From assembly GCA_016188475.1 (NCBI GenBank), contig JACPHT010000008.1, positions 34,489 through 98,488 of the forward strand: a DNA stretch of 64,000 nt. Reading direction: 5' to 3'. Numbering within the stretch: position 1 is the first letter of the stretch; every line of letters begins with the position of its first letter. The position numbers and the translations under genes were made by a program. Positions 1-64,000 of this stretch are shown here, in pieces. The stretch is from Candidatus Uhrbacteria bacterium. GTDB lineage: Bacteria; Patescibacteriota; Patescibacteriia; UBA9934; GWF2-40-263. A model generated the notes under the pieces. The model saw only the letters and a list, made by a program, of their open reading frames with translations, was not told the DNA's origin and did not search any database.

Positions 1-145
1 CGGCTGGAAATATCCGTCCAGCTTTCACTTTCTCGATATTCAACTTGCACAGCATACGCGCCTGCTGTTTTTGGATCTTCTGTGTGAACACGAATCGAGG
101 AGTGGTGTCCGTCAGTGATCGAAAACGTCACCCAAATGGTTTGCT

Positions 146-1279
146 TCATGTTTTCGGCGCCCCAATATCAGCGACGTTTACAACAGCTTGGATGCCGCTG
201 TTACGATCATTGAGCAGATTCGCGCTCTTCAATCGTTGTTCGATCACGAGTCGAGGTGACTCTGCATCCCCACCAGGGTAACGCGCAATAATGCGCGCGC
301 CAATCGCGAGTGCCATTGGTTTGCCGATTGAAACGTCTTCTGCAGAACGAAGTGTGCGACGCGGAGAAGGTCCACCCTGATCCCATGCCTGTTCGGTCGC
401 AAGAGTACGAATCTCGTTTGCGACTTGCACTATGTGAATCGCTTCAGTCTCGCTGATCTTTGTCTTACCAACAAGCCATGGAATTTCCCATTCCGGAGGC
501 GGATATGTGAACTCGTATTCTTCAACTCGATCGCCCATTGCAGAATCAAGCGACTGATTTCCGATGTATCCCGGTCCTACCGGATTGTCAGTCAGAATGA
601 AAATGAATCCTTTCAGACCGTCAATCACGATTGTTCCATCGGTTGTTGTGAACGAGTACTGACCGGTATGATCGAACAATGGATGGAACGGCCCCATGCT
701 GTGACCCATGCGCGAAAACTCATCCAAGCACACAATTGCTTTTGGCCACTGTTTGCTTGAGCGATGTTGTTCGATGAACAACATGAGGTCGCTAGGAACC
801 CACTTTGTCGAACCGTTTTCCGCTGACTCGGCCCCGAACAGATCCTTTGGTTTGAAAATTCCTGTTCCATCAACTTTGATGAACGGCACATCGCCGAGCA
901 CTTTCGCAAGAATCTGTGCGAACGTTGTTTTGCCAGAGCCTTTTGGACCGACAAGTCGAATGCTTCGACCAAAATGAATGTCAGCTTCGATAAGCACGAG
1001 AGTTTCCGGACGAATCCAGAAATCCGCGCCAAGACCTTTGCCATCAATCGAGATGATTTGCCGTTCAAGATGAACAACAACATGAGTTGGACAACGTGCA
1101 GGACCTTTCACTTCAATAAGGCTTGCCGCGAAACGCGCGTTTGCGCAGATTCGATCTGCGAACGATTCAAGATTTCTCACTTCGACTTTTCCCGCGCTCT
1201 TACCGCTTGCGAGAGTTGGTGTGACTGTTCCGTCTTGATCTACGAAAACGACTTCGTATTCTGTCCCGATTGTTGTCAT
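146..1279 (-). CDS. AAA+ ATPase, MoxR/AAA_5 (McrB/CbbQ-like) family with ~110-aa N-terminal extension
   Basis: Walker A LVGPKGSGKTT and Walker B IVCLDEF. C-terminal AAA-lid-like region. GC-rich codon usage unlike host genes. Same strand as and downstream of the retron-type RT. Confidence 0.6.
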   Translation of the reverse strand: MTTIGTEYEVVFVDQDGTVTPTLASGKSAGKVEVRNLESFADRICANARFAASLIEVKGPARCPTHVVVHLERQIISIDGKGLGADFWIRPETLVLIEADIHFGRSIRLVGPKGSGKTTFAQILAKVLGDVPFIKVDGTGIFKPKDLFGAESAENGSTKWVPSDLMLFIEQHRSSKQWPKAIVCLDEFSRMGHSMGPFHPLFDHTGQYSFTTTDGTIVIDGLKGFIFILTDNPVGPGYIGNQSLDSAMGDRVEEYEFTYPPPEWEIPWLVGKTKISETEAIHIVQVANEIRTLATEQAWDQGGPSPRRTLRSAEDVSIGKPMALAIGARIIARYPGGDAESPRLVIEQRLKSANLLNDRNSGIQAVVNVADIGAPKT

Positions 1280-1337
1280 GTTTCTGCCTTTCTAAACAGA
1301 TTTGAATGAACATCTCCTCACATCAAAATATTACACA

Positions 1338-1419
1338 TTGTCATTGCGAGCGACCAACGAGAGCGAAGCAATCTCTTCAAAAAAGAGATCTCTTCGTCGT
1401 CCGACTCCTCGCAATGACA
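1338..1419. repeat. Hairpin element with 12-bp inverted arms ttgtcattgcgag / ctcgcaatgaca and an internal gagatctct palindrome. A related copy lies at 25226-25294.
   Basis: Seen directly. The second copy has arms ttgtcatctcga / tcgagatgacaa and an internal gagagatctctc. Confidence 0.6.
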
Positions 1420-1581
1420 CAAGTAAAACCCTGGTGTAAAAAGCGGTGCCGACTCATAACGAATAGGCACCGCAGTAAAGATCAGCGCAATGGAAGGCGG
1501 CCACGATTACGGTCTCTGACGTAATCGTGGTTGACCCCGGAGCCAAGGGATCCGGGGTCAAAAGCGCGGGAGTATCCCACG

Positions 1582-2002
1582 CTCCCAACTCTCAAGTGCG
1601 TGTTGCACGCGCTCTTGACGAGTCAAGAACCATGGAAGGACGCACGGCTTTGAGGACAGGTCTTGCGAAGCGTCCGCAAAGTCGGCGCGCTGGGACGTAC
1701 ACGAAGTGGCCGTCCCAGTGCGAGTCCGAATGTGCGTCTGTCTTCAAACTCTCAAGCGCGTGTAACACGCGCTCTGATTAGAGTTTGTCTCCTACTCTTT
1801 CGAGTAGGATTAGGTTCAAGTTCAGCACAGAAACAGCACAATGGATAGCGGCCGAGTGACGCTGGACGCGAGTCCTCGAGTGGACAGTGTCACACGGTTG
1901 GACAATGGCGCCATAGCGAAGCGGTGCGCCAGCAGTCCAAAGCGAGAGAAAATCCCTCGTTCCAAACTCTCAAACGCGTGTTGCACGCGTTCTTGACGAG
2001 TC
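1582..2002. repeat. Three direct copies of a 43-bp unit, each itself an imperfect palindrome, at 1582-1624, 1742-1784 and 1960-2002.
   Basis: Unit: caaactctcaa-gcgcgtgt(t/a)(g/a)cacgcg-(c/t)tcttgac/tgagtc. Copies 1 and 3 differ at 2-3 positions. Spacers are ~117 and ~175 bp. Confidence 0.85.
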
Positions 2003-2010
2003 TTGATTGA

Positions 2011-3270
2011 TTATTCCGTTTCCTTAACGAACGAATACGCATGACCTTGACTTATGTCACGAGTTCCAATTCGGAACTGTGTTTTTGCTTTGATGTACAA
2101 CTCGCGGATCGAGCTCGGAAGCTTCTGGTCGTACACCATACTAACGAATCCAACTATCCCGACTAGCAAGCGATGTTCGCGCGTTGTCAAAGGCCACTCG
2201 CGAGCATAAAACTTGTCTGGTGAAAGGTTCGAGTCAAGACTGATTCCTCTTTTCCTGAATGCTACGACATCCTTTTCCATCTGTGCTTTAACAGCCTTGA
2301 GAGCTTCTTCATCACCAGATTGACGCTTGTCTGCAACCTCCAAGAGATTGTGCAGAATCGCGCGGAACTTATTCAACCGCGGTCGCGGAATCGTCAGCCG
2401 GCCGTCCTGATTCGGGATGATTCCCGTAACTTCAGGATACTTCGTTGTCCGTTCTTCGTCACCTTCAGCGCCATCACCAAAGTAAGAAACCTTCGTGCCC
2501 TGAATGGTCCAACCATCAGACCTCACAGCCTGACGAATTTTCTGACGAAGCTTTTTTGGTATCACTTCATCGCTTGAAGAGATTGTGAGATCGTCAACAA
2601 ACCGAGTGTACTTGTAAACTACTCCTTCAGTCGCAGAAGCTGATCGAAGAAGTTGCGAGATGTTTCGATCGACTTGTCCCAGCAGAACATTGAGCACTGC
2701 TGGAGAAGTTGGAAATCCCTGCGGAAGAACATCGTCAACGATGAGCAGATCAACGAAAGTCTCTGCCAGTCGTTTTCCATCCTGTTCTGGAAGACCAGTC
2801 ACAACAGTGATGTAACCAGTGAACGTTGGTCCGAAAATCGCGGAACATCGCTTGCGATTCACTGTCGGAAACGCGTCCTTGAGATCAAGAAGATAAAACG
2901 CTTTCCCGCCCACATGCGCGCGAGCGTTTGTCACGATACTCGTTCCAGGATGTGCCCCATGAACAGCCAAGTGAACCGGAATCCCTTGAATGAACTGCGT
3001 CAAAAGCGCGCGAAGAACTTTCTTGAGCGGATCTGACGGAGCGTGAATCGTCCTGTGTCCCTTTTTCTTGGGAATCTTGTGAATCGTCCACGCATTGCCA
3101 GATGCCCACAAAGCTGTTGTGGCTCTCCATTCTGCTGGATCGATTTTTAGGATTTGACACAAGACTTCTTCAAGTCGTGCGTCAAGAAGAAAAGAAATTG
3201 GTAACCTGCTTTGTTCTGCCATTGTCTCCCCCGTCTGTTTCAGACAGTTGAAGTAATTCCAACGAACCAA
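2011..3270 (-). CDS. Reverse transcriptase, retron-type. Likely true start is the M of MAEQSRLP at about 3222.
   Basis: Motif 1-2 KKGHRTIHAPSDPLKKV. NAxxH box (TNARAH) before YLLDLKDAFPTV. Motif 4 LPQGFPTSP. Motif 5 YTRFVDDLTIS (YxDD). VTG motif (YPEVTGIIP) about 65 aa after YxDD. Block-by-block similarity to my recollection of Ec86 RT. GC-rich. Confidence 0.8.
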   Translation of the reverse strand: MVRWNYFNCLKQTGETMAEQSRLPISFLLDARLEEVLCQILKIDPAEWRATTALWASGNAWTIHKIPKKKGHRTIHAPSDPLKKVLRALLTQFIQGIPVHLAVHGAHPGTSIVTNARAHVGGKAFYLLDLKDAFPTVNRKRCSAIFGPTFTGYITVVTGLPEQDGKRLAETFVDLLIVDDVLPQGFPTSPAVLNVLLGQVDRNISQLLRSASATEGVVYKYTRFVDDLTISSSDEVIPKKLRQKIRQAVRSDGWTIQGTKVSYFGDGAEGDEERTTKYPEVTGIIPNQDGRLTIPRPRLNKFRAILHNLLEVADKRQSGDEEALKAVKAQMEKDVVAFRKRGISLDSNLSPDKFYAREWPLTTREHRLLVGIVGFVSMVYDQKLPSSIRELYIKAKTQFRIGTRDISQGHAYSFVKETE

Positions 3271-3293
3271 AAGAAGGCCCGATGGACCTTCTT
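3271..3293. terminator. Hairpin aagaagg-cccgatgga-ccttctt between RT start and NMNAT stop; possible bidirectional terminator.
   Basis: Perfect 7-bp inverted repeat seen in sequence. The T-run is weak. Confidence 0.3.
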
Positions 3294-3317
3294 ATTTACT
3301 GGAAAACTGAAATATAG

Positions 3318-3797
3318 TCAAGTTCTCATGGCTAAAATATAGCGATAAACCTCTTCTGGCACTTTTTCTTCCCAATCTCCGTCTTTTTTGATTAAAGCAC
3401 GAATATCAGTTGATGAAAAACCAGGAACCTCTTTTATCCATTGAACTTCGACTTTTCCTTCAAAACATTTCTTTGTCCACTCATTTCCAGTCCAAATTTT
3501 ATCAACTCGTCCAACGCGTTCTAAAACATGTTCTGTCCATTTTGCGTCATCTTCATGATCAGGAAGTTCAACAAACTCAACATCAAACATTGGAATTATA
3601 TCTTCGGCTTGAAGCGCGCGTTGAATCATTTCTTTGCGATCAGAAGCAGTGAACGGATTTTCCTCTGAACCACTTTTTTCAGAACTTCCAATTCCAATCA
3701 AAATTTTACCGCAAACTTTTGTCATTCCTTTTATTACCATAAGATGACCGTTGTGAAACGGTTGGAATCGTCCGATGAAAAGACAAGTTGGTTTCAT
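3318..3797 (-). CDS. nadM: Nicotinamide-nucleotide adenylyltransferase, archaeal NadM-type. The ORF track extends to 3902.
   Basis: Motif FIGRFQPFHNGH (HxGH cytidylyltransferase). Size ~160 aa. AT-rich like the host. Confidence 0.7.
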   Translation of the reverse strand: MKPTCLFIGRFQPFHNGHLMVIKGMTKVCGKILIGIGSSEKSGSEENPFTASDRKEMIQRALQAEDIIPMFDVEFVELPDHEDDAKWTEHVLERVGRVDKIWTGNEWTKKCFEGKVEVQWIKEVPGFSSTDIRALIKKDGDWEEKVPEEVYRYILAMRT

Positions 3798-3817
3798 ATG
3801 GAAAAAGTATAGCACAG

Positions 3818-3893
3818 AGTCATGGAGTCTTGGAGTCAAGTCAGTCAATATAGTAGACCAGATTGACTTCATTGACTCATTTGACTTCAAATT
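3818..3893. repeat. Tandem array of TTGACT(C/T)(A/C)-type octamers upstream of nadM. Related arrays lie at 10748-10795, 18256-18368, 39231-39254 and 39656-39735.
   Basis: Seen directly. The 19-mer tcattgactcatttgactt is shared between 3870-3888 and 18329-18347. Confidence 0.6.
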
Positions 3894-3936
3894 ACTTGCC
3901 ACGATAACTATTTTTGATTACAATTCTCGACATCGA

Positions 3937-4010
3937 TCCCGGGTCGTCTAATGGCAGGACATGGGCCTTTGAAGCCCAGTATCGTGGTTCGAATCCACGC
4001 CTGGGAACCA
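3937..4010 (+). tRNA. tRNA-Gln (anticodon TTG)
   Basis: Cloverleaf folded by eye. Acceptor tcccggg/cctggga. Anticodon stem tgggc/gccca with loop ctttgaa. T-loop ttcgaat. 3' CCA encoded. Confidence 0.8.
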
Positions 4011-4069
4011 TAAAACCTCTAGAATTGGATGCATTACGAAGCGAAAGTGACGCAACAATTCTGGAGGTT

Positions 4070-4984
4070 TTATACTTTCAAGTACTTCCTCATTGCCAAT
4101 CCTGTCGAAAACAAAGTCAACAAAACCAAACCAACAAACTCCAGACCAAAAATCATCAAACCGTTTTGTTCAAAATAATTCACAAGACCGATTGACTCGC
4201 CACCAATAAAAAATCCGAACTTCGGTTCAAATATCGCGATCAACGGATACACAATCAATAGAATTACAAAAATCGAAATCAGACTTAACAAAATCATCTC
4301 AAGAAAAAACGGTGCACGTACAAAACGGTCAGAAGCGCCGACGAGTTTCATGATTCCAATTTCTTCCCTGTGGATAAAGATGCTCATGCGAACGGTATTA
4401 AACACGATCAAAATTGCAATCAGCAAAAATATCACACTTAACGCAACTCCAAATGTGCGAACGCGATCGGTTGTGTTTTTGATTCTTGTCACAACATCCG
4501 AATAATTTGAAAAATCTTTTTGGCGAATAGAATCACTGAATTTCGGATTTTCAAGCGCTTTCAAAATAAAATCAAAATCTGAAACATTCTGTGCTTTAAC
4601 AATCAAAGATGGTCCAAAAGGATTGCCACCTATTTCTTCAAGTGAAGCAACTATTGCCTCGTCTTGTTTATGGATCAAAATGAATCTATCCAACGATTCT
4701 TGCGCGCTGACAGTTTGAACGTCTTTAACTTGTGAGAGTGATCTTAAATAATCGACAGCATTATCAATGGTTGTTTGCGGAGCTGACCCGTGAAAATAAA
4801 CGGAAATTTCTACACGATCTTCAATAGTTTGAATTGCTTGATTGGTTACAAAATTCAAAATGATCAAAATGTTTACAGTGAGAAGCGTCATCACAAGCAT
4901 CGTGATTGTGATAACTGATAACCAAAAATTTCTCCAAAAATTTTGAAAAGCAAATTTTGTGACTCGATAAGTTGATATAAACAT
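4070..4984 (-). CDS. ftsX: Cell division permease FtsX-like
   Basis: N-terminal cytoplasmic segment, TM, large extracellular loop and C-terminal 3 TM. Adjacent to ftsE. Confidence 0.7.
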   Translation of the reverse strand: MFISTYRVTKFAFQNFWRNFWLSVITITMLVMTLLTVNILIILNFVTNQAIQTIEDRVEISVYFHGSAPQTTIDNAVDYLRSLSQVKDVQTVSAQESLDRFILIHKQDEAIVASLEEIGGNPFGPSLIVKAQNVSDFDFILKALENPKFSDSIRQKDFSNYSDVVTRIKNTTDRVRTFGVALSVIFLLIAILIVFNTVRMSIFIHREEIGIMKLVGASDRFVRAPFFLEMILLSLISIFVILLIVYPLIAIFEPKFGFFIGGESIGLVNYFEQNGLMIFGLEFVGLVLLTLFSTGLAMRKYLKV

Positions 4985-4986
4985 AA

Positions 4987-5667
4987 TTATAACTTGTAGC
5001 GACCTTCTTCAACATCTGAAGAAATTTTTCCATCTTCCAAAGTAATAACTCTACGTCGTAAACGATTCACCATGTCACGATCGTGTGTAACAAGTACAAC
5101 AGTCGTTCCGAACTCATTTATCTTCGCGAGTAAATCCATTATCTCGCGCGCGTTAAGTGTGTCGAGATTTCCAGTCGGTTCATCAGCGACCAAAACTTTT
5201 GGTTGATGAACAAGCGAACGAGCAATTGCAACTCGTTGTTGTTCTCCTCCTGAAAGCTGATTTGGATAGCGGCCGTGTTTATCGTGAAGATTAACGATGT
5301 TAAGAACAAGCGGGACGACTTCGCGAATACGGTGAGGCGGTGCGCCAGCAACTTGAAGCGCAAACGCAACATTTTCATACACAGTTTTTCTTTGAAGCAA
5401 TTTATAATCCTGAAACACGACTCCGATCTGGCGTCGAAGCATCGGAACTTCGTGATTTTTTATATTTGTGATATCCCAACCGCCGATTTCAATTTTCCCA
5501 CGCGTTGGACGTTCTTCAGCAAACAAAAGTTTGGCAAGCGTCGACTTGCCTGTTCCGCTTTGTCCGACAATAGAAACGAATTCACCTGGTTTGATGTTCA
5601 AACTCACGCTTTCAATTCCAACAATGTTCGGCGGATATATTTTTGAAACGTTTTTGAAAAGAATCAT
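4987..5667 (-). CDS. ftsE: Cell division ATP-binding protein FtsE (ABC ATPase)
   Basis: Walker A GQSGTGKST, ABC signature LSGGEQQR, Walker B VLVADEPT. Confidence 0.85.
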   Translation of the reverse strand: MILFKNVSKIYPPNIVGIESVSLNIKPGEFVSIVGQSGTGKSTLAKLLFAEERPTRGKIEIGGWDITNIKNHEVPMLRRQIGVVFQDYKLLQRKTVYENVAFALQVAGAPPHRIREVVPLVLNIVNLHDKHGRYPNQLSGGEQQRVAIARSLVHQPKVLVADEPTGNLDTLNAREIMDLLAKINEFGTTVVLVTHDRDMVNRLRRRVITLEDGKISSDVEEGRYKL

Positions 5668-5761
5668 GATAGAAATTTAAGAAGTTGAAGAAGGTATATC
5701 AATATGATACTCTGCGTCACGATCTTGAACAAGTGATGAAATGAGACTGTTGAAAAACTCT

Positions 5762-5842
5762 AATTATTGCCTGAGCATCGTCGAAGGCAGTAAATATTAT
5801 TTTGCACATTATTCCCTTCGACAGGCTCAGGGAATATAATTT
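5762..5842. repeat. Palindromic interspersed repeat (ATTGCCTGAGCnnGTCGAAGGCAG ... CCCTTCGACAGGCTCAGGGAATA). The same family occurs at 25092-25171, 36751-36800 and 63625-63711.
   Basis: Arms cctgagcatcgtcgaagg / ccttcgacaggctcagg form a ~17-bp stem. Copies aligned by eye. Confidence 0.75.
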
Positions 5843-5882
5843 AGCTTACGAACATAGTATATCAATGGTCAATAAACGAATC

Positions 5883-5956
5883 GCGGGATTAGTACAGTGG
5901 TAGTATGCTAGCTTCCCAAGCTAGAGACGCGGGTCCAATTCCCGTATCCCGCTCCA
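5883..5956 (+). tRNA. tRNA-Gly (anticodon CCC)
   Basis: Acceptor gcgggat/atcccgc perfect. Anticodon loop ttcccaa. CCA encoded. Confidence 0.8.
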
Positions 5957-5966
5957 AAAAAATTTT

Positions 5967-6042
5967 GCCGAAGTAGCTCAGTTGGTAGAGCAATACTTTC
6001 GTAAAGTAAAGGTCGCGGGTTCGATTCCCGCCTTCGGCTCCA
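5967..6042 (+). tRNA. tRNA-Thr (anticodon CGT)
   Basis: Acceptor gccgaag/cttcggc. D-arm gctcagttggtagagc. Anticodon loop ttcgtaa. T-loop ttcgatt. CCA encoded. Confidence 0.8.
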
Positions 6043-6078
6043 AAAAAAACACTCACTTTACGTGAGTGTTTTTTTATT
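6043..6078. terminator. Bidirectional intrinsic terminator: aaaaaaaac-actcac-tttacg-tgagtg-ttttttt.
   Basis: 6-bp stem (8 with the flanking a/t base pairs), flanked by A-run and T-run, between the tRNA cluster and the stop of the 6074 minus-strand gene. Confidence 0.7.
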
Positions 6079-6985
6079 TCACGAAATATCTCACTTTCGC
6101 GTTTGATAAATACTCCGAGACCAAATTCTCAAGTGTTATTTTTGGAATCATCACAGTCATCAAGTGAATTTGTGAATCTTCAGCGGCTTCAATTCGATCT
6201 GTAATTGTTGCAATTACATAATTTTGCTCAAGTTCAATAATTTCTGACAAAACTCCAACCGGTAAATCTTTCACAACTTTCCATTCTTCAGGAAGGTCAG
6301 CAACATTTTGATATCCAAGATCATTTTCAAAAGACGTTGCGGATACTGTAAGAAAATCCTCACCAGCTTTCAAACGGCCATAAACCTGCTCAACTTCTTC
6401 ACGCACCGGCGCTTGTAATGTTTCGTCTTTAGAAACAAAATCGCTCATCTGTAAAGCAAGCACGATTGATTCAACAATTCTTTTTTTGAAATCAGTTTTA
6501 CTCCAACCAAATGTTTCAGAAAGTTCTTTTGTAAAATCGTCTTCACTGGACTGTCCAGCAACAACATCTTGATAATACTTCTCAACCGAAGCCTGATCCA
6601 ATTTCACTCCATACCGCGATGCGAGTTTGCGAATTACCGTTTTATTGACCAAAGCCTCTAAAATCGTTTGTTGTAAAACATCATTGGACGGAGGTTCAGT
6701 GGTTCCAGAATTTTTAAGATATTGCGCCAGCGCTTCACGCTCAAGAATATAAGTTCTCATCGTAATTATAGATCCGTCAACCATTACTGCTGGAAATGGA
6801 ATAATAAACGAAACTGTTTTTACAAAAGGATTCGTTGTTGGCAGACGATAAACAAGCACTGATAAAATAACTAATAGACCAAGCAAAGAAAACAAAACAA
6901 AAAAAGGCCTGAGCGATTTTGTGTCTTTGAGTGAAATGGACGAAATTTGCTCCGAAGGTTCAGCTTCTGATTTTTCAATTTTCAT
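6074..6985 (-). CDS. Membrane-anchored hypothetical protein, possibly a SurA/PpiD-N-like chaperone domain
   Basis: One N-terminal TM. Extracytoplasmic helical domain. Weak resemblance only. Confidence 0.3.
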   Translation of the reverse strand: MKIEKSEAEPSEQISSISLKDTKSLRPFFVLFSLLGLLVILSVLVYRLPTTNPFVKTVSFIIPFPAVMVDGSIITMRTYILEREALAQYLKNSGTTEPPSNDVLQQTILEALVNKTVIRKLASRYGVKLDQASVEKYYQDVVAGQSSEDDFTKELSETFGWSKTDFKKRIVESIVLALQMSDFVSKDETLQAPVREEVEQVYGRLKAGEDFLTVSATSFENDLGYQNVADLPEEWKVVKDLPVGVLSEIIELEQNYVIATITDRIEAAEDSQIHLMTVMIPKITLENLVSEYLSNAKVRYFVK

Positions 6986-7445
6986 ATTTACTTATTGAAT
7001 CAAATGTTTTTTTATCAAAGAAGTAATACCACCATTTTGTTGAATTCGCAATTCGCGTTAATTCAGATTGATCATCAAGAACCAAATTCAACGGATCATT
7101 CTCTTCCTCCCCCACTCGCCCCTTATCTCCCTCTCCCCCTTCTTGTATCACCACAACTTCCTCTCCTGGCTTCTTCATTCCCAATTTCAAACGAGCTTCG
7201 CGTTCAATAAACGACTCTGTTTGAATTGCTGTTTGAAGTTCGCTAAGCGCAATGTTACGCGCGGCAAGTGTGTCAGCTTGAGATTGTAATTTATTTATTT
7301 CAGACTGTATCTCGCGAGAACGAAAAAATTCCCTTCCAAAAGTTAATCCAAGAAAAACGATTATCACAACATTAACGACAACTAAAAAGCGCCATCGAAT
7401 CAGTCTTGAAATAAATGATTGTCTATATGACGTCATTTGTAGCAA
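6975..7445 (-). CDS. Septum formation initiator FtsB/DivIC-like
   Basis: N-terminal TM, coiled coil, then ARLKLGMKKPGEEVVVI, which resembles the FtsB signature. Confidence 0.55.
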   Translation of the reverse strand: MLQMTSYRQSFISRLIRWRFLVVVNVVIIVFLGLTFGREFFRSREIQSEINKLQSQADTLAARNIALSELQTAIQTESFIEREARLKLGMKKPGEEVVVIQEGGEGDKGRVGEEENDPLNLVLDDQSELTRIANSTKWWYYFFDKKTFDSISKYEN

Positions 7446-7935
7446 CTGCGTTATGTTCTTCTCTAAGATCGTTGATTAAATTATGAACTCGCGATGGACG
7501 AAATACGCGAGCAAACTCGATGTCCGCACTTGACCCGTTCAACAAAAGTCGAATAGTTCCATAGCGAAAAACCGTTGCGAAAAAACCTTTCACTCGGTAG
7601 CTCGCTTCGTCTATTTGACGATATGTCGCTTCTGTAACAACACGATCAAAAAAACCGCGGCGATCAATATCAACGATTCTCTTATCTGTGATAATGAGTT
7701 GGGTTCCGGACCAACGTGTATACTCGCGCAAAAATAAAACCATTCCTGAAATTAGTAACCCGAAAAAAACAATCACGCCGCCAACACCTTCGCGAAATAA
7801 TGGAAACAGAAAAAAGAACGGCACAAGAATCCAAAAAATAAACAAAAGAAAACGCGGCAAGCTCGGAACAAGAGATGTCCGAACTGTTTCGAGAATTTCT
7901 TCGTGAGGTTTTAATTCAAACGCGCGAGATTTCAT
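7423..7935 (-). CDS. Membrane protein with bacterial PH (YdbT-like) domain. The ORF track extends to 8058.
   Basis: Two TM followed by LIITDKRIVDIDRRGFF...TIRL, a bPH_2-like pattern. Confidence 0.45.
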   Translation of the reverse strand: MKSRAFELKPHEEILETVRTSLVPSLPRFLLFIFWILVPFFFLFPLFREGVGGVIVFFGLLISGMVLFLREYTRWSGTQLIITDKRIVDIDRRGFFDRVVTEATYRQIDEASYRVKGFFATVFRYGTIRLLLNGSSADIEFARVFRPSRVHNLINDLREEHNAVATNDVI

Positions 7936-7990
7936 AGTAGAACAAGGACGGAAAGGTCTGAAAAGTCGTAAAAGTCGGAAAGGACTAAAA

Positions 7991-9298
7991 TTACAGACTA
8001 TGCAATGCTTTGCGAGCGGCAACCCGGTCATCCCATGGAATTTTTTTTCCTCCAGCAACGGCCATAACAGGCTCGTTTCCTTTTCCTGTTAACAAAACCA
8101 AATCTCCTGGTTGCGCGACTGCGATCGCTTTGTTTATAGCTTCCTCTCGATCAAGGATGCGAAATAAATTTATATTTTCTTGTTTTCCAACTTTAACTGC
8201 GGCATCTGCAATGTTGTTTATTATTTCCATTGGATCATCATCATAAGGATCCTCATTTGTAACAATCATGATATCGGCATTTGTAGCTGACATTTGTCCC
8301 AAAATTGCTCTTCGCGCAACATCTCGCCCACCGCCAGTCGAACCAAGAACATGGATAAAACGATTATAGCCAATAAGCTTCAAAGCCTCATAGCTCGCTG
8401 AAAGAGAGGCTGGTTCAGGCGCGTAATCAACAATTACAGAAAACGGTTGACCTTCATCAATAACTTCCAAACGTCCTGGAATTGGTTCAAGGCGCTCGAC
8501 AGCATCTTGAATCTGTTCAAGTGAAAGACCAAGCACTCGACATGTTGTTATTGCCGCGAGAACATTTTCAAAATAGAATCGTCCGATTGGTTTGAAATAA
8601 AATTTCAAACCGTGAATTTCAAACTTCGTTCCCGTTTTTTCAAACAGAACATGTTCAGCCCAAATAGTTCTCACTGGTTTTTTCTCACCTATCAGACCTT
8701 TCTGACCTTTCAGACCTTCTTCTTCATATCCAAATCCCCAAGACTCTCCTGATTGGAAAGATAAAAAATATTCCGCGTGCTCGTCCATGAGATTTACAAC
8801 CTTCGCGCGTTCAACATTTTCAAACAATTTTCCTTTTGCTTGTTTGTATGCCTCAAAACCTCCATGCGATTCAAGATGTTCTGGAGTTAAATTTGTAAAT
8901 ACAGCAACGTCATATCTAATTCCAACATGACGATATTGAGCGATACCTTGTGAAGAAGTCTCAATAACAGCATATCGACATCCGGCTTTTACCATCTGCC
9001 GCAACATTTTTTGAGTTTGAAAACGCCCAAGCATTGTCATTTTTTTGTCATTGACCCATTCGCGCTCCGCTATCTTAAATCCAACTGTCGTGGTCCATCC
9101 AACACGCTCTCCCAAGTGCTCCAAAATCCGACCAATAAATTGAACTGTCGTTGATTTTCCATTTGTTCCAGTTACACCAATTACAGTCAGTTGCTTTGAT
9201 GGATGCCTATAAATAAAAGTTGAGATGTGCGCAAACACAAAATGATAAGCACTGATCAGTGGTTTTGGAACGAATCTGCGAACAACTGATTTGATCAT
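7991..9298 (-). CDS. Mur ligase family protein (MurE/MurF/MurT-like, no N-terminal Rossmann domain)
   Basis: P-loop VIGVTGTNGKSTT. Mur ligase central and C-terminal domains. Lies downstream of murD. Confidence 0.6.
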   Translation of the reverse strand: MIKSVVRRFVPKPLISAYHFVFAHISTFIYRHPSKQLTVIGVTGTNGKSTTVQFIGRILEHLGERVGWTTTVGFKIAEREWVNDKKMTMLGRFQTQKMLRQMVKAGCRYAVIETSSQGIAQYRHVGIRYDVAVFTNLTPEHLESHGGFEAYKQAKGKLFENVERAKVVNLMDEHAEYFLSFQSGESWGFGYEEEGLKGQKGLIGEKKPVRTIWAEHVLFEKTGTKFEIHGLKFYFKPIGRFYFENVLAAITTCRVLGLSLEQIQDAVERLEPIPGRLEVIDEGQPFSVIVDYAPEPASLSASYEALKLIGYNRFIHVLGSTGGGRDVARRAILGQMSATNADIMIVTNEDPYDDDPMEIINNIADAAVKVGKQENINLFRILDREEAINKAIAVAQPGDLVLLTGKGNEPVMAVAGGKKIPWDDRVAARKALHSL

Positions 9299-10761
9299 AC
9301 AGTTTTTAGAGCCTCCACCACTGCGTTAAACTGATCACCGCGATCAAACTCGTTTTTGAAAATACCAAAACTCGCGGTCCCTGGTGAAAGCAAAATCACG
9401 TCTCCAAGTTTTGCTTCACTACGAGCAGAATCAATCGCTGATTGCATCGAGTTTACTCTTGTCATTGGAATTCCTTCTCCGATTGTTTGTGCGAATTGCT
9501 CAAGCGCTGTTCCTTCAAACAGCACGACTTGTTTACATTGCTCACGAATTTCTTTTGCAAGATCGCTCATCGCCAACCCTTTTGACGAGCCACCCGCGAT
9601 CAAAATTATATTTCCACCATTTCCAAAACGCTTAAGCGCCGCGATGGTTCCGTCAGGTGAAGTCGCAGTTGTGTCATTGACAAACATCACTCCTTCAATT
9701 TCAGCGATTATTTGTTGACGTCCTGGAAGTCCTGCAAAAGTTTTCAAAGTTTGATGAATGTTTTCGTCTGTCACACCAGAAAAATGCGCGACCAAAGAAG
9801 CACTAAGCGCGTTCATCATATTATGATCTCCCAAAATTTTAATATCGTGCACGTGCGCGAACTCGACTTGCTGTCCGTTTAATTTTCGAATCAAAGAATC
9901 GCCTTCACGAAACACGCCTGTCTTTTCAGAAACCAACGGCTTTGATGAAAACCAATAAACGCGTTTTGATGAAACACGAGACGCAATTCCGTCCATAAGT
10001 TCCTGATCGGCATTCAGAATAGCGATTTGATCTGGTTTCTGTTCTTTGAAAATAAGTTCCTTTGCTGAAAGATAATGTTCGAAAGAATCGTAACGGTCCA
10101 AATGATCTTGATACGCATTTGTCAAAAGCGCGATCTGCGGACCAATTCCAAGCCCTTCAATACTTTCCAAAAGCCATGATGATAATTCAAGCACGATTGG
10201 AACCGGCGCTTTTTCCTCAAGCAACCAATCAAGATCTTCAAGTGGTGAACGAGTTATGTTTCCTGCAACAACTGTTTTTGGATGAATTGTTTTTAACATT
10301 TCACCCAAGAGAGCGGTTGTTGTGGATTTTCCTCTTGTACCTGTCACACTAAAAATTGGAAACGGACAATATCTAAAAAATAAAGATATGTCGCTTTCAA
10401 CATGAATGTTGTTTTCTTTAGCAAGTTGAACAAACTTTGACTCGCGAGCAACACCCGGATTTTGAACAACCAAATCAACATTTGTGAAATCATCTTCGTG
10501 ATGTTCTCCCAAAACAAAAATCGGAGAATAAATTGAACGATCTTTGTATTCTTTTTTGTATTGACTATACCACTTTGTAATTTCTTCAACAGACTCTTTG
10601 AGTTCAGCTTCAGTTTTAAGATCCGTAATCACAATTTGAGCGCCGTGACGCATGAGCCACTTCGCGGCGCCGACTCCGCTTCCTTGTTTGAATCGACCTA
10701 AACCCATCACCGTTACCATGGCATCTTGAAAATTGTAGATTGAGGACAAGTCAAGGGACAT
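9295..10761 (-). CDS. murD: UDP-N-acetylmuramoylalanine--D-glutamate ligase
   Basis: N-terminal Rossmann VTVMGLGRFKQGSGVG. P-loop SVTGTRGKSTTT. Mur ligase C-terminal domain. Confidence 0.8.
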   Translation of the reverse strand: MSLDLSSIYNFQDAMVTVMGLGRFKQGSGVGAAKWLMRHGAQIVITDLKTEAELKESVEEITKWYSQYKKEYKDRSIYSPIFVLGEHHEDDFTNVDLVVQNPGVARESKFVQLAKENNIHVESDISLFFRYCPFPIFSVTGTRGKSTTTALLGEMLKTIHPKTVVAGNITRSPLEDLDWLLEEKAPVPIVLELSSWLLESIEGLGIGPQIALLTNAYQDHLDRYDSFEHYLSAKELIFKEQKPDQIAILNADQELMDGIASRVSSKRVYWFSSKPLVSEKTGVFREGDSLIRKLNGQQVEFAHVHDIKILGDHNMMNALSASLVAHFSGVTDENIHQTLKTFAGLPGRQQIIAEIEGVMFVNDTTATSPDGTIAALKRFGNGGNIILIAGGSSKGLAMSDLAKEIREQCKQVVLFEGTALEQFAQTIGEGIPMTRVNSMQSAIDSARSEAKLGDVILLSPGTASFGIFKNEFDRGDQFNAVVEALKTV

Positions 10762-10806
10762 AGAAAAAAGTCAAATGAGTCAATGGAGTCAAAGGAGACC
10801 TGACGT

Positions 10807-11469
10807 CTATTTATTTCTCCCAAACAACTTTGCGAGCCTTACTGTCAGCATCGCAATTCCGACCTGCCAAAACATACTTATATATTGTACCACAGCGAGC
10901 GGTATTGGGACTTTTTTATATTTTCGACGAAAAGTCAGGCCATGCATCACGACCGATCCAAAGCGCCACTTATGTAACTTACAAAAATAGTTCAACGCGC
11001 TTTCAACCATAAATCCATGTATAAATTCAGGAGGGACACTTTCAAAAACTCGGCGATTCATTGCGCGCTCGCCAGAAATAAGCGGAAGGTGCCGAGAAAT
11101 TGCTGTCCAAAAAATTCCACGATCACGGATCCCAACATTCATCATAAGCCCACCATTTATTACTGGAACCAAAAGCGTTTCAACGTGTTCCTCTGTAAGT
11201 CCAACAAGATCAGCGTCAAAAAAAGCAATAATTGGTGAGTTAGTTTGCGCAACAGCATACATCATAGCTCCTCCTTTTCCGGTTCGTTGTATTTTCAAAA
11301 CTTTTGCACCAGCTTTTTCAGCGACTTCTTTTGTGTTGTCTGTCGATCCATCAGAAATAACAAAAACCTCATCAACAAGTGGCGAAGCAACAAGCGGACG
11401 AATTACATTTTCGATAGTTTGTTCCTCGTTAAAGGCTGGAATGATTGCAGTAACACATGGACGATTCAT
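10807..11469 (-). CDS. Family 2 glycosyltransferase
   Basis: VTAIIPAFNEE...DGSTDNT...FFDADLV, DxD-type GT-A motifs. Confidence 0.7.
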   Translation of the reverse strand: MNRPCVTAIIPAFNEEQTIENVIRPLVASPLVDEVFVISDGSTDNTKEVAEKAGAKVLKIQRTGKGGAMMYAVAQTNSPIIAFFDADLVGLTEEHVETLLVPVINGGLMMNVGIRDRGIFWTAISRHLPLISGERAMNRRVFESVPPEFIHGFMVESALNYFCKLHKWRFGSVVMHGLTFRRKYKKVPIPLAVVQYISMFWQVGIAMLTVRLAKLFGRNK

Positions 11470-11480
11470 ATAGAGTAAGC

Positions 11481-12110
11481 CTACAAACGCTCGTTTTGAA
11501 CTTGACCTTGAAGGGTCTCCCCTTCCTGAAAAAGAATTATCGCTTCTTCATCTCCAGAAAACGTAAGATTCTGCAAAGCGTGAAGTGTTCGAGTGAAATA
11601 TGTCAAACACAATCGTTGCTCTTTTTTCGCAATTTGTCCTAAAACAGAATCACGCTGTGAAAATTCAGATCGCACGCACGCAAGTTTGATTGGAATCATT
11701 TTCACATTCACCAAAGCTCTAAATGCGTCTTCGCGATAAACTTTATCATGTTTATAAAAATAACGCGCATAATGAGCAACATGTTTTGCCCAAAGATAAA
11801 CACGCTCATAAAGCGGATCACGAAAAGTGTGAGCGCGCAAAACTTCTTTCAAAGATTCTTTGGCAAATGTTTTTATTTCTCGATCTGACGAATCTAAACT
11901 AAGAAGATGTTCTGGGCCAATTCTCAATGCCAAATCAGCTTCAAATTCAGCTTCAGTTTCAAGTTGTTCCTGAAGCACGCGTCCTTCCATTTTTAAAATC
12001 GGTCCACGAATTGATGGCGCGTGTTGTTTATATATTTCGTCAAGATCTTCCTCAAGAAGATCAATTTCATTTCTCTCAAACATCCACGGATTTGTTGATG
12101 GAAAAATCAT
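11481..12110 (-). CDS. Hypothetical protein. Its first ~27 codons are duplicated as a remnant at 14717-14797.
   Basis: No recognisable motif. N-terminus MIFPSTNPWMFERNEIDLLEEDLDEIY compares with the remnant MTFPSGNPRMLDRNEINLLEKENDGIY*. Confidence 0.5.
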   Translation of the reverse strand: MIFPSTNPWMFERNEIDLLEEDLDEIYKQHAPSIRGPILKMEGRVLQEQLETEAEFEADLALRIGPEHLLSLDSSDREIKTFAKESLKEVLRAHTFRDPLYERVYLWAKHVAHYARYFYKHDKVYREDAFRALVNVKMIPIKLACVRSEFSQRDSVLGQIAKKEQRLCLTYFTRTLHALQNLTFSGDEEAIILFQEGETLQGQVQNERL

Positions 12111-12215
12111 AAAGTTTTAATGTTTTTAATCTTACCATAAATCCATTATTACGATTGAAATAAATGATTTGAAGGTATATATTCAAGTTGTGGATAACTA
12201 ATTAAAGTTGCAAAT

Positions 12216-14654
12216 ATGCGTAAAAAAAATACCAATGGGTTTGCACATATTGGCTCGAATACGATCTGCAAGAATTTTTTACAACATTCAAAAGACGCGG
12301 TATTCATAGTCAACAAAAAAAATAAAGTCGAATACGCGAGTCCGTCTTGCAAAAAAATCTTTGGGTATTCCGCGAAAGAATTTATTAACGTACCGTGTTT
12401 GACAGAAAAAAAAATTCTTCATCCTTCGTGTAAAATACGTTTTGAAAAATTTTGGAAGGAATACGCGAAAAATAAAACTTTTCCTGTTAAAACTTCGGAA
12501 TGGAGATGGGTAAAAAAAGATGGAAAAGAAATATACACTAAAAATAGTTTTGTAAATTTATCAGAACACGGAAAAAGTGTTGGATTTTTAACAATCGCAC
12601 AAGACATAACTAAAGAAAAAGATAATGTTAAATTAACAGAACAACTTTCTTCTCTTCTAGATTCAATCAGAAAAATAGATCAACTAATTGTAAAAGAAAA
12701 AAATGAAGATATACTTCTGCAAAAAGCATGTGAAATTTTACGAGAAACAAGAGGATATAATTTTGTTTGGATCGGAATCGTCAATGAATATGAAAGAACT
12801 ATTACTCCTGTAGCTAGTTCTGGCCCTAAAATACTTCGTTCAAAACTCAAAAAATTTATTTGGACAAAACAAATGGAATCTTATTGCCATATTGTTCAAG
12901 TAATAAAGAATCGAAAAACCATATCATTAAATAAACTCACCTCTCCTTTTTTAGACATCAATAAATTATGCTCGTGGCATAAAGGTATAATTCAATATGG
13001 CGATATATCCACGATTTTCGTTCCATTAATTAGAGCTAAATTGGTATCAGCGATTATTGTATTAAGTTCTCCCGAGCCTAAAATTTTTAATCTTCATGAA
13101 ATAAAATTGATAAAAGAGCTGGCTAATAACATAGCGTTTGCTCTTCAGTCAATTAAAATAGAAAAAACAGCAAAAGAAAATGAAACGCTTTACACAGCAC
13201 TAGTTGAGCTTTCGCCGGACATTGTGGCAGTGCACAGTCAAGGAAAAATTGTGTTGGTAAACAAAGCCGCTGTAAAATCATTCGGCGCGAAAAACAAAAA
13301 AGAATTGATTGGCAAGCCTGTGATAAATTTTGTACATCCAGAAAGTCGGGCCGATGTCATAAAAAGAATTAAAAAAATGACGACGAAACACAGACAAGCT
13401 CCTCCGATTGAAGAAAGATTCCTTCGCCTTAATGGCACACCGTTTGATGTTGAGACATCGGCTGTACCAATAAAATATAAAGGGAAACCAGCGATTCAAG
13501 TTGTTGCGCATGATATTGGCGCGCGTAAAAAATCTGCGATTGCTTTGGCTCAGGAATCTTCGCTGGCGCAAAACATAATTGATCTGAATCCATACGCTGT
13601 TGCTCTTGGAAGATCAGACGGATATATCTTTAGAATCAACAAAGCATTCGTGCAACTTTTCGGTTCAACTCCGCCGCCAGATTACAACATATTCAAAGAT
13701 CCAATGTTGCTAAAATCCGACTATAAAAAATTATTCAAAAAAATGTTTGAGGGTGAGATAGTCGAGTTTCCAAAAATTTGGTACAACGCTCATAGACTAA
13801 ACCCGCGATTGCCTGACAAAGAAATTTGTATTCGCTCTGTATTTTTTCCAATCAAAGGAGTCAATAAAAAAGTTGAGTATGTGGTAGGAATGCACGAAAA
13901 CATCACGCAAGCGGCGCAAATAGACAAAGCAAAAAGCGAGTTTGTATCCCTGGCTTCGCATCAGCTTAAGACACCGTTGACTGGAATTAAATGGTTCACT
14001 GAACTATTGATGGATCACACAGAACAACAATTAACAAAGAGACAGTCTGAACTCGCAAAAGAAATTTCCATAGCCAATCAACGCATGATAACTCTTGTTA
14101 ATGCGCTGTTGAATGTTTCAAGGATTGAAATGGGGACAATGAAAATAGAGCCAAAAAAAATCAACGCGGAAGAACTAGCAAACGAGTGTGTAAGATTACT
14201 GATGCCTAGAGTCAAAAAAAATAATCAATATCTGACGAAAAATTTTCACCTGACACAAAAATTCGTCATCAACGATCGCAACTTATTGGCGATGATCATT
14301 CAAAATATTTTAGCAAACGCGATTCAATACACAAAATCAAACGGGCAAATTAAGTTTAGCCTTGAGAACAAACAGGATAATCTTTTGCTAACTATAAGCG
14401 ATACTGGAATAGGAATTCCACTCAGCGCTCAAGAAAAAATTTTCACAAAACTTTATAGGGCCGACAACGCGAAAATCTTTTCACCTAACGGAAACGGACT
14501 TGGGTTATATATCGTGAAGTCTGTGCTTGATTACATGAACGGAAAAATTTGGTTTACCTCAACAGTTGGAAAAGGAACAACGTTTTATGTAAGTATCCCA
14601 ATGAAAGGAATCACGAGAAAAAAAGGAACAAAAAATTTGATAATGAATGAATAA
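12216..14654 (+). CDS. PAS-domain sensor histidine kinase (812 aa), AT-richer than neighbours, opposite strand to flanking genes
   Basis: H-box SLASHQLKTPLTGI. N, G1 and G2 boxes (DTGIGIP, GNGLGLYIVK, GKGTTF). Several PAS-like blocks. Confidence 0.8.
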   Translation: MRKKNTNGFAHIGSNTICKNFLQHSKDAVFIVNKKNKVEYASPSCKKIFGYSAKEFINVPCLTEKKILHPSCKIRFEKFWKEYAKNKTFPVKTSEWRWVKKDGKEIYTKNSFVNLSEHGKSVGFLTIAQDITKEKDNVKLTEQLSSLLDSIRKIDQLIVKEKNEDILLQKACEILRETRGYNFVWIGIVNEYERTITPVASSGPKILRSKLKKFIWTKQMESYCHIVQVIKNRKTISLNKLTSPFLDINKLCSWHKGIIQYGDISTIFVPLIRAKLVSAIIVLSSPEPKIFNLHEIKLIKELANNIAFALQSIKIEKTAKENETLYTALVELSPDIVAVHSQGKIVLVNKAAVKSFGAKNKKELIGKPVINFVHPESRADVIKRIKKMTTKHRQAPPIEERFLRLNGTPFDVETSAVPIKYKGKPAIQVVAHDIGARKKSAIALAQESSLAQNIIDLNPYAVALGRSDGYIFRINKAFVQLFGSTPPPDYNIFKDPMLLKSDYKKLFKKMFEGEIVEFPKIWYNAHRLNPRLPDKEICIRSVFFPIKGVNKKVEYVVGMHENITQAAQIDKAKSEFVSLASHQLKTPLTGIKWFTELLMDHTEQQLTKRQSELAKEISIANQRMITLVNALLNVSRIEMGTMKIEPKKINAEELANECVRLLMPRVKKNNQYLTKNFHLTQKFVINDRNLLAMIIQNILANAIQYTKSNGQIKFSLENKQDNLLLTISDTGIGIPLSAQEKIFTKLYRADNAKIFSPNGNGLGLYIVKSVLDYMNGKIWFTSTVGKGTTFYVSIPMKGITRKKGTKNLIMNE

Positions 14655-14762
14655 AATCTGTTTTCCTTACGCATCTTTTTTTGTTTAATACATTGCTCTG
14701 TTTGTTCGTGCTGTTAATAGATTCCATCGTTCTCTTTTTCAAGAAGATTAATTTCATTTCTA

Positions 14763-15347
14763 TCAAGCATCCGCGGATTTCCTGATGGAAAGGTCATATA
14801 GCATTTCATCCAAACGTTTTAGATTACCTTTTGCCTGATCAAATTTTGTGCGCAAATATCCTGTAGCGTCCAAGTCGAGCATAAATTCAATTATCATCTC
14901 AACGGTATCCCGTGCGTGAACAACGCGATCTGTTTTTCCATGCGTTATGTTTCGCATTGTATAGCGCACGATCTCTCCGGTTGTGTCTGAAAGTCCTGAA
15001 AGATACACAAGAGGTTCCATCGCTCGTTTGTGAATAACACCAATTTTTCCAGTTGAAAAATACTGTTCAAACAAAAGCGCTTCCGCGTATTCTTCAAGAG
15101 CGGCTCTATACGAACCCTCAAAACGCAGACCTTCTACGCGCTTAAATAAGCTCTCGCTTTTCGCGAACAATGCGTCAGCTTCTTTCAACAACGCTTTTGA
15201 AGCATCTTGATCATCTCGATGGAGCGCAAATATCGCACGTTTACTTAGACTCAATGCTTCATTTGAAAAAGCGATAACTTCGCGACGCAACTGCTCTCGA
15301 GCAAGATGTGCGGATCGAATTGTTGTAAAAATTGATGGACGTTTCAT
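14763..15347 (-). CDS. Hypothetical protein
   Basis: ORF only; no motif recognised. Confidence 0.4.
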   Translation of the reverse strand: MKRPSIFTTIRSAHLAREQLRREVIAFSNEALSLSKRAIFALHRDDQDASKALLKEADALFAKSESLFKRVEGLRFEGSYRAALEEYAEALLFEQYFSTGKIGVIHKRAMEPLVYLSGLSDTTGEIVRYTMRNITHGKTDRVVHARDTVEMIIEFMLDLDATGYLRTKFDQAKGNLKRLDEMLYDLSIRKSADA

Positions 15348-15490
15348 ATCTTAAATTATGTTGTCTTTAACGGACATATCATAAGCGACAAGAGTTAATT
15401 GAGCAAACGTGAAAAATTACATTCTTGGCATTTTCTTGCCAAACAATAAAATTCCTGATATATTTTCGTCGCTTATTTTAAATGGATAAT

Positions 15491-15653
15491 GCGCTGGTAG
15501 CTCAGCGGTAGAGCAAGAGCCTTTTAAGCTCGTGGCCGTGGGTTCGATGCGCGAGCGAGCGAGGGGAGAGACCAAGCCAAATGCTTGGACTATCCCGAGC
15601 GAACGAACGCAATATGGCCGAGCCGTTTTAGGCGAGAGCCATATCCCCACCCA
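15491..15653 (+). pseudogene. Disrupted tRNA-Lys copy. Positions 1-58 (15491-15548) are followed by a ~95-bp GC-rich insertion, then an 11-nt T-arm/acceptor fragment atccccaccca (15643-15653). The 3' acceptor strand is missing.
   Basis: Positions 1-58 are identical to the intact tRNA-Lys 137 bp downstream. Seen directly. Confidence 0.6.
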
Positions 15654-15684
15654 TGTTGGGGATCGTCAGTACAACTTAACTTAT

Positions 15685-15759
15685 GCGCTGGTAGCTCAGC
15701 GGTAGAGCAAGAGCCTTTTAAGCTCGTGGCCGTGGGTTCGATCCCCACCCAGCGCACCA
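15685..15759 (+). tRNA. tRNA-Lys (anticodon TTT)
   Basis: Acceptor gcgctgg/ccagcgc perfect. Anticodon loop cttttaa. T-loop ttcgatc. CCA encoded. Followed by a terminator hairpin aaaacactcaa-cttg-tttgagtgtttt. Confidence 0.85.
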
Positions 15760-15965
15760 AGATAAAACACTCAACTTGTTTGAGTGTTTTATCTTTTATA
15801 GCGCAATCTATTCTTCCTCAATTGACAACACCTCTGTCACATGATACCTTTTTACATCACATTCTCTTCAGTGATTTGGTCGGAAAAATAATTTCCTACT
15901 AAATCGTTGCCGAGATGGTAACCGCTTTGGGATTGTCCCAAGTGCTCCTGTGATAGGAGGTTCTC

Positions 15966-16511
15966 ATGTTCGGAAAAGTTAGGTCAGAGCGTTCGTTCTC
16001 GCTCTGTCTCGCAGAAGAACTTCTGCGAGCAGAACTCAGGAAACACTTCGGCGACGAAGTCAAGATCTTTCAGATGAACATGGTGGCGACAAAACCAATC
16101 AAGCAATTTCCACAACCAGTGACGTTGACCGACCTTGAAATAAACCAGTCTTGGTCTAAGCACTGGGAGCGATACATAACAATGGTCGGACGTTTCGGTC
16201 CTGTTGGACGACTCTATCCTGACAATCCACCAGAGGATTTACGCGGTCGTATATTCCTAATCGAAGCCAAATGCAGACTGTTCTCTATTGAGTCAGGCTG
16301 TGTCATGTGGAGACCGCACTTCATGCGATATACCATCACAACAGATGAAGGTTTCAATCACGCTCAAGTCGTTCGGCTCTATGAAGACGGGAGAGTTTAC
16401 GGAGGAAGGCTGACAATGCTTGTTCCTGATAACCCGTGTCATGTCATGGTGGCGAGCCAAGGTCCTCGTGGATACGTTCCTGACGACTGGACGCCTCGTA
16501 TCAAGAACTAA
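15966..16511 (+). CDS. Hypothetical protein (181 aa), GC-rich islet next to tRNA-Lys
   Basis: SD-like ggagg 8 nt upstream. GC-rich codon usage. No motif recognised. Confidence 0.5.
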   Translation: MFGKVRSERSFSLCLAEELLRAELRKHFGDEVKIFQMNMVATKPIKQFPQPVTLTDLEINQSWSKHWERYITMVGRFGPVGRLYPDNPPEDLRGRIFLIEAKCRLFSIESGCVMWRPHFMRYTITTDEGFNHAQVVRLYEDGRVYGGRLTMLVPDNPCHVMVASQGPRGYVPDDWTPRIKN

Positions 16512-16615
16512 TCTGGGTCTTGCAAATTCATGCAAGACTCTTTTTTATTATCAACTCTTGCCATGCTTTTGTTTGCCTTGTATCATGCCATTACTAACAA
16601 AATAATTTTATTTCT

Positions 16616-16750
16616 ATGGACGGAACAGGAATTTGCACAGCCTGTGGAGTAAGCACGGGCGATGACGAAAAGGAAACATGTCCGGATTGTGAAGAAGCGG
16701 CTCCTGCAGAAGGAACTGACGAAGGGCCAACACTAGAACCAGAAGAATAA
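16616..16750 (+). CDS. Small acidic Cys-rich peptide (44 aa, CxxC...CxxC), not in the ORF track
   Basis: ATG at 16616. MDGTGICTACGVSTGDDEKETCPDCEEAAPAEGTDEGPTLEPEE*. Immediately followed by a strong terminator. Confidence 0.3.
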   Translation: MDGTGICTACGVSTGDDEKETCPDCEEAAPAEGTDEGPTLEPEE

Positions 16751-16756
16751 AAAAAT

Positions 16757-16790
16757 ATGCCCAACTCTGGGCGTATTTTTTTATTGAAAC
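16757..16790. terminator. Intrinsic terminator tatgccca-actc-tgggcgta + T7, bidirectional with the DoxX gene
   Basis: 8-bp stem with T-run, seen directly. Confidence 0.65.
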
Positions 16791-17164
16791 CAATCTTTTC
16801 CTTGCTTTGGCCAACCAACAAGAACCAGCAAAGCAAGCGGAGCTCCCCAATTCGCGAATCGTTCAATAAAATCCCAACCAGATTCTCCAACGATCGGACG
16901 AATAAGCGCTGTCCAAAATCCCCAAAACGCCATCCACAAAAGCGCTAGACGAACCGGTCGAAGTAAAATCACAACAGCAAGCACGATGTCTAAAACTCCA
17001 ATCAATATCAATAACTGCGTTGCAAGAGTGACGTCTGAAATTCCAAACGTTGAAAACCATCCGATCCAAGCCGGCTTTCCAGAAACTGCGAGCGCGCCGT
17101 GCCCGATAAATTCTCCGGCAACAGCGATTCGCAAAATCCACTCAATTTTTTTGTGGGAAGACAT
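16781..17164 (-). CDS. DoxX-family membrane protein
   Basis: Four TM. W/G-rich pattern typical of DoxX/DoxD. Confidence 0.5.
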   Translation of the reverse strand: MSSHKKIEWILRIAVAGEFIGHGALAVSGKPAWIGWFSTFGISDVTLATQLLILIGVLDIVLAVVILLRPVRLALLWMAFWGFWTALIRPIVGESGWDFIERFANWGAPLALLVLVGWPKQGKDWFQ

Positions 17165-17233
17165 AAATATAATGTTCTAAAATTTATTCCTTCGACAGGA
17201 GATAAATTTTTCTAATTTCTTAATTTAAATAAA

Positions 17234-18250
17234 TTAAATATTTACTATCAAATCAATTATATCACCCGCGACATCCGTGCGTAAAACAGAACTAATTCGC
17301 GAAGAGTATTGTTCACGAGCTTGCGGATCATCTAACAATAGACGAATCTCGCTTAACAAAATTTCAGAGGTTGTATTTTCCTGATCTAAAATACGCGCGG
17401 AATCTCTCAACGCTTTCGCATTATCTTCTTGGAGAGAATTCGGCAGTGGAATTAAAATCGCTGGTTTACGCAAAGCGGAAAGTTCCGCTATCGTTCCCAT
17501 TCCAGCCCGCGCGACAATAAGATCAGCAACAGCATACGCGTCTGCCATTTCTTTTCCAAGCGATTCAACAACAACATAACCTGAAACAGATGTAAGTTCA
17601 CCGCGTTTCCTAAAACCAGTTATATGTAAAACATTAGCCTTTTGACAAAGTTGCGGAGCAATTTCAAAAATTTGTTCATTCAACCATTCTGCACCTGTGC
17701 CTCCTCCAAAAACCAAAACCGTTGGTTTATTTTTATCCAAATGAAAATATGCAATGGCTTTTTCTTTTGAACCATGCGACAAAGTATCGCGAACCGGAAC
17801 ACCAAATTGATCCCATGCAGAAATTACTTTCGAAACAAAAGGCGAAACTATTTTTGTTGACAAAAGAATTTTAACATCTGTTTGAAGCGTGATTGATTTA
17901 ACGCGAACCACCCAAGCCGCGAGTATCACTGGCACTTGCGTAAATCCACCAGCGCCAATCACGACATTTGGTCTTTCATTTGTAATCACTTTTACACTTG
18001 TAATCAAAGCTCGCAAAAACTGAATCGGAAGAAACAATAGTTCAATCGAAACATATCGCGGAAATCGCGCAACAGGAATTTGAAAAAAACGAATCGCATA
18101 TTCTTCTTCAACAAGTTTTCGCTCGGGACCACTTTGCGTTCCAATCCATACAAATTCAACACTCGCATCGCGTTTTCGCCATGCTTCAACAATCGCCAAA
18201 AGTGGTGTGACTGATCCAAGTGTTCCGCCGCCCGTGAGAAGAATAAGCAT
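17234..18250 (-). CDS. murG: Undecaprenyldiphospho-muramoylpentapeptide beta-N-acetylglucosaminyltransferase
   Basis: N-terminal LLTGGGTLGSVTPLLAI. GT28 architecture. Lies in the dcw cluster after ftsW. Confidence 0.8.
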   Translation of the reverse strand: MLILLTGGGTLGSVTPLLAIVEAWRKRDASVEFVWIGTQSGPERKLVEEEYAIRFFQIPVARFPRYVSIELLFLPIQFLRALITSVKVITNERPNVVIGAGGFTQVPVILAAWVVRVKSITLQTDVKILLSTKIVSPFVSKVISAWDQFGVPVRDTLSHGSKEKAIAYFHLDKNKPTVLVFGGGTGAEWLNEQIFEIAPQLCQKANVLHITGFRKRGELTSVSGYVVVESLGKEMADAYAVADLIVARAGMGTIAELSALRKPAILIPLPNSLQEDNAKALRDSARILDQENTTSEILLSEIRLLLDDPQAREQYSSRISSVLRTDVAGDIIDLIVNI

Positions 18251-18255
18251 AAAAT

Positions 18256-18368
18256 TATCAAGTCAATATAGTCGATTTGAAGTCAATTTAGTTGAGTTTC
18301 TTGACTCCTTGACTCCTTGACTTCATTGACTCATTTGACTTTATTGAATCACTTGACTTCATTGACTA
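18256..18368. repeat. TTGACT octamer array between ftsW stop and murG start. The minus strand reads GAGTCAAGGAGTCAAGGAGTCAAG, including AAGGAG.
   Basis: Seen directly. Confidence 0.6.
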
Positions 18369-19475
18369 TCCCCTACTATTCCTACTTATATTCAACACAA
18401 CTCCTATCGCGGCCATAGAAATAGCCAAAGATGTTCCTCCGTAACTTATAAACGGCAACGGCACGCCAGTCATTGGCATAAGCGCAACCATTGAACCGAT
18501 ATTCACAAATGCTTGAAGCGTAACCCACGAAGCAACACCAACCACAAAATATTTCGAAAACTTATCAGGCGCGTGCGATGCAATATGCAGTAAACGCCAA
18601 AATAAAACAAGAAACAACAAGACAACCAAAAGCGAAACAACGAAGCCGAGTTCCTCTCCAATAATCGCAAAAATTGAATCAGCCGAAACCTCAGGAAGAT
18701 ATTGAAATTTTTGTCGCGAGTGTCCGTAGCCTAGTCCAAAAAACCCGCCTGAACCGATCGCGAGCAAAGCTTGGTTAATGTGATATCCGATTCCCTGCGG
18801 GTCAAGTTCTGGATTCAAAAATGTTGTAAAACGAGCCGCTCGATATGGAGCGGCTTTAATCATGATTGCCAAACCAGCTATTCCTGCAGATATCAAACCA
18901 GCAACATAAACAACCGGAGCGCCTGCAATAAAATAAACAACCAATGCCATTGCCGTGATAACAGCCAAAGTTCCAACATCGGGTTGCAAAAGCATAAGTA
19001 TCATGATAGTTCCGAGTACTCCGATGAATGGCAAAAAACCAGAATGCATATCACGCACACCGCGTTCGTCTCGCTGTCCAAGCCAAGCGGCCAAGTAAAA
19101 CAAAAAAGTTAGTTTGACGATCTCTGACGGCTGAACTGAAAAATATCCTCCAACTGAAATCCAACTGTGAGCAGTCCCTATCCCAGCGGAAATTCCTGGA
19201 ATAAAAACAAGAACAAGTAAAATGATAGATAAAATTAAAAGATTCCACGCGTGCTTTTGCCAAAAAGTATAATTAATTCTTGCGAAAAAAACCATTGCGG
19301 CAATTCCCGGAATCAAACCGAAAATAATTTGATGTTTTATAAAATAATAACTGTCACCGAATTGTTCGTAACCGCTTGGCGCTGACGCTGATAACAACAT
19401 TATCAAACCGAAAATAATGATCGCTAAAACGATTCCAAAAAGAACGTAATCAATTGAGCCAGTGGAAGATCGCAT
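18366..19475 (-). CDS. ftsW: SEDS family peptidoglycan polymerase FtsW/RodA
   Basis: About 10 TM with conserved periplasmic loop. Position in the dcw cluster. Confidence 0.8.
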   Translation of the reverse strand: MRSSTGSIDYVLFGIVLAIIIFGLIMLLSASAPSGYEQFGDSYYFIKHQIIFGLIPGIAAMVFFARINYTFWQKHAWNLLILSIILLVLVFIPGISAGIGTAHSWISVGGYFSVQPSEIVKLTFLFYLAAWLGQRDERGVRDMHSGFLPFIGVLGTIMILMLLQPDVGTLAVITAMALVVYFIAGAPVVYVAGLISAGIAGLAIMIKAAPYRAARFTTFLNPELDPQGIGYHINQALLAIGSGGFFGLGYGHSRQKFQYLPEVSADSIFAIIGEELGFVVSLLVVLLFLVLFWRLLHIASHAPDKFSKYFVVGVASWVTLQAFVNIGSMVALMPMTGVPLPFISYGGTSLAISMAAIGVVLNISRNSRG

Positions 19476-19478
19476 GGT

Positions 19479-20534
19479 TTATAATAGTGCGTCCAAAAGT
19501 GCGAGTGAAACTCCAATCGCCGCAGTAACCATTGAAACAACCCAAAGACGCATGACAATTTGAGGTTCAGGCCAACCAACAGCTTCAAGATGATGATGGA
19601 ACGGCGAGGATTGAAATAGTTTTTTCTTGAAGATTTTTCTCCAACTGACTTGAATCAAAACCGACAATGATTCAATCAAAAAAACAAATCCAATAACAGG
19701 AAGAAGAAGAGCGGCGTTTGTGAGCATTGCGACAATTCCAAGTGTAACTCCAAGCGACATTGCTCCAGTGTCACCCATGAAAAATTTTGCTGGATGAATA
19801 TTGAACCACAAAAATGCGAGCAGAGCGCCAAGAATCACTCCACAAAAAACAGCAAGATCATATTTGCCTTGAGCAAAAGCAATAATTGCAAATGCGCCAA
19901 ATGACATAAGAAGTGTTCCGCCTGCCAGACCATCAAGTCCATCTGTCTCATTAACTGAAAAAGACGTTGCTACAATTACAAAAATAAAAAATGGAATATA
20001 CCAAAGTCCGATGTTAAAATCTCCGAAAAACGGAATGTGCAACAAATCCCAATCAAGTTTGTAACTAAACCACCATGCGCCAATCACGGCAATCGCAGTA
20101 TAGATAAACAACCGATGTCTCATTCGCAAACCACCGCCTTTGGGACCAATTCCTCGAGCATTGAAATAGTCATCGACAAAACCAACAATCGCTGAGGCTA
20201 CAAGCGCGCCAAGTGGTAGAAGAGTCTGAGAACGTGACAAAAAGTTTAGTCGAGCAAACATTGAATCAACAGGTAGATATGGAACTATGGCTGACAAAAA
20301 TACGGCGAGAAACAAAACCGTCACCCAAATTAGTATTCCACCCATTGTAGGTGTTCCCTGTTTTTTCGCATGAAGTTTTGCAAACACAGGAGCATCTGCA
20401 ACAGGACGAATTGCTTTTGCGACTTTCCATTTGTTTAGAACGCGTGTTAACACTGGTGCCCAAATAAATGCAACAACGAACGCAAGAGATGACAGAAGTA
20501 AAACACGAACGATTTCAAAGGATTCGAGGGGCAT
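19479..20534 (-). CDS. mraY: Phospho-N-acetylmuramoyl-pentapeptide transferase
   Basis: Motifs DDxxD-like (VDDYFNARG), MGDTGAMSLG and HHHLE. Confidence 0.85.
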   Translation of the reverse strand: MPLESFEIVRVLLLSSLAFVVAFIWAPVLTRVLNKWKVAKAIRPVADAPVFAKLHAKKQGTPTMGGILIWVTVLFLAVFLSAIVPYLPVDSMFARLNFLSRSQTLLPLGALVASAIVGFVDDYFNARGIGPKGGGLRMRHRLFIYTAIAVIGAWWFSYKLDWDLLHIPFFGDFNIGLWYIPFFIFVIVATSFSVNETDGLDGLAGGTLLMSFGAFAIIAFAQGKYDLAVFCGVILGALLAFLWFNIHPAKFFMGDTGAMSLGVTLGIVAMLTNAALLLPVIGFVFLIESLSVLIQVSWRKIFKKKLFQSSPFHHHLEAVGWPEPQIVMRLWVVSMVTAAIGVSLALLDALL

Positions 20535-20545
20535 ATAGTTTCACT

Positions 20546-20944
20546 TCATATGTTAAGTAAGATAATGAGAAGCATTGCGATCAAAAAAATCAACTCAAGT
20601 ACAACAGTGCTAACTGAAAAAAAACGCGTGAGTAGTTTTTCACGAGACGCAAAGTGAACTTGAATCGAGACGTTGATAATCAAAAAAAGAAAACCCAAAA
20701 CCGGTAAAACAAAAATCGCGTACCACGGACCAAACCTGTCAACACCAAAATAAACGTTATAATGAAGAGGAATGAAAGGTTTTGAGAAAGCGATCGGAAC
20801 AATTCTCCAAATCGGCAAAACAAGTGTAAACGCAAATAACAAAATCGACATCAATGACGTCCATCTAAAAAAAGAATTTTGTTTTAGAAGTTCGCAAAAC
20901 GATTTCAAAAATTGTTTTGCGCGAATAAATGTTCTAGACTTCAC
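20546..20944 (-). CDS. Small membrane protein (4 TM), hypothetical
   Basis: Hydrophobic profile only. Confidence 0.4.
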   Translation of the reverse strand: MKSRTFIRAKQFLKSFCELLKQNSFFRWTSLMSILLFAFTLVLPIWRIVPIAFSKPFIPLHYNVYFGVDRFGPWYAIFVLPVLGFLFLIINVSIQVHFASREKLLTRFFSVSTVVLELIFLIAMLLIILLNI

Positions 20945-20956
20945 ATCATGTTTGGT

Positions 20957-21190
20957 TTATTCAACAACGACTTTTTTAACTTCCGATATCGCTTCTTTTA
21001 ATGTTGATTCAATTCCTGTTTTAAGAGTTATTTGCAACATCGGACAATCAACACACGCGCCTTGCATACGAACATGGACAACTCCGGTTTCGTGATCAAA
21101 CTTCATAAATTCGATTCCACCACCATCTGACCGTAAAGCTGGACGAATCTGCCGCAACACTTCTTCAATTTGTTGTTCGATTGAAACCAT
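20957..21190 (-). CDS. NifU/Nfu-like Fe-S scaffold domain protein
   Basis: GGGIEF...GACVDCPM, the NifU C-terminal CxxC motif. Confidence 0.65.
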   Translation of the reverse strand: MVSIEQQIEEVLRQIRPALRSDGGGIEFMKFDHETGVVHVRMQGACVDCPMLQITLKTGIESTLKEAISEVKKVVVE

Positions 21191-21238
21191 AAATTGATTC
21201 TAACAAAAAAACACCTTTCTGAAAAGGTGTTTTTTAAT

Positions 21239-21517
21239 TTACTTTTGTTTAACATTCGCGAACGTTCGCTTTTTCAATGCTCCTCGAAAATCTTGCGCTT
21301 GTTTTTTTGTAAATGAAACAATACCGGAAACTGCGGCATAAAGTGTGTCATCCTTTCCCTTGCTAACATTTGTTCCTGGATGAATTTTTGTGCCTCGTTG
21401 TCGAACAATAATTTGACCGGCCAAAGCTGGTTCACCATCGGCGATTTTTACGCCAAGACGTTGTCCTTGTGAATCGCGGCCAAGATCGGTAGATCCGCCG
21501 GCTTTTTTGTGTGCCAT
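21239..21517 (-). CDS. rpmA: 50S ribosomal protein bL27
   Basis: [24 protein letters not shown]...[10 protein letters not shown]. Confidence 0.9.
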
Positions 21518-21635
21518 ATGATTATAAACAAGAAGTTAGAAGAAAGAAGTCGAAGAAGTTGGAGAGGCTGAAGAAGTTAATTCCTTAGATGGCAAAAAGG
21601 TACATGTATTGAGAAAAATAGTCAAGAGAATTAAA

Positions 21636-21860
21636 GTGCGCCGGCCAAGTAGTTTTGGTCGGCGCATAGAAGAGGGAACAAGAGGCGCACGGGGAGTCGC
21701 CTCTCAAGGACAACCGGCCGTCCGAAGGAATAACGGCCGACTTCCTTCAAAGTCCGATTCCACAGACAAGGGAGGGATAACTCCGCATCTGTGGAATCGG
21801 TGGAAAGGAGTGCGCACCCGAACACGGTCCGATCGTCCGGGCGTGTCGCATAAACAACAT
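21636..21860. ncRNA. GC-rich structured element of unknown identity. Includes a 12-bp perfect stem ccgattccacag/ctgtggaatcgg with a 22-nt loop and several 6-7-bp stems.
   Basis: Seen directly. Weak, non-diagnostic resemblance to RNase P CR-I (AAAGUCCG) and CR-II (GGUGGAAAGGAGUGCGCACC), with spacing far too short for a canonical RNase P RNA. The ORFs here are implausible. Confidence 0.3.
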
Positions 21861-21948
21861 CTCAAATAAATATAGATCCTGTCAAGTTTTTGATATAAAT
21901 AAATAAATTAAAACACCGGCCAAAGATATGGCCGGCACGTTGAACCTC

Positions 21949-22440
21949 TTAGGGGCAACCTACTGCCTGACGGCCCTCATAGGAGAGAGCCTTGCAATCA
22001 ATCTGCTGTGAGTGTCCGCTTTGAGCGGACGTGGAAGAATTAGGTTGTGAAATTTGCACAGGCGTTCTTCCGCTATGCTGTGCTTGAGCGGCTACGGAGG
22101 CGTGGCTCGCATCGAACCTTGGAAACCACATCAGGATCAAAAGAACCAGTGCCGCTCCAGTTATGGCCCACGGTTGCCAACCGTGCGCGAACCGACGAAA
22201 CGCCATTGTGACTGCCATTACAATTCCGAATGTCGCGAAGATCCCGGTGAGCGCGCCATGGTCGGCGCCGAAGTGCCCTTTGATCGGACCATTGATCATG
22301 GTCCAACAGAGCGAAATGACGAACAGCACGCTGATCACCTTCCAGTGAATTCTCCATCCGCTTCGGAAGATCCAGTGTCCAAGAGCGAACAGACCAACCG
22401 ACGCAAACGCAAGCACAACTGTATCCAGTACCGCGTTCAT
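21949..22440 (-). CDS. GC-rich 4-TM membrane protein, hypothetical
   Basis: Hydrophobic profile. GC-rich unlike neighbours. Confidence 0.45.
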   Translation of the reverse strand: MNAVLDTVVLAFASVGLFALGHWIFRSGWRIHWKVISVLFVISLCWTMINGPIKGHFGADHGALTGIFATFGIVMAVTMAFRRFAHGWQPWAITGAALVLLILMWFPRFDASHASVAAQAQHSGRTPVQISQPNSSTSAQSGHSQQIDCKALSYEGRQAVGCP

Positions 22441-22586
22441 GCGAATTCTCCTTAGCCAATGGTCGGCCTGTAATTTGTTGAATATCTAACTACCCGTCAA
22501 TAATCTACCACAAAAACGCGGTTTTGTCAACCGTCACTTAGTGACGCGGTTCTCAAAACTAACGGCTAATGGCTAGCGGCTAATAG

Positions 22587-24236
22587 CTATTTCCTCATCG
22601 CCGCCTTCACAAATCCAACAAACAATGGGTGTGGATTCATCGGGCGTGATTGAAACTCCGGGTGAAACTGGACACCAACAAAAAATGGATGATTTTTGAG
22701 CTCAATTATTTCTACCAAATCTTGATCTGGATTCACACCAGAAACAACCAACCCTGCCTTTTGTAATCTTGCGCGATACTCATTATTAAACTCATAACGA
22801 TGACGATGTCGTTCTTCAATCAACGCATTGCCATAAGCTTTCCGAGCAACAGTTCCTGCCGCAAGTTTGCATTCATACGCTCCCAGTCTCAAAGTCCCTC
22901 CATAACTTTTATCTTTCACAAGCTCTTCTTGTCCTGGTAGAAGATGAATCACTGGATGTTGAGTTTTCTCATTTATTTCTGTTGTGTTCGCGTCTTTGAG
23001 CTTTGCAACATTTCGCGCGAACTCAATCACAGCGCACTGCATTCCATAACACAAACCAAGATATGGAATCTTTTTCTCACGACAATATCTTATCGCGCTT
23101 ATTTTCCCTTCAACTCCTCTTGAACCGAATCCGCCAGGAATCACAATTCCATCCATTTGCGAAAGTTCTTTTAATTTTGACGGAGACTTCTCGTATTCTT
23201 CCGAATTCAGCCACACGAGTTTTGGTTTTTTTCCTTGCGCCCATGACGCGTGTTTGATCGCTTCGATCACTGAAAGATAAGCGTCCGATAAAGTAAAGTC
23301 TCCAGTGCTGAAATACTTTCCAACAACTCCGATCTTTACCTCACTTTTTGCGTTTTCAATCCTTCCAACCATTTGTTTCCATTTGCTCAATCCTGTTTTT
23401 TGACGAGGCTCCACGCCAAACGACCACAAAATTTTCTCACCAAATTTTTGCTCTTCAAACAAAAGTGGAACTTTGTAAATTGAATCAACATCGGGCGAAC
23501 CAATCACATGATCAGCGTGCACATTGCTAAACATCGCCAATTTTTCAATTCGCGGTTTATCAATATGAAGAGCTGAACGAGCAACAACAAAATCCGGTGT
23601 AAGCCCGGCTCCCATCATCATACGCACTGCTTGTTGTGTTGGTTTTGTTTTCATTTCACCGACTGCGGCTGGAACAGGCATGTAACTTACCAAAATACTT
23701 CGAACTTGGTCAGGATATTTCATGCGCATCAAACGCGCGGCTTCCAAAAACAAGATGTTCTCGTATTCGCCCACTGTTCCGCCAACTTCAATCAAAACAA
23801 AATCAGCTTCCGCGTGGTGTGCGGCGCGTTCAATACGATCAATCACTTCATTTGGAACATGAGGCACAACTTGGACTGTTTTTCCTTCATATTCTAAATT
23901 TCGTTCGCGCTGAATCACTGACTGATACACTCGCCCTGTTGTCATGTAATTCACAGAAAGAATGTTGGCATCCAAAAAACGTTCGTAGTTTCCGATGTCT
24001 TGATCAGTCTCATCTCCATCAACTGTTACAAAAACTTCACCATGCTCAACAGGATTCATTGTTCCAGCGTCAACGTTGATGTATGGATCAATTTTAATAG
24101 CCGTCACTTTGAAACCTTTGCTTATAAGCACGCGTCCAAGCGCGGCCGTAACTGTCCCCTTCCCAACGCCGGACATAACACCGCCAACAACAAAGATATA
24201 TTTGTGTGACATAATAAAAAGTAAAAACGGAGACAA
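22587..24236 (-). CDS. pyrG: CTP synthase (likely start MSHKYIF at 24209)
   Basis: N-terminal FVVGGVMSGVGKG. C-terminal glutamine amidotransferase with GLCYGMQ and HPEF. Confidence 0.9.
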   Translation of the reverse strand: MSPFLLFIMSHKYIFVVGGVMSGVGKGTVTAALGRVLISKGFKVTAIKIDPYINVDAGTMNPVEHGEVFVTVDGDETDQDIGNYERFLDANILSVNYMTTGRVYQSVIQRERNLEYEGKTVQVVPHVPNEVIDRIERAAHHAEADFVLIEVGGTVGEYENILFLEAARLMRMKYPDQVRSILVSYMPVPAAVGEMKTKPTQQAVRMMMGAGLTPDFVVARSALHIDKPRIEKLAMFSNVHADHVIGSPDVDSIYKVPLLFEEQKFGEKILWSFGVEPRQKTGLSKWKQMVGRIENAKSEVKIGVVGKYFSTGDFTLSDAYLSVIEAIKHASWAQGKKPKLVWLNSEEYEKSPSKLKELSQMDGIVIPGGFGSRGVEGKISAIRYCREKKIPYLGLCYGMQCAVIEFARNVAKLKDANTTEINEKTQHPVIHLLPGQEELVKDKSYGGTLRLGAYECKLAAGTVARKAYGNALIEERHRHRYEFNNEYRARLQKAGLVVSGVNPDQDLVEIIELKNHPFFVGVQFHPEFQSRPMNPHPLFVGFVKAAMRK

Positions 24237-24247
24237 TGCTCTGTTAT

Positions 24248-24694
24248 TTATTTTCCTTCGACAATGAGTTTTATTTCAGCCTCAAAACCGTGAAGCAAAA
24301 CAACTTTTACCATAACTTCCCCGGGCTCTTTTATTGGATGATCAATTTTAATCATTGACTTATCAATTTGTTTAAAACCTTCCTTTTTTAATGCGCTCGC
24401 GATTTGTTGATCTGTCACAGCTCCATAAAACGTTCCTCGCTCATTAACCTTTTGTTCAAAGATCAATTCATATCCATCCAACTGTTGAGCGAGTTCGCCA
24501 TAAAAAGAAAGCTCTTTGTTGGCTTCTTTTTTCTTTGCCTCTTCTCGCTCTTTCATTTTTTTAAGCGCTTCAGCGGTTGCGGCAATCGCAAGATTTTGTG
24601 GAAAAAGAAAATTGCGAGCGTGTCCGTCTAACACCTCAATAACAGCACCTTCTTTTCCAACAGTTTTTACATCAGTAAGTAGGATAACTTTCAT
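24248..24694 (-). CDS. rplI: 50S ribosomal protein bL9
   Basis: [21 protein letters not shown]... Confidence 0.85.
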
Positions 24695-24748
24695 ACGGAA
24701 AAAGTATATCATAAAACGGCTGGTGAAGCCGTTTTATGTGTCAAGTAT

Positions 24749-24961
24749 TTACGCTTTGCACTTATTGCACTTTTTGCTGAAGAGCAGGACAAGCGCGGAC
24801 AGACCGACTAGGATGTAGACCAATCGAACTAGCCATCCCCATGAGCCGAATATGACTTCGACCAAATTCCAGTCGAAAAGCCCGACCAGTCCCCAGTTAA
24901 TGCCACCAACCCAAAGTAGCCACCAAGCAACGCAATGCACGCCGCATTTTCCGCTAGACAT
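24749..24961 (-). CDS. DUF378-like small membrane protein
   Basis: Two TM with a W/G-rich pattern. Confidence 0.4.
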   Translation of the reverse strand: MSSGKCGVHCVAWWLLWVGGINWGLVGLFDWNLVEVIFGSWGWLVRLVYILVGLSALVLLFSKKCNKCKA

Positions 24962-25091
24962 AAAAGTATTAATTAGATATTTAGAATTATTGATATTATT
25001 TTATCATTTTTGAAAATAAACAGCGAAACATTATCCACAACATCTGGATTTGTGATATTCTAAATTCTGTTGAGACCTATGCAAAACTCCC

Positions 25092-25171
25092 AATTATTGC
25101 CTGAGCCTGTCGAAGGCAGTAGATCAATTAGCCAAATTTTACCCATTCGACAAGCTCAGGGAATAAAATTT
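25092..25171. repeat. Complete palindromic copy of the ATTGCCTGAGC...GTCGAAGGC family
   Basis: Arms cctgagcctgtcgaagg / cattcgacaagctcagg. Confidence 0.75.
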
Positions 25172-25225
25172 GGCATTTAATTCGAGTTTTGCAGATGTCT
25201 CTGTTCAAACATTTCCGACCTTTTA

Positions 25226-25294
25226 TTGTCATCTCGAGCGAAGTCGAGAGATCTCTCCACTCCCCCGCATATTTGGGAAAAGGTTCTGGGTCGG
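25226..25294. repeat. TGTCAT-arm hairpin, related to 1338-1419
   Basis: Arms ttgtcatctcga / tcgagatgacaa. Internal perfect palindrome gagagatctctc. Confidence 0.6.
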
Positions 25295-25337
25295 TCGAGA
25301 TGACAAATCTTAACTTCTAACTTCTTGCTTCTACTCT

Positions 25338-26300
25338 ATGATGTCTGACGCAATCAAAAATTTTCCAAAACAATTTTCTTACAAACCGGTTATCGAGCTG
25401 ACAAAACGGCTTAAAAAATTTAGTCACTACTATGTGATCGGTATGGGTGGATCTCATCTTGCGGCTGATCTTGCTTTGATTTGGAATCCAAAACTTCCAC
25501 TGACTATTGTTTCAGATTATGGACTGCCATCGCGAGTTACAAAAAAAGATTTGGTTATCGCGAGCTCTTATTCTGGAAATACAGAAGAAATAATTGACGG
25601 TCTCAAAATTGCGTTAAAGAAAAAAATACCGGTTGTTGTGATCGCTATTGGTGGAAAACTCATCGCACTCTCAAAAAAACACAATCTCCCATATATCCAA
25701 CTTCCAAACACAGGGATCCAACCACGTTGTGCTCTTGGATTTAGTTTGCGCGCGCTCTTGAAAATAGTTCGAGACGAACGCGGATTGCGAGAAAGTGCAA
25801 AACTTACAAAAACACTTGTCGCAACCAAATACGAAAAAGCCGGCCAAACACTCGCATCAAAACTTACTGGAAAAGTTCCTGTCATATATTCATCACAAAA
25901 CAACCTCGCGATCGCGTATAATTGGAAAATCAAACTCAACGAAACTGGAAAAATTCCTGCTTTTTATAATGTACTGCCGGAACTCAACCACAATGAAATG
26001 AATGGATTTGATGTTCAACCAACAACCAAACAACTTTGCGATAAATTTCATTTTATATTTTTGAAAGATAAAAAAGATCATGCGCGCGTGCAAAAACGCA
26101 TGTCTATTCTTGAACAACTCTATCGACAGCGCGGTTTACCAGTAGAAATCGTTGAACTCCGAGGCAAAACAGCTTTTGAAAAAATGTTCTCTTCGCTTGT
26201 TTTGGCTGATTGGACAGCGGTTTATCTAGCAAAACACTATGGTTTGGAATCTGAACAAGTGCCAATGGTGGAAAAATTCAAGAAATTGATGAATTCATAA
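25338..26300 (+). CDS. Bifunctional phosphoglucose/phosphomannose isomerase (SIS domain, archaeal-type)
   Basis: VIGMGGSHLAADL. SIS fold. Size 320 aa. Confidence 0.65.
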   Translation: MMSDAIKNFPKQFSYKPVIELTKRLKKFSHYYVIGMGGSHLAADLALIWNPKLPLTIVSDYGLPSRVTKKDLVIASSYSGNTEEIIDGLKIALKKKIPVVVIAIGGKLIALSKKHNLPYIQLPNTGIQPRCALGFSLRALLKIVRDERGLRESAKLTKTLVATKYEKAGQTLASKLTGKVPVIYSSQNNLAIAYNWKIKLNETGKIPAFYNVLPELNHNEMNGFDVQPTTKQLCDKFHFIFLKDKKDHARVQKRMSILEQLYRQRGLPVEIVELRGKTAFEKMFSSLVLADWTAVYLAKHYGLESEQVPMVEKFKKLMNS

Positions 26301-26305
26301 AGGGG

Positions 26306-26334
26306 TTGACAAAAAAATCACCTATTGGTAATTT
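26306..26334 (+). promoter_or_regulatory. Sigma70-type promoter TTGACA-N17-TAATTT for the 26419 gene
   Basis: Consensus -35 hexamer with exact 17-nt spacing to the -10 box. SD aaaggaagg before ATG 26419. Confidence 0.55.
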
Positions 26335-26418
26335 CGGGTCGCAAGTCCGGAAATGCCGGACAAGTTTCTCAATTCCAGATCCCCATAGCGAGAGCGAGAG
26401 GGGGAAAGGAAGGTTCAC

Positions 26419-27300
26419 ATGGCTCTGGTGAAGGAAGCGGAGGTCAAGAAAATCTTGACCGCATACAACGGTTCTGTGGACGAAGGATCGCAACTCAACG
26501 TCGACGAGGTCTGTGCGAAGTTGGCCAAGGCAGGCGGAGGTCTCTCGGCGGCGGCTAAGGAGATGTCCTACGAGGATATCGAAGGTGCCGGGATTCCGAA
26601 GGCGGTTGCGCGCGCGATCAGCAAGGTCTGGCGCGGCGACGGCGAGAAGCCGGCAAAGCTCGGGCCGGAAGTCCAGATCGGCGGAGTCGAAGGAACGTTC
26701 GAGGCCCTGGCATTCGCCATGGGCAACATAGGTGCTTTCGGCGACAAGCCGCTCCTCAAGGTCTACGAACCTCTCGGTCGCGACGACGTCACTGGCGAGC
26801 TTCGCAAGCGCTCAGGTGACAAACCGTTCATCGCGTTCAGTGACAAGCAGACGCTGACGGTCGATGTGGAAGCATCGTATGGGAACCTCCAGCTACTCAA
26901 GCAGGGCGTCGAAATCGGCACAAACACAGTGATCAACGGGAAGCTGACAGAGCTCTTCAGGGCTGGAGAGCTTCCTGATCTCGCACTTCCGATCTGCCCG
27001 GTTCACGGGTGCCATCTCATCGGGGATGGTGAGTTCTGCAAGGAATGCAACTTCAGTTGGTCCGGAGTTTCGACCGAGGTTCGCGAGCTTGCGTGGTGTC
27101 ACGTCCAGAACGTGCTCGCGGAAGTTCCTGGCTCGCAGGACGCGAGACTCAAGCAGATCCTCGCCGCTCTCAGCGACGCAAAGGACCAGTACTGGTCCTC
27201 GGCAACGCTCGAGCTCGAGAAACTCAAGGCAACTGGCCAGCCCATCGTGCTGGTCAAGCCGGTCAAGCGTCCCGGACGCTCGACTCCGTCCCGCCGCTAG
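26419..27300 (+). CDS. Hypothetical protein with HhH-like motif (DIEGAGIPKAVARAIS) and C4 zinc ribbon (CPVHGC...CKEC)
   Basis: Motifs seen by eye. GC-rich. First gene of the island. Confidence 0.5.
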   Translation: MALVKEAEVKKILTAYNGSVDEGSQLNVDEVCAKLAKAGGGLSAAAKEMSYEDIEGAGIPKAVARAISKVWRGDGEKPAKLGPEVQIGGVEGTFEALAFAMGNIGAFGDKPLLKVYEPLGRDDVTGELRKRSGDKPFIAFSDKQTLTVDVEASYGNLQLLKQGVEIGTNTVINGKLTELFRAGELPDLALPICPVHGCHLIGDGEFCKECNFSWSGVSTEVRELAWCHVQNVLAEVPGSQDARLKQILAALSDAKDQYWSSATLELEKLKATGQPIVLVKPVKRPGRSTPSRR

Positions 27301-27320
27301 TACGGCAAACTTCTTCACTT

Positions 27321-27350
27321 CCGTGATCCATCTGGGTCACGGATTTTTTG
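27321..27350 (+). terminator. Intrinsic terminator ccgtgatcc-atctgg-gtcacgg + T6
   Basis: Stem plus T-run directly after the 26419 gene stop. Confidence 0.6.
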
Positions 27351-27362
27351 TACACAAAACTC

Positions 27363-27391
27363 TTGACACATTTACGAAAATCACGTAAAAA
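27363..27391 (+). promoter_or_regulatory. Sigma70-type promoter TTGACA-N17-TAAAAA
   Basis: Same architecture as the promoters at 26306, 31006 and 33998. Confidence 0.55.
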
Positions 27392-27452
27392 ACCTTGTCC
27401 TGCGCCTTCTAATCCTGAAGGATGCTGGAAGTACAATAAAAGTGAGGAAAAC

Positions 27453-28619
27453 ATGTCTCTCTCAAGCCTTAAGTCAGAGATCATCTTCCCCTACTTTCAA
27501 TCAGTTGGGGACCTAGATCCAAATTCCGCGACCGATCGTGTTGCGACGGAAATTCTCAAATCCGGGGCCGGTGTCAAAGCAGTTGCCGCGTCAATCCAAG
27601 CTGAAGACCTTATTGGAACAGAGCTTCCGCTTGCAATCAGAAAAGCGCTAGCAATTCGCATCAGAGAAGACGCAATCGCGACAGTCGAAGTTACAACAGG
27701 CGACACGCGAAAGAATCTTCGTCCGGGATCGTTCGATGATGTGATCGGCCACGCAGACTTCAAACGTCTCATGTCAAACGCGATCACTGCCGCGCGCAAG
27801 CAAGGCGTTCCTCTTCGCCATATTCTCTTGAACGGTCCGCGCGGACTTGGCAAAACCACTCTCGCTCTTGTGATCGCAAACGAGCTAAAAGCAAAAGCGC
27901 GTTTGCTCGTTGGATCGCAATTACGAACACCGGTCGACATCACGAACGAGGTTCTGCGATGGGAAAAAGGGTCGGTCGTTTTCATTGACGAGATCCACGG
28001 CATGAGCCGTGCCGCTCAAGAAACGCTTTACAGCGTGATGGAAGACGGCCGCTTGCCAATTACCGAAAAAAGAAAAGGACACCAGACAAAGACGAGCGTT
28101 CCAGCGCCATCAATCACGATCATTGGCGCGACAACAAATCCGTCCAAGTTGCTGGAGCCTTTCCGAAATCGGTTCGGGTCAAAGTATGAACTCGGTTTCT
28201 ACTCGAACGACGAGATGAAAAAGATCGGACAACGATCAGCATCCATTCTCGGTCTGACGATCGAACCATCGGCTGTTCAAAAGCTTGTTGCGCACTGTCG
28301 CGACAATCCACGCACTCTCAACGAGTTCCTGCTCCAACTGAACGATCTGTCCATTGCTCAATCGTTATTGTCCGTCACAGTCGAACACGTTTCAGACCTT
28401 TTGAAACTCAACGGCTATGATGAACAGGGTTTGCGTCCTGAAGAACGTCGCTATGTGGAAGCGCTCAAAACGATCGGTGGAAGTGGCAGTCTCAAAACCA
28501 TAGCCGAGACGCTTGACATGGAAGTTTCAGAAGTCGAAGGAACGATCGAGCGATGGTTGGTGCGTAAAGGAATGATTCGCCGGACTCCAAAAGGCCGGCA
28601 GATCATAGAAAGGAGCTGA
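27453..28619 (+). CDS. RuvB-family AAA+ ATPase paralog with ~50-aa N-terminal extension
   Basis: Collinear with RuvB over its whole length: LRP...IGH...LLNGPRGLGKTTLALVIANEL, FIDEIHGMS, LYSVMEDG, IGATTNPS, PFRNRFG, C-terminal winged helix RTPKGRQI. SD gagga before ATG 27453. Confidence 0.7.
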   Translation: MSLSSLKSEIIFPYFQSVGDLDPNSATDRVATEILKSGAGVKAVAASIQAEDLIGTELPLAIRKALAIRIREDAIATVEVTTGDTRKNLRPGSFDDVIGHADFKRLMSNAITAARKQGVPLRHILLNGPRGLGKTTLALVIANELKAKARLLVGSQLRTPVDITNEVLRWEKGSVVFIDEIHGMSRAAQETLYSVMEDGRLPITEKRKGHQTKTSVPAPSITIIGATTNPSKLLEPFRNRFGSKYELGFYSNDEMKKIGQRSASILGLTIEPSAVQKLVAHCRDNPRTLNEFLLQLNDLSIAQSLLSVTVEHVSDLLKLNGYDEQGLRPEERRYVEALKTIGGSGSLKTIAETLDMEVSEVEGTIERWLVRKGMIRRTPKGRQIIERS

Positions 28620-28622
28620 GAA

Positions 28623-29765
28623 ATGGACTTTCCTGTTATTGTTCTAAAAACTGGAAAAGAGTCAATCCCGGACGGCCCTGCCGTAATCATAATCGCGAAA
28701 AACGGCAAGTTTCTCTTGAAGCGACTTGGAATAGTCGAGGCCGCGGTTCCGTACACAGACCAGATTTCAGGACTTGCCGAATACGAGACTTGGGCAGAGC
28801 TCAATGTTGAGAAAATTCCGTTCGAGATCTTCATCCAGGTCTTTCACTTCATGCGAACGATCTACAACAACAAGAAGACGGAATGCAATGTGATTCTGTT
28901 CTATCATCAAAAGGAAAAACAGTGGGCTGTTGTGGTTCCACCACAGATTGTCTCGCACAGCAGTGTGCACTATCAGGATGGTATCGCGGGAGCGAAAGAC
29001 GGATGGATCAAAGTTGGAACACTCCACAGTCACTGCGACTTTTCAGCAGGACATAGCGGTGGCGATCACAGAGACGAAGAGCACTTCGACGGAATCCACA
29101 TCACGCTCGGTCACGTTGACAAAGACGAACCCACATTGAGTGTAAGTCTTGTCGTCAACGGCATGCGGTTCATGAAAACTCCGCAAGAATACATTGCTGG
29201 AGTCAAACGTGTTGAAGAAAAAGAAATGGTCCAGGAATACGAAACAAAGTGGGTTGATGGCGATGATACCGCTGACGAAAGTCACGCAGAGCAAGAAGAG
29301 TCTTTGGTGACTAGCATGTGCACATTAGTGACTAGATTTCTACCGAAGTTCGGTGGTGGGGAGATCGGCGGTACTAGTAACACATATGTCAAACCCAGTT
29401 GGCCTACCAAGGTCTACAAGTACAGACCCCAAAAGCGAATCGAAGTTCCAACCAAAATGGTGGAACGCACAGTCTCCAGACTTGTGTTCGACTTTCCTGA
29501 AGGAAAAAAGGTGGAGGATTATGAATTTCCGCAGGAATGGTTGGACAATGTGAAGACATCGTACGAGTTGCACAAGATGGAACATCCTGTTCGTCCAAGA
29601 CGGAGAAGAAAATTCCGTGATGCGGGCGTTTCAAAAAGTAACGACCATCAACAAGAGTCAATAAACAATGAGGAAGAAGAAACAGCTTACACATGTATGA
29701 CCGACGATGAACTTGCGGAGATAATCTCAAGGCATCAACGTGGATGCCAAGAAGGAGAAGAATGA
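28623..29765 (+). CDS. JAB/MPN (JAMM) metallopeptidase-domain protein
   Basis: Exact JAMM motif HSHCDFSAGHSGGD (HxHx7Sx2D) at 29025-29066, with an upstream Glu. SD ggag before the ATG. Only a 3-nt gap after the RuvB-like stop. Confidence 0.7.
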   Translation: MDFPVIVLKTGKESIPDGPAVIIIAKNGKFLLKRLGIVEAAVPYTDQISGLAEYETWAELNVEKIPFEIFIQVFHFMRTIYNNKKTECNVILFYHQKEKQWAVVVPPQIVSHSSVHYQDGIAGAKDGWIKVGTLHSHCDFSAGHSGGDHRDEEHFDGIHITLGHVDKDEPTLSVSLVVNGMRFMKTPQEYIAGVKRVEEKEMVQEYETKWVDGDDTADESHAEQEESLVTSMCTLVTRFLPKFGGGEIGGTSNTYVKPSWPTKVYKYRPQKRIEVPTKMVERTVSRLVFDFPEGKKVEDYEFPQEWLDNVKTSYELHKMEHPVRPRRRRKFRDAGVSKSNDHQQESINNEEEETAYTCMTDDELAEIISRHQRGCQEGEE

Positions 29766-29766
29766 G

Positions 29767-30534
29767 ATGAAGGAACTGAACATCGTGGTAGTCGGAATAG
29801 GAGGTGTTGGAAGCGCTCTTGTTCCAAAGCTCTGTCGCTATTGTCAGCACATCAAGCCCCAGGTTCCTGTCAGTCTGGTTCTGATCGACGGAGACTTGTA
29901 CGAACAGAACAACGCGAATCGACAGTCGTTTCATCGGTTCGGAAACAAAGCAGAGGTTACGGTTGAAGCTCTCGCGCCTCAATTCGACCGAATTCAACTC
30001 TCGGCAATAGCCGAGTTCCTCAAACCCGACAACATTGACTTCATCATCGCTGAAGGCTCGATCGTTTTCCTGTGCGTTGACAACAACACATCAAGAAAGA
30101 TGGTCGATGATTTCACACACAAGTTCAAGAACATTGTCGTCATCTGCGGCGGAAACGACATGACTGACGGAAACGTACAGATCTACATCCGTCGCAAAGG
30201 CAAGGACATAACAGCATCACTCGCTGACATTCATCCAGAAATCGCTTCGCCACAAGGCAAGGCTCCGTATCAAATGAACTGCGAAGAGCTAGCGATGGCA
30301 TCATCTCCACAGCTTTTCTTCGCCAACGATTTGGTCAGCGCTCTGATGTGTCTGGTCTTCTACCAGATAATCGAAGTCAAGGACTTTCTTGACAAACCTA
30401 GGTTCGGTGAGCTTTACTTTGACATGCTACTAGGTCGCGTTGAATCTGTTGTTCGAAATCCTGTTGTCAAAGTGGCACAGGTTGATCGAAAAAAGTGTAA
30501 GGGCAAGTCCAAGCCAGCAAAGAAAGGAAGGTAG
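29767..30534 (+). CDS. E1-like ubiquitin-activating enzyme of the minimal ThiF/MoeB type. The track's alternative GTG start is 29740.
   Basis: Rossmann VVVGIGGVGS. DGDLYEQNNANRQ (DxDxxExxNxNRQ) at 29887-29925. CVDNNTSR. Catalytic-Cys loop NCEELAMASSPQ. SD ggagaag. Start is 1 nt after the JAB stop. Confidence 0.7.
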   Translation: MKELNIVVVGIGGVGSALVPKLCRYCQHIKPQVPVSLVLIDGDLYEQNNANRQSFHRFGNKAEVTVEALAPQFDRIQLSAIAEFLKPDNIDFIIAEGSIVFLCVDNNTSRKMVDDFTHKFKNIVVICGGNDMTDGNVQIYIRRKGKDITASLADIHPEIASPQGKAPYQMNCEELAMASSPQLFFANDLVSALMCLVFYQIIEVKDFLDKPRFGELYFDMLLGRVESVVRNPVVKVAQVDRKKCKGKSKPAKKGR

Positions 30535-30536
30535 TG

Positions 30537-30953
30537 ATGGCAAGGAGATACTCGGAGCAGGAACTTCTCGGCAAGACCAAGTTGAGTCTGCGAGAGGTCT
30601 GCAATGAAATCGGGCTCGAGTTCAACAATAGCATGAGCATCGACGAACTGGTCAAGGCAATCATGAAGCGTCAAGGTGGTGCGCAGAACGCAGCGCCTGC
30701 AGAAGACGACGGAGACACAACGGACAACGAAAACGAAGGCGGTTCTGTAACTGTGACCTGTGGCGCTTCGAGCCAGGTCCTGGAAGTCGCTGGCAAGTCT
30801 ATCGCGTACGTTCGCAGGGAATACGCGTCCGTTTTCAACATCGGTCGCGAAAGCAAGGCAATGCTCAACGGAGCCGAGGAGAACGACGAAAGTCACATTC
30901 TCGAAGACGGGGACAACCTCGAGTTCGTCAAGAAGAGCGGAGACAAAGCATAA
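30537..30953 (+). CDS. Rho_N-like helix-hairpin domain fused to a ThiS/MoaD-like beta-grasp ubiquitin-like domain, ending ...LEDGDNLEFVKKSG-DKA
   Basis: N-terminus SEQELLGKTKLSLREVCNEIGLEF...SIDELVKAIMKRQ, a Rho_N pattern. C-terminus has the beta-grasp DGD...EFV...SG pattern with a 3-residue tail. Its ATG sits 2 nt after the E1 stop TAG (the alternative GTG start at 30534 overlaps it). Confidence 0.55.
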   Translation: MARRYSEQELLGKTKLSLREVCNEIGLEFNNSMSIDELVKAIMKRQGGAQNAAPAEDDGDTTDNENEGGSVTVTCGASSQVLEVAGKSIAYVRREYASVFNIGRESKAMLNGAEENDESHILEDGDNLEFVKKSGDKA

Positions 30954-30976
30954 ACTAGTCTTCCGCTGGTAACTTA

Positions 30977-31005
30977 CCCACGACAAACTGTCGTGGGATT
31001 TTTTA
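30977..31005 (+). terminator. Intrinsic terminator cccacgaca-aac-tgtcgtggg + T-run
   Basis: 9-bp perfect stem with T-run, seen directly. Confidence 0.7.
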
Positions 31006-31034
31006 TTGACAAAAAATTACTTTTGATGTAAAAA
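31006..31034 (+). promoter_or_regulatory. Sigma70-type promoter TTGACA-N17-TAAAAA
   Basis: Same module as the other island promoters. Confidence 0.55.
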
Positions 31035-31081
31035 ATCTCGTCTGCCAAGAATGGCAGTGCTCATTACAATGAGGTTACAAC

Positions 31082-33790
31082 ATGAGTATTTGGGAAGAAA
31101 CCGCAATCCATCTCACTCCAGACGGCCTTGCCGAACTTCGCACTGACCGTGTGAAATCAACACCAAAAGGAACTCCACTCAGACTTAAAGTGGCACGCCG
31201 AAGTTTTGCGATAACAGACTTGCTCGGCAAACAGAGCGAACAGGAAATCAATCACCGCTTTTGTCGTTTCGTATACACAAAAGGAAATGTTACATGGTAC
31301 GTGGTCGAAGAGCCTCCGTGCATACGAACGGTAACATGGTCATTCTTAAATGAAGATTGGAAAAAAATCCAAGATCGAGGATTGATCCGCAAGTTGGGCC
31401 TGGATCCAAAAACAGATTCAAAGCGAACACGATTTCAATTCGCGTTCCCGTACACGATTTTTCTTCTGCCAATCTCGCCATATGATGGCGGGGTTTCACT
31501 CGGGTTGGGACAGATAGCGCTCCGCGCAGAACCACTACGCAGTCTTCAGGACGACCTATTCTGGGCTCCGTTTTCAAACCAAAGAAGTACAAACGGCGAT
31601 ATGTGTCTTGGAGATAAGAGACCAAGCAAAGCTAAGGCTCCGTGCGAGCTGATTGATCAGCTTATCGCTCACTGGTGGCTAAGCAATTTCAATGATCACT
31701 GGGTCGAGCGATACATAACGTATCAGGAACGAATCCCTGAAATGGCAACGCCATGGGAATGGGAATACTACAGCAAAAGGCGCCCATCATGGGTTCTTGA
31801 AGCTGATTGGATTCGAATGGGAATGACAGTCGAAGAAAAACTCGTCGTTGGCAAAAGTAATAAAACCACTATATTCGCGGATCTTGCGAGAATAGCCAAG
31901 TCTGCTCCAGAAGTGATTCCTGGATCTGACTGGAAAAAAACTAAAAAAGACGAAGCTCGCGCAACAAAAGCGACACTTATGCCTTACGGACAGACAGTTC
32001 AGGTTGGTGACGAGTTTTACTGTACAAACTCTGTGTTAGATTTCCAAGCTGGCAAAACATACAATGTAAATAATATAGAAAACTGCTCATGCGGCGATCC
32101 AGGACACACAGCCTTGTACTTTCAAGGTGGTGGATGTTTGAAGGCCTGTGATGTTCATCATTACTTTCAACGCGCTGACAAATTTCCAACACAACTGTTT
32201 CAGATTGGGTCGCATCAGATCTGGACCGGAACAAAATTCGTCCTCGTGAACAATGATGACATTACTGGAATTCGCACTGGCGCATACATGATCTCGGCGT
32301 TGATGGTAGACCAAGAAGGTGATGTCAAAATCAGAGTCTCTGGACTTTCTGGCTGGATTTACATAACGCACGAACAAACTCTCTTGCCATCTATCAGACT
32401 GTTCATTCCTGAACTCAAGGACAACACGTTTACATACGGCGAGTCCACATTGAAAGTCGGGACAACTGTCAATGTGGTAAACGGCGCAACGAAGATCCAA
32501 AATAAACTGTTACGTGTTGAATCAATAACTCAAGAGGATCAGTCATACTTCGTGACATTCGAAGGACGACAGGAACGATTTTCTCTCTTTTCGAGCGGAA
32601 CCCTTCAGATGAATTGGGAGACGACCGTTTACGAATTCTCTGAACAGCGCGTCGGATTCGGAAAAAAAATTCTTGATTTGACCACTCACACACATATTCT
32701 TGTAAGAGTGGCTGAACAACCGCTTCGCAACGGGACAATATACGAAGCACTTCACTTCGTTCATCCTGAAGGCAAGCACCCACTTGACGTTGACCTTTTA
32801 ATCGCAAACGGAAACGAAACAATTCCGGTTGTTCGCGATTCAAAATGGGTCTTCCCTGAAGCATACACTCCTGTCACGGTCATCTACCAAGATGACGCGT
32901 TGACACTTAAGTCAGGCGAAGTCTTGGTTTGCCAAATAACCGATGTTCCAGGAATCAAAAAAAACGAAGAGGTGACCATACTGTGCTTTATGGAGTCATC
33001 AATTGAAAATCGAAGGCTGATCATAGTCCTGACTGATGGACGAACGATTTGCCTTACGCAAGATACATTGAAGTACTTTGTCCGTAAGGCAAAACCAACA
33101 TGGACCGTGGAAGAGGTAAGACGACTTCCTGAAATATGGTTTAACACAAGCAAAGCGTTTGAGAAACCTCAATCGCTTAACACACTTCCAAAACCGCTCG
33201 TCAGAGCAATCTTGAAGAGAAAAAGCCTAAAGGGCTTTGGTCAGTTTGTTTCTAAGGACTTCAACGGCAACGCTCTTCATATCGGAGACATTGTGTGTAT
33301 TCGCTATATTGCGTTTTTCCAAGGAAACGGTGGTATAGAATCGCAGTACAGTAATAAGTACGCGCTGGTTGTTCATTCATATCTGAATCCAGCACAAAGA
33401 TACTATTACTCATACCTCTTCCTTGGAGTTCAAACTGCTGAAGGAAGAGTTAACATCAGAAGCGACTCTGCTGAATTTGAGAAAGTGGATCCTGAATACC
33501 AAGGTCAAGAAGCCAGAAGACAAATGGCTATCAACATAAACGATTATCTTCAAGTGTGCACCTTCGATGATAGTTTCACTACTATGATCGAAGAAGGGTC
33601 GCTTGTCAGGATTCGTCATGATGTAAATCCAAAGTACGGCCGCGGAAACGTGCAAGCAAACGAAGTCGGAAGAGTTCGTCGACTTATTGAAAACGAGGAG
33701 GTCGTTGTTGACTTCCCCGCAGAAACTGAATGGATCGGACTGATCAACGAGATTGAAATCTGTCCATTTGAGCCTAGCCAACATGTTTAG
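31082..33790 (+). CDS. Large hypothetical protein A (902 aa), paralog of 34082-36682
   Basis: Many conserved blocks with paralog B (PPCIRTV..W, TRFxxAFPYTIF, WEWE, LLPSI..IP.LKDNTFT.G, TILCF). No known motif recognised. Confidence 0.6.
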   Translation: MSIWEETAIHLTPDGLAELRTDRVKSTPKGTPLRLKVARRSFAITDLLGKQSEQEINHRFCRFVYTKGNVTWYVVEEPPCIRTVTWSFLNEDWKKIQDRGLIRKLGLDPKTDSKRTRFQFAFPYTIFLLPISPYDGGVSLGLGQIALRAEPLRSLQDDLFWAPFSNQRSTNGDMCLGDKRPSKAKAPCELIDQLIAHWWLSNFNDHWVERYITYQERIPEMATPWEWEYYSKRRPSWVLEADWIRMGMTVEEKLVVGKSNKTTIFADLARIAKSAPEVIPGSDWKKTKKDEARATKATLMPYGQTVQVGDEFYCTNSVLDFQAGKTYNVNNIENCSCGDPGHTALYFQGGGCLKACDVHHYFQRADKFPTQLFQIGSHQIWTGTKFVLVNNDDITGIRTGAYMISALMVDQEGDVKIRVSGLSGWIYITHEQTLLPSIRLFIPELKDNTFTYGESTLKVGTTVNVVNGATKIQNKLLRVESITQEDQSYFVTFEGRQERFSLFSSGTLQMNWETTVYEFSEQRVGFGKKILDLTTHTHILVRVAEQPLRNGTIYEALHFVHPEGKHPLDVDLLIANGNETIPVVRDSKWVFPEAYTPVTVIYQDDALTLKSGEVLVCQITDVPGIKKNEEVTILCFMESSIENRRLIIVLTDGRTICLTQDTLKYFVRKAKPTWTVEEVRRLPEIWFNTSKAFEKPQSLNTLPKPLVRAILKRKSLKGFGQFVSKDFNGNALHIGDIVCIRYIAFFQGNGGIESQYSNKYALVVHSYLNPAQRYYYSYLFLGVQTAEGRVNIRSDSAEFEKVDPEYQGQEARRQMAININDYLQVCTFDDSFTTMIEEGSLVRIRHDVNPKYGRGNVQANEVGRVRRLIENEEVVVDFPAETEWIGLINEIEICPFEPSQHV

Positions 33791-33817
33791 CTAAGACCGC
33801 AATGTCAGCCCAAATTC

Positions 33818-33958
33818 ATGATGGGCAAAGCGCAACACGGCGAGCATGGTGTCTTCAAAGAACTTCTCAATGACGGCGTGGTTGTCGTGGACTTTCCAAA
33901 CCATCAAGGGTGGTTTGGAGACATAAACGACATCCAACCAGCCGGTACAACGAAATAG
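33818..33958 (+). CDS. Small ORF (46 aa), MMGKAQHGEHGVFKELLNDGVVVVDFPNHQGWFGDINDIQPAGTTK
   Basis: Resembles the C-terminal block of protein A (GRVRRLIENEEVVVDFPAETEWIGLINEIEI). No clear SD. Confidence 0.3.
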   Translation: MMGKAQHGEHGVFKELLNDGVVVVDFPNHQGWFGDINDIQPAGTTK

Positions 33959-33972
33959 GTCATGTTCTCTGT

Positions 33973-33996
33973 CCTGCCTAAAAGGCAGGATTTTTT
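33973..33996 (+). terminator. Intrinsic terminator cctgcc-taaaa-ggcagg + T-run
   Basis: Seen directly. Confidence 0.65.
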
Positions 33997-33997
33997 C

Positions 33998-34026
33998 TTG
34001 ACAAAAAAACAAAAAAGCGGTAAAAG
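33998..34026 (+). promoter_or_regulatory. Sigma70-type promoter TTGACA-N17-TAAAAG
   Basis: Same module. SD aggaaag before ATG 34082. Confidence 0.55.
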
Positions 34027-34081
34027 AATAGGCCGCATTTTGCGGTCGCCCTTTACAAAAACCTTTCAAAGGAAAGTGAAA

Positions 34082-36682
34082 ATGGCTGGAAAACTTATCG
34101 TCTTGAGTGACAAGGAAACCGCAACGCTCACAGATGACAGTGGAAGTTCAACTGTTCCGCTGTCTGCAATAGCCACAAGCGATTCAAAAGGTACTCTTCT
34201 TCCAACCGATTGTCGGATTCACATTACCAACGGTCTGGCAAGTGTGTTTGTTATCGAACAACAGCCATGCGTTCGTGATGTGAACTGGAACACAAGTAAA
34301 GATGAATGGAAAAATCTCATCTCTCGCGGAGCAAAATCATTCGCGCAAGTGAAAGGAAACGAAACAAAAACACGGTTCCGTCTCGCCTTTCCATACACAA
34401 TTTTCATTGTTCGAATGGAAGGAATATGTGTTACGAGCATACGCGTTTTCTTCCGTAGCCACACGATCTCAACACCGACTGATTATCTTCAGCAAGCAGG
34501 GCTTCTAAAAGACGACACTCTGGTTGTTGAAGATCAAAAACAGATTCTTCATCATGGCATGACACAAGCCAGTACTGTTAACGTGGCTGTTGAATACTTC
34601 TGGCATCAAACACTCGGAACAGGTGAACTGATCGGAACTGTTCATCCAGACGTTCCTGAAGTGTCAAGTGTTTGGGAATGGGAATCGGCTTCGCGCAAGC
34701 ATCAAGACTGGATTCTCAAAGCACAGTGGGAAAAAACCGATCTCAACTTGAAAACCGCATCGCAAGCAATGTTGCAGTTACCTGATGCGAAAGATGGTGA
34801 AGACCAGACTTTCGCCACAGTCGCCGCGCGAATCCGTCATAGTGTGCCAAACAAGAAAACGCGCGACCACGAATTGATCGAGAGTCCATGTGTTTCCATA
34901 ATGCTTGGAACAACTCGTTTACGACAAGGCGATACGATCGTTTCTAGCAAACGCCAGTTCGGATGCAAAAAAGACAAGCAATACCTTGTGCTTGGATTCT
35001 ACGAACGAACAAGCAAAGGCGTTGTGCACGCAAGACTTGATGGAGTTGCCAATCCTGTTCCGATTGGAACTTCCAAAGGCTTGGTTGATTTCAAGCTCTT
35101 ACAACCTGAACGAGAAGTCGTGAGTGAGATAACGTACAATGGAGTCGTGTTCAAAACAGGAACAAAATTCTGTGTCTCATCAGGCGAAGACATAGGTTTG
35201 TTAGCAACAGACATTGAATACATAATAAAGAAACTCGAGGTTGATTCTGAGGGAGATGCCAGAGTCAAGATTGCTGACTTAAATACTTGGTTCTATATCA
35301 CATACGATGGCGGAAAACTTCTGCCGTCAATATATCAAAACATTCCGAGTCTCAAAGACAATACTTTCACTTTCGGCAAGCAGAAAATGAGTGTTGGGAC
35401 GTTTGTGGAAATCACTGGAAGCGCGGCAAAAGTTCAAGACACTCTTCTCCGAGTTGCTTCGATCGCTCAAGAGCGCGAAGCATACATTGCCACGTTTGAA
35501 GGACATGAAGAAAAAATCACCATTTACAAAAATGGTGAGCGTCAAATCGATTGGAACACAGTAACATACGAATTCTCGGACAAGCGAGTTGTGCTTGGCA
35601 ACAAAGTTCTGGATCTGACTGATTGCGAATCTATGCTTATAACAATATCAGAAGATTCTCAAGAAGTCGGAAAAATGCACAAAGTGAAAGGCCTTGTTCA
35701 TCCAACAGATGGACACAGGTTTGATGTGAACCTCGTTGTTGACGATAAGCAGATCCCAGTGATCAAACATTCAAACTGGGTCTTCAGAATCAAGCACGAA
35801 CAAGTATCTGACAGATATGATGATGGAGCTTTGACTCTGCAATCAGGTGAAGTCCTCATATGCGTGGATACAATCACTGGTCTGACCAAGGACGAGGAGC
35901 TGACTATTCTGTGTTTTGGCAAAAACAAAACAACCAAAGATCTCACTGACATCATTTTCTCTGATGGACGAGCGATAAACATGACTCAAGCGTCTCTCAA
36001 GCTATTCTCTCGCAAAGATGGGAAGCCGTGGAGTGAGAAAAAAATTGCAAAACTCCCGCAAGGTTCTCCTCCAACGACTCGAGTGCAACAAGGTGAACGC
36101 TGTAGAGTAACGACTAATAACATCAACGGTGAAATCGGAACTGTAACTGACAAATCGTACGACGATAGGTTTGTAAAATTCGACAATCCTCAACCAAACG
36201 GTCGTGGACCGACAATTACAGAAGGCTGGTTTCTGTATAAATACCTTGAACGTCTTGATAAGTCCAAAGTCACATGGTGTTTCTCCAAAAATGCTAGAGT
36301 TGAAAAACGAAGCGATGGGACTTTAATCCAACTTCCAACAGAGCTGATAATAGAGCTCACAACCATTCAACGAATACCCACAAAACTGACGGATTTGTTT
36401 GGGAACTCTTTGTCTGTTGGCGACATCGTCGTGCCAATTTATCAAGGATTCACTAAAGAATGTCCTAGACGAGTAATCGGAATTCCGATGCTAGTCGTTC
36501 ACTACAGTTCAAGCGGTTCTCCATTCTTGTTTCTCTGGGCTGGATCTACACACAAACCTGGAGTGTTAAGCCGCGACTGTCGTGATTTCAATACAATAAC
36601 AATAGCCTTCAAAGATCGTCTTAACGAACTCTACGTCAACCCGCCGAAAGATTGTGAAAAAATCACTTTCATCGAAGCCTAA
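34082..36682 (+). CDS. Large hypothetical protein B (~866 aa from ATG 34082). The track start 33962 lies upstream of the promoter and is rejected.
   Basis: Paralog of A. Confidence 0.6.
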   Translation: MAGKLIVLSDKETATLTDDSGSSTVPLSAIATSDSKGTLLPTDCRIHITNGLASVFVIEQQPCVRDVNWNTSKDEWKNLISRGAKSFAQVKGNETKTRFRLAFPYTIFIVRMEGICVTSIRVFFRSHTISTPTDYLQQAGLLKDDTLVVEDQKQILHHGMTQASTVNVAVEYFWHQTLGTGELIGTVHPDVPEVSSVWEWESASRKHQDWILKAQWEKTDLNLKTASQAMLQLPDAKDGEDQTFATVAARIRHSVPNKKTRDHELIESPCVSIMLGTTRLRQGDTIVSSKRQFGCKKDKQYLVLGFYERTSKGVVHARLDGVANPVPIGTSKGLVDFKLLQPEREVVSEITYNGVVFKTGTKFCVSSGEDIGLLATDIEYIIKKLEVDSEGDARVKIADLNTWFYITYDGGKLLPSIYQNIPSLKDNTFTFGKQKMSVGTFVEITGSAAKVQDTLLRVASIAQEREAYIATFEGHEEKITIYKNGERQIDWNTVTYEFSDKRVVLGNKVLDLTDCESMLITISEDSQEVGKMHKVKGLVHPTDGHRFDVNLVVDDKQIPVIKHSNWVFRIKHEQVSDRYDDGALTLQSGEVLICVDTITGLTKDEELTILCFGKNKTTKDLTDIIFSDGRAINMTQASLKLFSRKDGKPWSEKKIAKLPQGSPPTTRVQQGERCRVTTNNINGEIGTVTDKSYDDRFVKFDNPQPNGRGPTITEGWFLYKYLERLDKSKVTWCFSKNARVEKRSDGTLIQLPTELIIELTTIQRIPTKLTDLFGNSLSVGDIVVPIYQGFTKECPRRVIGIPMLVVHYSSSGSPFLFLWAGSTHKPGVLSRDCRDFNTITIAFKDRLNELYVNPPKDCEKITFIEA

Positions 36683-36694
36683 CCATTCTTTCTT

Positions 36695-36730
36695 ATCGCC
36701 GTCGTGCACCAGCACCGGCGATTTTTTATT
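36695..36730 (+). terminator. Intrinsic terminator atcgccg-...-cggcgat + T6
   Basis: Seen directly. End of the island. Confidence 0.65.
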
Positions 36731-36750
36731 TCTAACTATAGAAGGATGTG

Positions 36751-36800
36751 AAGATTATTGCCTGAGCCTGTCGAAGGCTGTAACTCGTCTTCGCTCGAAA
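36751..36800. repeat. Half copy of the ATTGCCTGAGCCTGTCGAAGGC repeat family plus a tcttcgctcgaaatt motif, abutting the island's 3' end
   Basis: Seen directly. Confidence 0.7.
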
Positions 36801-36838
36801 TTACAGAAGTAGAGCAAGTCGAGAGACCTCCTTATCTT

Positions 36839-39028
36839 CTATATCTTCATCTTTTTTAGTCTGAGCGAATTCAACACAACTGAAATTGACGAAAACGCCA
36901 TCGCGGCTGAAGCGATAACTGGATTTAATAATCCAAGCGCGGCAAGTGGAATACCAATCACGTTATAAATAAACGCCCAAAATAAATTTTGTTTGATTGT
37001 TCTGTTTGTGCGACGCGAAATTTCGATTGCTTGAATAACTTTTTCTGGTCCGCCGCCAACAAGAACAATTTGTCCTGCTTCAATCGCAATATCCGTTCCA
37101 CTTCCAACCGCGATTCCAAGATCAGCTTGAGTGAGCGCTGGCGCATCATTGATTCCATCTCCAACAAAAGCGACTTTCTGTCCTTTGTTTTGCGCGTCTT
37201 TCACAATCTCGAGTTTTTGATCAGGAAACACTTGCGATCGAACATCTTCAATTCCAAGTTGTCGCGCGATCGCTTCGGCTGTTTGTTTTTGATCGCCGGT
37301 AATCATCACAACACCGATTCCTTTTTGTTTAAGTCTTTCAATCGTTTCTTTCGCGTTTGGTTTCACAGCATCAGCAATTCCAATCACGCCAATCGCCTGC
37401 AAGTCTCGTGCAACAATTACAACTGTCTTCCCTTCTTCGGAAAGTTTTGAAATTGTTTGATGTAAAATCGGTGATACGACGACACCAAGCTCATCCATCC
37501 ACCTTGATTGACCAACGCGAATCATTGTTTCACCAACACGAGCTTCTATTCCTTTTCCTGTTACAGAACGAAAATCTTTCACCGTTTCAATGGAAATTTT
37601 TTCATCGTTCGCTTTCATAACAACCGCGTGCGCAAGCGGATGTTCAGAAAGCGATTCAACCCCTGCCGCAACACGCAAAACCTCTTGCTCATTTTGACCT
37701 TCTATCGCAACAAGATCCGTAACAACTGGTTTCCCAATTGTGAGCGTTCCTGTTTTATCAAACATGACGACATTTAGTGTTCGACCACGCTCAAGAGCTT
37801 CCCCACTTTTAATCAGAATTCCCATTTGAGCTCCGCGACCGGTTCCAACCAAAATCGCGGTCGGAGTAGCAAGACCAAGCGCACACGGACACGCGATCAC
37901 GAGCACTGCCACAGCCGCGATAAGCGACATCGCAATACCACCGGTTACAAAGAACCAAATTATGAAAGTTAAAATCGCTATTCCAATCACTGCCTGAACA
38001 AACACCGCTGACACACGATCAACAAGTTTTTGAATTGGAGCTTTTTTCTGCTGTGCCTCTTTCACAAGCCTGACAATCTGCGCGAGAACCGTGTCACTGC
38101 TTTCTTTTTCAACCTCAACTGTCAAAGCGCCTTGTTGATTCAGTGTCGCGCCGTAAACAAGATCGCCTACTTTTTTTGAAACAGGCAAACTCTCGCCTGT
38201 TAGCATTGATTCATCAACTGACGAAGCGCCGTCTTTAATTGTTCCATCAATAGGAATCTTCTCGCCAGGCTTCACAAGAACAATATCGCCTTTTTTGAGC
38301 GACTCAATCGGAACGTCTTCTGTACTTCCATCCAACGATCGCTTATGCGCAAATTTTGCCCCAAGTTCGAGCAATTTTTGAATCGCGGCGCTTGCCTGAC
38401 CTTTACTTCTGGCTTCCAAATATCGTCCAATCAAAATAAAGGCAGTTATGATCGCAGCGGTTTCAAAATACTTTGGCTGATTTACCGCAAATGCCCACCA
38501 ACTCAATGCGAGAGCGGCGAGCGTTCCAAGCGAAATGAGAGAATCCATGCTAGCGGTTTTGCGCAACATTTGTTGAAAAGCCGCCTTGTGAAAAACCATT
38601 CCGGTTCCAAGAACAACATAAGTTCCGCCGATTGCTTCAATCCAATTTGAAATCTGTTCGCCGAAAATTTCAGGTCCAAATTTCAAACGCGCTGTTGCGA
38701 TTATCAAAACCGGTAACGCAACAACACTCGCTACAATAGCTCGAGTCAATACTTCTTTTTCTGATCCATGCGCGTGCTGTTCATGCTGTTCACCATGTTC
38801 TTCATGTTCCATGTGTTGTTCCATTTGTCGAACACGGTAACCTTCTTTTTGCACGATTTGATGAAGCGCGTGTTCTTGCACTTTCTCTGGATCAAACTCA
38901 ATTGTTGCTTCAGCAAGCGCATAATTCACATTCGCGCTTTGCACGCCTTCTGTTTTTTTGAACGCGGCTTCGATTCGAATCGCGCACGACGCGCAGTGCA
39001 TTCCGTCAATGTTGAATGTTGATTTCAT
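36839..39028 (-). CDS. copA: Copper-translocating P-type ATPase. The ORF track gives 39040 with a TTG start.
   Basis: N-terminal [15 protein letters not shown]. His-rich segment. [18 protein letters not shown]. Confidence 0.9.
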
Positions 39029-39047
39029 AAAAATAGTCAATGAAGTC

Positions 39048-39230
39048 TATGGACACCACATTACGAAACCGCACTTAGAAGGATGAAAAATGAGTAAGAT
39101 ACGAAGTTTTGGAGCGTGGAAAAATTTGAGCCGTATCCATAGATACGGTGAGAAATTTTCCACGCGAAAAACAAGCAGATTACCATTTTTCATTCTTTAT
39201 GGAGTGCGGAGTCATAATGTGATGTCCATA
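39048..39230. repeat. ~185-bp element with ~45-bp imperfect terminal inverted repeats (tatggacaccacattacgaaaccgcacttagaaggatgaaaaatg / inverted) around a conserved structured core at 39103-39174
   Basis: Core shared with 46352-46425, with compensatory changes in two stems. Confidence 0.7.
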
Positions 39231-39279
39231 AGTAGTCAATGGAGTCAAGTAAGTAAAATGGGTAAATGAGGAAAACAAA

Positions 39280-39648
39280 TTATTTATACTTTGATAATTC
39301 AATCAGATGAGCGTTGATACCAGCCAGCAATCCGTTATATCTATAAGTCAGACGTTCCAATTCTTCAGAAGATAAATAATTTAATCTTGATGAAGTAAAT
39401 AAAAGGGATACCACTTCATGGATTGATCCTCGCGCGATTATATAGAAACGGATGAATTCCTTAATCCCACCCCTTCCCATACCCTCCGCGATATTTTATG
39501 GAACAGATACTGCTGCACGACGTATTTGTGAAGTTAATCCATATATTTCTTCTTTTGGAAAAGAAGAAGTTATATTGTACACCTCTTCAACCAAACTCTG
39601 TGCCTCATTCCAAGTTCGTAATTCATGAAACGATCTTATTTTTTCCAT
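39280..39648 (-). pseudogene. Four-helix-bundle protein (23S rRNA IVS protein family) with an in-frame TAA (39496-39498) where the family has a conserved Ser (AAVS(I/V)P-S-NIAEG)
   Basis: Translation MEKIRSFHELRTWNEAQSLVEEVYNITSSFPKEEIYGLTSQIRRAAVSVP*NIAEGMGRGGIKEFIRFYIIARGSIHEV... stays in the same frame across the stop. Confidence 0.5.
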
Positions 39649-39655
39649 ATTCGAT

Positions 39656-39735
39656 TCAACGACTCCAACCTTATTGACTCCATCGACTCAATTGACTTAA
39701 TTGACTATATTGACTCCATCGACTCAATTGACTTT
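39656..39735. repeat. TTGACT octamer array
   Basis: ttgactccatcgactcaattgacttaattgactatattgactccatcgactcaattgact. Confidence 0.6.
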
Positions 39736-39741
39736 TTCCCA

Positions 39742-41088
39742 TTAACTTCTCGGCACGACAATCAGCGTCCCACGTACCATGCCCATTGAACAACTGAACA
39801 CAAATCTTCCTGTTTTTGTCGGTGTAAACTTTACAGTGTTAAGCCCTGCATGCAAAGACGCACGAACACCAAAATCTCGCTGAACAAGCGAGCTTGCGCA
39901 ACCCATTGACTTTGAACCGTAAATCTCCCAATCAACTGGCACGCCTTCCTCAACAGTAAGTATGCTTGGTTCGTATGTAATATCTGGCGTAACTTCCATC
40001 TGAATAACTTGACGACCATTTTTCAAAACAATTTGATTTTTCGGAGAATCAGCAAGCAAATGTCTTGGGTGCGAAGTCCATCCCAAAAGCGTTGCGCCGT
40101 TTTGCAAATTACTGATTCCAAGTACAACAACTATTGCTCCGGCAACACGCGTGATACGCGACAAAGTAATACCTTTTGTTTTTGATGTGACATATCCAAC
40201 ACTTAACAATACAGGCGCAGTGCCGAGCGCGAACATTGTCATCACGATCGCGGAACGAATCGGATCACCAAGCGAAAGCGCATACAACTGCATTGACTGT
40301 GTAAAACCGCAAGGCAAGAAAAACGTGAGTGCTCCGAGTGCAAATGGAACAATGGGACCGCGCGAATCTTGAAGATCATGAATTTTATGCGCGATCCATT
40401 TTGGCAGCGTGAGAGAAATTGTTTTTGGCATGATCCCAAGCAGATGTAAACCAAGACTAACCATCACAATCGCGATCAAAAAAACAAATAATCCGTTTAA
40501 CGTTGATGAAAACTGCAAAACGGAACCGATCCAACCGACTATCACGCCAAAAAAAGCAAAACCTGCAACACGACCTAGATTAAAAAGCGCGTGCGGTCGA
40601 AAACGATCAACAACGGAATTGTTCGCTTCTTTTTGTGCTGATGAAACTGAAACCGCAGTCAAAAGCCCGATAACAACTGCTGTACAAGACGAAACAGAAG
40701 CAACAAGCCCGATCGCAAAAATCGCGATGAGTCCTCCTCCAAATTCAACATTTGGCGAAAAAGTAAACAAACCAAATCGCTTAAAAATGAGATAAACAGC
40801 CAAAAGCAAAATCAGTGCTCCTCCGATGTGTTTCCAATCGCGAGTTTGTGGATGAACATTTTCTGTGTTGAATTTAGAAACAGTATATCCATGCGAAAGC
40901 AAACGCTCTTTCAGAGATTGTTCAAGTTCAGATTGGTTGACGGACGAATCAACTGACAGGGTAAGCTCTTTTCTTGAATGTGAAGCCTGCGCGTCCTGCA
41001 CTCCTTTCAAAGTTTTAGCTTCACGTTCAATAATAATTTCACAACTTTCACAGTTCGTTCCATTAAGACGATATGAACATTTTTGCAT
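39742..41088 (-). CDS. Metal-handling membrane protein: N-terminal HMA-like CxxC domain, DsbD/CcdA-like TM core, C-terminal cupredoxin-like domain
   Basis: NGTNCESCEII. About 8 TM. C-terminal beta-rich domain with Cys/Met. Confidence 0.45.
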   Translation of the reverse strand: MQKCSYRLNGTNCESCEIIIEREAKTLKGVQDAQASHSRKELTLSVDSSVNQSELEQSLKERLLSHGYTVSKFNTENVHPQTRDWKHIGGALILLLAVYLIFKRFGLFTFSPNVEFGGGLIAIFAIGLVASVSSCTAVVIGLLTAVSVSSAQKEANNSVVDRFRPHALFNLGRVAGFAFFGVIVGWIGSVLQFSSTLNGLFVFLIAIVMVSLGLHLLGIMPKTISLTLPKWIAHKIHDLQDSRGPIVPFALGALTFFLPCGFTQSMQLYALSLGDPIRSAIVMTMFALGTAPVLLSVGYVTSKTKGITLSRITRVAGAIVVVLGISNLQNGATLLGWTSHPRHLLADSPKNQIVLKNGRQVIQMEVTPDITYEPSILTVEEGVPVDWEIYGSKSMGCASSLVQRDFGVRASLHAGLNTVKFTPTKTGRFVFSCSMGMVRGTLIVVPRS

Positions 41089-41144
41089 ATTGCGTTAAAA
41101 CAAAAAATCTGCTATGGTCATACCATCTTAATGCTTTTAAGACT

Positions 41145-41525
41145 ATGACGCAAACGGCTCGCATAACAGCTTACACTGTCCTCATATCCATTTCCGTGGC
41201 TTTGTTTGGAAATGGAATGATAATTCATGAGGCAAAAGCAAGCGCGATGGATCATTCAAGCGCGATGAACACGTCGTCAAACACACTGTGTCAAGCTACA
41301 AGTTGTGTTCAAAAACATTTCACTTGCGAAAATCATTGCGTTTCCTTACCGATAATTCCAGAACAACAAACAGCAACAATCTCAACTCAAATAAATTTTC
41401 AACAGGCGGATATTTCATCAGCACCAACTATTTTAATTCGAGGTCCGACAAAAAATAAACCGCAACAAATTTTAAAAACATCTTCCGCGATTTCACAAAT
41501 TAGAACAGTGATCAAACGTGAATAA
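41145..41525 (+). CDS. Secreted/membrane hypothetical protein
   Basis: Signal/TM only. Confidence 0.35.
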   Translation: MTQTARITAYTVLISISVALFGNGMIIHEAKASAMDHSSAMNTSSNTLCQATSCVQKHFTCENHCVSLPIIPEQQTATISTQINFQQADISSAPTILIRGPTKNKPQQILKTSSAISQIRTVIKRE

Positions 41526-42096
41526 ATGCGAAATGCCAACCGATAAAACGACTGTGTTTCGTATTTTTAATTTGATCACTATGAAAAATAATCAAACAGG
41601 AACGATTGTTCTTGGAATCGCGGCTGGAGCGCTTGTCTTTCTTGGTCTGAAAGCTGTCACATCACAACCTGAACAAGCACAAGACAACACACCAAAAGGC
41701 GTTGGAACAATTGAATTCTCAGAAACCAATTGGGAGTTGGGAGAAATTCCAATGTCAAAAGGCGTAAACACAAAAGAAATAAAAATCAAAAATCCGACAG
41801 AATTTCCAGTGCAAATCACTGGCATGCAAACTTCCTGTATGTGCACAAGCGCTCAAATTGTCCATGCAAACGGAAAGAAAAGCGCGGTTAAAGGAATGGT
41901 TGGGCATGGCGGCGGAACAGCAACAATGCTTGAAACGATCAATGCTGGCGAAGAAGTAACTCTGCTTGTGAATTTCGATCCAAACGCTCATGGGCCAGAC
42001 GCAACAGGCCCTATCACGCGAGATGTATCAATCACAACAAACAATCCTGAAAAATCAGATTGGGATTTAACGTTCGGCGGTATTGTTATTAAATAA
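41518..42096 (+). CDS. DUF1573-like secreted protein
   Basis: SCMCTSA block and Ig-like pattern. Paralog at 43954. Confidence 0.45.
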   Translation: MNKCEMPTDKTTVFRIFNLITMKNNQTGTIVLGIAAGALVFLGLKAVTSQPEQAQDNTPKGVGTIEFSETNWELGEIPMSKGVNTKEIKIKNPTEFPVQITGMQTSCMCTSAQIVHANGKKSAVKGMVGHGGGTATMLETINAGEEVTLLVNFDPNAHGPDATGPITRDVSITTNNPEKSDWDLTFGGIVIK

Positions 42097-42110
42097 CACT
42101 TCACAAAAAT

Positions 42111-42359
42111 ATGGACACTCCTGAAACACAAAAAACATTTACGATTCGAATTCCGAAATTGAAAATTCCATCTCTTCAGTCTTGGACACTTATTCTATTG
42201 ATCATTGTTGGGCTTTTGCAAACAACTCAATTGTTAGCGCTCGATCAAAAACTCACAAAATCTTCATCAAACACTGCTTCTGCAGCTTCTTCTGCCTCTC
42301 CAACTTCTTCCTCTTCCTCCACAACTTCTTCCCTGCCTGGAATGGTTGGCGGATGTTAA
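42111..42359 (+). CDS. Small Ser-rich membrane protein, hypothetical
   Basis: ORF only. Confidence 0.3.
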   Translation: MDTPETQKTFTIRIPKLKIPSLQSWTLILLIIVGLLQTTQLLALDQKLTKSSSNTASAASSASPTSSSSSTTSSLPGMVGGC

Positions 42360-42368
42360 TCAAAATCT

Positions 42369-43181
42369 ATGGAACTCTCAAAAAATCAAACATACGGCGG
42401 CTATGTTCTGTTGTTTTTGATTTTGGCAACAGGATCACTTATCGCATTTAACATGCTGATGACTCTGTCCTCGCGCGATTCAAATGCAAAAGAACTGGCA
42501 CGTTCTGCGGAAATCGAAATTACTTCCATAGCGGCTGTCGGATGCGATTCGTGCGTTGACATCAACGCGATCATTGATGCTGTAAAAAAACAACCTGTTC
42601 AAGTCAATAAAGAGGAACAATTCACAATGGATTCCGAGGAAGGAAAAAAGTTGGTTGAAACTTATCAAATAACTCGCGCACCAGCTTTACTCATAAAAGG
42701 TGAGATAGAAAAAGAAAATGTTCGAGAATTTTTCGGAACATACGGACGAAAATCAGAAGACGGAACACTTATTATTGAACCAAAACAGCCGATCTATTTT
42801 GATCTTGCCGAAAACAAAATCGTCGGTGAGATTTCACTTACAACTATTTCTGATTCAGAATGCTCTGAGTGTTACGATCCGGCGATTCATCAATCAATCC
42901 TAAAAAATAATTTCGGTGTTACAATTACTAAAACGGAAGCGCTAGACGCGAATTCCGGTCAAGGAAAAACTTATGTGCAACGCTATGCAATCAAAGAACT
43001 CCCAGCGTTCTTGCTGTCAGGAGATGTCACATCCTACGACGCACTCGTCAAAGTCTGGGAACAAGTCGGAACAATCGAACAAGACGGAACATTCGTCTTC
43101 CGCGGCAACGAAAAGCTTAGTGGATTGGTTTACAAAGATCTTTCGACCGGGAAAATAGTAAAACCTGAGACAACAGAATGA
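42369..43181 (+). CDS. Secreted protein with two thioredoxin-like CxxC modules (CDSC, CSEC)
   Basis: N-terminal TM. CxxC motifs. Confidence 0.45.
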   Translation: MELSKNQTYGGYVLLFLILATGSLIAFNMLMTLSSRDSNAKELARSAEIEITSIAAVGCDSCVDINAIIDAVKKQPVQVNKEEQFTMDSEEGKKLVETYQITRAPALLIKGEIEKENVREFFGTYGRKSEDGTLIIEPKQPIYFDLAENKIVGEISLTTISDSECSECYDPAIHQSILKNNFGVTITKTEALDANSGQGKTYVQRYAIKELPAFLLSGDVTSYDALVKVWEQVGTIEQDGTFVFRGNEKLSGLVYKDLSTGKIVKPETTE

Positions 43182-43182
43182 T

Positions 43183-43899
43183 ATGACAAATAAATTATTT
43201 TCTAAATCAGTATTTTTTGGCGTTCTGACTGTTATATTCTTAGTGAATCAGATTATTCTGATAAGTGTCAGCAACGCCATGGGTACTGGTATTCTCCGAA
43301 GTAAATTGATGACATATGTTGGAGTGAGAGAAGCATCGGCAATGGAAATCATGATGCCAATTCTAAACCAAGACGGAAAGACAACTCACTTACAAATGAT
43401 GCCTACAATAACTGAAGTCCTTGGCGAAACAGGTTCAAGCGACACTGTTGCGGACGCTATGCGCGTCATGATTGCAAAAGGAACTCCGTTTTACGCTCCG
43501 GAAGGTGTCAGTTTTGACGATCCGATAGCATCACTTGAAACTTGGGGAGGGTATGCTGAAACAACTCTCACTGACGCGCAAATGGAACGTTACAATCGTA
43601 TTATCGGTGCGTTCACATGCAACTTCTGTTGTGGAGAAGCAACGTCGGTCACAAGAAACGGACAGTGTGGATGCGCGCACGCGAACGCGGCTCGTGGATT
43701 CTTCAGATACATGATTCAAAACTACGGCGACACATATTCAGACGACCAATTGTTTGGCGAAGCATACCGATGGCAAGCGATATGGTATCCGTCAGGCGTT
43801 GTTGAAGATTATATGCTTGGAACAGGAAGAGGAAATGTGATTGGGCACAAAACTCACGGCGGAGCAGGCGAAGATGGAATGCATGGAATAAAAAACTAA
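43183..43899 (+). CDS. Secreted hypothetical Cys-rich protein (CNFCCGE...CGCAH)
   Basis: ORF with N-terminal TM. Confidence 0.35.
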   Translation: MTNKLFSKSVFFGVLTVIFLVNQIILISVSNAMGTGILRSKLMTYVGVREASAMEIMMPILNQDGKTTHLQMMPTITEVLGETGSSDTVADAMRVMIAKGTPFYAPEGVSFDDPIASLETWGGYAETTLTDAQMERYNRIIGAFTCNFCCGEATSVTRNGQCGCAHANAARGFFRYMIQNYGDTYSDDQLFGEAYRWQAIWYPSGVVEDYMLGTGRGNVIGHKTHGGAGEDGMHGIKN

Positions 43900-43953
43900 A
43901 AAACACTTAACTACCGATCGGTAGTTAAGTGTTTAGGTCTTCATTTTACTATT

Positions 43954-44355
43954 ATGATCAAGTTTCTGTTTCCTGCTGTAATTATTTTAATCGCAACCGG
44001 ACTCATTGTGTCCGCAACAAAAGAAAAAACTCCAAACGTCTCTGTTGATTCAACACATGTTGATTTTAGCGAAATCATCCAATCGCAAGGGCTTGTTTCA
44101 GCGATCGTCCGAGTCTCAAACACAGGCAAAGCACCGCTCAAAATCAATCGTCTTTCAACAAGTTGCGGATGTACAACTGCCAAAATGGATTTGTCCGATC
44201 TTGCCTCTGGTGAATCCCGCGAAATGACAATCACATTTGATCCAATGGTCCACCCTGACGAACTTGGTCCGATTGTTCGCGCTGTTTATCTTCAAACGTC
44301 AGACCAGGACGAACCAGAAATACAAATTGACGTCACAGGAGTCGTAAAAAAATAG
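43954..44355 (+). CDS. DUF1573-like secreted protein
   Basis: STSCGCTTAKMD block. Confidence 0.45.
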   Translation: MIKFLFPAVIILIATGLIVSATKEKTPNVSVDSTHVDFSEIIQSQGLVSAIVRVSNTGKAPLKINRLSTSCGCTTAKMDLSDLASGESREMTITFDPMVHPDELGPIVRAVYLQTSDQDEPEIQIDVTGVVKK

Positions 44356-44359
44356 CCTT

Positions 44360-45640
44360 ATGAAAATGACAAAACGTTATTTATCGTTGCTTGTGATTGG
44401 AACGCTTATTTGGTTTGGATCACATACAACACTCACACACGCATCTGAAGAAAACAACATTAAACTTTCGACAAGTTCCGTTAGAAGCGTCGCTTATAAC
44501 GGAACAAGCTCAGAGAATAACGTGGTGGTTTTCTTTAACGAAGCTTGTCAGGATTGCGCTGAACTCGTGAAAAAAACTTATCCTGAATTTTTCGCAGAGT
44601 ATGGATACACACTCGAACTTAAAGATTATATCAATGACAAAACAAATCGCACTGAATTGACACAAATGAACAAAGCTTGGGACGTGCCTTTCTCACTTCA
44701 AAGCCATATCGAAACATTTGTTAACGATCGGCTTCTGATCGGCGGGCATGTGCCGCTTCCAATGATAAAATTCTTGCTTGAAAATCCTGATTCGTACCAA
44801 AAACTTCTTGTGTATCAAGATGAAATGCACGGGGATGCGATGAATTATCAAGCGTGGAATTTCTCCGGCGATATAAAAACGTACAAGATCGATGAACCGA
44901 TCACAACTTATCTGGCAGAACAGCCAACAGTTTCCGAATCAACACAGATCAAAACTCCGCAAGGATTTTGGTCATTGTTTGCCGTTATAAGCACGTCCGC
45001 ATTTTTGGATGGACTCAATCCGTGCGCGTTTGCTGTGTTGTTATTCTTTATCGCGTTTTTGTTCACAATGAAAAAAACAAAACGCACTGTTTGGAAAATG
45101 GGCGGAGTCTATATTGCGGCAATTTATCTCGCTTACTTATTGATTGGAGTTGGACTGGCTCAAGCATTTCTTCTCACGGGTTCTCCACATTTGATGGCGC
45201 GTATCGGATCGTGGCTTGTAATCGCGCTTGGAGTAATTCAAGTGATAGGAATTATCTTTCCAACTTTCCCGATTCACCTTCGTATTCCGCTTGATACAAA
45301 AGCCACGCTTGAACACTGGATGTATCGCGCCACAATTCCAGCCGCGTTTATCGGAGGATTTCTTGTTGGGCTTTGCACGTTTCCATGCTCTGGAGGAATT
45401 TATGTTGCGATCATCGGAATGCTTTCAAGTCAGACCACTGCGTGGTCAGGATTTTTCTGGATGCTTTGGTATAACGTGATGTTTGTAGCACCACTCATAA
45501 TACTTTTGTTGATCGCGGCAAATCCTCGCATGACTGAACGCATGCAACTACTCGAACGCGCTGAATCAAAATATGTTAAACTCTTGATTGGAGTATTTAT
45601 GATTCTCCTTGGCGCCATCATTCTATTTTTCTTCACATAA
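44360..45640 (+). CDS. Thioredoxin-like domain (CQDC) fused to CcdA/DsbD-family transmembrane thiol-disulfide transporter
   Basis: FFNEACQDCAELV. Then LNPCAFAVLLFF, a CcdA-like Cys in TM. Confidence 0.55.
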   Translation: MKMTKRYLSLLVIGTLIWFGSHTTLTHASEENNIKLSTSSVRSVAYNGTSSENNVVVFFNEACQDCAELVKKTYPEFFAEYGYTLELKDYINDKTNRTELTQMNKAWDVPFSLQSHIETFVNDRLLIGGHVPLPMIKFLLENPDSYQKLLVYQDEMHGDAMNYQAWNFSGDIKTYKIDEPITTYLAEQPTVSESTQIKTPQGFWSLFAVISTSAFLDGLNPCAFAVLLFFIAFLFTMKKTKRTVWKMGGVYIAAIYLAYLLIGVGLAQAFLLTGSPHLMARIGSWLVIALGVIQVIGIIFPTFPIHLRIPLDTKATLEHWMYRATIPAAFIGGFLVGLCTFPCSGGIYVAIIGMLSSQTTAWSGFFWMLWYNVMFVAPLIILLLIAANPRMTERMQLLERAESKYVKLLIGVFMILLGAIILFFFT

Positions 45641-45674
45641 AATTAGTCTTAGGATGACTAATTTCAAATGCTAT

Positions 45675-45845
45675 CTGTAGTAGCAGTTGTGCCATGTTGG
45701 AGTGAGTCAAGGAGGAGTAAAGAAGCCAACTGCTTGGCTTCGTACCTCCGAGACGGGTTGAACGATGTCTGGCTGAAAGCCAGACCGGACAACACCTACG
45801 GCGAAGAGTCCGTTGGCACGGAAACATGGTACGACTGCTACTAAT
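45675..45845. repeat. ~170-nt element closed by a 20-bp terminal stem (agtagcagttgtgccatgtt / aacatggtacgactgctact), containing the gtctggc-tgaaa-gccagac hairpin. A short relative lies at 49912-49985.
   Basis: Shared 3' block CGGCGAAGAGTCCGTTGGCACGGARACATGGTAC. Confidence 0.65.
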
Positions 45846-45857
45846 AACCAATGACTT

Positions 45858-46298
45858 ATGATTTATCTTCCTCTAATTTTAATTCCAGCGATCTTCGTCC
45901 TCTTCACTTTTCTAAAACCAAAAGTTAAAGGTATTGAATTGTGTGGGGTCTGCGCCGCTGTTAGCATCACTTGGCTGATTCTTTTGATTTCTGTTTTTGT
46001 TCTAATCGTTCCAGTTTCACCACTCCTCATCGGAATTCTAATGGGAATGAGCGTGATCGGCGGACTTTCAAAAGCAGAACCGTGGCTCAAAAAACAAAAT
46101 GTACAACATATTCCGCTTATAAAAATTATCGTGATACTCGGCGGACTTTATACTGTTTTGTTCTTGATTGAACAGCAATGGCGTTTGCTGATAATCACAA
46201 TTATAATTTCGATTTTCGCACTCATTATAATTACGCTTCTCATGCAAAAAAGATCGCATAGACATTTGGAAGGACAGAAACATTTAGATTGTTGTTAA
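45858..46298 (+). CDS. Membrane protein (4 TM), hypothetical
   Basis: Hydrophobic profile. Confidence 0.4.
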   Translation: MIYLPLILIPAIFVLFTFLKPKVKGIELCGVCAAVSITWLILLISVFVLIVPVSPLLIGILMGMSVIGGLSKAEPWLKKQNVQHIPLIKIIVILGGLYTVLFLIEQQWRLLIITIIISIFALIIITLLMQKRSHRHLEGQKHLDCC

Positions 46299-46475
46299 AA
46301 TAGACCCCACAAAAAACAGGATTTAGAAATAAGACAAAATTGCGCAAGACGCAGTTTTGGAGCATTGAAAAACCACAGCGGTATCCGTAGATACCGTGAG
46401 GATTTTTCAAGGTGAAAAACAAGTCCTGCACGATTTTGGCTGTTTATCGAGTCCTGTTTTTTGTGGGGTCTATTT
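46297..46475. repeat. ~180-nt element with 24-bp perfect terminal inverted repeats AAATAGACCCCACAAAAAACAGGA / TCCTGTTTTTTGTGGGGTCTATTT, carrying the same structured core as 39103-39174
   Basis: Seen directly. Confidence 0.75.
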
Positions 46476-46514
46476 AAAAAGTCGCTTGGCATTGAAACCA
46501 AGCGACCAGAGACA

Positions 46515-46763
46515 CTACGGACGATGAGTTCGCGAATCGTTTGACGAATCAGGAAGCGATCTGCTCCAATTGAGCATTAAGGTCATCGTCCCGAGGACAA
46601 AAGGCAACAGAAACGGGATATGTTTTCCGGACTCTCCGTAAAACAAATACCAGATGTCATATCCCAGAAACACGAGCGTGAACAGAGCCAGAATCCTTAC
46701 AACGATTTTCATCGTTCCTCCTTTCCGAAAACCAATCTTACTACTATTTTGAGATTTTGTCAA
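46515..46763 (-). CDS. Small membrane protein, hypothetical
   Basis: ORF with 2 TM. Confidence 0.3.
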   Translation of the reverse strand: MTKSQNSSKIGFRKGGTMKIVVRILALFTLVFLGYDIWYLFYGESGKHIPFLLPFVLGTMTLMLNWSRSLPDSSNDSRTHRP

Positions 46764-47928
46764 TCACAAGCATAGCTGTTCCAAGCGCTGTTCCATCATA
46801 AATTTTCTGTTGTAAAACAGGGATATTTGAGATTTCCTTCTGAATATTAACCACCAATCCATCTCGCGAGATTCCACCATCAACCACCAATTCGATCGGA
46901 CGAGTTGGTAGTTTTTTTATTAACCGATCAACATCAAGAGCGAGCGAGCGAAGATAAATCCGAAGTTTGTTCGGACTAGAAAGTAAGCTCGTTACTTTCT
47001 CACCGCTTTTTTCAATTTTGCTTTCCAAAGCAAAACTGACTCCTTTTCGCGTTGGCACAAGAGTCGTAAAAAAATTCAGGTGTAATACAAATCGTTTTAT
47101 TGTCTGCACAACAAACACACCAGTGCCGTAAGTAACTTTTGTGACGTTTGCGCGCGAAACTGGCTGAGAACGAACAGCCGCGTAAGCGCTCGCTTGTTGA
47201 TCTCCACAAACAGCCAAAACAGGAATTGAAAATCCAAGAATATCTTTTTGTAAATTTCCAAAATTTGAGCGAGAAGAAAAAACTTTTGGCAAAATGTCTT
47301 TATGTATTTGAAAAAGCGCGAGCAATTCTTCACTCCATTTTCGTTTTCGAATATCAAACAACAAAGTTCGCGACGCGTTTGTTTCATCTGTGACATGAGG
47401 ATGATTTTCACATAAATTCCAAATCAACCACGAATCAATCGTACCAAACGCTAAATCCTCGCCAGAAACATTTTGTAAAATCCATCTAATTTTTGAAGCG
47501 GAAAAATATGCGTCAGACTTAAGACCGGTTCTCTCACGAATAAAACGTCCGTGAAACTTTTTTAATTTGGCACAAAACGCGCTGGTTCGATTGTCTTCCC
47601 AACCAATCACAGGATAAACTGGTTTCCCTGTTTTTCGATTCCAAACAACCGTCGCTTCTCGTTGATTTGTGATTCCGATTCCTAGAATTTTTTTTGGATC
47701 AACATGCGCATTTTTGACAGCTTTACGCAAAACTAAACGCGAGACTCGAAAAATCTCATTCGGGTCTTGTTCAACCCACCCTTTTTTCGGACGATTCTTG
47801 CTTATTTTTTTATACGACCTCGATTTGATTTGACATTTGTTGTCAAACACAAAAGCCTTGATGCCAGTTGTTCCAACATCAAGAACTAGAACGTAGAAGT
47901 TCTTCAAAGACCTTTTTTGGTTTTTCAT
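46744..47928 (-). CDS. FGGY-family carbohydrate kinase (glycerol kinase-like)
   Basis: N-terminal LVLDVGTTGIKAFVF. FGGY N-terminal and C-terminal domains. Confidence 0.6.
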   Translation of the reverse strand: MKNQKRSLKNFYVLVLDVGTTGIKAFVFDNKCQIKSRSYKKISKNRPKKGWVEQDPNEIFRVSRLVLRKAVKNAHVDPKKILGIGITNQREATVVWNRKTGKPVYPVIGWEDNRTSAFCAKLKKFHGRFIRERTGLKSDAYFSASKIRWILQNVSGEDLAFGTIDSWLIWNLCENHPHVTDETNASRTLLFDIRKRKWSEELLALFQIHKDILPKVFSSRSNFGNLQKDILGFSIPVLAVCGDQQASAYAAVRSQPVSRANVTKVTYGTGVFVVQTIKRFVLHLNFFTTLVPTRKGVSFALESKIEKSGEKVTSLLSSPNKLRIYLRSLALDVDRLIKKLPTRPIELVVDGGISRDGLVVNIQKEISNIPVLQQKIYDGTALGTAMLVIDKISK

Positions 47929-48772
47929 GGTTGTTTATAATTCGATCAAGTGAAAGAAGAAACAGTAAATGCTGTTTTGAATCACTGACAAGTTGCAAAA
48001 CAGGCGCGATCGAATGACAGCCTTCGCTCGTTTTAACACACTCACCAGCGATCGCGATCTCGCGTCCAGTTTCGCGATTTCGCGAATCAGGACTCATCGC
48101 TGTTGCAAGAAAATCCCCGTTACCTGCCGCTCCAGCAACAATTCGTTCATCTCCGCCAAGAAGTCGTGCGATGATATTCATCTCGTCCATGGCTTTTGCC
48201 GCAAGCCATCCTTTTCCATTCCATCCCCAACCAAGTCCTTCTGCGATTCCAAGCCCAACCGCATAGATATTTTTCAAAACAGAAGCAAGCGCGACTGTTC
48301 GAGTATCGCTCACACTTTCAAGTCGAACAGAACTTCCTTGAAACAGTGGCTGTAAATTTGAAAAAACAATTTGATCTTTTGCGCCAAGAACACCAACACC
48401 TGGAAGATCGGCTATCAATTCCTCTGCAAGTATCGGACCTCCCAAAACTCCAAAAGGCTGACCTTTTGACAAACATTCATCCAAAACAGCATCCATTGTT
48501 TTGAGTGTTTTTTCTTCCAAACCTTTTGCAAGAGAGATGATAATTGTTTTCTTGTTTATGAATTTCGAAATTTCTTTCGAGACTTCACGAACAACCCATG
48601 ATGGAACACAAAGAAAAACTATTTCAGTTCCGTTTAAGGACTCTTCAAGCGAGATAGGCTTTTCCATTTTGGATGTATCTTTATCCCAAACGCGAATTTC
48701 CGCACGATCACCAATAACGTGCATGAGTGCGCTTCCAATTTCGCCTATTCCAATGAATGTAACTTGAATCAT
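47879..48772 (-). CDS. gpsA: NAD(P)-dependent glycerol-3-phosphate dehydrogenase-like
   Basis: N-terminal Rossmann FIGIGEIGSA. Size ~300 aa. Confidence 0.55.
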   Translation of the reverse strand: MIQVTFIGIGEIGSALMHVIGDRAEIRVWDKDTSKMEKPISLEESLNGTEIVFLCVPSWVVREVSKEISKFINKKTIIISLAKGLEEKTLKTMDAVLDECLSKGQPFGVLGGPILAEELIADLPGVGVLGAKDQIVFSNLQPLFQGSSVRLESVSDTRTVALASVLKNIYAVGLGIAEGLGWGWNGKGWLAAKAMDEMNIIARLLGGDERIVAGAAGNGDFLATAMSPDSRNRETGREIAIAGECVKTSEGCHSIAPVLQLVSDSKQHLLFLLSLDRIINNHEKPKKVFEELLRSSS

Positions 48773-49875
48773 ATTCTTTTCCCCACTGCCTCTTTTATTG
48801 AATTAAATCCATCGCGACGCAAAAGTTCAACAAGCCCGCGATTGATTTGTCCGATAAGTTGCGGGCCTTGAAAAATCATTCCTGTTGCAAGTTGAACAAG
48901 CGATGCTCCGCGTAGTATCTTCTCATAAGCGTCTTCTGCTGAAAAGATGCCGCCTGTGCCAATTAGAATCAACCTGTCGCCAACTCGTTTATAAAGATAC
49001 TCGATAAGATCATTCGATTTATCAAAAACCGGCCGACCGCTTATTCCGCCTTTTTCAGACGGAACAACATCTGCAGAATTTATTTTTTGACTGTCGCGAC
49101 GCTTTGTCAGGTTGGACAAAATAAGCCCTTGTACTTGATGCATGAGAGCGACATCAACGAGTTTATCAATTTCTTCAAAAGAAAGATCAACCGGCATTTT
49201 CAAAAAGATCGGCTGACGCGCGTGAAGCAAATCTGTTGCGCACAAAAGTTGTTCAAGAAGTTCTGGTTTGGTGAAAGGTTCTCCGCCAAAAGCGTTTGGA
49301 CAACTGATGTTTAGAGTAATGTAATCCGCGATATCCAAAAATGCTTCCATTGCTTTAACATAATCAGCAATGCCGACTTGAACATCACACGTTTTTTGAC
49401 AATTTGTTTTTGCAACACTCACTCCAATCGGAATTCGAAACTTTTTGGTGAATAACCTTTCACGGATAACTTCGCAACCGTCATTTTTCAATCCAAAATA
49501 AACAATCAATGCTTCACTTTTTGGCAATCGCCATAAACGTGGTTTTGAATTTCCTTCGCACGGCTCTCCAGTTACTGATCCAATTTCTGCAAAACCAAAA
49601 CCAACATCCGGAAGAATATCAACTAACAATCCGTCTTTATCAAAACCAGCTGTTAGTCCAACTGGATTTGGAAAATCAGTTCCGCAAACAGTTTGACGCA
49701 AAGATGGATTTTCATAGCACCAAAGCAAACGTGCGATTTTTCTTGCCCACTTCCGCTTACCTATCCAATTTCCAGCAATCGTAATGCTGTCATGAACAGT
49801 CTCCGGATCAAACCTAAAAGCAATTGGTTTGAAAATATGACGATAAACGAAGGATTGAAAATCAGCAAAAAACAT
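48769..49875 (-). CDS. pyrD: Dihydroorotate dehydrogenase
   Basis: GLTAGFDKDG. TIM-barrel DHODH pattern. Confidence 0.75.
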   Translation of the reverse strand: MFFADFQSFVYRHIFKPIAFRFDPETVHDSITIAGNWIGKRKWARKIARLLWCYENPSLRQTVCGTDFPNPVGLTAGFDKDGLLVDILPDVGFGFAEIGSVTGEPCEGNSKPRLWRLPKSEALIVYFGLKNDGCEVIRERLFTKKFRIPIGVSVAKTNCQKTCDVQVGIADYVKAMEAFLDIADYITLNISCPNAFGGEPFTKPELLEQLLCATDLLHARQPIFLKMPVDLSFEEIDKLVDVALMHQVQGLILSNLTKRRDSQKINSADVVPSEKGGISGRPVFDKSNDLIEYLYKRVGDRLILIGTGGIFSAEDAYEKILRGASLVQLATGMIFQGPQLIGQINRGLVELLRRDGFNSIKEAVGKRI

Positions 49876-49911
49876 ACTAAAACATAATAATAGAAGATAT
49901 TAGAACATTGA

Positions 49912-49985
49912 GAGCGGTTTGTGCCATGTCGTAGTGAACAACGGCGAAGAGTCCGTTGGCACGGAGACATGGTACAAACCGCTCC
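49912..49985. repeat. Short hairpin member of the 45675 family (stem gagcggtttgtgccatgtc / gacatggtacaaaccgctc)
   Basis: Seen directly. Confidence 0.65.
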
Positions 49986-50002
49986 TGCAAGGAATCTACG
50001 AT

Positions 50003-50593
50003 CTAAACTGGCGTTTTATAACACACCAAGCATCTTGCCGCGTACTCTGCATCCCCTACAACATATTGTTCATCACCTGGAATCAAACGCTGTGAACGTG
50101 TCGCCACTCTTTCATTGCATGCAGTACAAAGCGCGTAAACTTGAACAATTTCATCAGCAAGCGCGAGCAATTCTGGCATTGAAGGAAACGGCCGTTCCTG
50201 AAAATCAAGATTGAGTCCTGCAACAATCACCTGTTTTCCAGAACGCACAAGTTTTAACACAACCGACGCTAATCCGTCTGAAAAAAAATGAGCCTCGTCG
50301 ATTCCGACGACGCGCACTGATTGAGTATGTTCCAAAATCTCTTCAGCATTTTTAATAATCATTGCTGGTAAAAACGAACCCTCACGCGAGCGAATCTCTT
50401 GGCCAGTTCGAGTATCGACGGCTGGTTTGAAAACACGAACTTCCAATTTAGCGATTTTCGCTATTGTCAACCGACGGATCAACTCCGCACTTTTGCCTGA
50501 AAACATTGGACCGGTAATAACGACGAGGCCTGGTGAGAACATAAAGTTAGAAGCAAGAGGTAAGAAAAAAGAAGAAAGAAGCTGAAGAAGCAA
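50003..50593 (-). CDS. tdk: Thymidine kinase
   Basis: P-loop GPMFSGKS. C-terminal Zn ribbon CxxC...CxxC. Confidence 0.85.
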   Translation of the reverse strand: MLLQLLSSFFLPLASNFMFSPGLVVITGPMFSGKSAELIRRLTIAKIAKLEVRVFKPAVDTRTGQEIRSREGSFLPAMIIKNAEEILEHTQSVRVVGIDEAHFFSDGLASVVLKLVRSGKQVIVAGLNLDFQERPFPSMPELLALADEIVQVYALCTACNERVATRSQRLIPGDEQYVVGDAEYAARCLVCYKTPV

Positions 50594-50608
50594 GAGAGGC
50601 TGGAGACA

Positions 50609-51793
50609 TTATAAACGATGCACTCGAAATATAAAACTTTTCAAATACCAAGCCTCTGGAAAATACACGGAAAGCGGATGATCAGCGGATTGTCGAATCA
50701 CAGCCAAAATATCCAACTGAATTCCGGCTTGAACTGAAGCTCGACGTAACATAAACGCCATATCTTCTTCTGACAAAAAGTTTGAACAACTTGATGTGAT
50801 GAAAATTCCTCCGTCTTCAACCAAACGCATTGCCGCTCGATTCAAAAAATGATACGCCTTCTTCCCTTCTTCAACATCTCTGTTTGATTTAATGAGAGCC
50901 GGCGGGTCCATAATAACCGTAGAATATCGAGCGTCTTGATGCGTATTCAAAAAATCAAACACGTCAAATTTTTCAGTTGTGAATTTCGTTTTTGAAATTT
51001 TGTTGAGCTTCGCATTCTCGTTGCACAAAACAAGCGCTTCTACGGAACCATCAACATTGTGAACAGAATCCGCGAGTCCTTTCAAAGCCGCAATCCCTGT
51101 TCCGCCAGAATATGAAAAAAGATTCAAAACCGAACCTCTTAGCGCGTGTTCAATCAACCATTTTCGCAAATCTTTTTGATCAAGAAAAAAACCAGTTTTT
51201 TGTCCTTCCAAAACATCAGCGACAAATGAAAGACTATTTTCTTTGAAAGAAACAGGGCCATCCAATTTTCCAAAATGAACTTTTGAAAACACCTCGAGCT
51301 TTTCTTCTTTTCGAACAGAAACATCGCTTCGTTCAACAATCACTTGAGGCGAAAAAACTGTTTTGATTGCTTCGATGATTTCATCACGCATCCGATCAAT
51401 TCCCATTGTCGCAATCTGAAACACAATCACGTCTTCGTATTTATCAATGATAAGCCCTGGGATTCCGTCTGACTCGCCAAACACAACTCGAAACGCCGTA
51501 GTGTCTTTTTGGATTATTATTTTTCGACGATCAAATGCTGATCTAATTTTTTGTTCAAACCATTTTTGATCAATTTTTGTTTCTTTGAATTCAAGAACAC
51601 GAACAGCGATCGAAGATGTTTTCGAATATGTCCCTGTTCCGATTATTTTTTCATTCCTATCAACAACATAAACCAAATCGCCGTGTTGAACATCGCCAGA
51701 AACTTTCTCGATCGCGCCTGAAAAAACCCATGGATGTCGAAACCCAACACTTGCTTCTTTGCCTGTTTTAAGTTGAATCGAATGATAGTTCAT
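50609..51793 (-). CDS. PUA-domain class I SAM-dependent rRNA methyltransferase (RlmI-like)
   Basis: Domain order and size. Confidence 0.6.
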   Translation of the reverse strand: MNYHSIQLKTGKEASVGFRHPWVFSGAIEKVSGDVQHGDLVYVVDRNEKIIGTGTYSKTSSIAVRVLEFKETKIDQKWFEQKIRSAFDRRKIIIQKDTTAFRVVFGESDGIPGLIIDKYEDVIVFQIATMGIDRMRDEIIEAIKTVFSPQVIVERSDVSVRKEEKLEVFSKVHFGKLDGPVSFKENSLSFVADVLEGQKTGFFLDQKDLRKWLIEHALRGSVLNLFSYSGGTGIAALKGLADSVHNVDGSVEALVLCNENAKLNKISKTKFTTEKFDVFDFLNTHQDARYSTVIMDPPALIKSNRDVEEGKKAYHFLNRAAMRLVEDGGIFITSSCSNFLSEEDMAFMLRRASVQAGIQLDILAVIRQSADHPLSVYFPEAWYLKSFIFRVHRL

Positions 51794-51827
51794 AATCTTA
51801 CCTTAGTCTATGCTATGATATTGGTAT

Positions 51828-52280
51828 ATGCAAATTCCACAAAACTTTTTATCTTACGAACACAAGACGCTTATTCTTGTCTGTGATAGTTCACACGCAA
51901 AATTCTATCAAGCTTACGAGCGAAACTTCGAACTTATTGAAGAAATTAAAAACGATCGCATGAAGTTGGAAGACACGGAGCGATACACAACTCAAACTGG
52001 TGGCGGAATTCTTTCAAAAGTCGAAGATGAGGATTTCAAAGAACGTGAAACAAAAATATTTTATAAAAAGCTTGCGGGAATTTTGTTTGACCGTTTTCAT
52101 GATGAAAAAAATTCAAAACTAATTCTTGTTGTTCCAGAAGGTGACAAAAATGTTCTTGTTGATTCGCTTCACGAAAAAGTTAAAAAGTCTCTCGTGCACG
52201 CGATCGGAAAACAACCGCCAAAAATTCCAGACGCTCAATTGATAAAATTTATAGATGAAGGACGAAAAAATCCTCAATGA
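51828..52280 (+). CDS. Host-attachment-protein-like (eRF1-like fold?) small protein
   Basis: TLILVCDSSHAKFYQ ... TTQTGGGILSK. Tentative. Confidence 0.3.
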   Translation: MQIPQNFLSYEHKTLILVCDSSHAKFYQAYERNFELIEEIKNDRMKLEDTERYTTQTGGGILSKVEDEDFKERETKIFYKKLAGILFDRFHDEKNSKLILVVPEGDKNVLVDSLHEKVKKSLVHAIGKQPPKIPDAQLIKFIDEGRKNPQ

Positions 52281-53833
52281 CAATCTGAAAGCGTCAATAT
52301 AGTCGCCATACCATTTGTGAAAAATGGATCACCTGAAAAATTACTTCCAAGAATCGGAGAGACGAATTGTATTGTTCGAACATTATCAACAACTCCTGCA
52401 TCCTGAAGATTGGAGCTAAGAAGTTCTCGTTCCGTATCAATATCAGGAGCTATACGATGTGTTATTCCCCACTTGATACCGATGTCTAAACTTGCTGTTC
52501 CTACGTAAATCTCACCTTGAGGAGTCGAATATCCTGTATCCCAAAACCTCGCATGATGACGTTCGCGCGCAGATTTTTCATTTGTTTCCTTTTCAAAACC
52601 AAAATCGTTTGGTTGTGAATTATAAAAAGATGGCGTTATCGGAGCGGTCGGATAACTCGCATTATTAAGCGCGGCGAGCGCGATTTCACCGATTGAATCT
52701 AGCGATGGACTGTCAGAGAGAAACCATCCTGCTTTTGAAAAACCATCAACAAGACAACCGTTAATAGGAGCGACGATAATAATATTTACCGGCTCCTGTG
52801 GTTCACCAAGCAGTGTTTCAGAATATTTTGGCAAATTATTTTCCGCAAACAACAACGAAACATCACCAGACAATAATTCACTGTGTGTTGCTCGTTCTGT
52901 TTGGATTGTGAAAACCGGAGCTCTGAAAAAAAAAATTATTACGACGACAATAATGCTCAAGATACTTGGAAGAACAAAAGAGATATGAAATTTTTTCCAT
53001 TCGATCGGAAAACGTTTTTCAGAAAGCAATTCAATCACAATGACAGCAAAAAGAACTCCAGCTAAACCAACAAGATTACCTGCGAGAACATCGCTTATAT
53101 AATGGACACCAAGATACACGCGACTAAAATCAACAAGACCAACAAAAACCGTAAAACATAAAACAATAATGAAACGGGTTTTCCAAGTTTCCAGCTTTCG
53201 CAAACAAAGATAGACAAGGAATCCATAAAACACAGCAACGGTGGTTGCGTGTCCGCTTGGAAAAGAAAAAGAATCTTCAACAATCGCGCGCAAGCTAGGT
53301 CGAGCGCGGTGGAAAAAAGTTTTTCCGATGTAAGTGACACTTTCGCTTAGCGCAATAGCCAACCAAATTCCCACCGCAAGCAATCTATGCCGCTTGTACC
53401 AAAACACGATGGAAAGAACTATTGTCGCAAAAATAATAACACTTGCTTCAGCAAAAAGAGTGGCTCCGTAAAAAAACGACAGCAGACTAATACTGCGAAA
53501 TGCATAAAGAAGATTGGCGACTCTGATGTCAGCGGCAATCAGAGGATCATTTGAAAGAAAGTCTTGTGTAATTCCTAACAAAACAAACACAACAATAAGG
53601 AACGCTAACACAAGAAGCGTTAAAGCAAGTCCTGTGAAACGATTGGTGGCAAGACGAGCCTTCAATCGCTTATATAAGACAGGGTATTTCTTCTCCATTT
53701 TTTCAAACGGAGAATATCCAAAAAAACCTTCTATGGTTTTACATAAACGATTTATTAAAGTCGGTTTTATTTTTTTCTTTTCCATATATCCGACAACTTC
53801 TTGATTTTTGAATTCATCAAGTTTATCAACCAA
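52274..53833 (-). CDS. PAP2-family membrane phosphatase with extracytoplasmic C-terminal domain
   Basis: KTFFHRARP, SFPSGHAT, SRVYLGVHYISD. Confidence 0.7.
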   Translation of the reverse strand: MVDKLDEFKNQEVVGYMEKKKIKPTLINRLCKTIEGFFGYSPFEKMEKKYPVLYKRLKARLATNRFTGLALTLLVLAFLIVVFVLLGITQDFLSNDPLIAADIRVANLLYAFRSISLLSFFYGATLFAEASVIIFATIVLSIVFWYKRHRLLAVGIWLAIALSESVTYIGKTFFHRARPSLRAIVEDSFSFPSGHATTVAVFYGFLVYLCLRKLETWKTRFIIVLCFTVFVGLVDFSRVYLGVHYISDVLAGNLVGLAGVLFAVIVIELLSEKRFPIEWKKFHISFVLPSILSIIVVVIIFFFRAPVFTIQTERATHSELLSGDVSLLFAENNLPKYSETLLGEPQEPVNIIIVAPINGCLVDGFSKAGWFLSDSPSLDSIGEIALAALNNASYPTAPITPSFYNSQPNDFGFEKETNEKSARERHHARFWDTGYSTPQGEIYVGTASLDIGIKWGITHRIAPDIDTERELLSSNLQDAGVVDNVRTIQFVSPILGSNFSGDPFFTNGMATILTLSDCH

Positions 53834-53851
53834 TTTTTTTCAGCATCAATT

Positions 53852-55024
53852 TTATCTATAAATTTTATAGCGAGTTTTTAACATCATCAAAAAAAACACA
53901 AAAAAACTAATGAACGAACCGATAGAAGCTACCTGAAATGCCAGCGATGGAGAAACCATTTCCCAGATTCTGCCGATACCGAATCCTCCTATTATAACAC
54001 TCAATCCGATCACTGTGTGAAAAATGGAATATGCTGTGCCGCGCAATTCAGGGGAAACAAAATCAGCAATAAGCGCTCGACCTGAACCTTCTGTAAGCGC
54101 GTAAAAAATTCCATAAAATGCGAACAATCCGATTACCGAAGTAATAGTTTGCGTATTTGTAAACAATAATTCGACAACTGAAAGAACAAGCCATCCAGCA
54201 GTTATGAATGGCAACTTTCCGTACTTGTCGCTTAAAATTCCAATAGGATAAGAACCGATCGCGTAAAGCAGAGTGAAGCCTGCAAATAAAAACGGAATCC
54301 ACGGTCGCAACAAACTTGTTTCCTGTGCACGAAGAAGAAAAAGAGAATCATTAACTTTTGTGAGCATTGCAATCGCTGATCCAAACGTAAAAATCCAGAA
54401 TGTTAAAGGAAGTTTTTTTGTTTGTGAACGGTCAACAACAATGGACGCGGATGACTCGCGGATACCAAACCATATAAGACAAAGTGCGATAACACCTGGA
54501 ATCGCAGACAAAGCAAAAATAATTCTGTATGTTCCCAAAGTCGGAGTTAAAGATAAAAGGATCACGCCGGCAAGCAATGGGCCAAGAACAGATCCGGCAG
54601 TGTCAACCAAACGATGGAATCCAAAAGCGCGGCCGTGAGATTTTTCTTGGGAGGAATCGGCGACAAGAGCATCGCGCGGTGCATCTTTCGTTCCCTTTCC
54701 AATTCCATCAATCGTTCGTAAAAATGCAACATGAGTAAATGAACCCGCGAACGCCAAAATTGGACGAGCAATAGAAGAAAGCGCATATCCAAAAAAAACA
54801 AAACGTTTACGATTTTGATAACGATCCGAAAAGATGCCAGATACGAATCTGAAAAAACTTGTTGTACCTTGCAACAAACCGTCTATAAGACCAATACCCG
54901 AAGTACTTACTCCAAGTAAAGTTAAATACGCTGGCAAAACAGGAGTTATCAAGTCTTGTCCGAATCCTGAAGCAAGTGCGACAAAACCGAGAATAATAAC
55001 ATTGCGTGGAATTTTTCTGGACAT
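53852..55024 (-). CDS. MFS transporter
   Basis: 12 TM. Cytoplasmic loop motif. Confidence 0.6.
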   Translation of the reverse strand: MSRKIPRNVIILGFVALASGFGQDLITPVLPAYLTLLGVSTSGIGLIDGLLQGTTSFFRFVSGIFSDRYQNRKRFVFFGYALSSIARPILAFAGSFTHVAFLRTIDGIGKGTKDAPRDALVADSSQEKSHGRAFGFHRLVDTAGSVLGPLLAGVILLSLTPTLGTYRIIFALSAIPGVIALCLIWFGIRESSASIVVDRSQTKKLPLTFWIFTFGSAIAMLTKVNDSLFLLRAQETSLLRPWIPFLFAGFTLLYAIGSYPIGILSDKYGKLPFITAGWLVLSVVELLFTNTQTITSVIGLFAFYGIFYALTEGSGRALIADFVSPELRGTAYSIFHTVIGLSVIIGGFGIGRIWEMVSPSLAFQVASIGSFISFFVFFLMMLKTRYKIYR

Positions 55025-55081
55025 AATGTGCTATAATAATTTCATTATAACACTTAACAATAAATCGGCCTCTAAAATTCT

Positions 55082-55207
55082 ATGATGGGATATTATTCAA
55101 GCATGATGGGTTTCGGTTCAGGTTTTGGTTCGCTCACGATCCTGCTCCTATGGATCGTACTTGTCCTTGTTATCGTTGCGCTTGTGAAATACATCAACAA
55201 GAAATGA
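55082..55207 (+). CDS. Small membrane protein (41 aa), not in the ORF track
   Basis: ATG. Gly-rich N-terminus followed by a TM. Perfect terminator hairpin aaaacaccagt-tcaa-ctggtgtttt follows. Confidence 0.3.
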   Translation: MMGYYSSMMGFGSGFGSLTILLLWIVLVLVIVALVKYINKK

Positions 55208-55256
55208 TCGTTGATTATATTCATATAAAAACACCAGTTCAACTGGTGTTTTTATA

Positions 55257-55330
55257 TGGCAGGGGCTAGAGGAATCGAACCTCTGACAGCGCTTTTGGAG
55301 AGCGATGTGATACCTCTTCACCAAGCCCCT
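55257..55330 (-). tRNA. tRNA-Trp (anticodon CCA)
   Basis: Minus strand: acceptor aggggct/agcccct, anticodon loop ctccaaa, T-loop ttcgatt, CCA encoded. Confidence 0.7.
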
Positions 55331-55538
55331 ATGAAATTACCGAAGAAATCGTACTCCGTTTACCAACTTTTTTCAAATGGAACAAACGTTATGAAACCGA
55401 ATTTAAGTCGCCGATGGTTTGACAATGTTGGTCATCTTGGAGCGAGAAATTTATGAAACGTAACCGTAGCTACGTTGAGTAAATTTCTTGGGAAAGATGG
55501 CCAATATTGGCAAATCCAGCAAGACTTGGAGTGCGGCT

Positions 55539-57071
55539 TCATAACGTTTGTTCCATAGGTTTGCCTTCTTCAAACCCAGACGAGGTTTGCACGCCAACAA
55601 CTACGTTTTGAAAAAACATTTCTAAATTTGAAACGCCAGAATAAGTGCACGCGCTTCGCAAACCAGCAGTGATTTCATCCAAAATATCTTCAGCACTTTC
55701 CTGTCCAGATTTCAAATACATTTTTGATTGACTCACACCTTCTTCAAAAAACGTTCGACGTGCGATTTCAAACGGATCCAATTGGCGACTTCGATCCAAC
55801 ACCGCGCGACTCGAAGCCATTCCAAATTGTTCCTTAAACAAATTTCCATCTGAATCGCGTTGAACATCGGCCGGGCTTTCAAATGTCCCAACAAACCAAG
55901 AGCCAAACATTGCGTGACTCGCGCCTGCCGCAAGCGCCAAAACAACGTCGCGGGGAGATCGAACACCTCCATCAGCCCAAACCTGTGCTCCGCGATTTCT
56001 AGCGATAGCTGACACTCGATGTACGGCAGAAAACTGAGGCCGGCCGACTCCTGTTGTCATGCGTGTTTTGCATGCGGCTCCAGGGCCAACTCCGACTTTC
56101 AAAATATTGGCGCCGGCTTCAATAAAATCATCAGCGGCAACGGCGGTTACGATATTTCCTGCGGCCAAAGGTTTGTCAGAACCCAAAATCGCGCGAGTCG
56201 TTCGAATCGCATCAAGCATTTGTTTTTGATGACCATGGGCCGTATCAAGAACAATCACATCAACTCCGATTTGAATCAACCGATCAACAGTATCTGCAAC
56301 GCGATCGCGAACACGCACAGCAACACACGTCATCAGTTCACTTTTTGTGTTCAAGGCAGGCTGATACATTGTCGCGCGAACTGCTCCTTTTCGCGTCATC
56401 ACCCCAGCAAGTGTGCCATCTGGATGAATTACAGGAACGATGGATAATCGACGCTCCGTAAGAAAATGAAAAATTTCTTTTGGTAACATCGTGCTTGAGA
56501 CGCTGATCAGTTGACGAGTCATTACGTCTCCAAGACGTGAATACCGATCGCGACGGTACGAATCCTTTTCAGTAAAAATTCCAACCGGACGATTGTTGTC
56601 GTCAGTAATAACAACAGCTTCATGCGAACGTTTGTGAATCAAGTTGAGCGCTGTTTGAACAGACTGATCTTCTTTCAATACAACAGGCGTTTCATAAACA
56701 TGATGACACTGCTTCACATATCGAACAATATCCTCGATTCGCTCAAATGGAATGTCTTGAGGTAACACGACTAGGCCGCCGCGACGCGTAACTGTTTCGG
56801 CCATGCGTTTACCGGCAACTGCTGTCATGTTTGAAACAACTATTGGAATTTTCGTTCCAAGATTTCCAACAGGAGTCAAATCAACATCCATTCGAGATTG
56901 AATTTCAGAATACAATGGCATTAAAAAAACGTCGTTATAAGTGAGCTCTTTTTGTTCATCTTCAGGTCGCAAGAATCGCATAGAACTCCAGCTTACAACA
57001 AGAATAAAAAAAGCGCATCCTTGTTTGAATGCGCAGTTAGAACTACTGGACAATGAGATGATCCGACTCAA
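55539..57071 (-). CDS. guaB: IMP dehydrogenase family (start probably MRFLRPED; N-terminal extension doubtful)
   Basis: GVGPGAACKTR catalytic loop. CBS pair. TIM barrel. Confidence 0.75.
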   Translation of the reverse strand: MSRIISLSSSSNCAFKQGCAFFILVVSWSSMRFLRPEDEQKELTYNDVFLMPLYSEIQSRMDVDLTPVGNLGTKIPIVVSNMTAVAGKRMAETVTRRGGLVVLPQDIPFERIEDIVRYVKQCHHVYETPVVLKEDQSVQTALNLIHKRSHEAVVITDDNNRPVGIFTEKDSYRRDRYSRLGDVMTRQLISVSSTMLPKEIFHFLTERRLSIVPVIHPDGTLAGVMTRKGAVRATMYQPALNTKSELMTCVAVRVRDRVADTVDRLIQIGVDVIVLDTAHGHQKQMLDAIRTTRAILGSDKPLAAGNIVTAVAADDFIEAGANILKVGVGPGAACKTRMTTGVGRPQFSAVHRVSAIARNRGAQVWADGGVRSPRDVVLALAAGASHAMFGSWFVGTFESPADVQRDSDGNLFKEQFGMASSRAVLDRSRQLDPFEIARRTFFEEGVSQSKMYLKSGQESAEDILDEITAGLRSACTYSGVSNLEMFFQNVVVGVQTSSGFEEGKPMEQTL

Positions 57072-57687
57072 GGTCTGGATTATTATCCACAGCTGGAAGC
57101 TTTGCCTTCTTGGGTTTACAAACGTACTTCTGTTGCCAATGTTTTCCGTCTGGCATTAGATCCGCATCTGTTATTACGGCGTGACCGTCACGGAAAATCC
57201 ACAGTCGCAGTCCCGCGCTCACGAACTTAGCGATCGCTTCCTTATCTTTCGATTGAAGCTCTTTGAATTTCTGCATTGCCATTGCAGCGTCAGCTTCCGC
57301 ATCAGCCGCTTGTCGCATTGCGTGGTTCATCGCAACAACAGCTTCCTGCTTTTCAGCTTCAGCCTGCTTCTGCTTTTCTTTCGCTTGATCTCGTTCCTGC
57401 TTTGACTCTTCAACTTCAGCCTGAAGCATTTGCGAATCGAGAAGATTCTTTATCTCTTCGTCAGACAAACGACCGCCAAGAACCTGTTCGAGTGTTTGTT
57501 CAAGCTGTTCTGCCTTTGCAGTTTGCTCACTAGCTTGCTTTTGTTTCTGAACAAGCACGACAAGAAAGACAATTACTAGCAGAGCCATGAAAAGAAACAA
57601 AACCATCACTGTGATCAAAGCTCCGCCGACAATGTCAGATTGCGCGTCTCCGTGGCTCGCGGTTGTGACTGATTCAAGCTCGCTCAT
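57043..57687 (-). CDS. Single-TM protein with long Q/E/K/A coiled coil and ~60-aa C-terminal domain; partner of the MotA/ExbB-like protein
   Basis: GC-elevated. 4-nt overlap with the upstream gene. Confidence 0.45.
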   Translation of the reverse strand: MSELESVTTASHGDAQSDIVGGALITVMVLFLFMALLVIVFLVVLVQKQKQASEQTAKAEQLEQTLEQVLGGRLSDEEIKNLLDSQMLQAEVEESKQERDQAKEKQKQAEAEKQEAVVAMNHAMRQAADAEADAAMAMQKFKELQSKDKEAIAKFVSAGLRLWIFRDGHAVITDADLMPDGKHWQQKYVCKPKKAKLPAVDNNPDLESDHLIVQ

Positions 57688-58736
57688 GGCGCTCGCCTCA
57701 CTTCGTTTCTTGTCTTCCTTCCTCCGTCTTCAGACGAAACATGAGGAACGAGACGAACACCGCCTTCGACGTATTGCACGTCAAAGTGCATTGTCCCGAT
57801 CTGCGAAAAACGCTCAAGCGCCTCTCGCAAAAGTGGAGCGAGTTGCACATAGACGTCTTCAACGGTACCACTCGCGTGTCCGATATGCACGGCTGAATTT
57901 TCAAGCGTGTTATTCATTCGCGCGCTGAACTCCATCATCTGTCCAACAAGATGACGAAGGGGCTCATGAAGCTCGGAAATATTTGCGAACTTGAGAACGG
58001 TCGTAACAGTCGCCGGCAGAGCCAAGCGCGAAAGAATCTTGTCTTGGATCCAAGTCTCAATTGCAGTGATGCTAGCCATCTCTTTTCCCATTCGATGGTC
58101 AACCCACTGACCGATCCATGCTTTAGCTCCCCAACCGATCACGCTTGTGAAAAACGCGGTCGAGACAGTCCAAAGATTGATCTTGTGCAAATTCGCAGTT
58201 ACTGCCTTGATGAATTCACCACTGTTGGAATTGCCAAGGTCAGAGTCTGGAAATTGAAAGAGCACTGTCGCCTGCGCCATGAACGTGATAAGTCCGATCA
58301 GTGTTCCTATGATTCCTTCAAAACCGATCACATTGATGTGACTTGTTATGCTGGAATATCGCTCACATGTTGAACGACGAAGTGTTGCAAACTCTGCTTG
58401 AACGAACGCGAAGATAGCTGACTCGTCAGTCGCAAGAGCAATTTTTCGAAACAACGCCCTTGCTAGATTTATAATCGGCCCACGTTCTTGCCGTTCAATG
58501 TTGAGCTTGGGAACATTTTCCCTATCAACGACATTTGGCACTGTCACATCAGGAATCGTGTACTCAACAAGTTTTGGCATGCGAAAGAGAATGATCGCAA
58601 GCTTCGCGATCATGTACGCGAGGAAACTCCACGCAACAATGTTCAGTGTTGTGATGATGTCCCCGTCGGAGCGTTCATAAGTGATCGCGCCTGTCGCAAA
58701 TAGGATCAAAAGAGACCAGACTGTGATGGCCATCAT
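57684..58736 (-). CDS. MotA/TolQ/ExbB-family proton-channel-like protein with ~130-aa C-terminal tail
   Basis: 2+2 TM topology. GFEGIIGTLIGLITFMAQ signature region. Confidence 0.5.
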   Translation of the reverse strand: MMAITVWSLLILFATGAITYERSDGDIITTLNIVAWSFLAYMIAKLAIILFRMPKLVEYTIPDVTVPNVVDRENVPKLNIERQERGPIINLARALFRKIALATDESAIFAFVQAEFATLRRSTCERYSSITSHINVIGFEGIIGTLIGLITFMAQATVLFQFPDSDLGNSNSGEFIKAVTANLHKINLWTVSTAFFTSVIGWGAKAWIGQWVDHRMGKEMASITAIETWIQDKILSRLALPATVTTVLKFANISELHEPLRHLVGQMMEFSARMNNTLENSAVHIGHASGTVEDVYVQLAPLLREALERFSQIGTMHFDVQYVEGGVRLVPHVSSEDGGRKTRNEVRRAP

Positions 58737-58845
58737 TAGATTTCTCCTGACGCGATTTATGAATCGCGACCGAGCATATAATCACAATAAGTCGATTGTG
58801 TCAAACGAAAAACCACCCTTTTTACGGAGTGGTTTTTACGCGCAA

Positions 58846-59166
58846 TTAATTGCGCTCTTCGCGTGGGCGTGCAACGTTCACAACGATCTGACGACCGCCG
58901 AGTGTGCTGCCATCGAGTGCATCGACGGCCTTTTGCGCGTCCGCCTCATTGGCGAACTCGACAAAGCCGAAACCACGGCTGCGACCTGTAAACTTGTCAG
59001 TCATGACGCGAGCTGAAGTCACTTCCCCAAATTGGGAGAAGAGCTCCTGAAGCTGTGCATCATCGGTCGCCCATGGCAGGCTGCCCACAAATAGCTTGTT
59101 CTGCATAGAGTAGAAGCTGTTTGTGCTAAGAATTAACGAACCGCTCCTACCTTCTGGAGAGAACAT
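58846..59166 (-). CDS. RRM-domain RNA-binding protein
   Basis: RNP2 LFVGSL. RNP1 RGFGFVEF. Confidence 0.8.
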   Translation of the reverse strand: MFSPEGRSGSLILSTNSFYSMQNKLFVGSLPWATDDAQLQELFSQFGEVTSARVMTDKFTGRSRGFGFVEFANEADAQKAVDALDGSTLGGRQIVVNVARPREERN

Positions 59167-59333
59167 CTCACATGAAATTTAGGTTTGGTCGGCTACAGGA
59201 TAGCATGATATGAAGAGTTTGTCAATGGGATGTACAGTAACCCTTCAAGGGTGTGTACAGTTACCCTTATGAGGTGACAATATGTTAAGTCATGAGAACT
59301 GCGAATACAAAAACCGGCGCGTGGCCGGATTTG

Positions 59334-59489
59334 TTATTTTGTCTCTTTGTGCAGAATGTGCTTTCCACAACGGTTGCAGAACTTCTTGAGTTCGAGTCGT
59401 TCTTTGATTGTTTTCTTGTTCTTGTGGCTACGATAACCGATGGTTTTGCACTCTGTACACTCGAGCTTGATCATGTTGTCTTGGGACAT
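59334..59489 (-). CDS. rpmG: 50S ribosomal protein bL33
   Basis: IKLECTECK...RLELKKFCNRCGKHILHKE. Confidence 0.8.
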   Translation of the reverse strand: MSQDNMIKLECTECKTIGYRSHKNKKTIKERLELKKFCNRCGKHILHKETK

Positions 59490-59586
59490 ATTGGTTTGAT
59501 TTGATGTCGCAAGAATATAGAATATTAACAAATACGTCAAGCCCTTCACAGGAGCTTAGACCTTTGCTATTATTCTCGGCGTCAAC

Positions 59587-59662
59587 GCCGTCGTAGCTCA
59601 GCTGGTAGAGCACATCCATGGTAAGGATGGGGTCTCGGGTTCAATTCCCGACGACGGCTCCA
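59587..59662 (+). tRNA. tRNA-Thr (anticodon GGT)
   Basis: Acceptor gccgtcg/cgacggc perfect. Anticodon loop atggtaa. CCA encoded. Confidence 0.8.
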
Positions 59663-59740
59663 GAACACTTCATAAATACGAAGTGTTTTATTGTTGACAA
59701 ATGGCTAAAGCCAAAGTTTTATGTTACACTAACATTAATT

Positions 59741-60376
59741 ATGAGTTATCCAAAAGCAATTAAAAAATCAGAACAACAAAAAGTGATCAATCTATACAGT
59801 ATTAAACTTTGGAGTGCTAAAAAAATTGCAGAACATTTTGGCATAGGCCTTCAAACAGTATATAGATTTCTACGAGACAAAAAAGTCTCGAGACGAGGAC
59901 CAAGAGAAGCGTCCGAAGCTTTCTTTAAACACAAACCGGAATCATTCAAAATAAAACATAGATTGAATAAAAAAGAAGAGGAATTAAAAATTGCTGGAAT
60001 AATGCTTTATTGGGCGGAGGGTTCAAAAGGATATTCTGTGGTGGATTTTGTGAATAGTGATCCTTTCATGTGTCTCATTTTTATGAGATTTTTGCGTGAA
60101 GTGTGTGGAATTGACGAACGGAAACTAAGAGGGTATATTTACTGCCATCCAGGACAAGATTTGAAAAAAATAACTAACTTTTGGAGTGGAAGCTTAAAAA
60201 TTCCAGTTAAACGATTTTCAAAGCCTTATATTAGGAAACCTGTTGAAGGCAAAACGAACAAACGACCTGCTCGCATGCAATATGGTGTCGTTCATATTCG
60301 TTACGGAGACAAAAAGTTACTTAATCAAATTTTAGTTTGGATTCAGGAATACTTGAAATGTTTCGTGGGTCGGTAG
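59741..60376 (+). CDS. HTH + LAGLIDADG-like (single-motif) endonuclease-like protein; 3' end overlaps tRNA-Tyr by 10 nt
   Basis: HTH LWSAKKIAEHFGIGLQTVYRFL. LYWAEGSKG...FVNSDPFMCLIFMRFLREVCG parallels my recollection of I-CreI LAGFVDGDGS...FQVTQKTQRRWFLDKLVDEIG. Confidence 0.35.
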   Translation: MSYPKAIKKSEQQKVINLYSIKLWSAKKIAEHFGIGLQTVYRFLRDKKVSRRGPREASEAFFKHKPESFKIKHRLNKKEEELKIAGIMLYWAEGSKGYSVVDFVNSDPFMCLIFMRFLREVCGIDERKLRGYIYCHPGQDLKKITNFWSGSLKIPVKRFSKPYIRKPVEGKTNKRPARMQYGVVHIRYGDKKLLNQILVWIQEYLKCFVGR

Positions 60377-60452
60377 CGAAGCGGTTAAACGCACGACACT
60401 GTAAATGTCGCGGCTTATGCCTTCGTAGGTTCGAATCCTACCCGGCCCACCA
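60367..60452 (+). tRNA. tRNA-Tyr (anticodon GTA) with long variable arm
   Basis: Acceptor gggtcgg/ccggccc. Anticodon loop ctgtaaa. Variable arm cggcttatgccttcg. CCA encoded. Confidence 0.75.
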
Positions 60453-60580
60453 GTCGACGTCCAAAATAAGCGATAAATCGACTTATGCTGTGGTCGATAC
60501 CTCAACGTAGGATTTACCTACGTCTAGGCATCGTTCTCGCATCGCCCGATCTCTCATATCATTTTGAATGTCGACTATTC

Positions 60581-60656
60581 GCCACCTTAGCTCAGCTGGT
60601 AGAGCAACACTTTTGTAAAGTGAAGGTCGTCGGTTCGAATCCGACAGGTGGCTCCA
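60581..60656 (+). tRNA. tRNA-Thr (anticodon TGT)
   Basis: Acceptor gccacct/aggtggc. Anticodon loop tttgtaa. CCA encoded. Confidence 0.75.
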
Positions 60657-60671
60657 GAAATCAAAAACCCA

Positions 60672-61523
60672 TCATGAATAATGATGAGTTTTTGAATCCT
60701 CTTCAGTTTGAAGGGTGGTCGTTTTCGAAATATATTCCTCTTTTAACTTCAAAAATCTTTCTTCAAATTCCTGAATCTTTTGATTCTCTGGATTTACTCT
60801 CTTCAACAACTGAATACCGCTTCTGGCGTCTTTTAAGGAACCAGAGACCAAAGCCGACTCAATATACAAGTCCAGATACTTAGGATTTTTTGATCGTTTT
60901 CCAACAGCCTTTCGCAAAGACTCCAGAGCTTGTTTGTTGTTTCCAAGTTTTATTTCAAGCTCGGCCAAAGACACATGAACACTCGCATCATTCGGCGACA
61001 AACGTAGAGTAAACTTTAGAGTCTCTCTTGCTTGTTCATATTCCCCTTTTTTCAAATATAAATTTCCCAATCCTTCGTACGCATCAACACTTTTTGGATT
61101 GTGACTTATAATGTCAATATAAATTTTTTCAGCTGGAATATATTCTTCCTGTTTAACAAGAGCTTCAGCTTCTGTTGTAAGTTGTTTAATTGTCTCAAGA
61201 CTGTACGCGTGTTGTCCTTCTGTTGCGGCTCGATTTAATTTTTGATAGTACTGCTCGATTGCATATAATTTTTGAACAGCCCGCCTACCTGATTTAGAAG
61301 CGGATTTTACAATAGCAGAAATAATTTTAGCAATGACATGAATTTTTTCTTTTCCAACTCTCGATAATTTTTCCATTATTATTTTTTCTTTTAGCTCACG
61401 CGTTCGTTCTTCAGGAATCGAACTGACATCAATCACTCGTAACTGTTGAATTTTTTTTGCTAAAACAAAAACGATCACGATTAAACTTATAACTATGACA
61501 ATTGTTGGAACAATCCAAATCAT
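60672..61523 (-). CDS. Membrane-anchored TPR-repeat protein
   Basis: N-terminal TM. TPR-like repeats. Confidence 0.5.
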   Translation of the reverse strand: MIWIVPTIVIVISLIVIVFVLAKKIQQLRVIDVSSIPEERTRELKEKIIMEKLSRVGKEKIHVIAKIISAIVKSASKSGRRAVQKLYAIEQYYQKLNRAATEGQHAYSLETIKQLTTEAEALVKQEEYIPAEKIYIDIISHNPKSVDAYEGLGNLYLKKGEYEQARETLKFTLRLSPNDASVHVSLAELEIKLGNNKQALESLRKAVGKRSKNPKYLDLYIESALVSGSLKDARSGIQLLKRVNPENQKIQEFEERFLKLKEEYISKTTTLQTEEDSKTHHYS

Positions 61524-62326
61524 ACTTTTGTTTGTTGAGCGTCAAGCACTTCGCTTGCCGCGTCAATAATTTCTTTTAGTTGATTCAACTTCACACTTGC
61601 TCCGCCAACAAGTAAACCATCTATTGTTTGCTCTCTCAAAAATGAATACGCATTGTTTCCTTCAACACTCCCACCATAAAGAACTCGAATTTTATTTGCA
61701 TTCATGTTAGGCAGTACGTCAGATAAAATAGATCGAATAAATTCATTCATAGCGAGTATTTCAGCAACTTCAGGAATTTCACCTGTGCCAATTGCCCAAA
61801 CAGGCTCGTATGCAATCATTAAACGGTCATGACTTTTCAAATGAACTCCATCGAGCACATGAACAAGTTGCGTTCGCACACGTTCTCGTTGTGCGCCAGA
61901 CTTGCGTTCAACAGCTGTTTCTCCAACACACAAAATTACATCCAACTGATTTTCAAGCGCTTGAGCAACTTTATTTCGAATCATCTCATCAGTTTCACCC
62001 AAATATTCACGACGTTCCGAGTGACCAATAATTACATGACTTACTCCAAGTTCTGTTAGCATTCGTCCGCTTATCTCTCCAGTGTATGCTCCATGATCTT
62101 CCCAAAACAAATTTTGCGCACCAAGTTTAACAGAACTTCGCGCAACAACTTTGTGGACTTCGGACAAGGCAATAAACGAAGGACAAATAATAACTTCAGG
62201 CAATGTCCGACGTCCGCGCAAAGCCAAAAGCGTACCGCGCGCGAGCGCGACACTTTCTCTGACTCCTACATTCATTTTCCAATTCGCAATGATGACTTTC
62301 ATATTAAGAACAAAGCCGTTAGCCAT
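61520..62326 (-). CDS. tpiA: Triosephosphate isomerase
   Basis: IANWKMN...GAQN...IGHSERR...GGS. Confidence 0.85.
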   Translation of the reverse strand: MANGFVLNMKVIIANWKMNVGVRESVALARGTLLALRGRRTLPEVIICPSFIALSEVHKVVARSSVKLGAQNLFWEDHGAYTGEISGRMLTELGVSHVIIGHSERREYLGETDEMIRNKVAQALENQLDVILCVGETAVERKSGAQRERVRTQLVHVLDGVHLKSHDRLMIAYEPVWAIGTGEIPEVAEILAMNEFIRSILSDVLPNMNANKIRVLYGGSVEGNNAYSFLREQTIDGLLVGGASVKLNQLKEIIDAASEVLDAQQTKV

Positions 62327-63671
62327 TAGCCGTTAGTTTTGCTCTTCGGAGAAATTCCTCTCTATTCTTATACGGCCCAACAACCCCTATTCCCATTCTC
62401 GAAAAATTTATCACTTCTTTTGCAACACGTTTTATATCCGAAGCTGTTTGCGAATCGATCTGTTTCAAAAACGCGTGCGGAGATTTCATACGACGATGAA
62501 ACATTTGTTGTTTTGCATACCATTCAGCTTGATGAAATGAATCCTCCATCTGAATCGCAACCTGCCCATGCAAAAATGTTTTTGCATCTTTCAACTCTTC
62601 GTCTGTGATTCCAAATCGTGCGACTGAACGCAATTCATTCATGATTGTTTTCATTGCAAGCGGAAGACGTTTTTGATCAAGTCCTGCTCGCACAATAAAA
62701 TACCCAACATCTTCGTAAGCTTCCATGTCTGTGCCAACTCGGTACGCCAACCCTCGCCGTTCACGAACTTGAATGAATAATCTCGAACTCATATTTCCAC
62801 CAAGAACTATCGAAAGCAAGCTCAAGGCTGTATTGCGGTCATCATCAATTCCGTATGACGGAAAACCAATTGTAATCTGAATCTGTTCTGTTTTTTTTGT
62901 TTGTATGCGAACGTGCGGAGCTGACTTTGAGTCTTTGCGATCTAGAAACGGCTCAAACTTTGCTCGATGATCTTTCTCTGCTTTTTTTCTTCCAAAACAT
63001 TTTTCAATTATCGTTCGCGCGTGAGAATCTATATTTCCAGACACAACCAAAACCATGTTTGAAGGAGAATAATTCGATTTGTAATACTTATATATTTCTT
63101 CACGCGACATTTCTGTAATTGTTTTGTGTGTTCCAACAACATTTCTTCCAAGAACATGACCGTCAAAAAGCGCCTCCTCAATCAAATCCTCAACATGATG
63201 TATCGGATTTTCTCGATACAAGTTGATCTCTTCAATAATAACCCCTTTCTCACGATTGATTTCTTTTTCATCAAATTTCGAATTAAAAAGCATGTCTGAC
63301 AAAATATCAAGTGAAAGTGGAAGCGCTTTACGATCTGATTTTACATAATAACCAGTAACGCATTTTGAAGTGAACGCATTGAACTCTGCGCCAATCGAAT
63401 CAAGAGCACGTGTAATTTTTTGCGTGTTCTGACGACGTTGTGTTCCTTTGAACATTAGGTGTTCCACAAAATGCGTCACACCATTCATTGAAGACGACTC
63501 GTAACGTGCTCCGATTCTAACAAAAACAAGAGCGGTCACAGTGTCTGTGCCTTTGATTGGGTTTAACAAAACACGCAAACCATTTTTTAGAGTGATGTGA
63601 TGCATAAACTTCTCTGTCATTGTAAACCCTTCGACTCCGACCAAGCATTGCCTGAGCTTGTCGAAGGCCAT
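62319..63671 (-). CDS. M16 (pitrilysin) family zinc peptidase
   Basis: HFVEHLMFKGT (HxxEH). Confidence 0.75.
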   Translation of the reverse strand: MAFDKLRQCLVGVEGFTMTEKFMHHITLKNGLRVLLNPIKGTDTVTALVFVRIGARYESSSMNGVTHFVEHLMFKGTQRRQNTQKITRALDSIGAEFNAFTSKCVTGYYVKSDRKALPLSLDILSDMLFNSKFDEKEINREKGVIIEEINLYRENPIHHVEDLIEEALFDGHVLGRNVVGTHKTITEMSREEIYKYYKSNYSPSNMVLVVSGNIDSHARTIIEKCFGRKKAEKDHRAKFEPFLDRKDSKSAPHVRIQTKKTEQIQITIGFPSYGIDDDRNTALSLLSIVLGGNMSSRLFIQVRERRGLAYRVGTDMEAYEDVGYFIVRAGLDQKRLPLAMKTIMNELRSVARFGITDEELKDAKTFLHGQVAIQMEDSFHQAEWYAKQQMFHRRMKSPHAFLKQIDSQTASDIKRVAKEVINFSRMGIGVVGPYKNREEFLRRAKLTANG

Positions 63672-63711
63672 ACTTGGTCTTCGCTAAGGGAATAATTATT
63701 TCAAGCATCAT
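63625..63711. repeat. Rearranged copy of the ATTGCCTGAGC...GTCGAAGGC repeat family (ccttcgac...cattgcctgagcttgtcgaaggcc...tcttcgctaagggaataattattt)
   Basis: Seen directly. Confidence 0.6.
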
Positions 63712-64000
63712 TGTAATTCTTTTTCAAACCACTGTTCCAACTCGTCAATTTTTATTCGCACTTGTTTCATTGAATCACGATCGCGAATCGTAACAGCGTG
63801 ATCATTAAGCGAATCAAAATCAATCGTCACACAATATGGCGTTCCTATTTCATCTTGACGGCGATATCGTTTCCCGATTGATTGCGTTTCGTCATAATCA
63901 ACCGACCATCTTGCGCGCAACTTTTCAGCAATCGGTTCAGCAACAGCATTCAGTTCTGGCTTTTTGGAAAGAGGAAGAATTGCGATCTTGAACGGCGCAA
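63708..64000 (-). CDS. Glycine--tRNA ligase (class II, archaeal/eukaryal type), C-terminal anticodon-binding part; the gene continues beyond the window
   Basis: [25 protein letters not shown]...[19 protein letters not shown]. Confidence 0.6.

Follow-up and report, generated by a model that had tools for sequence, protein, structure and literature searches.

Organization of the tRNA-Lys locus

The analysis covered a window of 64 kb (the whole stretch of 64,000 nucleotides, contig JACPHT010000008.1) from a metagenome-assembled genome of a Candidatus Uhrbacteria bacterium, and the features described here lie on its forward strand unless stated otherwise. Repeat search and pairwise alignment revealed an exact 60-nt direct repeat, in which positions 15489–15548 were identical to positions 15683–15742, and both copies consisted of the dinucleotide AT followed by positions 1–58 of tRNA-Lys(UUU), i.e., tRNA positions −2 to 58. 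The second copy supplies the first 58 nt of the functional tRNA-Lys(UUU) gene at 15685–15759, which is intact, encodes its CCA end, was called by ARAGORN and scored 70.7 bits with the Rfam tRNA model. The first copy is cut in the T-loop after U59, so that the T-arm is deleted, and it scored 28.9 bits against an Rfam threshold of 29. Since this copy is below the threshold and has lost its T-arm, it is a pseudo-tRNA, and the ARAGORN call at 15492–15562 is a false tRNA. The locus is therefore an annotation trap, in which ARAGORN gives two tRNA-Lys genes and only one is real. A preliminary description of this DNA had considered a decayed tandem duplicate, but the identity of the two copies falls from 100% to nothing at sharp breakpoints, which does not agree with decay.

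The two copies are separated by 134 nt with 55% GC and no real ORF. The first 94 nt (15549–15642, 60% GC) are an orphan filler with two predicted hairpins, followed by the T-arm piece ATCCCCACCCA at 15643–15653, which corresponds to tRNA positions 58–68, and, 3 nt further on, by the reverse complement of tRNA positions 56–64 (15657–15665); the remaining spacer (15666–15682) runs into the second repeat copy. All three tRNA-derived pieces break in the T-loop at positions 56–59, and the tRNA sequence resumes directly after the 94-nt filler with a 2-nt AT overlap. The inserted 194 bp are thus a mosaic of a second copy of AT and tRNA positions 1–58, the filler, the forward T-arm piece, the inverted T-arm piece and about 20 nt more. 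The forward 11-mer match was equalled in 19 of 2000 shuffles (approximately 1%), the inverted 9-mer match was by itself not significant (149/2000), and neither was the tRNA similarity of the remaining spacer (539/2000). The spacer was also considered as a degenerate tRNA, but the likeness of its hairpins to D and anticodon arms was not significant in the shuffle test. The forward and inverted pieces together make a perfect 7-bp hairpin (ATCCCCA/TGGGGAT), and the 194-nt stretch folded more stably than shuffled sequences (z = −2.45). The positions given in the preliminary description for the tRNA-Lys copy, the GC-rich part of about 95 bp, the 11-nt piece and the intact gene were all correct.

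A consensus scan found a promoter-like site, TTGCCA-17-TATATT at 15436–15464, which lies 5′ of the truncated copy only and is nearly identical to the region 5′ of the single tRNA-Lys gene of a related genome (L003), so it is probably the ancestral tRNA-Lys promoter. The signal scan showed no terminator-like site in the spacer, and no promoter was detected in its last part (15666–15682). The tRNA unit ends with a terminator hairpin at 15759–15795, found by inverted-repeat search, in which a perfect 16-bp stem precedes a T run, and L003 has the same architecture.

Comparison with relatives and the neighbouring genes

The closest available relative, a related Candidatus Uhrbacteria genome (L003/L011), keeps the ancestral order of promoter, tRNA-Lys, terminator, leader-ORF181, 44-aa gene and murG, and its tRNA-Lys is identical to the intact gene (75 of 75 positions in L003), but it is present in a single copy without the insertion. 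This empty site consists of the lone tRNA-Lys between a homologous promoter and a homologous 3′ flank. Because the relative has the same order with only one tRNA-Lys, the comparison indicates that the 194-bp insertion is specific to this lineage. An undisrupted tandem duplicate in relatives, which the preliminary description had named as the observation that would speak against its proposals, was looked for, and L003/L011 had one undisrupted tRNA-Lys instead. A simple tandem duplication common to relatives was rejected on the same ground, and the spacer occurs only once.

Downstream of the tRNA unit lie a 181-aa ORF (ORF181, 15966–16511) with a terminator at 16515–16540 (terminator scan), and a 44-aa gene (16616–16750) that encodes an acidic, zinc-ribbon-like CxxC...CxxC peptide and is preceded by a promoter-like site at 16558–16586. 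A bidirectional terminator at 16746–16785, found by inverted-repeat search and terminator scan, is common to the 44-aa gene and a convergent DoxX-like gene on the minus strand (16781–17164, DoxX Pfam match). The 44-aa peptide gave weak zinc-ribbon matches in Pfam, below the threshold, and has a counterpart with 86% identity along its entire length at the corresponding site of L003, L004 and L011, which argues for a real small gene. ORF181 belongs to a rare, uncharacterised family of about 67 members, found mostly in metagenomes and candidate-phyla (CPR) assemblies, and its predicted fold is an N-terminal helix on a curved antiparallel sheet, which would be NTF2/cystatin-like. The homologues of ORF181 are solitary genes in unrelated chromosomal contexts; a general link between ORF181 and the 44-aa peptide was rejected, as only the close relative has the peptide.

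The preliminary description was right about the two genes, and their terminators are real, but it had also stated that none of these sequences resembles the AT-rich host genes and had implied that the tRNA scar borders a foreign islet. Neither statement agreed with the comparison. The GC content was 48.5% for ORF181 and 50.4% for the 44-aa gene, against a mean of 42.9% (sd 5.2%) for the ORFs of the window, among which core genes such as ruvB and other ORFs were equally GC-rich or richer. Both genes lie between tRNA-Lys and murG in L003/L011, with amino-acid identities of 76% (ORF181) and 86% (44-aa gene), and a search for ties to mobility or viruses gave no relative in viral contigs and no PADLOC or Pfam match. 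We therefore rejected a foreign GC-rich islet, since both genes are syntenic in a relative without the insertion, their composition is within the range of the window, and mobility genes and viral relatives were not found; ORF181 and the 44-aa gene are native neighbours unrelated to the tRNA insertion. A partial tRNA copy beside compositionally odd genes should thus be taken for an island boundary only after comparison with relatives.

Present state and origin of the tRNA-Lys insertion

Transcription would start from the ancestral promoter at 15436–15464 and would run through the dead fragment and the spacer, neither of which contains a terminator or promoter signal, and RNase P would then cut at 15685 to give a normal tRNA-Lys from the second copy. 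The insertion would in this way be a long structured leader of the pre-tRNA and selectively silent. It reads as a silent rearrangement scar that is centred on the T-loop and now lies in the long pre-tRNA leader, and that arose either by strand switching or by a decayed integration. We are confident that the scar is real, lineage-specific and functionally silent; an origin specifically by template switching is held only tentatively, and the complete statement of a silent scar, a strand-switch origin and native, unrelated neighbours has about an even chance of being correct. The tRNA feature itself carries little biological weight, as it is a private and probably neutral scar.

The origin that we favour, which is the least certain part of the interpretation, is one complex illegitimate event that took place at the T-arm hairpin: replication or repair would have switched strands there, leaving the forward and inverted T-arm pieces, and would have picked up the filler DNA and primed anew at the 5′ end of the gene. 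A hairpin product of forward and inverted pieces is expected from strand switching, as in quasipalindrome template-switch mutations, and the hairpin made by the 58–68 piece and the inverted 56–64 piece may well be such a product. The locus resembles quasipalindrome or hairpin strand-switch rearrangements and tandem duplications with filler in that the breakpoints cluster in the hairpin-forming T-arm, forward and inverted copies of the same 9–11 nt lie next to each other, the junctions have short AT overlaps, and the product is a local duplication. However, it differs from this class in that searches of the window, the relatives and the collections gave no template for the 94-nt filler, and in that the stepwise path is not one that a single genome allows to be rebuilt. 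The boundaries of the repeat also argue against strand switching, as one end lies only 2 nt upstream of tRNA position +1 and the other in the T-loop, which is the geometry of an attachment-site identity block in mirror image. Such boundaries are not predicted by a random strand switch, for which an intact downstream gene needs only a start at or before +1.

The source of the spacer was sought in several ways. No match was seen when the spacer was compared by sensitive blastn with the remainder of the 64-kb window and all fetched loci, or by blastn with phages, plasmids and E. coli genomes. A spacer 21-mer had no match in the genome contig collection, which does not include this genome, or in the metagenome contigs, and exact patterns of 21–31 nt from the spacer, hairpin 3 and the tRNA 5′ block had none in viral contigs. 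Rfam searches at E ≤ 10, covering 3 kb and, separately, the spacer by itself, gave no match to the spacer, group I and II introns included, and a look-up of the spacer unitig in Logan through a spurious 57-aa ORF found it not on record.

The close rival of strand switching is a decayed site-specific integration, which is possible but somewhat less probable. Here the attachment site of an element would have been the 5′ part of tRNA-Lys from position −2 to the T-loop, with the crossover in the T-loop; the native 5′ fragment would have been pushed upstream and the interior would have been lost down to 134 nt. As in the attL/attR repeats of prophages and islands in tRNA genes, the direct repeat is an exact copy of a segment of the target tRNA (−2 to 58), bounded by the gene end and by the T-loop, a classical crossover sublocation; an unoccupied site is seen in L003/L011, and the orphan DNA between the repeats looks foreign, with a GC content of 55–60% compared with 42.5% for the genome. 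However, attL/attR repeats normally duplicate the 3′ half of the gene with the element downstream, whereas in this locus it is the 5′ part that has been duplicated, with the fragment upstream. Elements that target dusA replace the 5′ end of the gene. The dusA-specific integrases are described as targeting the 5′ end of their gene (PMC4482086), and integration upstream of a tRNA gene with a 5′-half repeat is documented, although rare, for the arg2 islands of Klebsiella (bioRxiv 10.1101/2020.11.02.365908). The minimum in that Klebsiella survey was about 3.5 kb with an integrase, compared with 134 nt here, and neither an integrase nor any other gene lies between the repeats; the Pfam-scanned ORFs of the 64-kb window contained no integrase domain at all. 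Moreover, the GCGCGAG just after the T-loop junction does not look like the T-stem half-site that a core site should have, the 58–68 and inverted 56–64 debris inside the spacer is not predicted by a single integration, and neither the tRNA block nor the spacer was found in a viral contig. A distal partial tRNA-Lys copy, which the preliminary description had proposed as a marker of the other end of an element, was absent within 64 kb, and no partial copy of any other tRNA of the window was found. The integrase-mediated scar of that description is accordingly still a possible reading, but one that has to do without integrase, cargo and the usual 3′-half geometry. If true, it would hint at mobile elements in candidate-phyla bacteria by which the 5′ half of a tRNA gene is restored, a rare geometry. 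Another novel reading of the insertion, less likely than the one proposed for the leader below, would see in it the trace of a T-loop-targeting element of an undescribed kind by which the 5′ half of the gene is restored, or of a reverse-transcriptase-mediated insertion.

An improbable origin is a non-autonomous mobile element or intron of 94 nt, with an AT/AT duplication, that entered the T-loop of the upstream member of two tandem tRNA-Lys genes, after which this member lost its 3′ end. The resumption of the tRNA right after the 94 nt with the 2-nt AT overlap and the strong structure of this insert would fit such an element, and Patescibacteria are unusually rich in tRNA introns (PMC13011429). 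These introns, which share the phylum and are likewise structured RNA-like inserts in tRNA genes that confuse annotation tools, are group I introns in the anticodon loop (e.g., at 35/36) with a catalytic core and two complete exons (PMC13011429), whereas here the break is in the T-loop, the insert of 94–134 nt has no group I core recognized by Rfam, and the downstream piece covers only positions 58–68, without the 3′ acceptor strand or CCA, so that no functional product could be formed. In addition, the 94-nt filler has no terminal inverted repeats and no second copy in the 64 kb or in the collections searched, the relative has one gene and not a tandem pair, and three separate events would be needed. 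Archaeal bulge-helix-bulge introns in the T-arm also interrupt the T-loop region of a tRNA gene, but they are archaeal and need a splicing endonuclease, while the host here is bacterial. The preliminary description of a disrupted copy therefore stood, but its suggestion of a tRNA gene split by an insertion, with a spliced product, did not, since the downstream piece ends at position 68 without the 3′ acceptor strand, no intron model matched, and an intact gene follows.

It is very unlikely that the fragment and spacer are a functional RNA, whether a tRNA-like molecule with an alternative acceptor pairing of GCGCUGG with UCAGUAC (15666–15672) or a leader or decoy with a regulatory role that is transcribed together with tRNA-Lys. 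The stable fold of the 194 nt speaks for such a role, as do the cost of only 1.4 kcal/mol when the alternative acceptor helix was forced and the perfect preservation of the 58-nt tRNA part, but perfect identity would follow equally from a recent event. The alternative acceptor contains a C-A mismatch and two G-U pairs and lacks both a T-loop consensus and a CCA end; Rfam gave no match; and neither the relative nor any of the collections searched contains the sequence, so conservation lends no support.

Finally, the repeat is hardly an assembly artefact or a collapsed repeat, made by mis-joined reads from two populations or by several tandem or separate copies of the 194-bp unit. The source is a metagenome-assembled genome, the identical tRNA sequence is common to related genomes in such samples (L004 also begins inside the tRNA), and the graph of flank, repeat, spacer, repeat and flank contains a cycle, so that the copy number of the 194-bp unit is not fixed by the assembly. 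However, independent Logan assemblies of SRR12113419 and SRR12113385 break k−1 = 30 nt inside the repeat, at window positions 15518 (5′ break, both runs) and 15713 (3′ break, one run), and not at the tRNA boundaries 15520 and 15730 that would be expected if the tRNA were merely common to several genomes. Such breaks are expected when both repeat junctions are present in the raw reads. Given typical read lengths, ordinary reads or read pairs should also reach across the repeat (60 nt) and the complete unit (194 nt).

A conserved structured leader upstream of ORF181

Alignments, RNAalifold, pair counts and a covariance model delimited a 5′ leader of ORF181 of about 110 nt at 15857–15965. It contains a long helix P1 (15863–15915), an alternative helix formed by 15906–15911 with 15917–15922, a hairpin P2 (15923–15944) and a hairpin P3 (15945–15959) that would sequester the Shine-Dalgarno sequence AGGAGG (15955–15960) in its 3′ arm. 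The covariance model matched all 11 distinct loci of ORF181 homologues, one of which was outside the training set of the model, with one match per locus that always ended at the start codon. Among 10 sequences, P1 and P3 had double changes in 13 of 27 pairs and 92.9% of the cells were paired, a level reached by none of 500 shuffles, and controls with slid positions gave 38–49%. The alternative helix was paired in 60 of 60 cells with three compensatory pairs in the same number of sequences.

A comparison of the leader with 4227 Rfam families gave no match. A T-box identity was rejected, as Rfam gave no T-box match at E ≤ 10 and the "UGG" of a T-box-like UGGN element varies, being replaced by UGA or CAG in part of the family, in covariation with the alternative helix. 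A leader peptide was rejected as well, as conservation of the short ATG frame is lacking (frame shifts and an AAG in L012).

These covariation patterns point to a conserved structured RNA, previously undescribed, whose P3 hairpin sequesters the ribosome-binding site. ORF181 would then stand alone as a unit, transcribed from its own promoter and preceded by a conserved leader RNA in which the ribosome-binding site is hidden, and a switch between the complete P1 helix and the alternative GCUGCC/GGUAGC hairpin would control access to this site. The leader shares several features with riboswitch-type and protein-binding leaders in which the ribosome-binding site is sequestered (orphan riboswitch candidates and ribosomal-protein leaders, for example): it is a 5′ UTR of about 110 nt on the same strand as the gene, it has several helices with compensatory changes and two mutually exclusive pairings, and the Shine-Dalgarno sequence lies in a conserved hairpin. 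It differs from them in that it has no Rfam family, has so far been seen with one rare protein family only, and binds an effector only putatively. We suggest, with considerable reservation, that it represents an effector-responsive class of regulatory RNA not described before, which would act as a riboswitch or as a protein-binding leader in autoregulation and would be specific to the rare ORF181 family with the NTF2/cystatin-like fold in CPR and unclassified metagenome assemblies. With its family-wide covariation and alternative pairing, the leader is a more valuable by-product of the analysis than the tRNA scar, and it offers a concrete handle, in the form of a regulatory RNA and possibly a ligand, on an uncharacterised gene family in poorly understood bacteria.

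Structure of the tRNA-Lys locus

Repeat search and pairwise alignment showed an exact 60-nt direct repeat (15489-15548 = 15683-15742), which consists of "AT" followed by positions 1-58 of tRNA-Lys(UUU). The second copy lies in an intact tRNA-Lys(UUU) gene (15685-15759; called by ARAGORN, Rfam tRNA 70.7 bits), and the first copy ends inside the T-loop, after U59, has no T-arm and scored 28.9 bits, slightly under the Rfam threshold. The spacer of 134 nt (55% GC) between them is made of a 94-nt filler (15549-15642, 60% GC), then ATCCCCACCCA (15643-15653), which equals tRNA positions 58-68, and, 3 nt later, TGGGGATCG (15657-15665), which is the reverse complement of positions 56-64; the last 17 nt of the spacer come after TGGGGATCG. 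The 11-mer ATCCCCACCCA was matched equally well in 19 of 2000 shuffles, and the rest of the spacer had no significant tRNA resemblance in the shuffle test. The preliminary description of the sequence was correct. ARAGORN also called a second tRNA-Lys of 71 nt (15492-15562), which we rejected as a false positive, because its T-arm and acceptor were invented out of the spacer, and the Rfam hit was sub-threshold with the T-arm deleted. The first copy is an annotation trap for tRNA callers.

The window comes from a metagenome-assembled genome of Candidatus Uhrbacteria (candidate phyla radiation, CPR), and independent Logan assemblies (k = 31) from two runs were used to look at the junctions. The Logan sequences stop at 15518 (both runs) and resume at 15713 (one run), each exactly 30 nt into the repeat. 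The breaks would be expected at 15520 and 15730 if their sole cause were a tRNA common to several genomes, so the raw reads must contain the two repeat junctions; assemblies give no copy number for the 194-bp unit (fragment plus spacer).

The 181-aa gene downstream, ORF181 (15966-16511, +; NCBI protein HYV69_03030), has one closer homologue with 76% identity, which is found on 88-kb contigs of a relative, L003 (ENA) and L011 (JGI). The gene order there is translin, (P-type ATPase), tRNA-Lys, ORF180, 44-aa gene, murG, ftsW and mraY. A tandem duplicate standing undisrupted in relatives, as considered beforehand, was not seen there, as the relative has one tRNA-Lys only, 75/75 identical to that of the window. 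The DNA 5' of the first copy is homologous to the promoter region of the relative, and the DNA 3' of the second copy to its 3' flank and terminator. Thus, the 194 bp are an insertion specific to the lineage of the window, in an otherwise conserved locus.

Gene content near tRNA-Lys differs between the window and L003. A PAS/GAF histidine kinase (12216-14654, 35% GC) and a DoxX-like gene (16781-17164) are present in the window and absent from L003, and in L003 a P-type ATPase (7004-9634) separates translin from the tRNA. The neighbourhood of tRNA-Lys is a site of gene turnover.

Origin and present working of the insertion

All three tRNA-derived pieces have their breakpoints in the T-arm hairpin loop (positions 56-59), the forward T-arm piece makes a perfect 7-bp hairpin with the inverted one, and AT is common to the junctions. 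This is the pattern produced by strand switching at a hairpin with filler capture, and from this one genome we tentatively favor an origin by strand switching in replication or repair, in which filler DNA was captured.

A decayed integration event is a close rival, itself rather doubtful. The repeat spans the gene 5' end to the T-loop, which is the classical attachment block mirror-imaged, the site in the relative is empty, the composition of the spacer is foreign, and integration on the upstream side, with a repeat of the 5' half, is a rare documented case (bioRxiv 10.1101/2020.11.02.365908). But integrase and cargo are absent and 134 nt are left, the junction has no core-like half-site, and the internal T-arm debris would be left unaccounted for. 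Pfam found no integrase domain in the scanned window ORFs of at least 150 aa, and the tRNA 5' block was absent from all viral contigs searched. We also looked for the distal partial tRNA-Lys copy proposed to mark the far end of an element, and there was none within the window, nor were there partial copies of other window tRNAs.

Insertion of a mini mobile element into one member of a tandem gene pair is improbable, as three events would be required and no copies support it: the spacer had no second copy in the 64-kb window or the fetched loci, and no match in contigs of viruses, genomes and metagenomes, nor in the collections of phages, plasmids and E. coli. No terminal inverted repeats could be read off the spacer sequence, and its reading frames are spurious. 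It is very improbable that fragment and spacer form a functional RNA; the fragment could be closed in another way, by UCAGUAC (15666-15672), at a cost of only 1.4 kcal/mol, but it would then have a C-A mismatch and lack both a T-loop consensus and CCA, and its sequence is conserved nowhere. A tRNA split by an insertion and spliced can be dropped, because the piece beyond the 94 nt stops at position 68, without 3' acceptor strand and CCA, and the intact gene begins 31 nt after it. In Patescibacteria, the known tRNA introns belong to group I and interrupt the anticodon loop (PMC13011429), whereas no such core was detectable in this spacer, which had no Rfam match at E <= 10, also when scanned alone.

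The sole promoter-like site is the ancestral one 5' of the first copy (15436-15464), no terminator-like site was found in the spacer, and a terminator follows the second copy (15759-15795). On the simplest reading, fragment and spacer would then lengthen the pre-tRNA leader by 194 nt. Such leaders are removed by RNase P, and a cut at 15685 would remove the extended one, so the insertion would be neutral if it only extends the leader. The tRNA feature is real but ordinary, a private and most likely neutral rearrangement scar.

ORF181 and its conserved leader RNA

ORF181 and the 44-aa gene (zinc-ribbon-like CxxC...CxxC peptide, 16616-16750, +) had been described beforehand as a GC-rich islet unlike the host genes. 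Their GC contents (48.5% and 50.4%) are about 1-1.5 sd above the window ORF mean of 42.9% (sd 5.2%), and equally GC-rich core genes exist in the window, for example ruvB. The relative without the insertion has both genes in the same position, where the 44-aa peptide is 86% identical with differences mainly in the acidic tail, and elsewhere ORF181 homologues stand singly, each in a different chromosomal setting. Thus, the two genes are no island and are unconnected with the tRNA event. The ORF181 family is rare (41 members in a word-indexed search; 67 representatives among 1.84 billion proteins), and no Pfam, PADLOC or viral relatives were found.

The approximately 110 nt before ORF181 (about 15857-15965), absent from the preliminary description, showed conservation far above that of the protein across homologue loci. 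The architecture was the same in all sequences folded: a long helix P1 (15863-15915), the conserved linker GAUGGUAGCC, a hairpin P2 of variable sequence (15923-15944), and a hairpin P3 (15945-15959) that has the Shine-Dalgarno sequence of ORF181 as its 3' arm and is predicted to sequester it. The statistics come from 10-11 sequences and are indicative, not final: P1 and P3 had compensatory double changes in 13 of 27 pairs and 92.9% of cells paired in a model-based alignment (0/500 shuffles as good; slid controls 38-49%), and GGUAGC of the linker forms a helix with GCUGCC on the 3' side of lower P1 (15906-15911 with 15917-15922), with 60/60 cells paired and three compensatory pairs. The latter helix excludes the lower half of P1, which means a conserved alternative structure. 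In 11/11 distinct homologue loci, the covariance model found a single copy, each time directly adjacent to the start codon, and the leader of the most distant homologue, left out of model building, was found at 55 bits. There was no match in Rfam 15; T-box identity and a leader peptide were considered and rejected. This leader RNA, rather than the tRNA scar, is the element worth follow-up.

ORF181 homologues often have translation-related genes as neighbours, which in small genomes may be a coincidence: in locus L010 (9305-10549), tRNA-Ser and tRNA-Pro lie just upstream; in L016 (1815-4504), alaS adjoins; and at the locus of protein P0034, tgt and glyS lie downstream. In L015 (1534-2046 and 5946-6818), the ORF181 homologue has a LAGLIDADG endonuclease gene on its upstream side and, directly downstream, a reverse transcriptase of 290 aa (RVT_1). 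Short ORF181 profile segments matched 14 stretches of P0061 (1336 aa; best, profile positions 103-138) and 6 stretches of P0077 (3175 aa; best, 43-98), which suggests that beta-hairpin modules of the ORF181 fold also occur as repeats.

Other features of the window

Near tRNA-Gln (3937-4010), the region 146-3270 (-) codes for a reverse transcriptase of retron type (419 aa; Pfam RVT_1; PADLOC RT_XIII, 3e-44) and, after it, for an AAA_5 ATPase (377 aa), each with 48-50% GC. By its protein genes, the pair resembles a retron-like defence module, here in a CPR genome. A 293-aa ORF directly 5' of ruvB (26419-27300, +) has by far the highest GC of the window (60%, GC3 74%) and no Pfam or PADLOC match, and the ORF at 21949-22440 (55% GC) has no Pfam match. 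A 252-aa ORF (59618-60376, +; 35.6% GC) with a resolvase-type HTH_7 domain occupies the gap between tRNA-Thr(GGU) and tRNA-Tyr, overlapping both gene ends, and may be what is left of a gene of mobile-element or homing type.

What the first reader, a model, noticed from the sequence alone, without database searches (positions are those of the whole stretch)
27453..30953. RuvB-family AAA+ paralog translationally coupled to JAB, E1 and Ubl genes
Four ORFs sit back-to-back, each ATG preceded by a GGAG-type SD. The JAB ATG is 3 nt after the RuvB-like stop, the E1 ATG 1 nt after the JAB stop, and the Ubl ATG 2 nt after the E1 stop. This implies co-translation in fixed stoichiometry.

The first protein is collinear with bacterial RuvB over its whole length: Walker A GPRGLGKTT, FIDEIH, sensor and arginine-finger blocks, and the C-terminal winged helix RTPKGR. 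It carries an extra ~50-aa N-terminal segment and has no ruvA neighbour. A hexameric DNA translocase hard-wired to a Ubl activation/deconjugation module is unusual. It could target conjugation to DNA structures, or the AAA+ ring could act as an unfoldase for conjugates.
Basis: partly seen in the sequence, partly recalled or inferred. Interest (0 to 1): 0.85.

Follow-up and report, generated by a model that had tools for sequence, protein, structure and literature searches.

The report
RuvB-like motor in ubiquitin-like conjugation cassette
A candidate-phylum bacterium carries a rare seven-gene island in which a diverged copy of the DNA motor RuvB shares an operon with a complete ubiquitin-like tagging system (activating enzyme, giant conjugating enzymes, tag, tag-removing protease), and the closest relatives of the tagging genes sit in large phage genomes.

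Summary
Four tightly spaced genes (27453-30953) encode a RuvB-derived AAA+ ATPase, a JAMM/JAB peptidase, a ThiF-type E1 and a two-domain ubiquitin-like protein (Ubl).

- **Distinct paralog.** The RuvB-like protein scores 358-836 bits against its own clade and at most 237 bits against ordinary RuvB. The clade split has 100/100 bootstraps. No ruvA or ruvC lies nearby.
- **Conserved linkage.** The same gene set recurs in every related contig long enough to show it, at different chromosomal sites.
- **A larger system.** The unit has seven genes. An upstream partner protein shares the RuvB-like protein's ~72-aa N-terminal domain. Downstream lie two ~900-aa proteins with Prok-E2_D (UBC-fold) N-terminal domains. 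One keeps the catalytic Cys (C175) and the other lacks it.
- **Relatives.** The named relatives are PRTRC proteins A, B and ThiF, all far below their cut-offs. The closest actual relatives are E2-JAB-E1-Ubl modules in 25 large phage contigs, none of which has the RuvB-like gene.

I read it as a DNA-associated Ubl-conjugation conflict system. The composition is shown; the biological role is inferred. It is a new variant of a known kind.

The parts
26300..26322 (+). Promoter-like box (GGGGTTGACAAAAAAATCACC) ahead of the first cassette gene.
   Evidence: Contains the same TTGACAAAAAA box that recurs, with 1-2 mismatches in some copies, at the other three unit boundaries (repeats D1 and D9). Consensus match only; function not shown.
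26419..27300 (+). Partner protein, 293 aa. It has an N-terminal ~72-aa domain shared with the RuvB-like protein, an invariant CPxHxxH...CxxC metal-binding motif, and a conserved C-terminal tail TGQPIVLVKP.
   Evidence: No Pfam, PHROG, NCBIfam or PDB sequence hit. Present in every cassette locus whose 5' side is not cut by a contig end. HMM cross-hits with the RuvB-like N-terminus at 1e-5 to 1e-8; alignment A5. Not RuvA-like by hhalign.
27320..27361 (+). Terminator-like hairpin plus T-run and a degenerate copy of the promoter-like box, between the partner gene and the four-gene operon.
   Evidence: (repeat D1).
27453..28619 (+). RuvB-derived AAA+ ATPase, 388 aa. An N-terminal ~85-aa extension precedes a complete RuvB core with Walker A/B, sensor 1, Arg finger, sensor 2, lid and a winged helix carrying RTPKGR.
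   Evidence: dN/dS 0.13 against L007, the most constrained gene of the cassette.
28623..29765 (+). JAB/JAMM metallopeptidase, 380 aa. The core is residues ~1-200; the C-terminal half is poorly conserved.
   Evidence: PRTRC_A 3.5e-8, below cut-off. E87, H135, H137, S145 and D148 are conserved in 31 homologs.
29767..30534 (+). Single-domain ThiF-type E1 adenylating enzyme, 255 aa, with a conserved Cys172.
   Evidence: ThiF 64.9 bits against a cut-off of 28.1. PRTRC_ThiF 8e-11, below cut-off. G.GGvGs, cVDNhktr and the Cys in 'emsCeel' are conserved in 32 homologs.
30537..30953 (+). Two-domain ubiquitin-like protein, 138 aa. It has a Rho_N-like helical N-domain, an acidic linker and a beta-grasp domain ending ...LEFVKKSG135-D-K137-A.
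   Evidence: Alignment A2. Rho N-terminal domain in PDB at 0.009. Rho_N in 7 of 18 members, TGS in 12 of 18, ThiS in 7 of 18.
30977..31016 (+). Terminator-like hairpin plus promoter-like box closing the four-gene operon.
   Evidence: (D1).
31082..33790 (+). Giant E2, 902 aa. The N-terminal ~255 aa form a Prok-E2_D/UBC-fold domain with candidate catalytic Cys175. The C-terminal ~600 aa form an array of small beta-barrels.
33971..34008 (+). Terminator-like hairpin plus promoter-like box between the two giant genes.
   Evidence: (D1).
34082..36682 (+). Cys-less paralog of the giant E2, 866 aa from the ATG at 34082. It has the same E2_D-like N-domain without the catalytic Cys, and a beta-barrel array.
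   Evidence: Alignment A1. The Cys column is empty or non-Cys in every ortholog. The start is placed by the SD repeat D2 and by the hairpin that lies inside the longer ORF.

Best explanation
The four genes are the core operon of a seven-gene, horizontally acquired island. The island encodes a complete ubiquitin-like conjugation pathway of the Prok-E2_D/PRTRC-like kind, joined to a RuvB-derived DNA motor.

Shown
- The E1 has the adenylation motifs and a conserved Cys172.
- The small protein is a beta-grasp Ubl with a Rho_N-like helical N-domain.
- The JAB has an intact JAMM site.
- The first giant protein carries a UBC-fold E2 domain with a conserved Cys175. Its paralog lacks that Cys.
- The RuvB-like protein keeps every ATPase motif and the DNA-contacting winged helix of RuvB.
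- The RuvB-like protein shares a private N-terminal domain with the upstream partner protein.

Inferred mechanism
- JAB trims the Ubl tail to expose its C-terminus, either after the invariant G135 or at the terminal G/A. JAB also reverses conjugates.
- E1 adenylates the Ubl and passes it through Cys172 to Cys175 of the giant E2.
- The Cys-less paralog acts as a non-catalytic (UEV-like) partner.
- The fast-evolving beta-barrel arrays choose the target.
- The RuvB-like hexamer, recruited or regulated by the partner protein in place of RuvA, works on double-stranded or branched DNA. Conjugation is therefore coupled to a DNA structure, either as sensor or as effector.

Inferred role
The role is inter-genome conflict (anti-phage or anti-mobile-element). 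The reasons are that the island is rare, patchy and site-variable, and that the conjugation module's nearest relatives are carried by large phages.
For: Conserved unit
- Seven-gene synteny is seen in all loci long enough to show it, with different flanking genes in each.
- In the one rearranged lineage (L055), RuvB-like stays with JAB-E1-Ubl while the partner goes with the two E2 genes.
- Distance matrices of the genes correlate at r 0.87-0.95, with 0 of 2000 permutations reaching the observed value.
- All seven genes are under purifying selection, dN/dS 0.13-0.29.
- Terminator and promoter-like boxes delimit the four-gene operon.

Component identity
- RuvB-like clade separate from ordinary RuvB, with motifs kept.
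- No RuvA or RuvC nearby.
- E2 identity.
- JAB and E1 catalytic residues.
- Ubl domains.

Island character and phage kinship
- Cassette GC is 2-7 points above its flanks in 11 of 12 loci.
- Phage relatives: 25 of 25 IMG/VR contigs carry E2-JAB-E1-Ubl. Their E1 is 43-46% identical to the window protein.
- In the phages the module sits in a block with helicase, SbcCD and RNA polymerase genes.
Against: - No PADLOC defence model matches the JAB, Ubl, E2 or partner proteins.
- The neighbourhoods are ordinary housekeeping genes rather than defence islands, and no integrase or repeat boundary was found.
- No experiment exists for PRTRC or Prok-E2_D systems, so the target and the biological role are guesses.
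- Uhrbacterial Ubl orthologs end in Ala or carry extra residues rather than Gly-Gly, so the mature C-terminus is uncertain.
- Physical interaction between the RuvB-like protein and the conjugation enzymes is not shown.
- Cassette GC tracks host GC, which suggests long residence rather than recent transfer.
Confidence: 0.55

Rival explanations
1. The AAA+ ring is a protein unfoldase or segregase. It would extract or unfold Ubl-tagged proteins, as Mpa does for Pup, Cdc48 for SAMP/ubiquitin, or the proteasomal ATPases. It would not act on DNA.
For: AAA+ ATPases are the usual readers of Ub-like tags in archaea, actinobacteria and eukaryotes (established knowledge). The private N-terminal domain could be a tag- or substrate-binding module.
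Against: The protein is collinear with RuvB over the whole core. This includes the lid, the winged helix with the RTPKGR DNA-contact motif, and the segment aligned with the RuvA-binding hairpin. RuvB rings thread double-stranded DNA. No protease or proteasome gene is in the cassette.
Confidence: 0.12
2. The island is a domesticated or decaying fragment of a phage or plasmid nucleic-acid-metabolism module. The Ubl pathway and the motor would serve replication or recombination of a mobile element, or now of the host chromosome, rather than defence.
For: The closest relatives of the conjugation genes lie in phage blocks with helicase, SbcCD, radical SAM and RNA polymerase genes. More distant ThiF genes, in one case beside a JAB gene, lie in replication and recombination modules of Firmicutes megaplasmids. 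PRTRC itself is defined by association with a ParB homolog (NCBIfam description, from my own knowledge).
Against: No other phage or plasmid genes accompany the cassette in any of about 12 lineages. All seven genes are under purifying selection. The RuvB-like and partner genes are absent from all 25 phage versions.
Confidence: 0.2
3. This is an ordinary housekeeping ruvB that merely abuts an unrelated JAB-E1-Ubl operon.
For: There is strong overall similarity to RuvB models. Whether the same genome has a second ruvB could not be checked.
Against: Scores fall below both RuvB equivalog cut-offs. The clade is separate at 100/100 bootstraps. In 1.84 billion representatives it is a single narrow cluster. 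It is always in the cassette and never beside ruvA or ruvC, whereas 9 of 10 ordinary loci have ruvA. It co-diverges with E1 and JAB.
Confidence: 0.02
4. The E1 and beta-grasp protein form a sulfur-carrier pair (ThiS/MoaD-like) for cofactor or tRNA thiolation, not a protein-conjugation system.
For: The E1 also hits ThiF and MoeB models. The Ubl family hits the ThiS Pfam model weakly.
Against: All ThiF and MoeB scores are far below their cut-offs. An E2 with a conserved Cys and a JAB peptidase are always present. No thiamine, molybdopterin or sulfurtransferase genes are in the cassette. The Ubl lacks a terminal Gly-Gly.
Confidence: 0.03

Closest known systems
PRTRC system (ParB-related, ThiF-related cassette; NCBIfam TIGR03734-TIGR03742)
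   Same: The best named matches are PRTRC_A for the JAB (3.5e-8), PRTRC_ThiF for the E1 (8e-11) and PRTRC_B for the E2 domain (0.014 in one ortholog). The logic is the same: E2-like, JAB, small E1 and small Ubl on mobile DNA, with function unknown.
   Different: All scores are far below the curated cut-offs. There is no ParB homolog and no match to proteins C, D, E or F. Here the E2 is fused to ~600 aa of beta-barrels and duplicated, the Ubl has an extra Rho_N-like domain, and a RuvB-like ATPase and its partner are added.
Pfam Prok-E2_D (PF14460) operons with Prok-JAB, ThiF and a small Ubl, described by comparative genomics (Iyer, Burroughs and Aravind; PMC1779556 covers the earlier operon classes)
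   Same: The profile of the giant proteins' N-domain finds PF14460 proteins at 8e-31. One of these lies in an E2_D-x-x-JAB-ThiF-Ubl operon (L022).
   Different: The stand-alone E2_D proteins are ~220 aa. No AAA+ or RuvB-like gene is mentioned in PMC1779556 or present in L022.
Uncultured large-phage module giant-E2 / JAB / E1 / two-domain Ubl (25 IMG/VR contigs, L023-L047)
   Same: These are the closest real relatives. E1 is 43-46% identical over its full length, JAB 38-40%, and the Ubl 30-32% including the Rho_N-like domain. The E2 Cys is conserved.
   Different: Gene order is E2-JAB-E1-Ubl. In 23 of the 25 there is one giant E2 and no Cys-less paralog. There is no RuvB-like gene and no partner protein within 10 kb. 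The module is embedded between radical SAM/WYL_2 genes and a second ThiF and an RNA polymerase subunit.
Bil (BilABCD), Bub and type II CBASS Cap2/Cap3 bacterial ubiquitination-like defence systems (PMC11601596, PMC10097602)
   Same: All combine E1, E2, a JAB or other peptidase, and (in Bil and Bub) a Ubl on mobile or defence loci. The E2 is proposed to pick targets without an E3.
   Different: PADLOC gives no Bil or Bub hit and only 0.002-level hits to the CBASS E1-E2 model. The E1 here is a 255-aa single domain, not a tandem or fused form. There is no CD-NTase. None of those systems has a RuvB-like ATPase.
RuvAB Holliday-junction branch-migration motor
   Same: Full-length collinearity with RuvB. 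All nucleotide-binding and sensor motifs, the lid and the winged helix are kept.
   Different: It is a separate clade below the equivalog cut-offs. It has an extra N-terminal domain and no RuvA or RuvC. The candidate partner is unrelated to RuvA by sequence.
Eukaryotic Ubc13-Mms2 (E2 plus UEV) with the Rad5/HLTF DNA translocase (analogy only, from my own knowledge)
   Different: There is no evidence of common descent for the arrangement, of heterodimer formation, or of a sliding-clamp-like target here.

Membership tests
Housekeeping RuvB (NCBIfam NF000868 / TIGR00635) | Score at or above the curated equivalog cut-off. | tested here: not met
   247.1 bits against a cut-off of 282, and 217.3 against 299.05.
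Housekeeping RuvB (NCBIfam NF000868 / TIGR00635) | AAA+ motifs, lid and C-terminal winged helix of RuvB. | tested here: met
   RuvB_N, AAA_lid_4 and RuvB_C hits. Motif-by-motif conservation.
Housekeeping RuvB (NCBIfam NF000868 / TIGR00635) | Groups within RuvB orthologs. | tested here: not met
   The clade is split off in 100 of 100 NJ bootstraps. There is a bit-score gap of 358+ against at most 237.
Housekeeping RuvB (NCBIfam NF000868 / TIGR00635) | Works with RuvA, which is usually encoded beside it. | tested here: not met
   tblastn with RuvA and RuvC finds none in the 18 cassette sequences searched, window included. Nine of ten ordinary ruvB loci have ruvA upstream. The partner protein compared with the RuvA profile gives hhalign probability 0.1%.
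Housekeeping RuvB (NCBIfam NF000868 / TIGR00635) | It is the only ruvB of the genome. | not testable with these tools
   Only 64 kb of the 234-kb contig, and 10-kb flanks of the other loci, could be read. No second ruvB lies in the window.
PRTRC system | ParB-related protein (TIGR03734) in the cassette. | tested here: not met
   No ParB or PRTRC ParB hit for any of the seven proteins.
PRTRC system | Proteins A, B, C, D, E, F and ThiF at or above their cut-offs. | tested here: not met
   A scores 33.2 against 101.8. ThiF scores 41.7 against 144.75. B matches one ortholog only, at E 0.014, against a curated cut-off of 131.45 bits. C, D, E and F have no hit.
Prok-E2_D (Pfam PF14460) / UBC-fold E2 | Sequence membership of the N-terminal domain. 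| tested here: inconclusive
   The window protein alone has no Pfam hit. One ortholog hits at 0.0043. The family profile finds PF14460-annotated proteins at 8e-31 and 4e-28.
Prok-E2_D (Pfam PF14460) / UBC-fold E2 | UBC-like fold. | tested here: met
Prok-E2_D (Pfam PF14460) / UBC-fold E2 | Conserved catalytic Cys in the loop before the long helix. | tested here: met
   C175 is conserved in all orthologs of the first giant protein, in all phage giant E2s and in the stand-alone E2_D. It is absent from every ortholog of the second giant protein.
JAB/JAMM metallopeptidase | E...HxHx7Sx2D metal-binding and catalytic motif. | tested here: met
   E87, H135, H137, S145 and D148 are conserved in 31 sequences. 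The Pfam Prok-JAB hit itself is weak, 0.0093.
E1-like adenylating enzyme (ThiF, PF00899) | Pfam score above cut-off, with the nucleotide-binding Gly motif and the Asp/Arg motifs. | tested here: met
   64.9 bits against 28.1. G.GGvGs, RQ.F and cVDNhktr are conserved.
E1-like adenylating enzyme (ThiF, PF00899) | Catalytic Cys for a thioester. | tested here: inconclusive
   Cys172 is conserved in at least 95% of 32 homologs. Its position relative to the crossover loop was not checked structurally.
Ubiquitin-like beta-grasp modifier | Beta-grasp fold. | tested here: inconclusive
   Only weak family-level hits: TGS in 12 of 18 members (best 6.7e-5), ThiS in 7 of 18 (best 0.001), Ub-Mut7C in 4 of 18. 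No structure was predicted.
Ubiquitin-like beta-grasp modifier | C-terminal Gly available for adenylation. | tested here: inconclusive
   G135 is invariant. Phage and stand-alone versions end ...KG or ...KGC. Uhrbacterial ones end ...GDKA or carry longer tails, so processing is probably needed.
Bil / Bub / type II CBASS | Match to the defence-system models and the characteristic E1 architecture or CD-NTase. | tested here: not met
   PADLOC gives no hits for JAB, Ubl or E2 and only 0.002-0.003 hits of the E1 to the CBASS E1-E2 model. The E1 is a 255-aa single domain and no nucleotidyltransferase is present.

The most novel reading that the evidence does not exclude
The cassette would be a bacterial counterpart of ubiquitin-dependent DNA transactions. 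The RuvB-like ring, loaded by the partner protein on branched or foreign DNA, would use the ~72-aa domain they share to dock the Ubl or the E2/UEV-like pair. Conjugation would then fire only at a particular DNA structure, formally like Ubc13-Mms2 with Rad5/HLTF. This would be the first prokaryotic Ubl pathway read out or triggered by a DNA branch-migration motor. The phage-borne relatives would be its source or its countermeasure.
Probability: 0.12. Interest if true: 0.85.

Novelty: new variant of a known kind. Interest (0 to 1): 0.62.

Why it matters
Bacterial ubiquitin-like conjugation systems (type II CBASS, Bil, Bub) have recently been shown to be immune pathways related to eukaryotic ubiquitination. 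The PRTRC/Prok-E2_D branch has no known function.

This cassette adds four features that those systems do not combine:
- a RuvB-derived DNA motor in the same operon as JAB, E1 and Ubl;
- a Ubl carrying a Rho_N-like helical domain;
- a catalytic E2 paired with a Cys-less paralog;
- very close relatives encoded by large phages.

If the motor and the conjugation machinery really act together, this links protein tagging to DNA structure in bacteria. It would also give a compact seven-gene system that can be rebuilt in vitro. The organisms are uncultured, which limits direct genetics.

Tried and rejected
- **HhH or RuvA-like reading of the upstream protein and the shared N-domain.** Pfam gave no HhH hit even at E 10. 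PDB sequence profiles gave only noise. hhalign against a RuvA alignment gave probability 0.1% and 3%. Rejected as unsupported. The 13-column match to RuvA domain III is not significant.
- **PADLOC and PHROG annotation.** Neither was informative for five of the seven proteins.
- **Giant proteins against PDB sequences.** Noise only.
- **Word-indexed searches with the giant protein and with its profile.** They returned only 5 and 4 proteins, so the structure-prediction alignments were shallow.
- **Other collections.** tblastn of a stand-alone E2_D against plasmids found nothing. GenBank phages hold only distant ThiF hits.
- **Island boundaries.** No integrase and no flanking direct repeats were found.
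- **RNA families.** Rfam found nothing across 25000-38000.
- **Source names for the best ordinary RuvB hits.** The look-up returned no organism names.
- **Searches that could not run.** The afdb50 library was unavailable.
- **Literature.** Searches for RuvB together with JAB, ThiF or ubiquitin-like found nothing relevant.

Full report
**1. Observation**

- RuvB-like, 27453..28619, 388 aa
- JAB, 28623..29765, 380 aa
- E1, 29767..30534, 255 aa
- Ubl, 30537..30953, 138 aa

The gaps between them are 3, 1 and 2 nt, and a purine-rich Shine-Dalgarno-like motif precedes each ATG.

Pfam confirms RuvB_N (1.7e-37), the RuvB lid, RuvB_C (2e-13) and ThiF (8e-18). The JAB hit is weak. However, the JAMM motif E87...H135-x-H137-x7-S145-x2-D148 is intact and conserved in 31 homologs.

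The 138-aa protein has no hit on its own. Across 18 family members the C-terminal half matches the beta-grasp models TGS (12 members, best 6.7e-5) and ThiS (7 members). The N-terminal ~45 aa match Rho_N (7 members, best 4e-6; Rho in PDB at 0.009).

Terminator-like hairpins followed by a repeated TTGACAAAAAA box sit at 27320-27361 and 30977-31016. The four genes therefore look like one transcription unit.

**2. The RuvB-like protein is a distinct paralog**

- It falls below both NCBIfam RuvB equivalog cut-offs: 247 bits against 282, and 217 against 299.
- A search of 5.8 billion proteins found 19 full-length relatives at 358-836 bits, all covering the N-terminal extension. Scores then drop sharply to ordinary RuvB, at most 196 bits over about 78% of the query.
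- In an NJ tree the clade separates from ordinary RuvB in 100 of 100 bootstraps.
- An exhaustive phmmer search of 1.84 billion cluster representatives collapses the clade to one representative (408 bits). The next hit (237 bits) is an ordinary RuvB in a ruvC-ruvA-ruvB operon.
- Walker A and B, sensor 1, the Arg-finger block, sensor 2 and the winged-helix T-x-[KR]-G-R motif are all conserved in the clade. The protein most likely still hydrolyses ATP and binds DNA.
- tblastn with RuvA and RuvC finds neither gene in the 64-kb window or near any of the 17 other cassette loci searched. The same search finds RuvA immediately upstream in 9 of 10 ordinary ruvB loci.
- Whether the genome has a second, ordinary ruvB could not be checked.

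**3. Linkage is conserved and the unit has seven genes**

Related loci came from three sources: exact-protein look-ups, a species-representative genome scan, and a metagenome scan seeded with the upstream protein rather than with RuvB.

Every contig long enough shows the same set:
- partner protein (~295 aa)
- RuvB-like
- JAB
- E1
- Ubl
- giant protein 1 (870-1055 aa)
- giant protein 2

This covers about 12 lineages, mostly labelled Candidatus Uhrbacteria. The flanking genes differ between lineages: PGI and CopA here, RNase H and Fic-GreA in L001, PolA and holA in L003. No integrase or boundary repeat was seen.

Cassette GC is 2-7 points above its flanks in 11 of 12 loci (L003's right flank is within 0.5 point), while tracking host GC.

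In one lineage (L055/L010) the cassette is split into divergent operons. RuvB-like stays with JAB-E1-Ubl, and the partner goes with the two giant genes.

Pairwise distances of the five smaller genes correlate at r 0.87-0.95, with 0 of 2000 permutations reaching the observed value. dN/dS against the 89%-identical locus L007 is 0.13-0.29. It is lowest for the RuvB-like gene and highest for the giant genes.

**4. The missing E2s**

The two giant proteins share an N-terminal ~255-aa domain.
- One ortholog hits Pfam Prok-E2_D (0.0043) and one hits NCBIfam PRTRC_B (0.014).
- The domain profile finds 220-aa PF14460 proteins at 8e-31 and 4e-28. One of these lies in an E2_D-x-x-JAB-ThiF-Ubl operon.
- Cys175, in the motif N-x9-C-[LFM]-G, is conserved in every ortholog of the first giant protein and in all phage relatives. 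It is missing from every ortholog of the second.
- The remaining ~600 aa model as a string of small beta-barrels. The best PDB matches are Spt5 KOW arrays, HERC2 and ZGPAT.

**5. The partner protein**

The 26419 protein has no family or PDB sequence match. It shares its first ~72 aa with the N-terminus of the RuvB-like protein. This shows in HMM cross-hits at 1e-5 to 1e-8 and in alignment A5.

It also has an invariant CPxHxxH...CxxC motif and a conserved C-terminal tail, TGQPIVLVKP. Neither 'HhH' nor similarity to RuvA is supported.

**6. Relatives elsewhere**

PRTRC proteins A, B and ThiF are the nearest named models for the JAB, the E2 domain and the E1. All fall far below their cut-offs, and there is no ParB.

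A scan of IMG/VR with the E2-domain alignment returned 25 viral contigs of 24-527 kb. Every one carries E2-JAB-E1-Ubl.
- E1 is 43-46% identical to the window protein.
- JAB is 38-40% identical.
- The two-domain Ubl is 30-32% identical.

Twenty-three of the contigs are syntenic. They place the module between a helicase, SbcCD, a radical SAM enzyme and a WYL_2 protein on one side, and a second ThiF and an RNA-polymerase beta'-like subunit on the other.

None has the RuvB-like gene or the partner gene within 10 kb. More distant ThiF genes in Firmicutes megaplasmids lie in replication and recombination modules; one of the two inspected sits beside a Mov34/JAB gene.

No paper in the searchable library links RuvB with JAB, ThiF or Ubl operons. 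The bacterial ubiquitination families described so far (CBASS type II, Bil, Bub) have different architectures and do not match here.

**7. Interpretation**

Shown: a complete and conserved set of E1, E2, a Cys-less E2 paralog, Ubl and JAB, with catalytic residues intact. It is fused at operon level to a RuvB-derived ATPase, which shares a private domain with a seventh protein.

Inferred:
- JAB matures and recycles the Ubl.
- The Ubl passes from E1 Cys172 to E2 Cys175.
- The Cys-less paralog is a non-catalytic partner.
- The beta-barrel arrays pick targets.
- The RuvB-like ring, with the partner in place of RuvA, ties the reaction to DNA.

The Rho_N-like domain on the Ubl and the DNA-metabolism context of the phage relatives fit a nucleic-acid-associated site of action. 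The role in inter-genome conflict rests only on rarity, patchiness, variable location and phage kinship.

The main rivals are a phage-derived replication or recombination module, and an unfoldase role for the ATPase.

**8. Verdict**

This is not a member of PRTRC, Bil, Bub or CBASS, and the ATPase is not housekeeping RuvB. It is a new variant of the Prok-E2_D/PRTRC-like kind of Ubl conjugation system.

Noticed in passing
window 27320-27361, 30977-31016, 33971-34008 (and 26300-26322): A composite element is repeated at each boundary inside the cassette. It is a GC-rich hairpin, a T-run and the box TTGACAAAAAA (with 1-2 mismatches in some copies). It divides the cassette into four units: partner / RuvB-like-JAB-E1-Ubl / giant 1 / giant 2.
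   Followed up: partly
window 33962-34081: The longest ORF of the second giant gene starts at 33962 and contains the hairpin. The ATG at 34082 has the same Shine-Dalgarno repeat as two other cassette genes and is the likelier start, giving 866 aa.
   Followed up: yes
L023-L047 (IMG/VR contigs), e.g. L026 8154-20508: A family of large uncultured phages encodes a full E2-JAB-E1-Ubl pathway. It sits next to a radical SAM enzyme, a WYL_2/Sm-like protein, a second ThiF-like protein (~286-306 aa) and an RNA polymerase beta'-like subunit, with SbcCD and a helicase upstream. No close relative was found in GenBank phages.
   Followed up: partly
L039 8670-10975 and L047 9734-11760: Two divergent viral contigs carry two tandem, shorter (346-406 aa) E2_D-like genes ahead of JAB-E1-Ubl. 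Their Ubl lacks the Rho_N-like domain. Tandem duplication of the E2 is therefore not unique to the Uhrbacteria cassette.
   Followed up: no
L055 6029-17109 (same lineage as L010): The cassette is rearranged into two divergent operons: RuvB-like-JAB-E1-Ubl on one strand and partner-E2-E2 on the other.
   Followed up: partly
L020 and L021 (Butyrivibrio and Alicyclobacillus megaplasmids): Distant ThiF genes lie inside replication and recombination blocks of non-mobilizable megaplasmids. In L021 the ThiF gene sits directly downstream of a Mov34/JAB gene, with DnaN and an antirepressor gene upstream. In L020 it lies among Rad52, helicase, pol III delta and SSB genes, with no annotated JAB.
   Followed up: no
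window 30537-30953, residues 135-138; alignment A2: The Ubl family ends in an invariant G-x-K followed by G, A, GC or longer tails. An invariant Lys two residues after the invariant Gly is unusual for Ubl tails and is unexplained.
   Followed up: no
L009 and L005/P0012: Cassette-bearing metagenome-assembled genomes are labelled 'Gammaproteobacteria' and 'Dehalococcoidia'. Their cassettes are typical of the Uhrbacteria set, so mis-binning or mislabelling is possible.
   Followed up: no
proteins P0139, P0140, P0087, P0156, P0160: Many RuvB-core proteins in public data carry long N-terminal extensions (650-1065 aa in total). One has a PF14550 domain. These are other RuvB fusions unrelated to this clade.
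   Followed up: no
window 1-3000, 15492-15759 and 59587-60656: The first 3 kb of the window are GC 0.50, against about 0.40 elsewhere. Two tRNA-Lys(ttt) genes lie 120 nt apart at 15492-15759. Three further tRNA genes (Thr, Tyr, Thr) cluster at 59587-60656.
   Followed up: no

Follow-up and report, generated by a model that had tools for sequence, protein, structure and literature searches.

Gene content of the locus

Analysis of the window, by which we mean the whole 64,000-nucleotide stretch of Candidatus Uhrbacteria DNA, revealed an island of genes at 26.4-36.7 kb that includes a small gene predicted to encode a ubiquitin-like (Ubl) protein (Table 1). The Ubl open reading frame starts with an ATG, with GGAAGG just 5' of it, and ends with a TAA; its translation contains unchanged the strings quoted in the preliminary description. 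Sequence comparison indicates that it is a real, conserved gene, because five close homologues (42-100% identity) are found in other contigs with the gene order kept. The first gene of the RuvBL-JAB-E1-Ubl unit encodes a RuvB-like ATPase that scores under the RuvB equivalog cutoffs; the extension of this ATPase and the 293-aa protein have in common an N-terminal segment of roughly 58 aa. Downstream of the Ubl gene lie two large paralogues, here called big1 and big2. The last repeat of the big1 protein, encoded beyond the TAG stop codon, is retained in orthologues of 958 aa, and the true start of big2 is probably the ATG at 34082.

Table 1. Features of the island and of the Ubl gene, in window coordinates.
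Feature	Position	Strand	Basis or remark
293-aa protein without family match	26419..27300	+	
RuvB-like AAA+ ATPase with a roughly 120-aa N-terminal extension	27348..28619	+	RuvB_N 2e-37, RuvB_C 2.4e-13
JAB/JAMM metallopeptidase, 380 aa, with a JAB-N-like N-terminal region	28623..29765	+	
ThiF-type E1, 264 aa	29740..30534	+	Pfam ThiF 2e-18
Ubl gene: Rho_N-like domain, acidic linker and beta-grasp	30537..30953	+	138 aa
Rho_N/HeH-like three-helix N-domain (aa 1-47)	30537..30677	+	AF2, Pfam matches of relatives, family profile, hhalign
Acidic, disordered linker (aa 48-68)	30678..30740	+	pLDDT <50
ThiS/MoaD-type beta-grasp (aa 69-138)	30741..30950	+	AF2, Foldseek, ThiS/TGS matches of relatives
C-terminal motif S134-G135-D136-K137-A138	30936..30950	+	family signature [SA]-G-x-K-[G/A]
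Terminator-like hairpin and T-run directly 3' of the Ubl gene	30977..30997	+	
big1, 902 aa: E2-like N-domain (about aa 55-255, nt 31244-31846), then long beta-rich repeats	31082..33790	+	
In-frame continuation of big1, severed by the TAG at 33788-33790	33818..33958	+	encodes the last repeat
big2, a big1 paralogue without the Asn and Cys of the E2 motif	33962..36682	+	

Domain architecture of the Ubl protein

Searches of Pfam, PHROGs, PADLOC and NCBIfam gave no significant match to the window Ubl, and the family assignment of this protein, which itself matches no curated model, was made via its relatives. A profile of the five close homologues retrieved 864 representatives at E≤1e-3 and 148 at E≤1e-10.

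The preliminary description had likened the N-terminal 45 residues to the helical module at the N terminus of Rho and in SAP/LEM-like proteins, and this likeness was borne out. The AF2 model places three helices here (residues 7-11, 15-24 and 35-46; pLDDT 74-86), and 55 of 149 Ubl relatives matched Pfam Rho_N (best 8e-18), as did the orthologue in a viral locus (L004; 1.1e-9), while 13 of the 149 matched SAP. In the PDB, the family profile matched the N terminus of Rho (3l0o_A residues 10-53, E 3e-4), and hhalign aligned residues 8-49 of the window Ubl weakly with residues 4-45 of Escherichia coli Rho (E 0.021). Three helices in roughly 45 aa are common to the Ubl N-domain and the N-terminal bundle of Rho and the SAP/LEM (HeH) modules, as is the pattern L-x-x-L...G-[LI]...[IL]-[IV]-x-x-I-[LM]. 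The window protein nevertheless had no Pfam Rho_N (PF07498) match of its own, its copy falling short of the threshold, unlike known Rho_N modules. By analogy with such helix bundles, the Rho_N-type module of the Ubl may bind nucleic acid. In Rho, the module is joined to an OB-fold and an ATPase, whereas here it is joined to a Ubl. We found no paper describing such a fusion, in keeping with the earlier remark that it is not known from described systems; the sequences of relatives nevertheless indicate that it is not unique, being common in metagenomic phages, and in one viral gene the entire Rho_N and beta-grasp unit is duplicated in tandem.

The linker that follows (residues 47-68) is acidic, as previously noted, with AF2 pLDDT <50, and its length and sequence differ between relatives. 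The structure prediction also upheld the proposed beta-grasp, giving a beta-beta-alpha-beta-beta arrangement over residues 71-131 (strands 71-75, 78-82, 107-110 and 127-131; helix 89-100; pLDDT 80-89). The best Foldseek matches of the Ubl model were the ubiquilin UBL, SUMO, MoaD, Caldiarchaeum ubiquitin and ubiquitin (prob about 1.0, E 3e-3 to 4e-2). Pfam ThiS was matched by 41 of the 149 relatives (best 1.3e-18) and TGS by 33; the window Ubl itself was below the ThiS (PF02597) threshold, its sole match being to TGS at 0.096. No C-terminal Gly-Gly is present in the window Ubl, which ends S-G-D-K-A.

Partner proteins

The adjacent genes encode the proteins expected of Ubl partners. The E1 contains GxGGxG, DGDxxExxNxxRQ (with the arginine finger) and VDN motifs and an invariant Cys181 (nt 30280-30282), conservation being read from an alignment with 15 viral homologues; it matched MoeB (1jw9, 1e-4) and has neither a rhodanese domain nor a CxxC zinc site. 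The JAB protein carries HSHCDFSAGHSGGD at residues 135-148 (nt 29025-29066), which is the full JAMM motif HxH-x7-S-xx-D. With this motif and the ThiF match of the E1, the earlier view of the Ubl as a partner of the neighboring JAB and E1 proteins holds up well.

Both enzymes showed low-scoring matches to components of the PRTRC cassette ('ParB-related, ThiF-related cassette'; NCBIfam TIGR03734-03741), which to our knowledge is known from sequence prediction, reportedly dating from 2006. PRTRC_A, B and C correspond to Pfam Prok-JAB plus DUF2016, Prok-E2_D and Prok_Ub, respectively. The E1 matched PRTRC_ThiF at 6.5e-11 (42 bits, below the cutoff of 144.75), and the JAB protein matched PRTRC_A at 3.5e-8 over residues 23-182 (33 bits; cutoff 101.8).

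Comparison with PRTRC_B also points to a component that the preliminary description overlooked together with the kinship to the PRTRC/Prok_Ub cassette, namely a predicted E2-like protein, the N-domain of the 902-aa big1 product. In this domain Asn166 and Cys175 (nt 31604-31606) are invariant in 13 sequences, and hhalign aligned it with PRTRC_B/Prok-E2_D (probability 94.6%, E 6.5e-8, 149 columns) such that the Asn...Cys motif, which Prok-E2_D proteins also possess, coincided. The Asn precedes the Cys in an HPN-like manner, within a loop that leads from a beta-meander into helices, and the AF2 topology fits. Direct searches were less informative: the domain had no direct match to curated models, and hhalign against three human E2s was not significant (probability 1.1%) even though FSN...C-L-G fell on HPN...C-L-D. 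Foldseek with the domain model returned apparently unrelated matches, the AF2 alignment being limited by few close relatives; no PDB sequence was matched by the big-protein profile, and the word-index homologue search with the big protein yielded five close relatives, even from the profile. The catalytic residues of the E1, the JAB protein and the E2-like domain are kept across homologues. The product of big2, judged by its sequence, is probably an inactive (UEV/RWD-like) version or a substrate.

The C-terminal motif and the proposed reactive end

The earlier proposal that D136-K137-A138 are three extra residues to be removed by the JAB protein fared less well. The C-terminus of about 150 relatives reads [SA]-G-x-K-[G/A], the terminal motif position being G in 123 and A in 20 of 150; K137 is invariant, and G135, which follows a small residue, is at least 90% conserved. 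Ninety of the 150 (60%) stop exactly at this motif, and in longer relatives the additional sequence (C, N, VQRINIIV, a GNAT domain or the next Ubl copy) always begins after its last position. Because the motif is constant across these relatives, DKA belongs to a fixed motif and not to an arbitrary propeptide; and since A138 occupies the terminal-Gly position of the family, the window Ubl has no tail past the motif. Sequence conservation thus makes a disposable DKA tail doubtful. Canonical PRTRC protein C sequences end similarly, in AAGAKG for Robbsia and in AAGAKG plus an extension for Hydrogenophaga, and hhalign set A138 of the window on the final Gly of PRTRC_C/Prok_Ub.

Some relatives contain 2-5 exact head-to-tail copies of the Ubl with a short extra tail after the last copy, the junctions reading GxKG followed by [AS]V. 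In this they resemble eukaryotic polyubiquitin precursors, although the window gene is single-copy, the repeated unit has no sequence relationship to ubiquitin, and its copies join at GxKG where polyubiquitin has RGG.

An alternative that we regard as possible but rather doubtful is that the protein is a pro-Ubl in which G135 is the reactive residue and DKA (x-K-G in the family) is a conserved propeptide cut by the adjacent JAB protein before the E1 acts. The conservation of G135 is consistent with this possibility, as is the small residue before it, which recalls GG or AG ends. The modelled position of G135 also fits: AF2 ends the last strand at V131, four residues before G135, the same distance as for G76 of ubiquitin, whereas with A138 as the end the tail would be seven residues compared to four. 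Moreover, the final residue is not fixed in the Uhrbacteria-proximal clade, where the proteins end in A, L, Q plus SS, Q plus T, or S plus G, and a JAB gene always co-occurs, even with Ubls that end at the motif. There is also a precedent in E. aridi BilA (PMC10557695): the conserved Gly is followed by a single terminal Ala, adenylation is prevented as long as this Ala is present, and the JAB DUB cleaves it off. However, a tail destined for removal would not normally be fixed at three residues, contain a Lys that never varies and end in G or A in 95% of cases. The 60% of proteins that stop right at the motif, with variable extensions starting beyond it, and the ...AGAKG ends of canonical Prok_Ub/PRTRC_C proteins and curated models also argue against such a propeptide.

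E1 substrates do not usually end in Ala, nor in the Leu, Gln or Ser found in the nearest relatives, which speaks against A138 as the end.

Genomic setting in Uhrbacteria and phages

Outside Uhrbacteria the cassette occurs mainly in giant phages and plasmids. In a Uhrbacteria lineage it lies at a fixed chromosomal site and orthologous loci carry it; the RuvB-like ATPase is present in all Uhrbacteria versions and missing from viral loci. In 15 IMG/VR contigs the order E2-like, then JAB, E1 and Ubl is kept, and in jumbo-phage contigs this core adjoins RNA-polymerase genes. Cassette parts are also present in three cultured Bacillus jumbo phages, which were found using the E1, not the Ubl, as the marker; no match among 50,697 phage records was obtained by tblastn with either the window Ubl or a typical relative. 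Our literature searches found no description of a RuvB- or phage-linked E1, JAB and Ubl cassette variant, and the cassette is unmentioned in the NAD/ADPr virus survey and the 0305phi8-36 genome paper.

Many of the neighboring genes are associated with nucleic acids, including ParB, Rad52, DnaN, helicases, SbcC, phage RNA polymerase and, in the window, the RuvB-like ATPase. Viral cassettes are accompanied by SbcC-like, radical SAM and HNH proteins, a second ThiF-like protein and RNA polymerase beta' and beta. Judged by gene size, the viral cassette could have been a module for phage head-tail morphogenesis, but the identities of these neighbors led us to reject that reading.

This setting bears on the possibility that the beta-grasp and Rho_N-like module merely bind nucleic acid or the big proteins in a non-covalent, TGS/UBX-like manner while the E1 and JAB proteins act elsewhere. 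Such an adaptor role would agree with the weak matches to TGS, an RNA-associated beta-grasp, and with the annotation of one tandem Ubl relative in phage WH1 (vB_BceM_WH1) as 'virion structural protein', and conjugation by this cassette is itself a prediction. Nevertheless, we consider the adaptor unlikely, given the exposed and strictly conserved G-x-K-G with which the protein ends and the tight linkage of the Ubl to E1, JAB and E2-like genes, often with overlapping stop and start codons, in phages, plasmids and Uhrbacteria.

Relationship to known systems

Taken as a whole, sequence comparisons point to a distant relationship between the window cassette and the PRTRC cassette (Prok_Ub, Prok-E2_D, Prok-JAB and ThiF), which was traced through intermediates and profile-profile comparison. 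The window Ubl matched neither Prok_Ub (PF14454) nor PRTRC_C (TIGR03738), and only 1 of the 149 relatives matched PRTRC_C at 1e-3. The two Ubl families are bridged by gp211 of phage WH1, which matched our Ubl profile at 1.9e-14 and exceeded the cutoffs of both Prok_Ub (94.5 bits) and PRTRC_C (73.6 bits). By composition, the PRTRC cassette is probably operon type 6d of Iyer, Burroughs & Aravind 2006.

The window and PRTRC cassettes share a four-part core, made up of an E2-like protein (B), a JAB protein with an additional N-terminal domain (A), a short E1 of ThiF type and a small beta-grasp Ubl (C). They also agree in gene order (B-A-ThiF), in the E2 motif PFxN-x6-8-C-x-G, in their ties to mobile elements and DNA-handling genes, and in the Ubl end A/S-G-x-K-G, which the terminal SGDKA of the window Ubl fits but with Ala for Gly. 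In contrast, the window proteins are far under the curated cutoffs or without a match, and the island contains no ParB-family, E or F protein (compare loci L023 and L025) and instead adds the RuvB-like ATPase and the 293-aa protein. The window Ubl gene also lies 3' of the E1 gene and encodes the Rho_N-like domain and acidic linker, and about 650 aa of beta-rich repeats extend the E2-like domain, which also has an apparently inactive paralogue. Finally, the setting is a CPR chromosome and jumbo phages as opposed to proteobacterial plasmids and ICEs.

The BilABCD operons (types I and II; Chambers et al., PMC10557695; Hör et al., bioRxiv 10.1101/2023.09.04.556158) likewise combine an E1, an E2, a JAB DUB and a Ubl, and their JAB protein both matures the Ubl and deconjugates it (PMC10557695). 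The resemblance does not extend to the E1, since the large Bil E1 combines an inactive and an active adenylation domain with a Cys domain and a zinc site, whereas the window E1 has a single ThiF domain. Bil Ubls have a conserved Gly followed by non-conserved tails, compared to the G-x-K-G of the window family. Bil and Bub Ubls have varied N-terminal domains and may contain several beta-grasps (PMC11601603); the N-terminal domains described for these Ubls are disordered, coiled-coil or DUF1508, Rho_N not being among them. PADLOC and sequence searches of the window found no match to a Bil component and only weak matches to the Cap2 E1.

A different affinity is suggested by ThiS, MoaD, CysO, QbsE and TtuB, which are sulfur-carrier beta-grasps. 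The window shares with the sulfur-transfer triads (CysO-Mec+-MoeZ and QbsE-QbsD-QbsC; Iyer 2006 row 4) a ThiS/MoaD-type beta-grasp, an E1 with best matches to ThiF and MoeB, and a JAB protein of the kind that trims C termini. The E1 could accordingly form a Ubl thiocarboxylate for thio-modification, for example of phage or host nucleic acid, with the Rho_N-like domain delivering it, a reading with which the radical-SAM gene upstream of the L004 viral cassette would agree. We nevertheless regard a sulfur carrier as highly improbable, because the GG end is absent, the island contains no rhodanese, cysteine desulfurase, sulfur-acceptor enzyme or other sulfur-metabolism neighbor, the window lacks a radical-SAM gene, the conserved core includes an E2-like protein with conserved Asn and Cys, and poly-Ubl precursor genes exist.

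Proposed function

We somewhat favor the reading that the Ubl is the modifier of a PRTRC/Prok_Ub-type conjugation cassette with A138 as its reactive end. Since A138 sits where the motif has its terminal Gly, the protein would not require maturation. Following the established chemistry of E1, E2 and JAMM enzymes, the E1 would adenylate the C-terminal carboxylate of the Ubl and then hold it as a thioester on Cys181, from which it would move on to Cys175 of the big1 E2-like domain and be joined to target lysines. The JAB protein would take the Ubl off again and, in tailed or tandem relatives, would also free the mature units. The Rho_N-like module would keep the tag, or its target, at nucleic acid or nucleic-acid machinery, an idea that fits with the nucleic-acid-handling neighbors of the cassette. 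Candidate roles include control of mobile-element DNA transactions or, in Uhrbacteria, a domesticated defence.

More tentatively, jumbo phages, large plasmids and Uhrbacteria may possess a self-contained E1-E2-DUB-Ubl machine with polyubiquitin-like precursors, in which the HeH-anchored tag marks or tethers proteins on DNA or RNA, near the phage RNA polymerase or a RuvB-like motor, and perhaps virion proteins. If so, this would be a phage-side ubiquitin-like system and Rho_N-Ubl a new class of chromatin-directed prokaryotic modifier.

We know of bacterial ubiquitin-like conjugation demonstrated so far only for type II CBASS and Bil, which function in host defence, and for the Bub pathway. If conjugation by the present cassette is correct, phages and plasmids would use ubiquitin-like tagging for their own ends, a reduced CPR bacterium would have retained such a system at a fixed chromosomal site, and a Ubl could come with its own nucleic-acid-directed module. 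The PRTRC/Prok_Ub cassette gains a large, mostly phage-borne sister family in the representatives retrieved by our profile search. The polyubiquitin-like precursors, the minimal E1 with a single invariant Cys, the E2-like Asn...Cys and the cultured Bacillus jumbo phages make the proposal directly testable, and, given the fixed G-x-K-G end, a trypsin digest would be expected to show target lysines carrying a single leftover residue.

The Ubl is a two-domain member of a large family

The ORF encoding the Ubl, the candidate ubiquitin-like protein, specifies exactly the amino acid strings quoted in the preliminary description. The E1 stop codon lies 3 bases upstream of the Ubl ATG, and just past the Ubl gene is a hairpin with a T-run that resembles a terminator (see the table). 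Five close homologues from other assemblies (42-100% identity) kept the gene order, and a profile built from these five, searched against 1.84 billion proteins, retrieved 864 cluster representatives at E<=1e-3, of which 148 reached E<=1e-10. The kept gene order of the close homologues and the large profile family indicate that the ORF is a real gene.

Coordinates of the island and its features, in positions of the whole stretch
Feature	Position	Description
Island	26000-36700	seven genes
293-aa protein	26419-27300	
Hairpin	27320-27343	
RuvB-like ATPase	27348-28619	
JAB	28623-29765	full JAMM motif HSHCDFSAGHSGGD and conserved Glu upstream of it
E1	29740-30534	minimal ThiF/MoeB-type adenylating enzyme: GxGGxG, DGDxxExxNxxRQ, VDN
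Ubl	30537 (ATG; GGAAGG before it) to 30951-30953 (TAA)	138 aa
Hairpin with T-run	30977-30997	terminator-like
big1	from 31082	902 aa
big1 C-terminal part	33500-33958	~55-aa repeats
big1 in-frame stop	33788-33790	TAG
Last big1 repeat	33818-33958	beyond the TAG, in frame
big2 (as called)	33962-36682	906 aa
Called big2 start region	33962-34081	
Hairpin	33971-33991	terminator-like
Probable big2 start	34082	ATG (MAGKLIV...)

An AF2 model based on the five-sequence alignment (mean pLDDT 76) contained three N-terminal helices (residues 7-11, 15-24 and 35-46), a disordered acidic linker (47-68) and a beta-beta-alpha-beta-beta unit (strands 71-75, 78-82, 107-110 and 127-131; helix 89-100). Structure prediction, which the preliminary description had put forward as a check, thus yielded the expected beta-grasp unit, and in Foldseek searches of the PDB the model matched ubiquilin UBL, SUMO, mycobacterial MoaD, Caldiarchaeum ubiquitin and ubiquitin (probabilities ~1.0, E 3e-3 to 4e-2). 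The window Ubl had no significant Pfam match, the only hit being TGS at 0.096, whereas its 149 relatives matched Rho_N (55, best 8e-18), ThiS (41, 1.3e-18), TGS (33) and SAP (13). The family profile also matched the first 45-50 residues of Rho in the PDB (3l0o_A, E 3e-4), and in an hhalign comparison window Ubl residues 8-49 fell on residues 4-45 of E. coli Rho with an E of 0.021, weak taken alone. Transitive homology and fold prediction therefore establish the fold and domain order, and the original reading of a Rho_N-like domain joined to a beta-grasp was right. The Rho_N-like module may bind nucleic acid; in Rho, the RNA-binding OB fold comes after the helix bundle.

A fixed motif ends the Ubl

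Alignment of 150 Ubl relatives revealed a conserved terminal motif, [LV]-E-F-[VIL]-K-x-[SA]-G-x-K-[G/A], with K137 invariant (149 sequences), G135 at least 90% conserved, and G (123), A (20), S (4), Q (2) or L (1) at the last position. The protein stopped exactly at the motif end in 90 of the 150 and carried one more residue, often Cys, in 34; beyond the motif, the remainder had unrelated tails, a Lys-rich extension or a GNAT domain. Several relatives consisted of exact head-to-tail beta-grasp repeats, joined for example at ...EAGKKG|AVEIASG...; these arrays hold as many as four copies and finish in a short tail. One viral gene duplicated the whole Rho_N and beta-grasp unit across ...AGRKG|A.... 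All 15 viral orthologues ended in G-x-K-G. This fixed end across relatives, tandem junctions and viral orthologues indicates that DKA represents x-K-[G/A] within the motif, with A138 at the position of the family's terminal Gly.

The preliminary description had instead proposed a pro-protein from which the JAB removes DKA to expose G135. Its domains and its JAB and E1 partnership stand, but removal of the tail is made doubtful by the motif. We somewhat favor A138 as the reactive end, with no maturation needed. That G135 is the reactive residue, possibly throughout the family, and that DKA is removed first is a less probable but serious possibility: G135 follows a small residue and lies four residues past the last strand of the AF2 model, like ubiquitin G76, and the nearest relatives differ in their last residue (A, L, Q+SS, Q+T, S+G). 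There is also the precedent of BilA, in which a C-terminal Ala behind the conserved Gly prevents adenylation until a JAB enzyme trims it (PMC10557695). Against this, DKA sits inside a fixed family motif with A138 where the terminal Gly is expected. The JAB enzyme of relatives would also process poly-Ubl and tailed precursors.

The partner enzymes include an E2-like protein

Predicted catalytic residues were conserved in the E1, JAB and E2-like proteins. Both the JAMM motif and the upstream Glu of the JAB were kept in 15 viral homologues, and C181 of the E1 (QMNCEE) was invariant in all homologues. The E1, of 264 aa, contains neither a rhodanese domain nor a CxxC zinc site.

Family searches with the downstream paralogues, big1 and big2, gave no matches. 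Their first ~270 residues were conserved between Uhrbacteria and viral homologues. In an alignment extended with the 241-aa stand-alone form found in Bacillus phage WH1, P79, R82, P123, P151, L159, N166 and C175 were invariant. The motif, L-[FY]-x-x-P-F-x-N-x(6-8)-C-x-G, is reminiscent of the E2 active site HPN...C. When the domain was compared with three human E2s by hhalign, this motif aligned exactly to the active site, without significance, and the AF2 model of the big1 N-domain (pLDDT 63, core ~80) showed a beta-meander, a loop with N166 and C175, and three helices. The deciding link for a predicted E2-like fold was the profile match of the N-domain alignment to one of PRTRC ('ParB-related, ThiF-related cassette') protein B/Prok-E2_D proteins (94.6% probability, E 6.5e-8, 149 columns, Asn and Cys aligned). 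Equivalents of N166 and C175 are both missing from big2, which we read as a putative inactive UEV/RWD-like copy or a substrate. A role as sulfur carrier is very unlikely: the Ubl has no GG end, sulfur enzymes are absent and the system includes an E2-like partner.

The C-terminal repeats of big1 (G-x-[LV]-V-R-I...VVDFP...W-[IF]-G) matched no Pfam family and look like small beta-barrel domains, SH3- or MIB/HERC2-like; speculatively, this region would choose substrates. The in-frame TAG ends big1 early, at a position held by Glu in orthologues of 948-962 aa (HV*LRP vs HVELKP), and may reflect recent nonsense mutation, sequencing error or readthrough. The missing last repeat is still coded downstream, and this orphaned fragment matched big1 at 3.9e-6. 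As called, big2 begins ahead of a terminator-like hairpin; its true start is probably the ATG listed in the table.

Phages and plasmids carry related cassettes

A pattern scan of IMG/VR identified 15 viral contigs (24-340 kb) with a Ubl relative; in 14 of these, phmmer detected homologues of the JAB, E1 and Ubl. Most had a big-protein homologue immediately upstream, so that the cassette reads E2-like big protein, JAB, E1, Ubl. In viral locus L004 the neighbours were SbcC-like, radical-SAM, HNH and second ThiF-like proteins and RNA polymerase beta' and beta; other viral loci had genes of similar size. The second, shorter-matching ThiF-like gene of L004 (11390-12262), between the Ubl and RNA polymerase genes, might encode an inactive E1 partner subunit; ~285-aa genes alike in size and position occur in L007, L008, L009, L011, L013 and L016, and the window has none.

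Three cultured Bacillus jumbo phages (vB_BceM_WH1, Edson and vB_BauM_KLEB27-3) also carry cassette genes: a stand-alone E2-like gp214, JAB gp215 and E1 gp216, with gp211 nearby. In vB_BceM_WH1 (L018, 2676-3575), gp211 comprises five tandem 57-aa Prok_Ub-type Ubl repeats (junction ...QAGTKG|ALRVV...) and scored above cutoff for both Prok_Ub and PRTRC_C. Its depositors annotated it as 'virion structural protein'; if this rests on proteomics, virions contain a Ubl or conjugates of it. On large Firmicutes plasmids, Prok-E2_D, JAB and ThiF genes adjoin those for Rad52, DnaN, a helicase, a Pol III subunit and SSB. The four cassette genes are linked across very different replicons. This linkage to enzyme genes and the fixed, exposed Ubl terminus render a non-covalent adaptor very unlikely.

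The cassette appears to be a remote relative of PRTRC

Among NCBIfam models, the window JAB was nearest PRTRC system protein A (3.5e-8, residues 23-182) and the E1 nearest PRTRC ThiF protein (6.5e-11, nearly full length), with neither score coming close to its curated cutoff. A canonical PRTRC cassette on Hydrogenophaga and Robbsia plasmids is ordered ParB-E-C-F-B-A-ThiF. Pfam assigns B to Prok-E2_D (3.9e-53), C to Prok_Ub (1e-22 to 1e-24) and A to DUF2016 plus Prok-JAB. The Robbsia protein C (69 aa) ends in ...FLRAAGAKG*, that of Hydrogenophaga has AAGAKG followed by a 71-aa extension, and hhalign paired ...WSFIRAAGAKG with ...LEFVKKSGDKA of the window Ubl. By composition, the PRTRC-type cassette appears to correspond to row 6d in Iyer et al. 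2006, their fourth operon type, in which a JAB bearing an additional N-domain is combined with an E1, an E2-like protein and a small Ubl whose C-terminal Gly is conserved. A literature search found no function reported for PRTRC.

The system is of a known kind, the prokaryotic E1/E2-like/JAB/Ubl cassette of Prok_Ub type described in computational work. We found no description of the Rho_N-Ubl fusion (Bil and Bub Ubls have reported N-terminal domains of other types), poly-Ubl genes with GxKG junctions, a giant E2_D fusion with an inactive paralogue, a jumbo-phage cassette beside RNA polymerase genes, or a CPR chromosomal version with a RuvB-like ATPase. Speculatively, the Rho_N-like module would steer the tag to nucleic acid or nucleic-acid machinery.

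The Uhrbacteria island is probably an old acquisition

Four further Uhrbacteria loci had the window gene set (293-aa protein, RuvB-like ATPase, JAB, E1, Ubl, big1 and big2), with the JAB gene not called in one; where contigs extend that far, a PGI-like gene flanked the set on one side and a copper ATPase on the other. The island had a G+C of 0.45-0.57, compared with ~0.40 in the flanks, and no integrase, tRNA or flanking-repeat signature. We take the higher G+C to mean that the island was acquired long ago from a mobile element and has been maintained by selection. Three hairpins split it into four units: the 293-aa protein; RuvB-like ATPase, JAB, E1 and Ubl; big1; and big2.

The RuvB-like ATPase, missing from the viral versions, has all three RuvB domains yet scored below the RuvB equivalog cutoffs. 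The 293-aa protein had no family match; it shares a ~58-aa segment (31% identity, E 1e-5) with the N-terminal extension of the ATPase. Together, these two proteins might tie the system to DNA or remodel conjugates, although this is speculative.

Among the Ubl relatives from the profile search, P0126 has a RimI-like GNAT acetyltransferase, and P0031 a Lys/Ala-rich extension, fused behind the GxKG motif. Two giant proteins (1373 and 4869 aa) among P0126, P0031, P0025 and P0057 matched the Ubl profile in 15-17 stretches.
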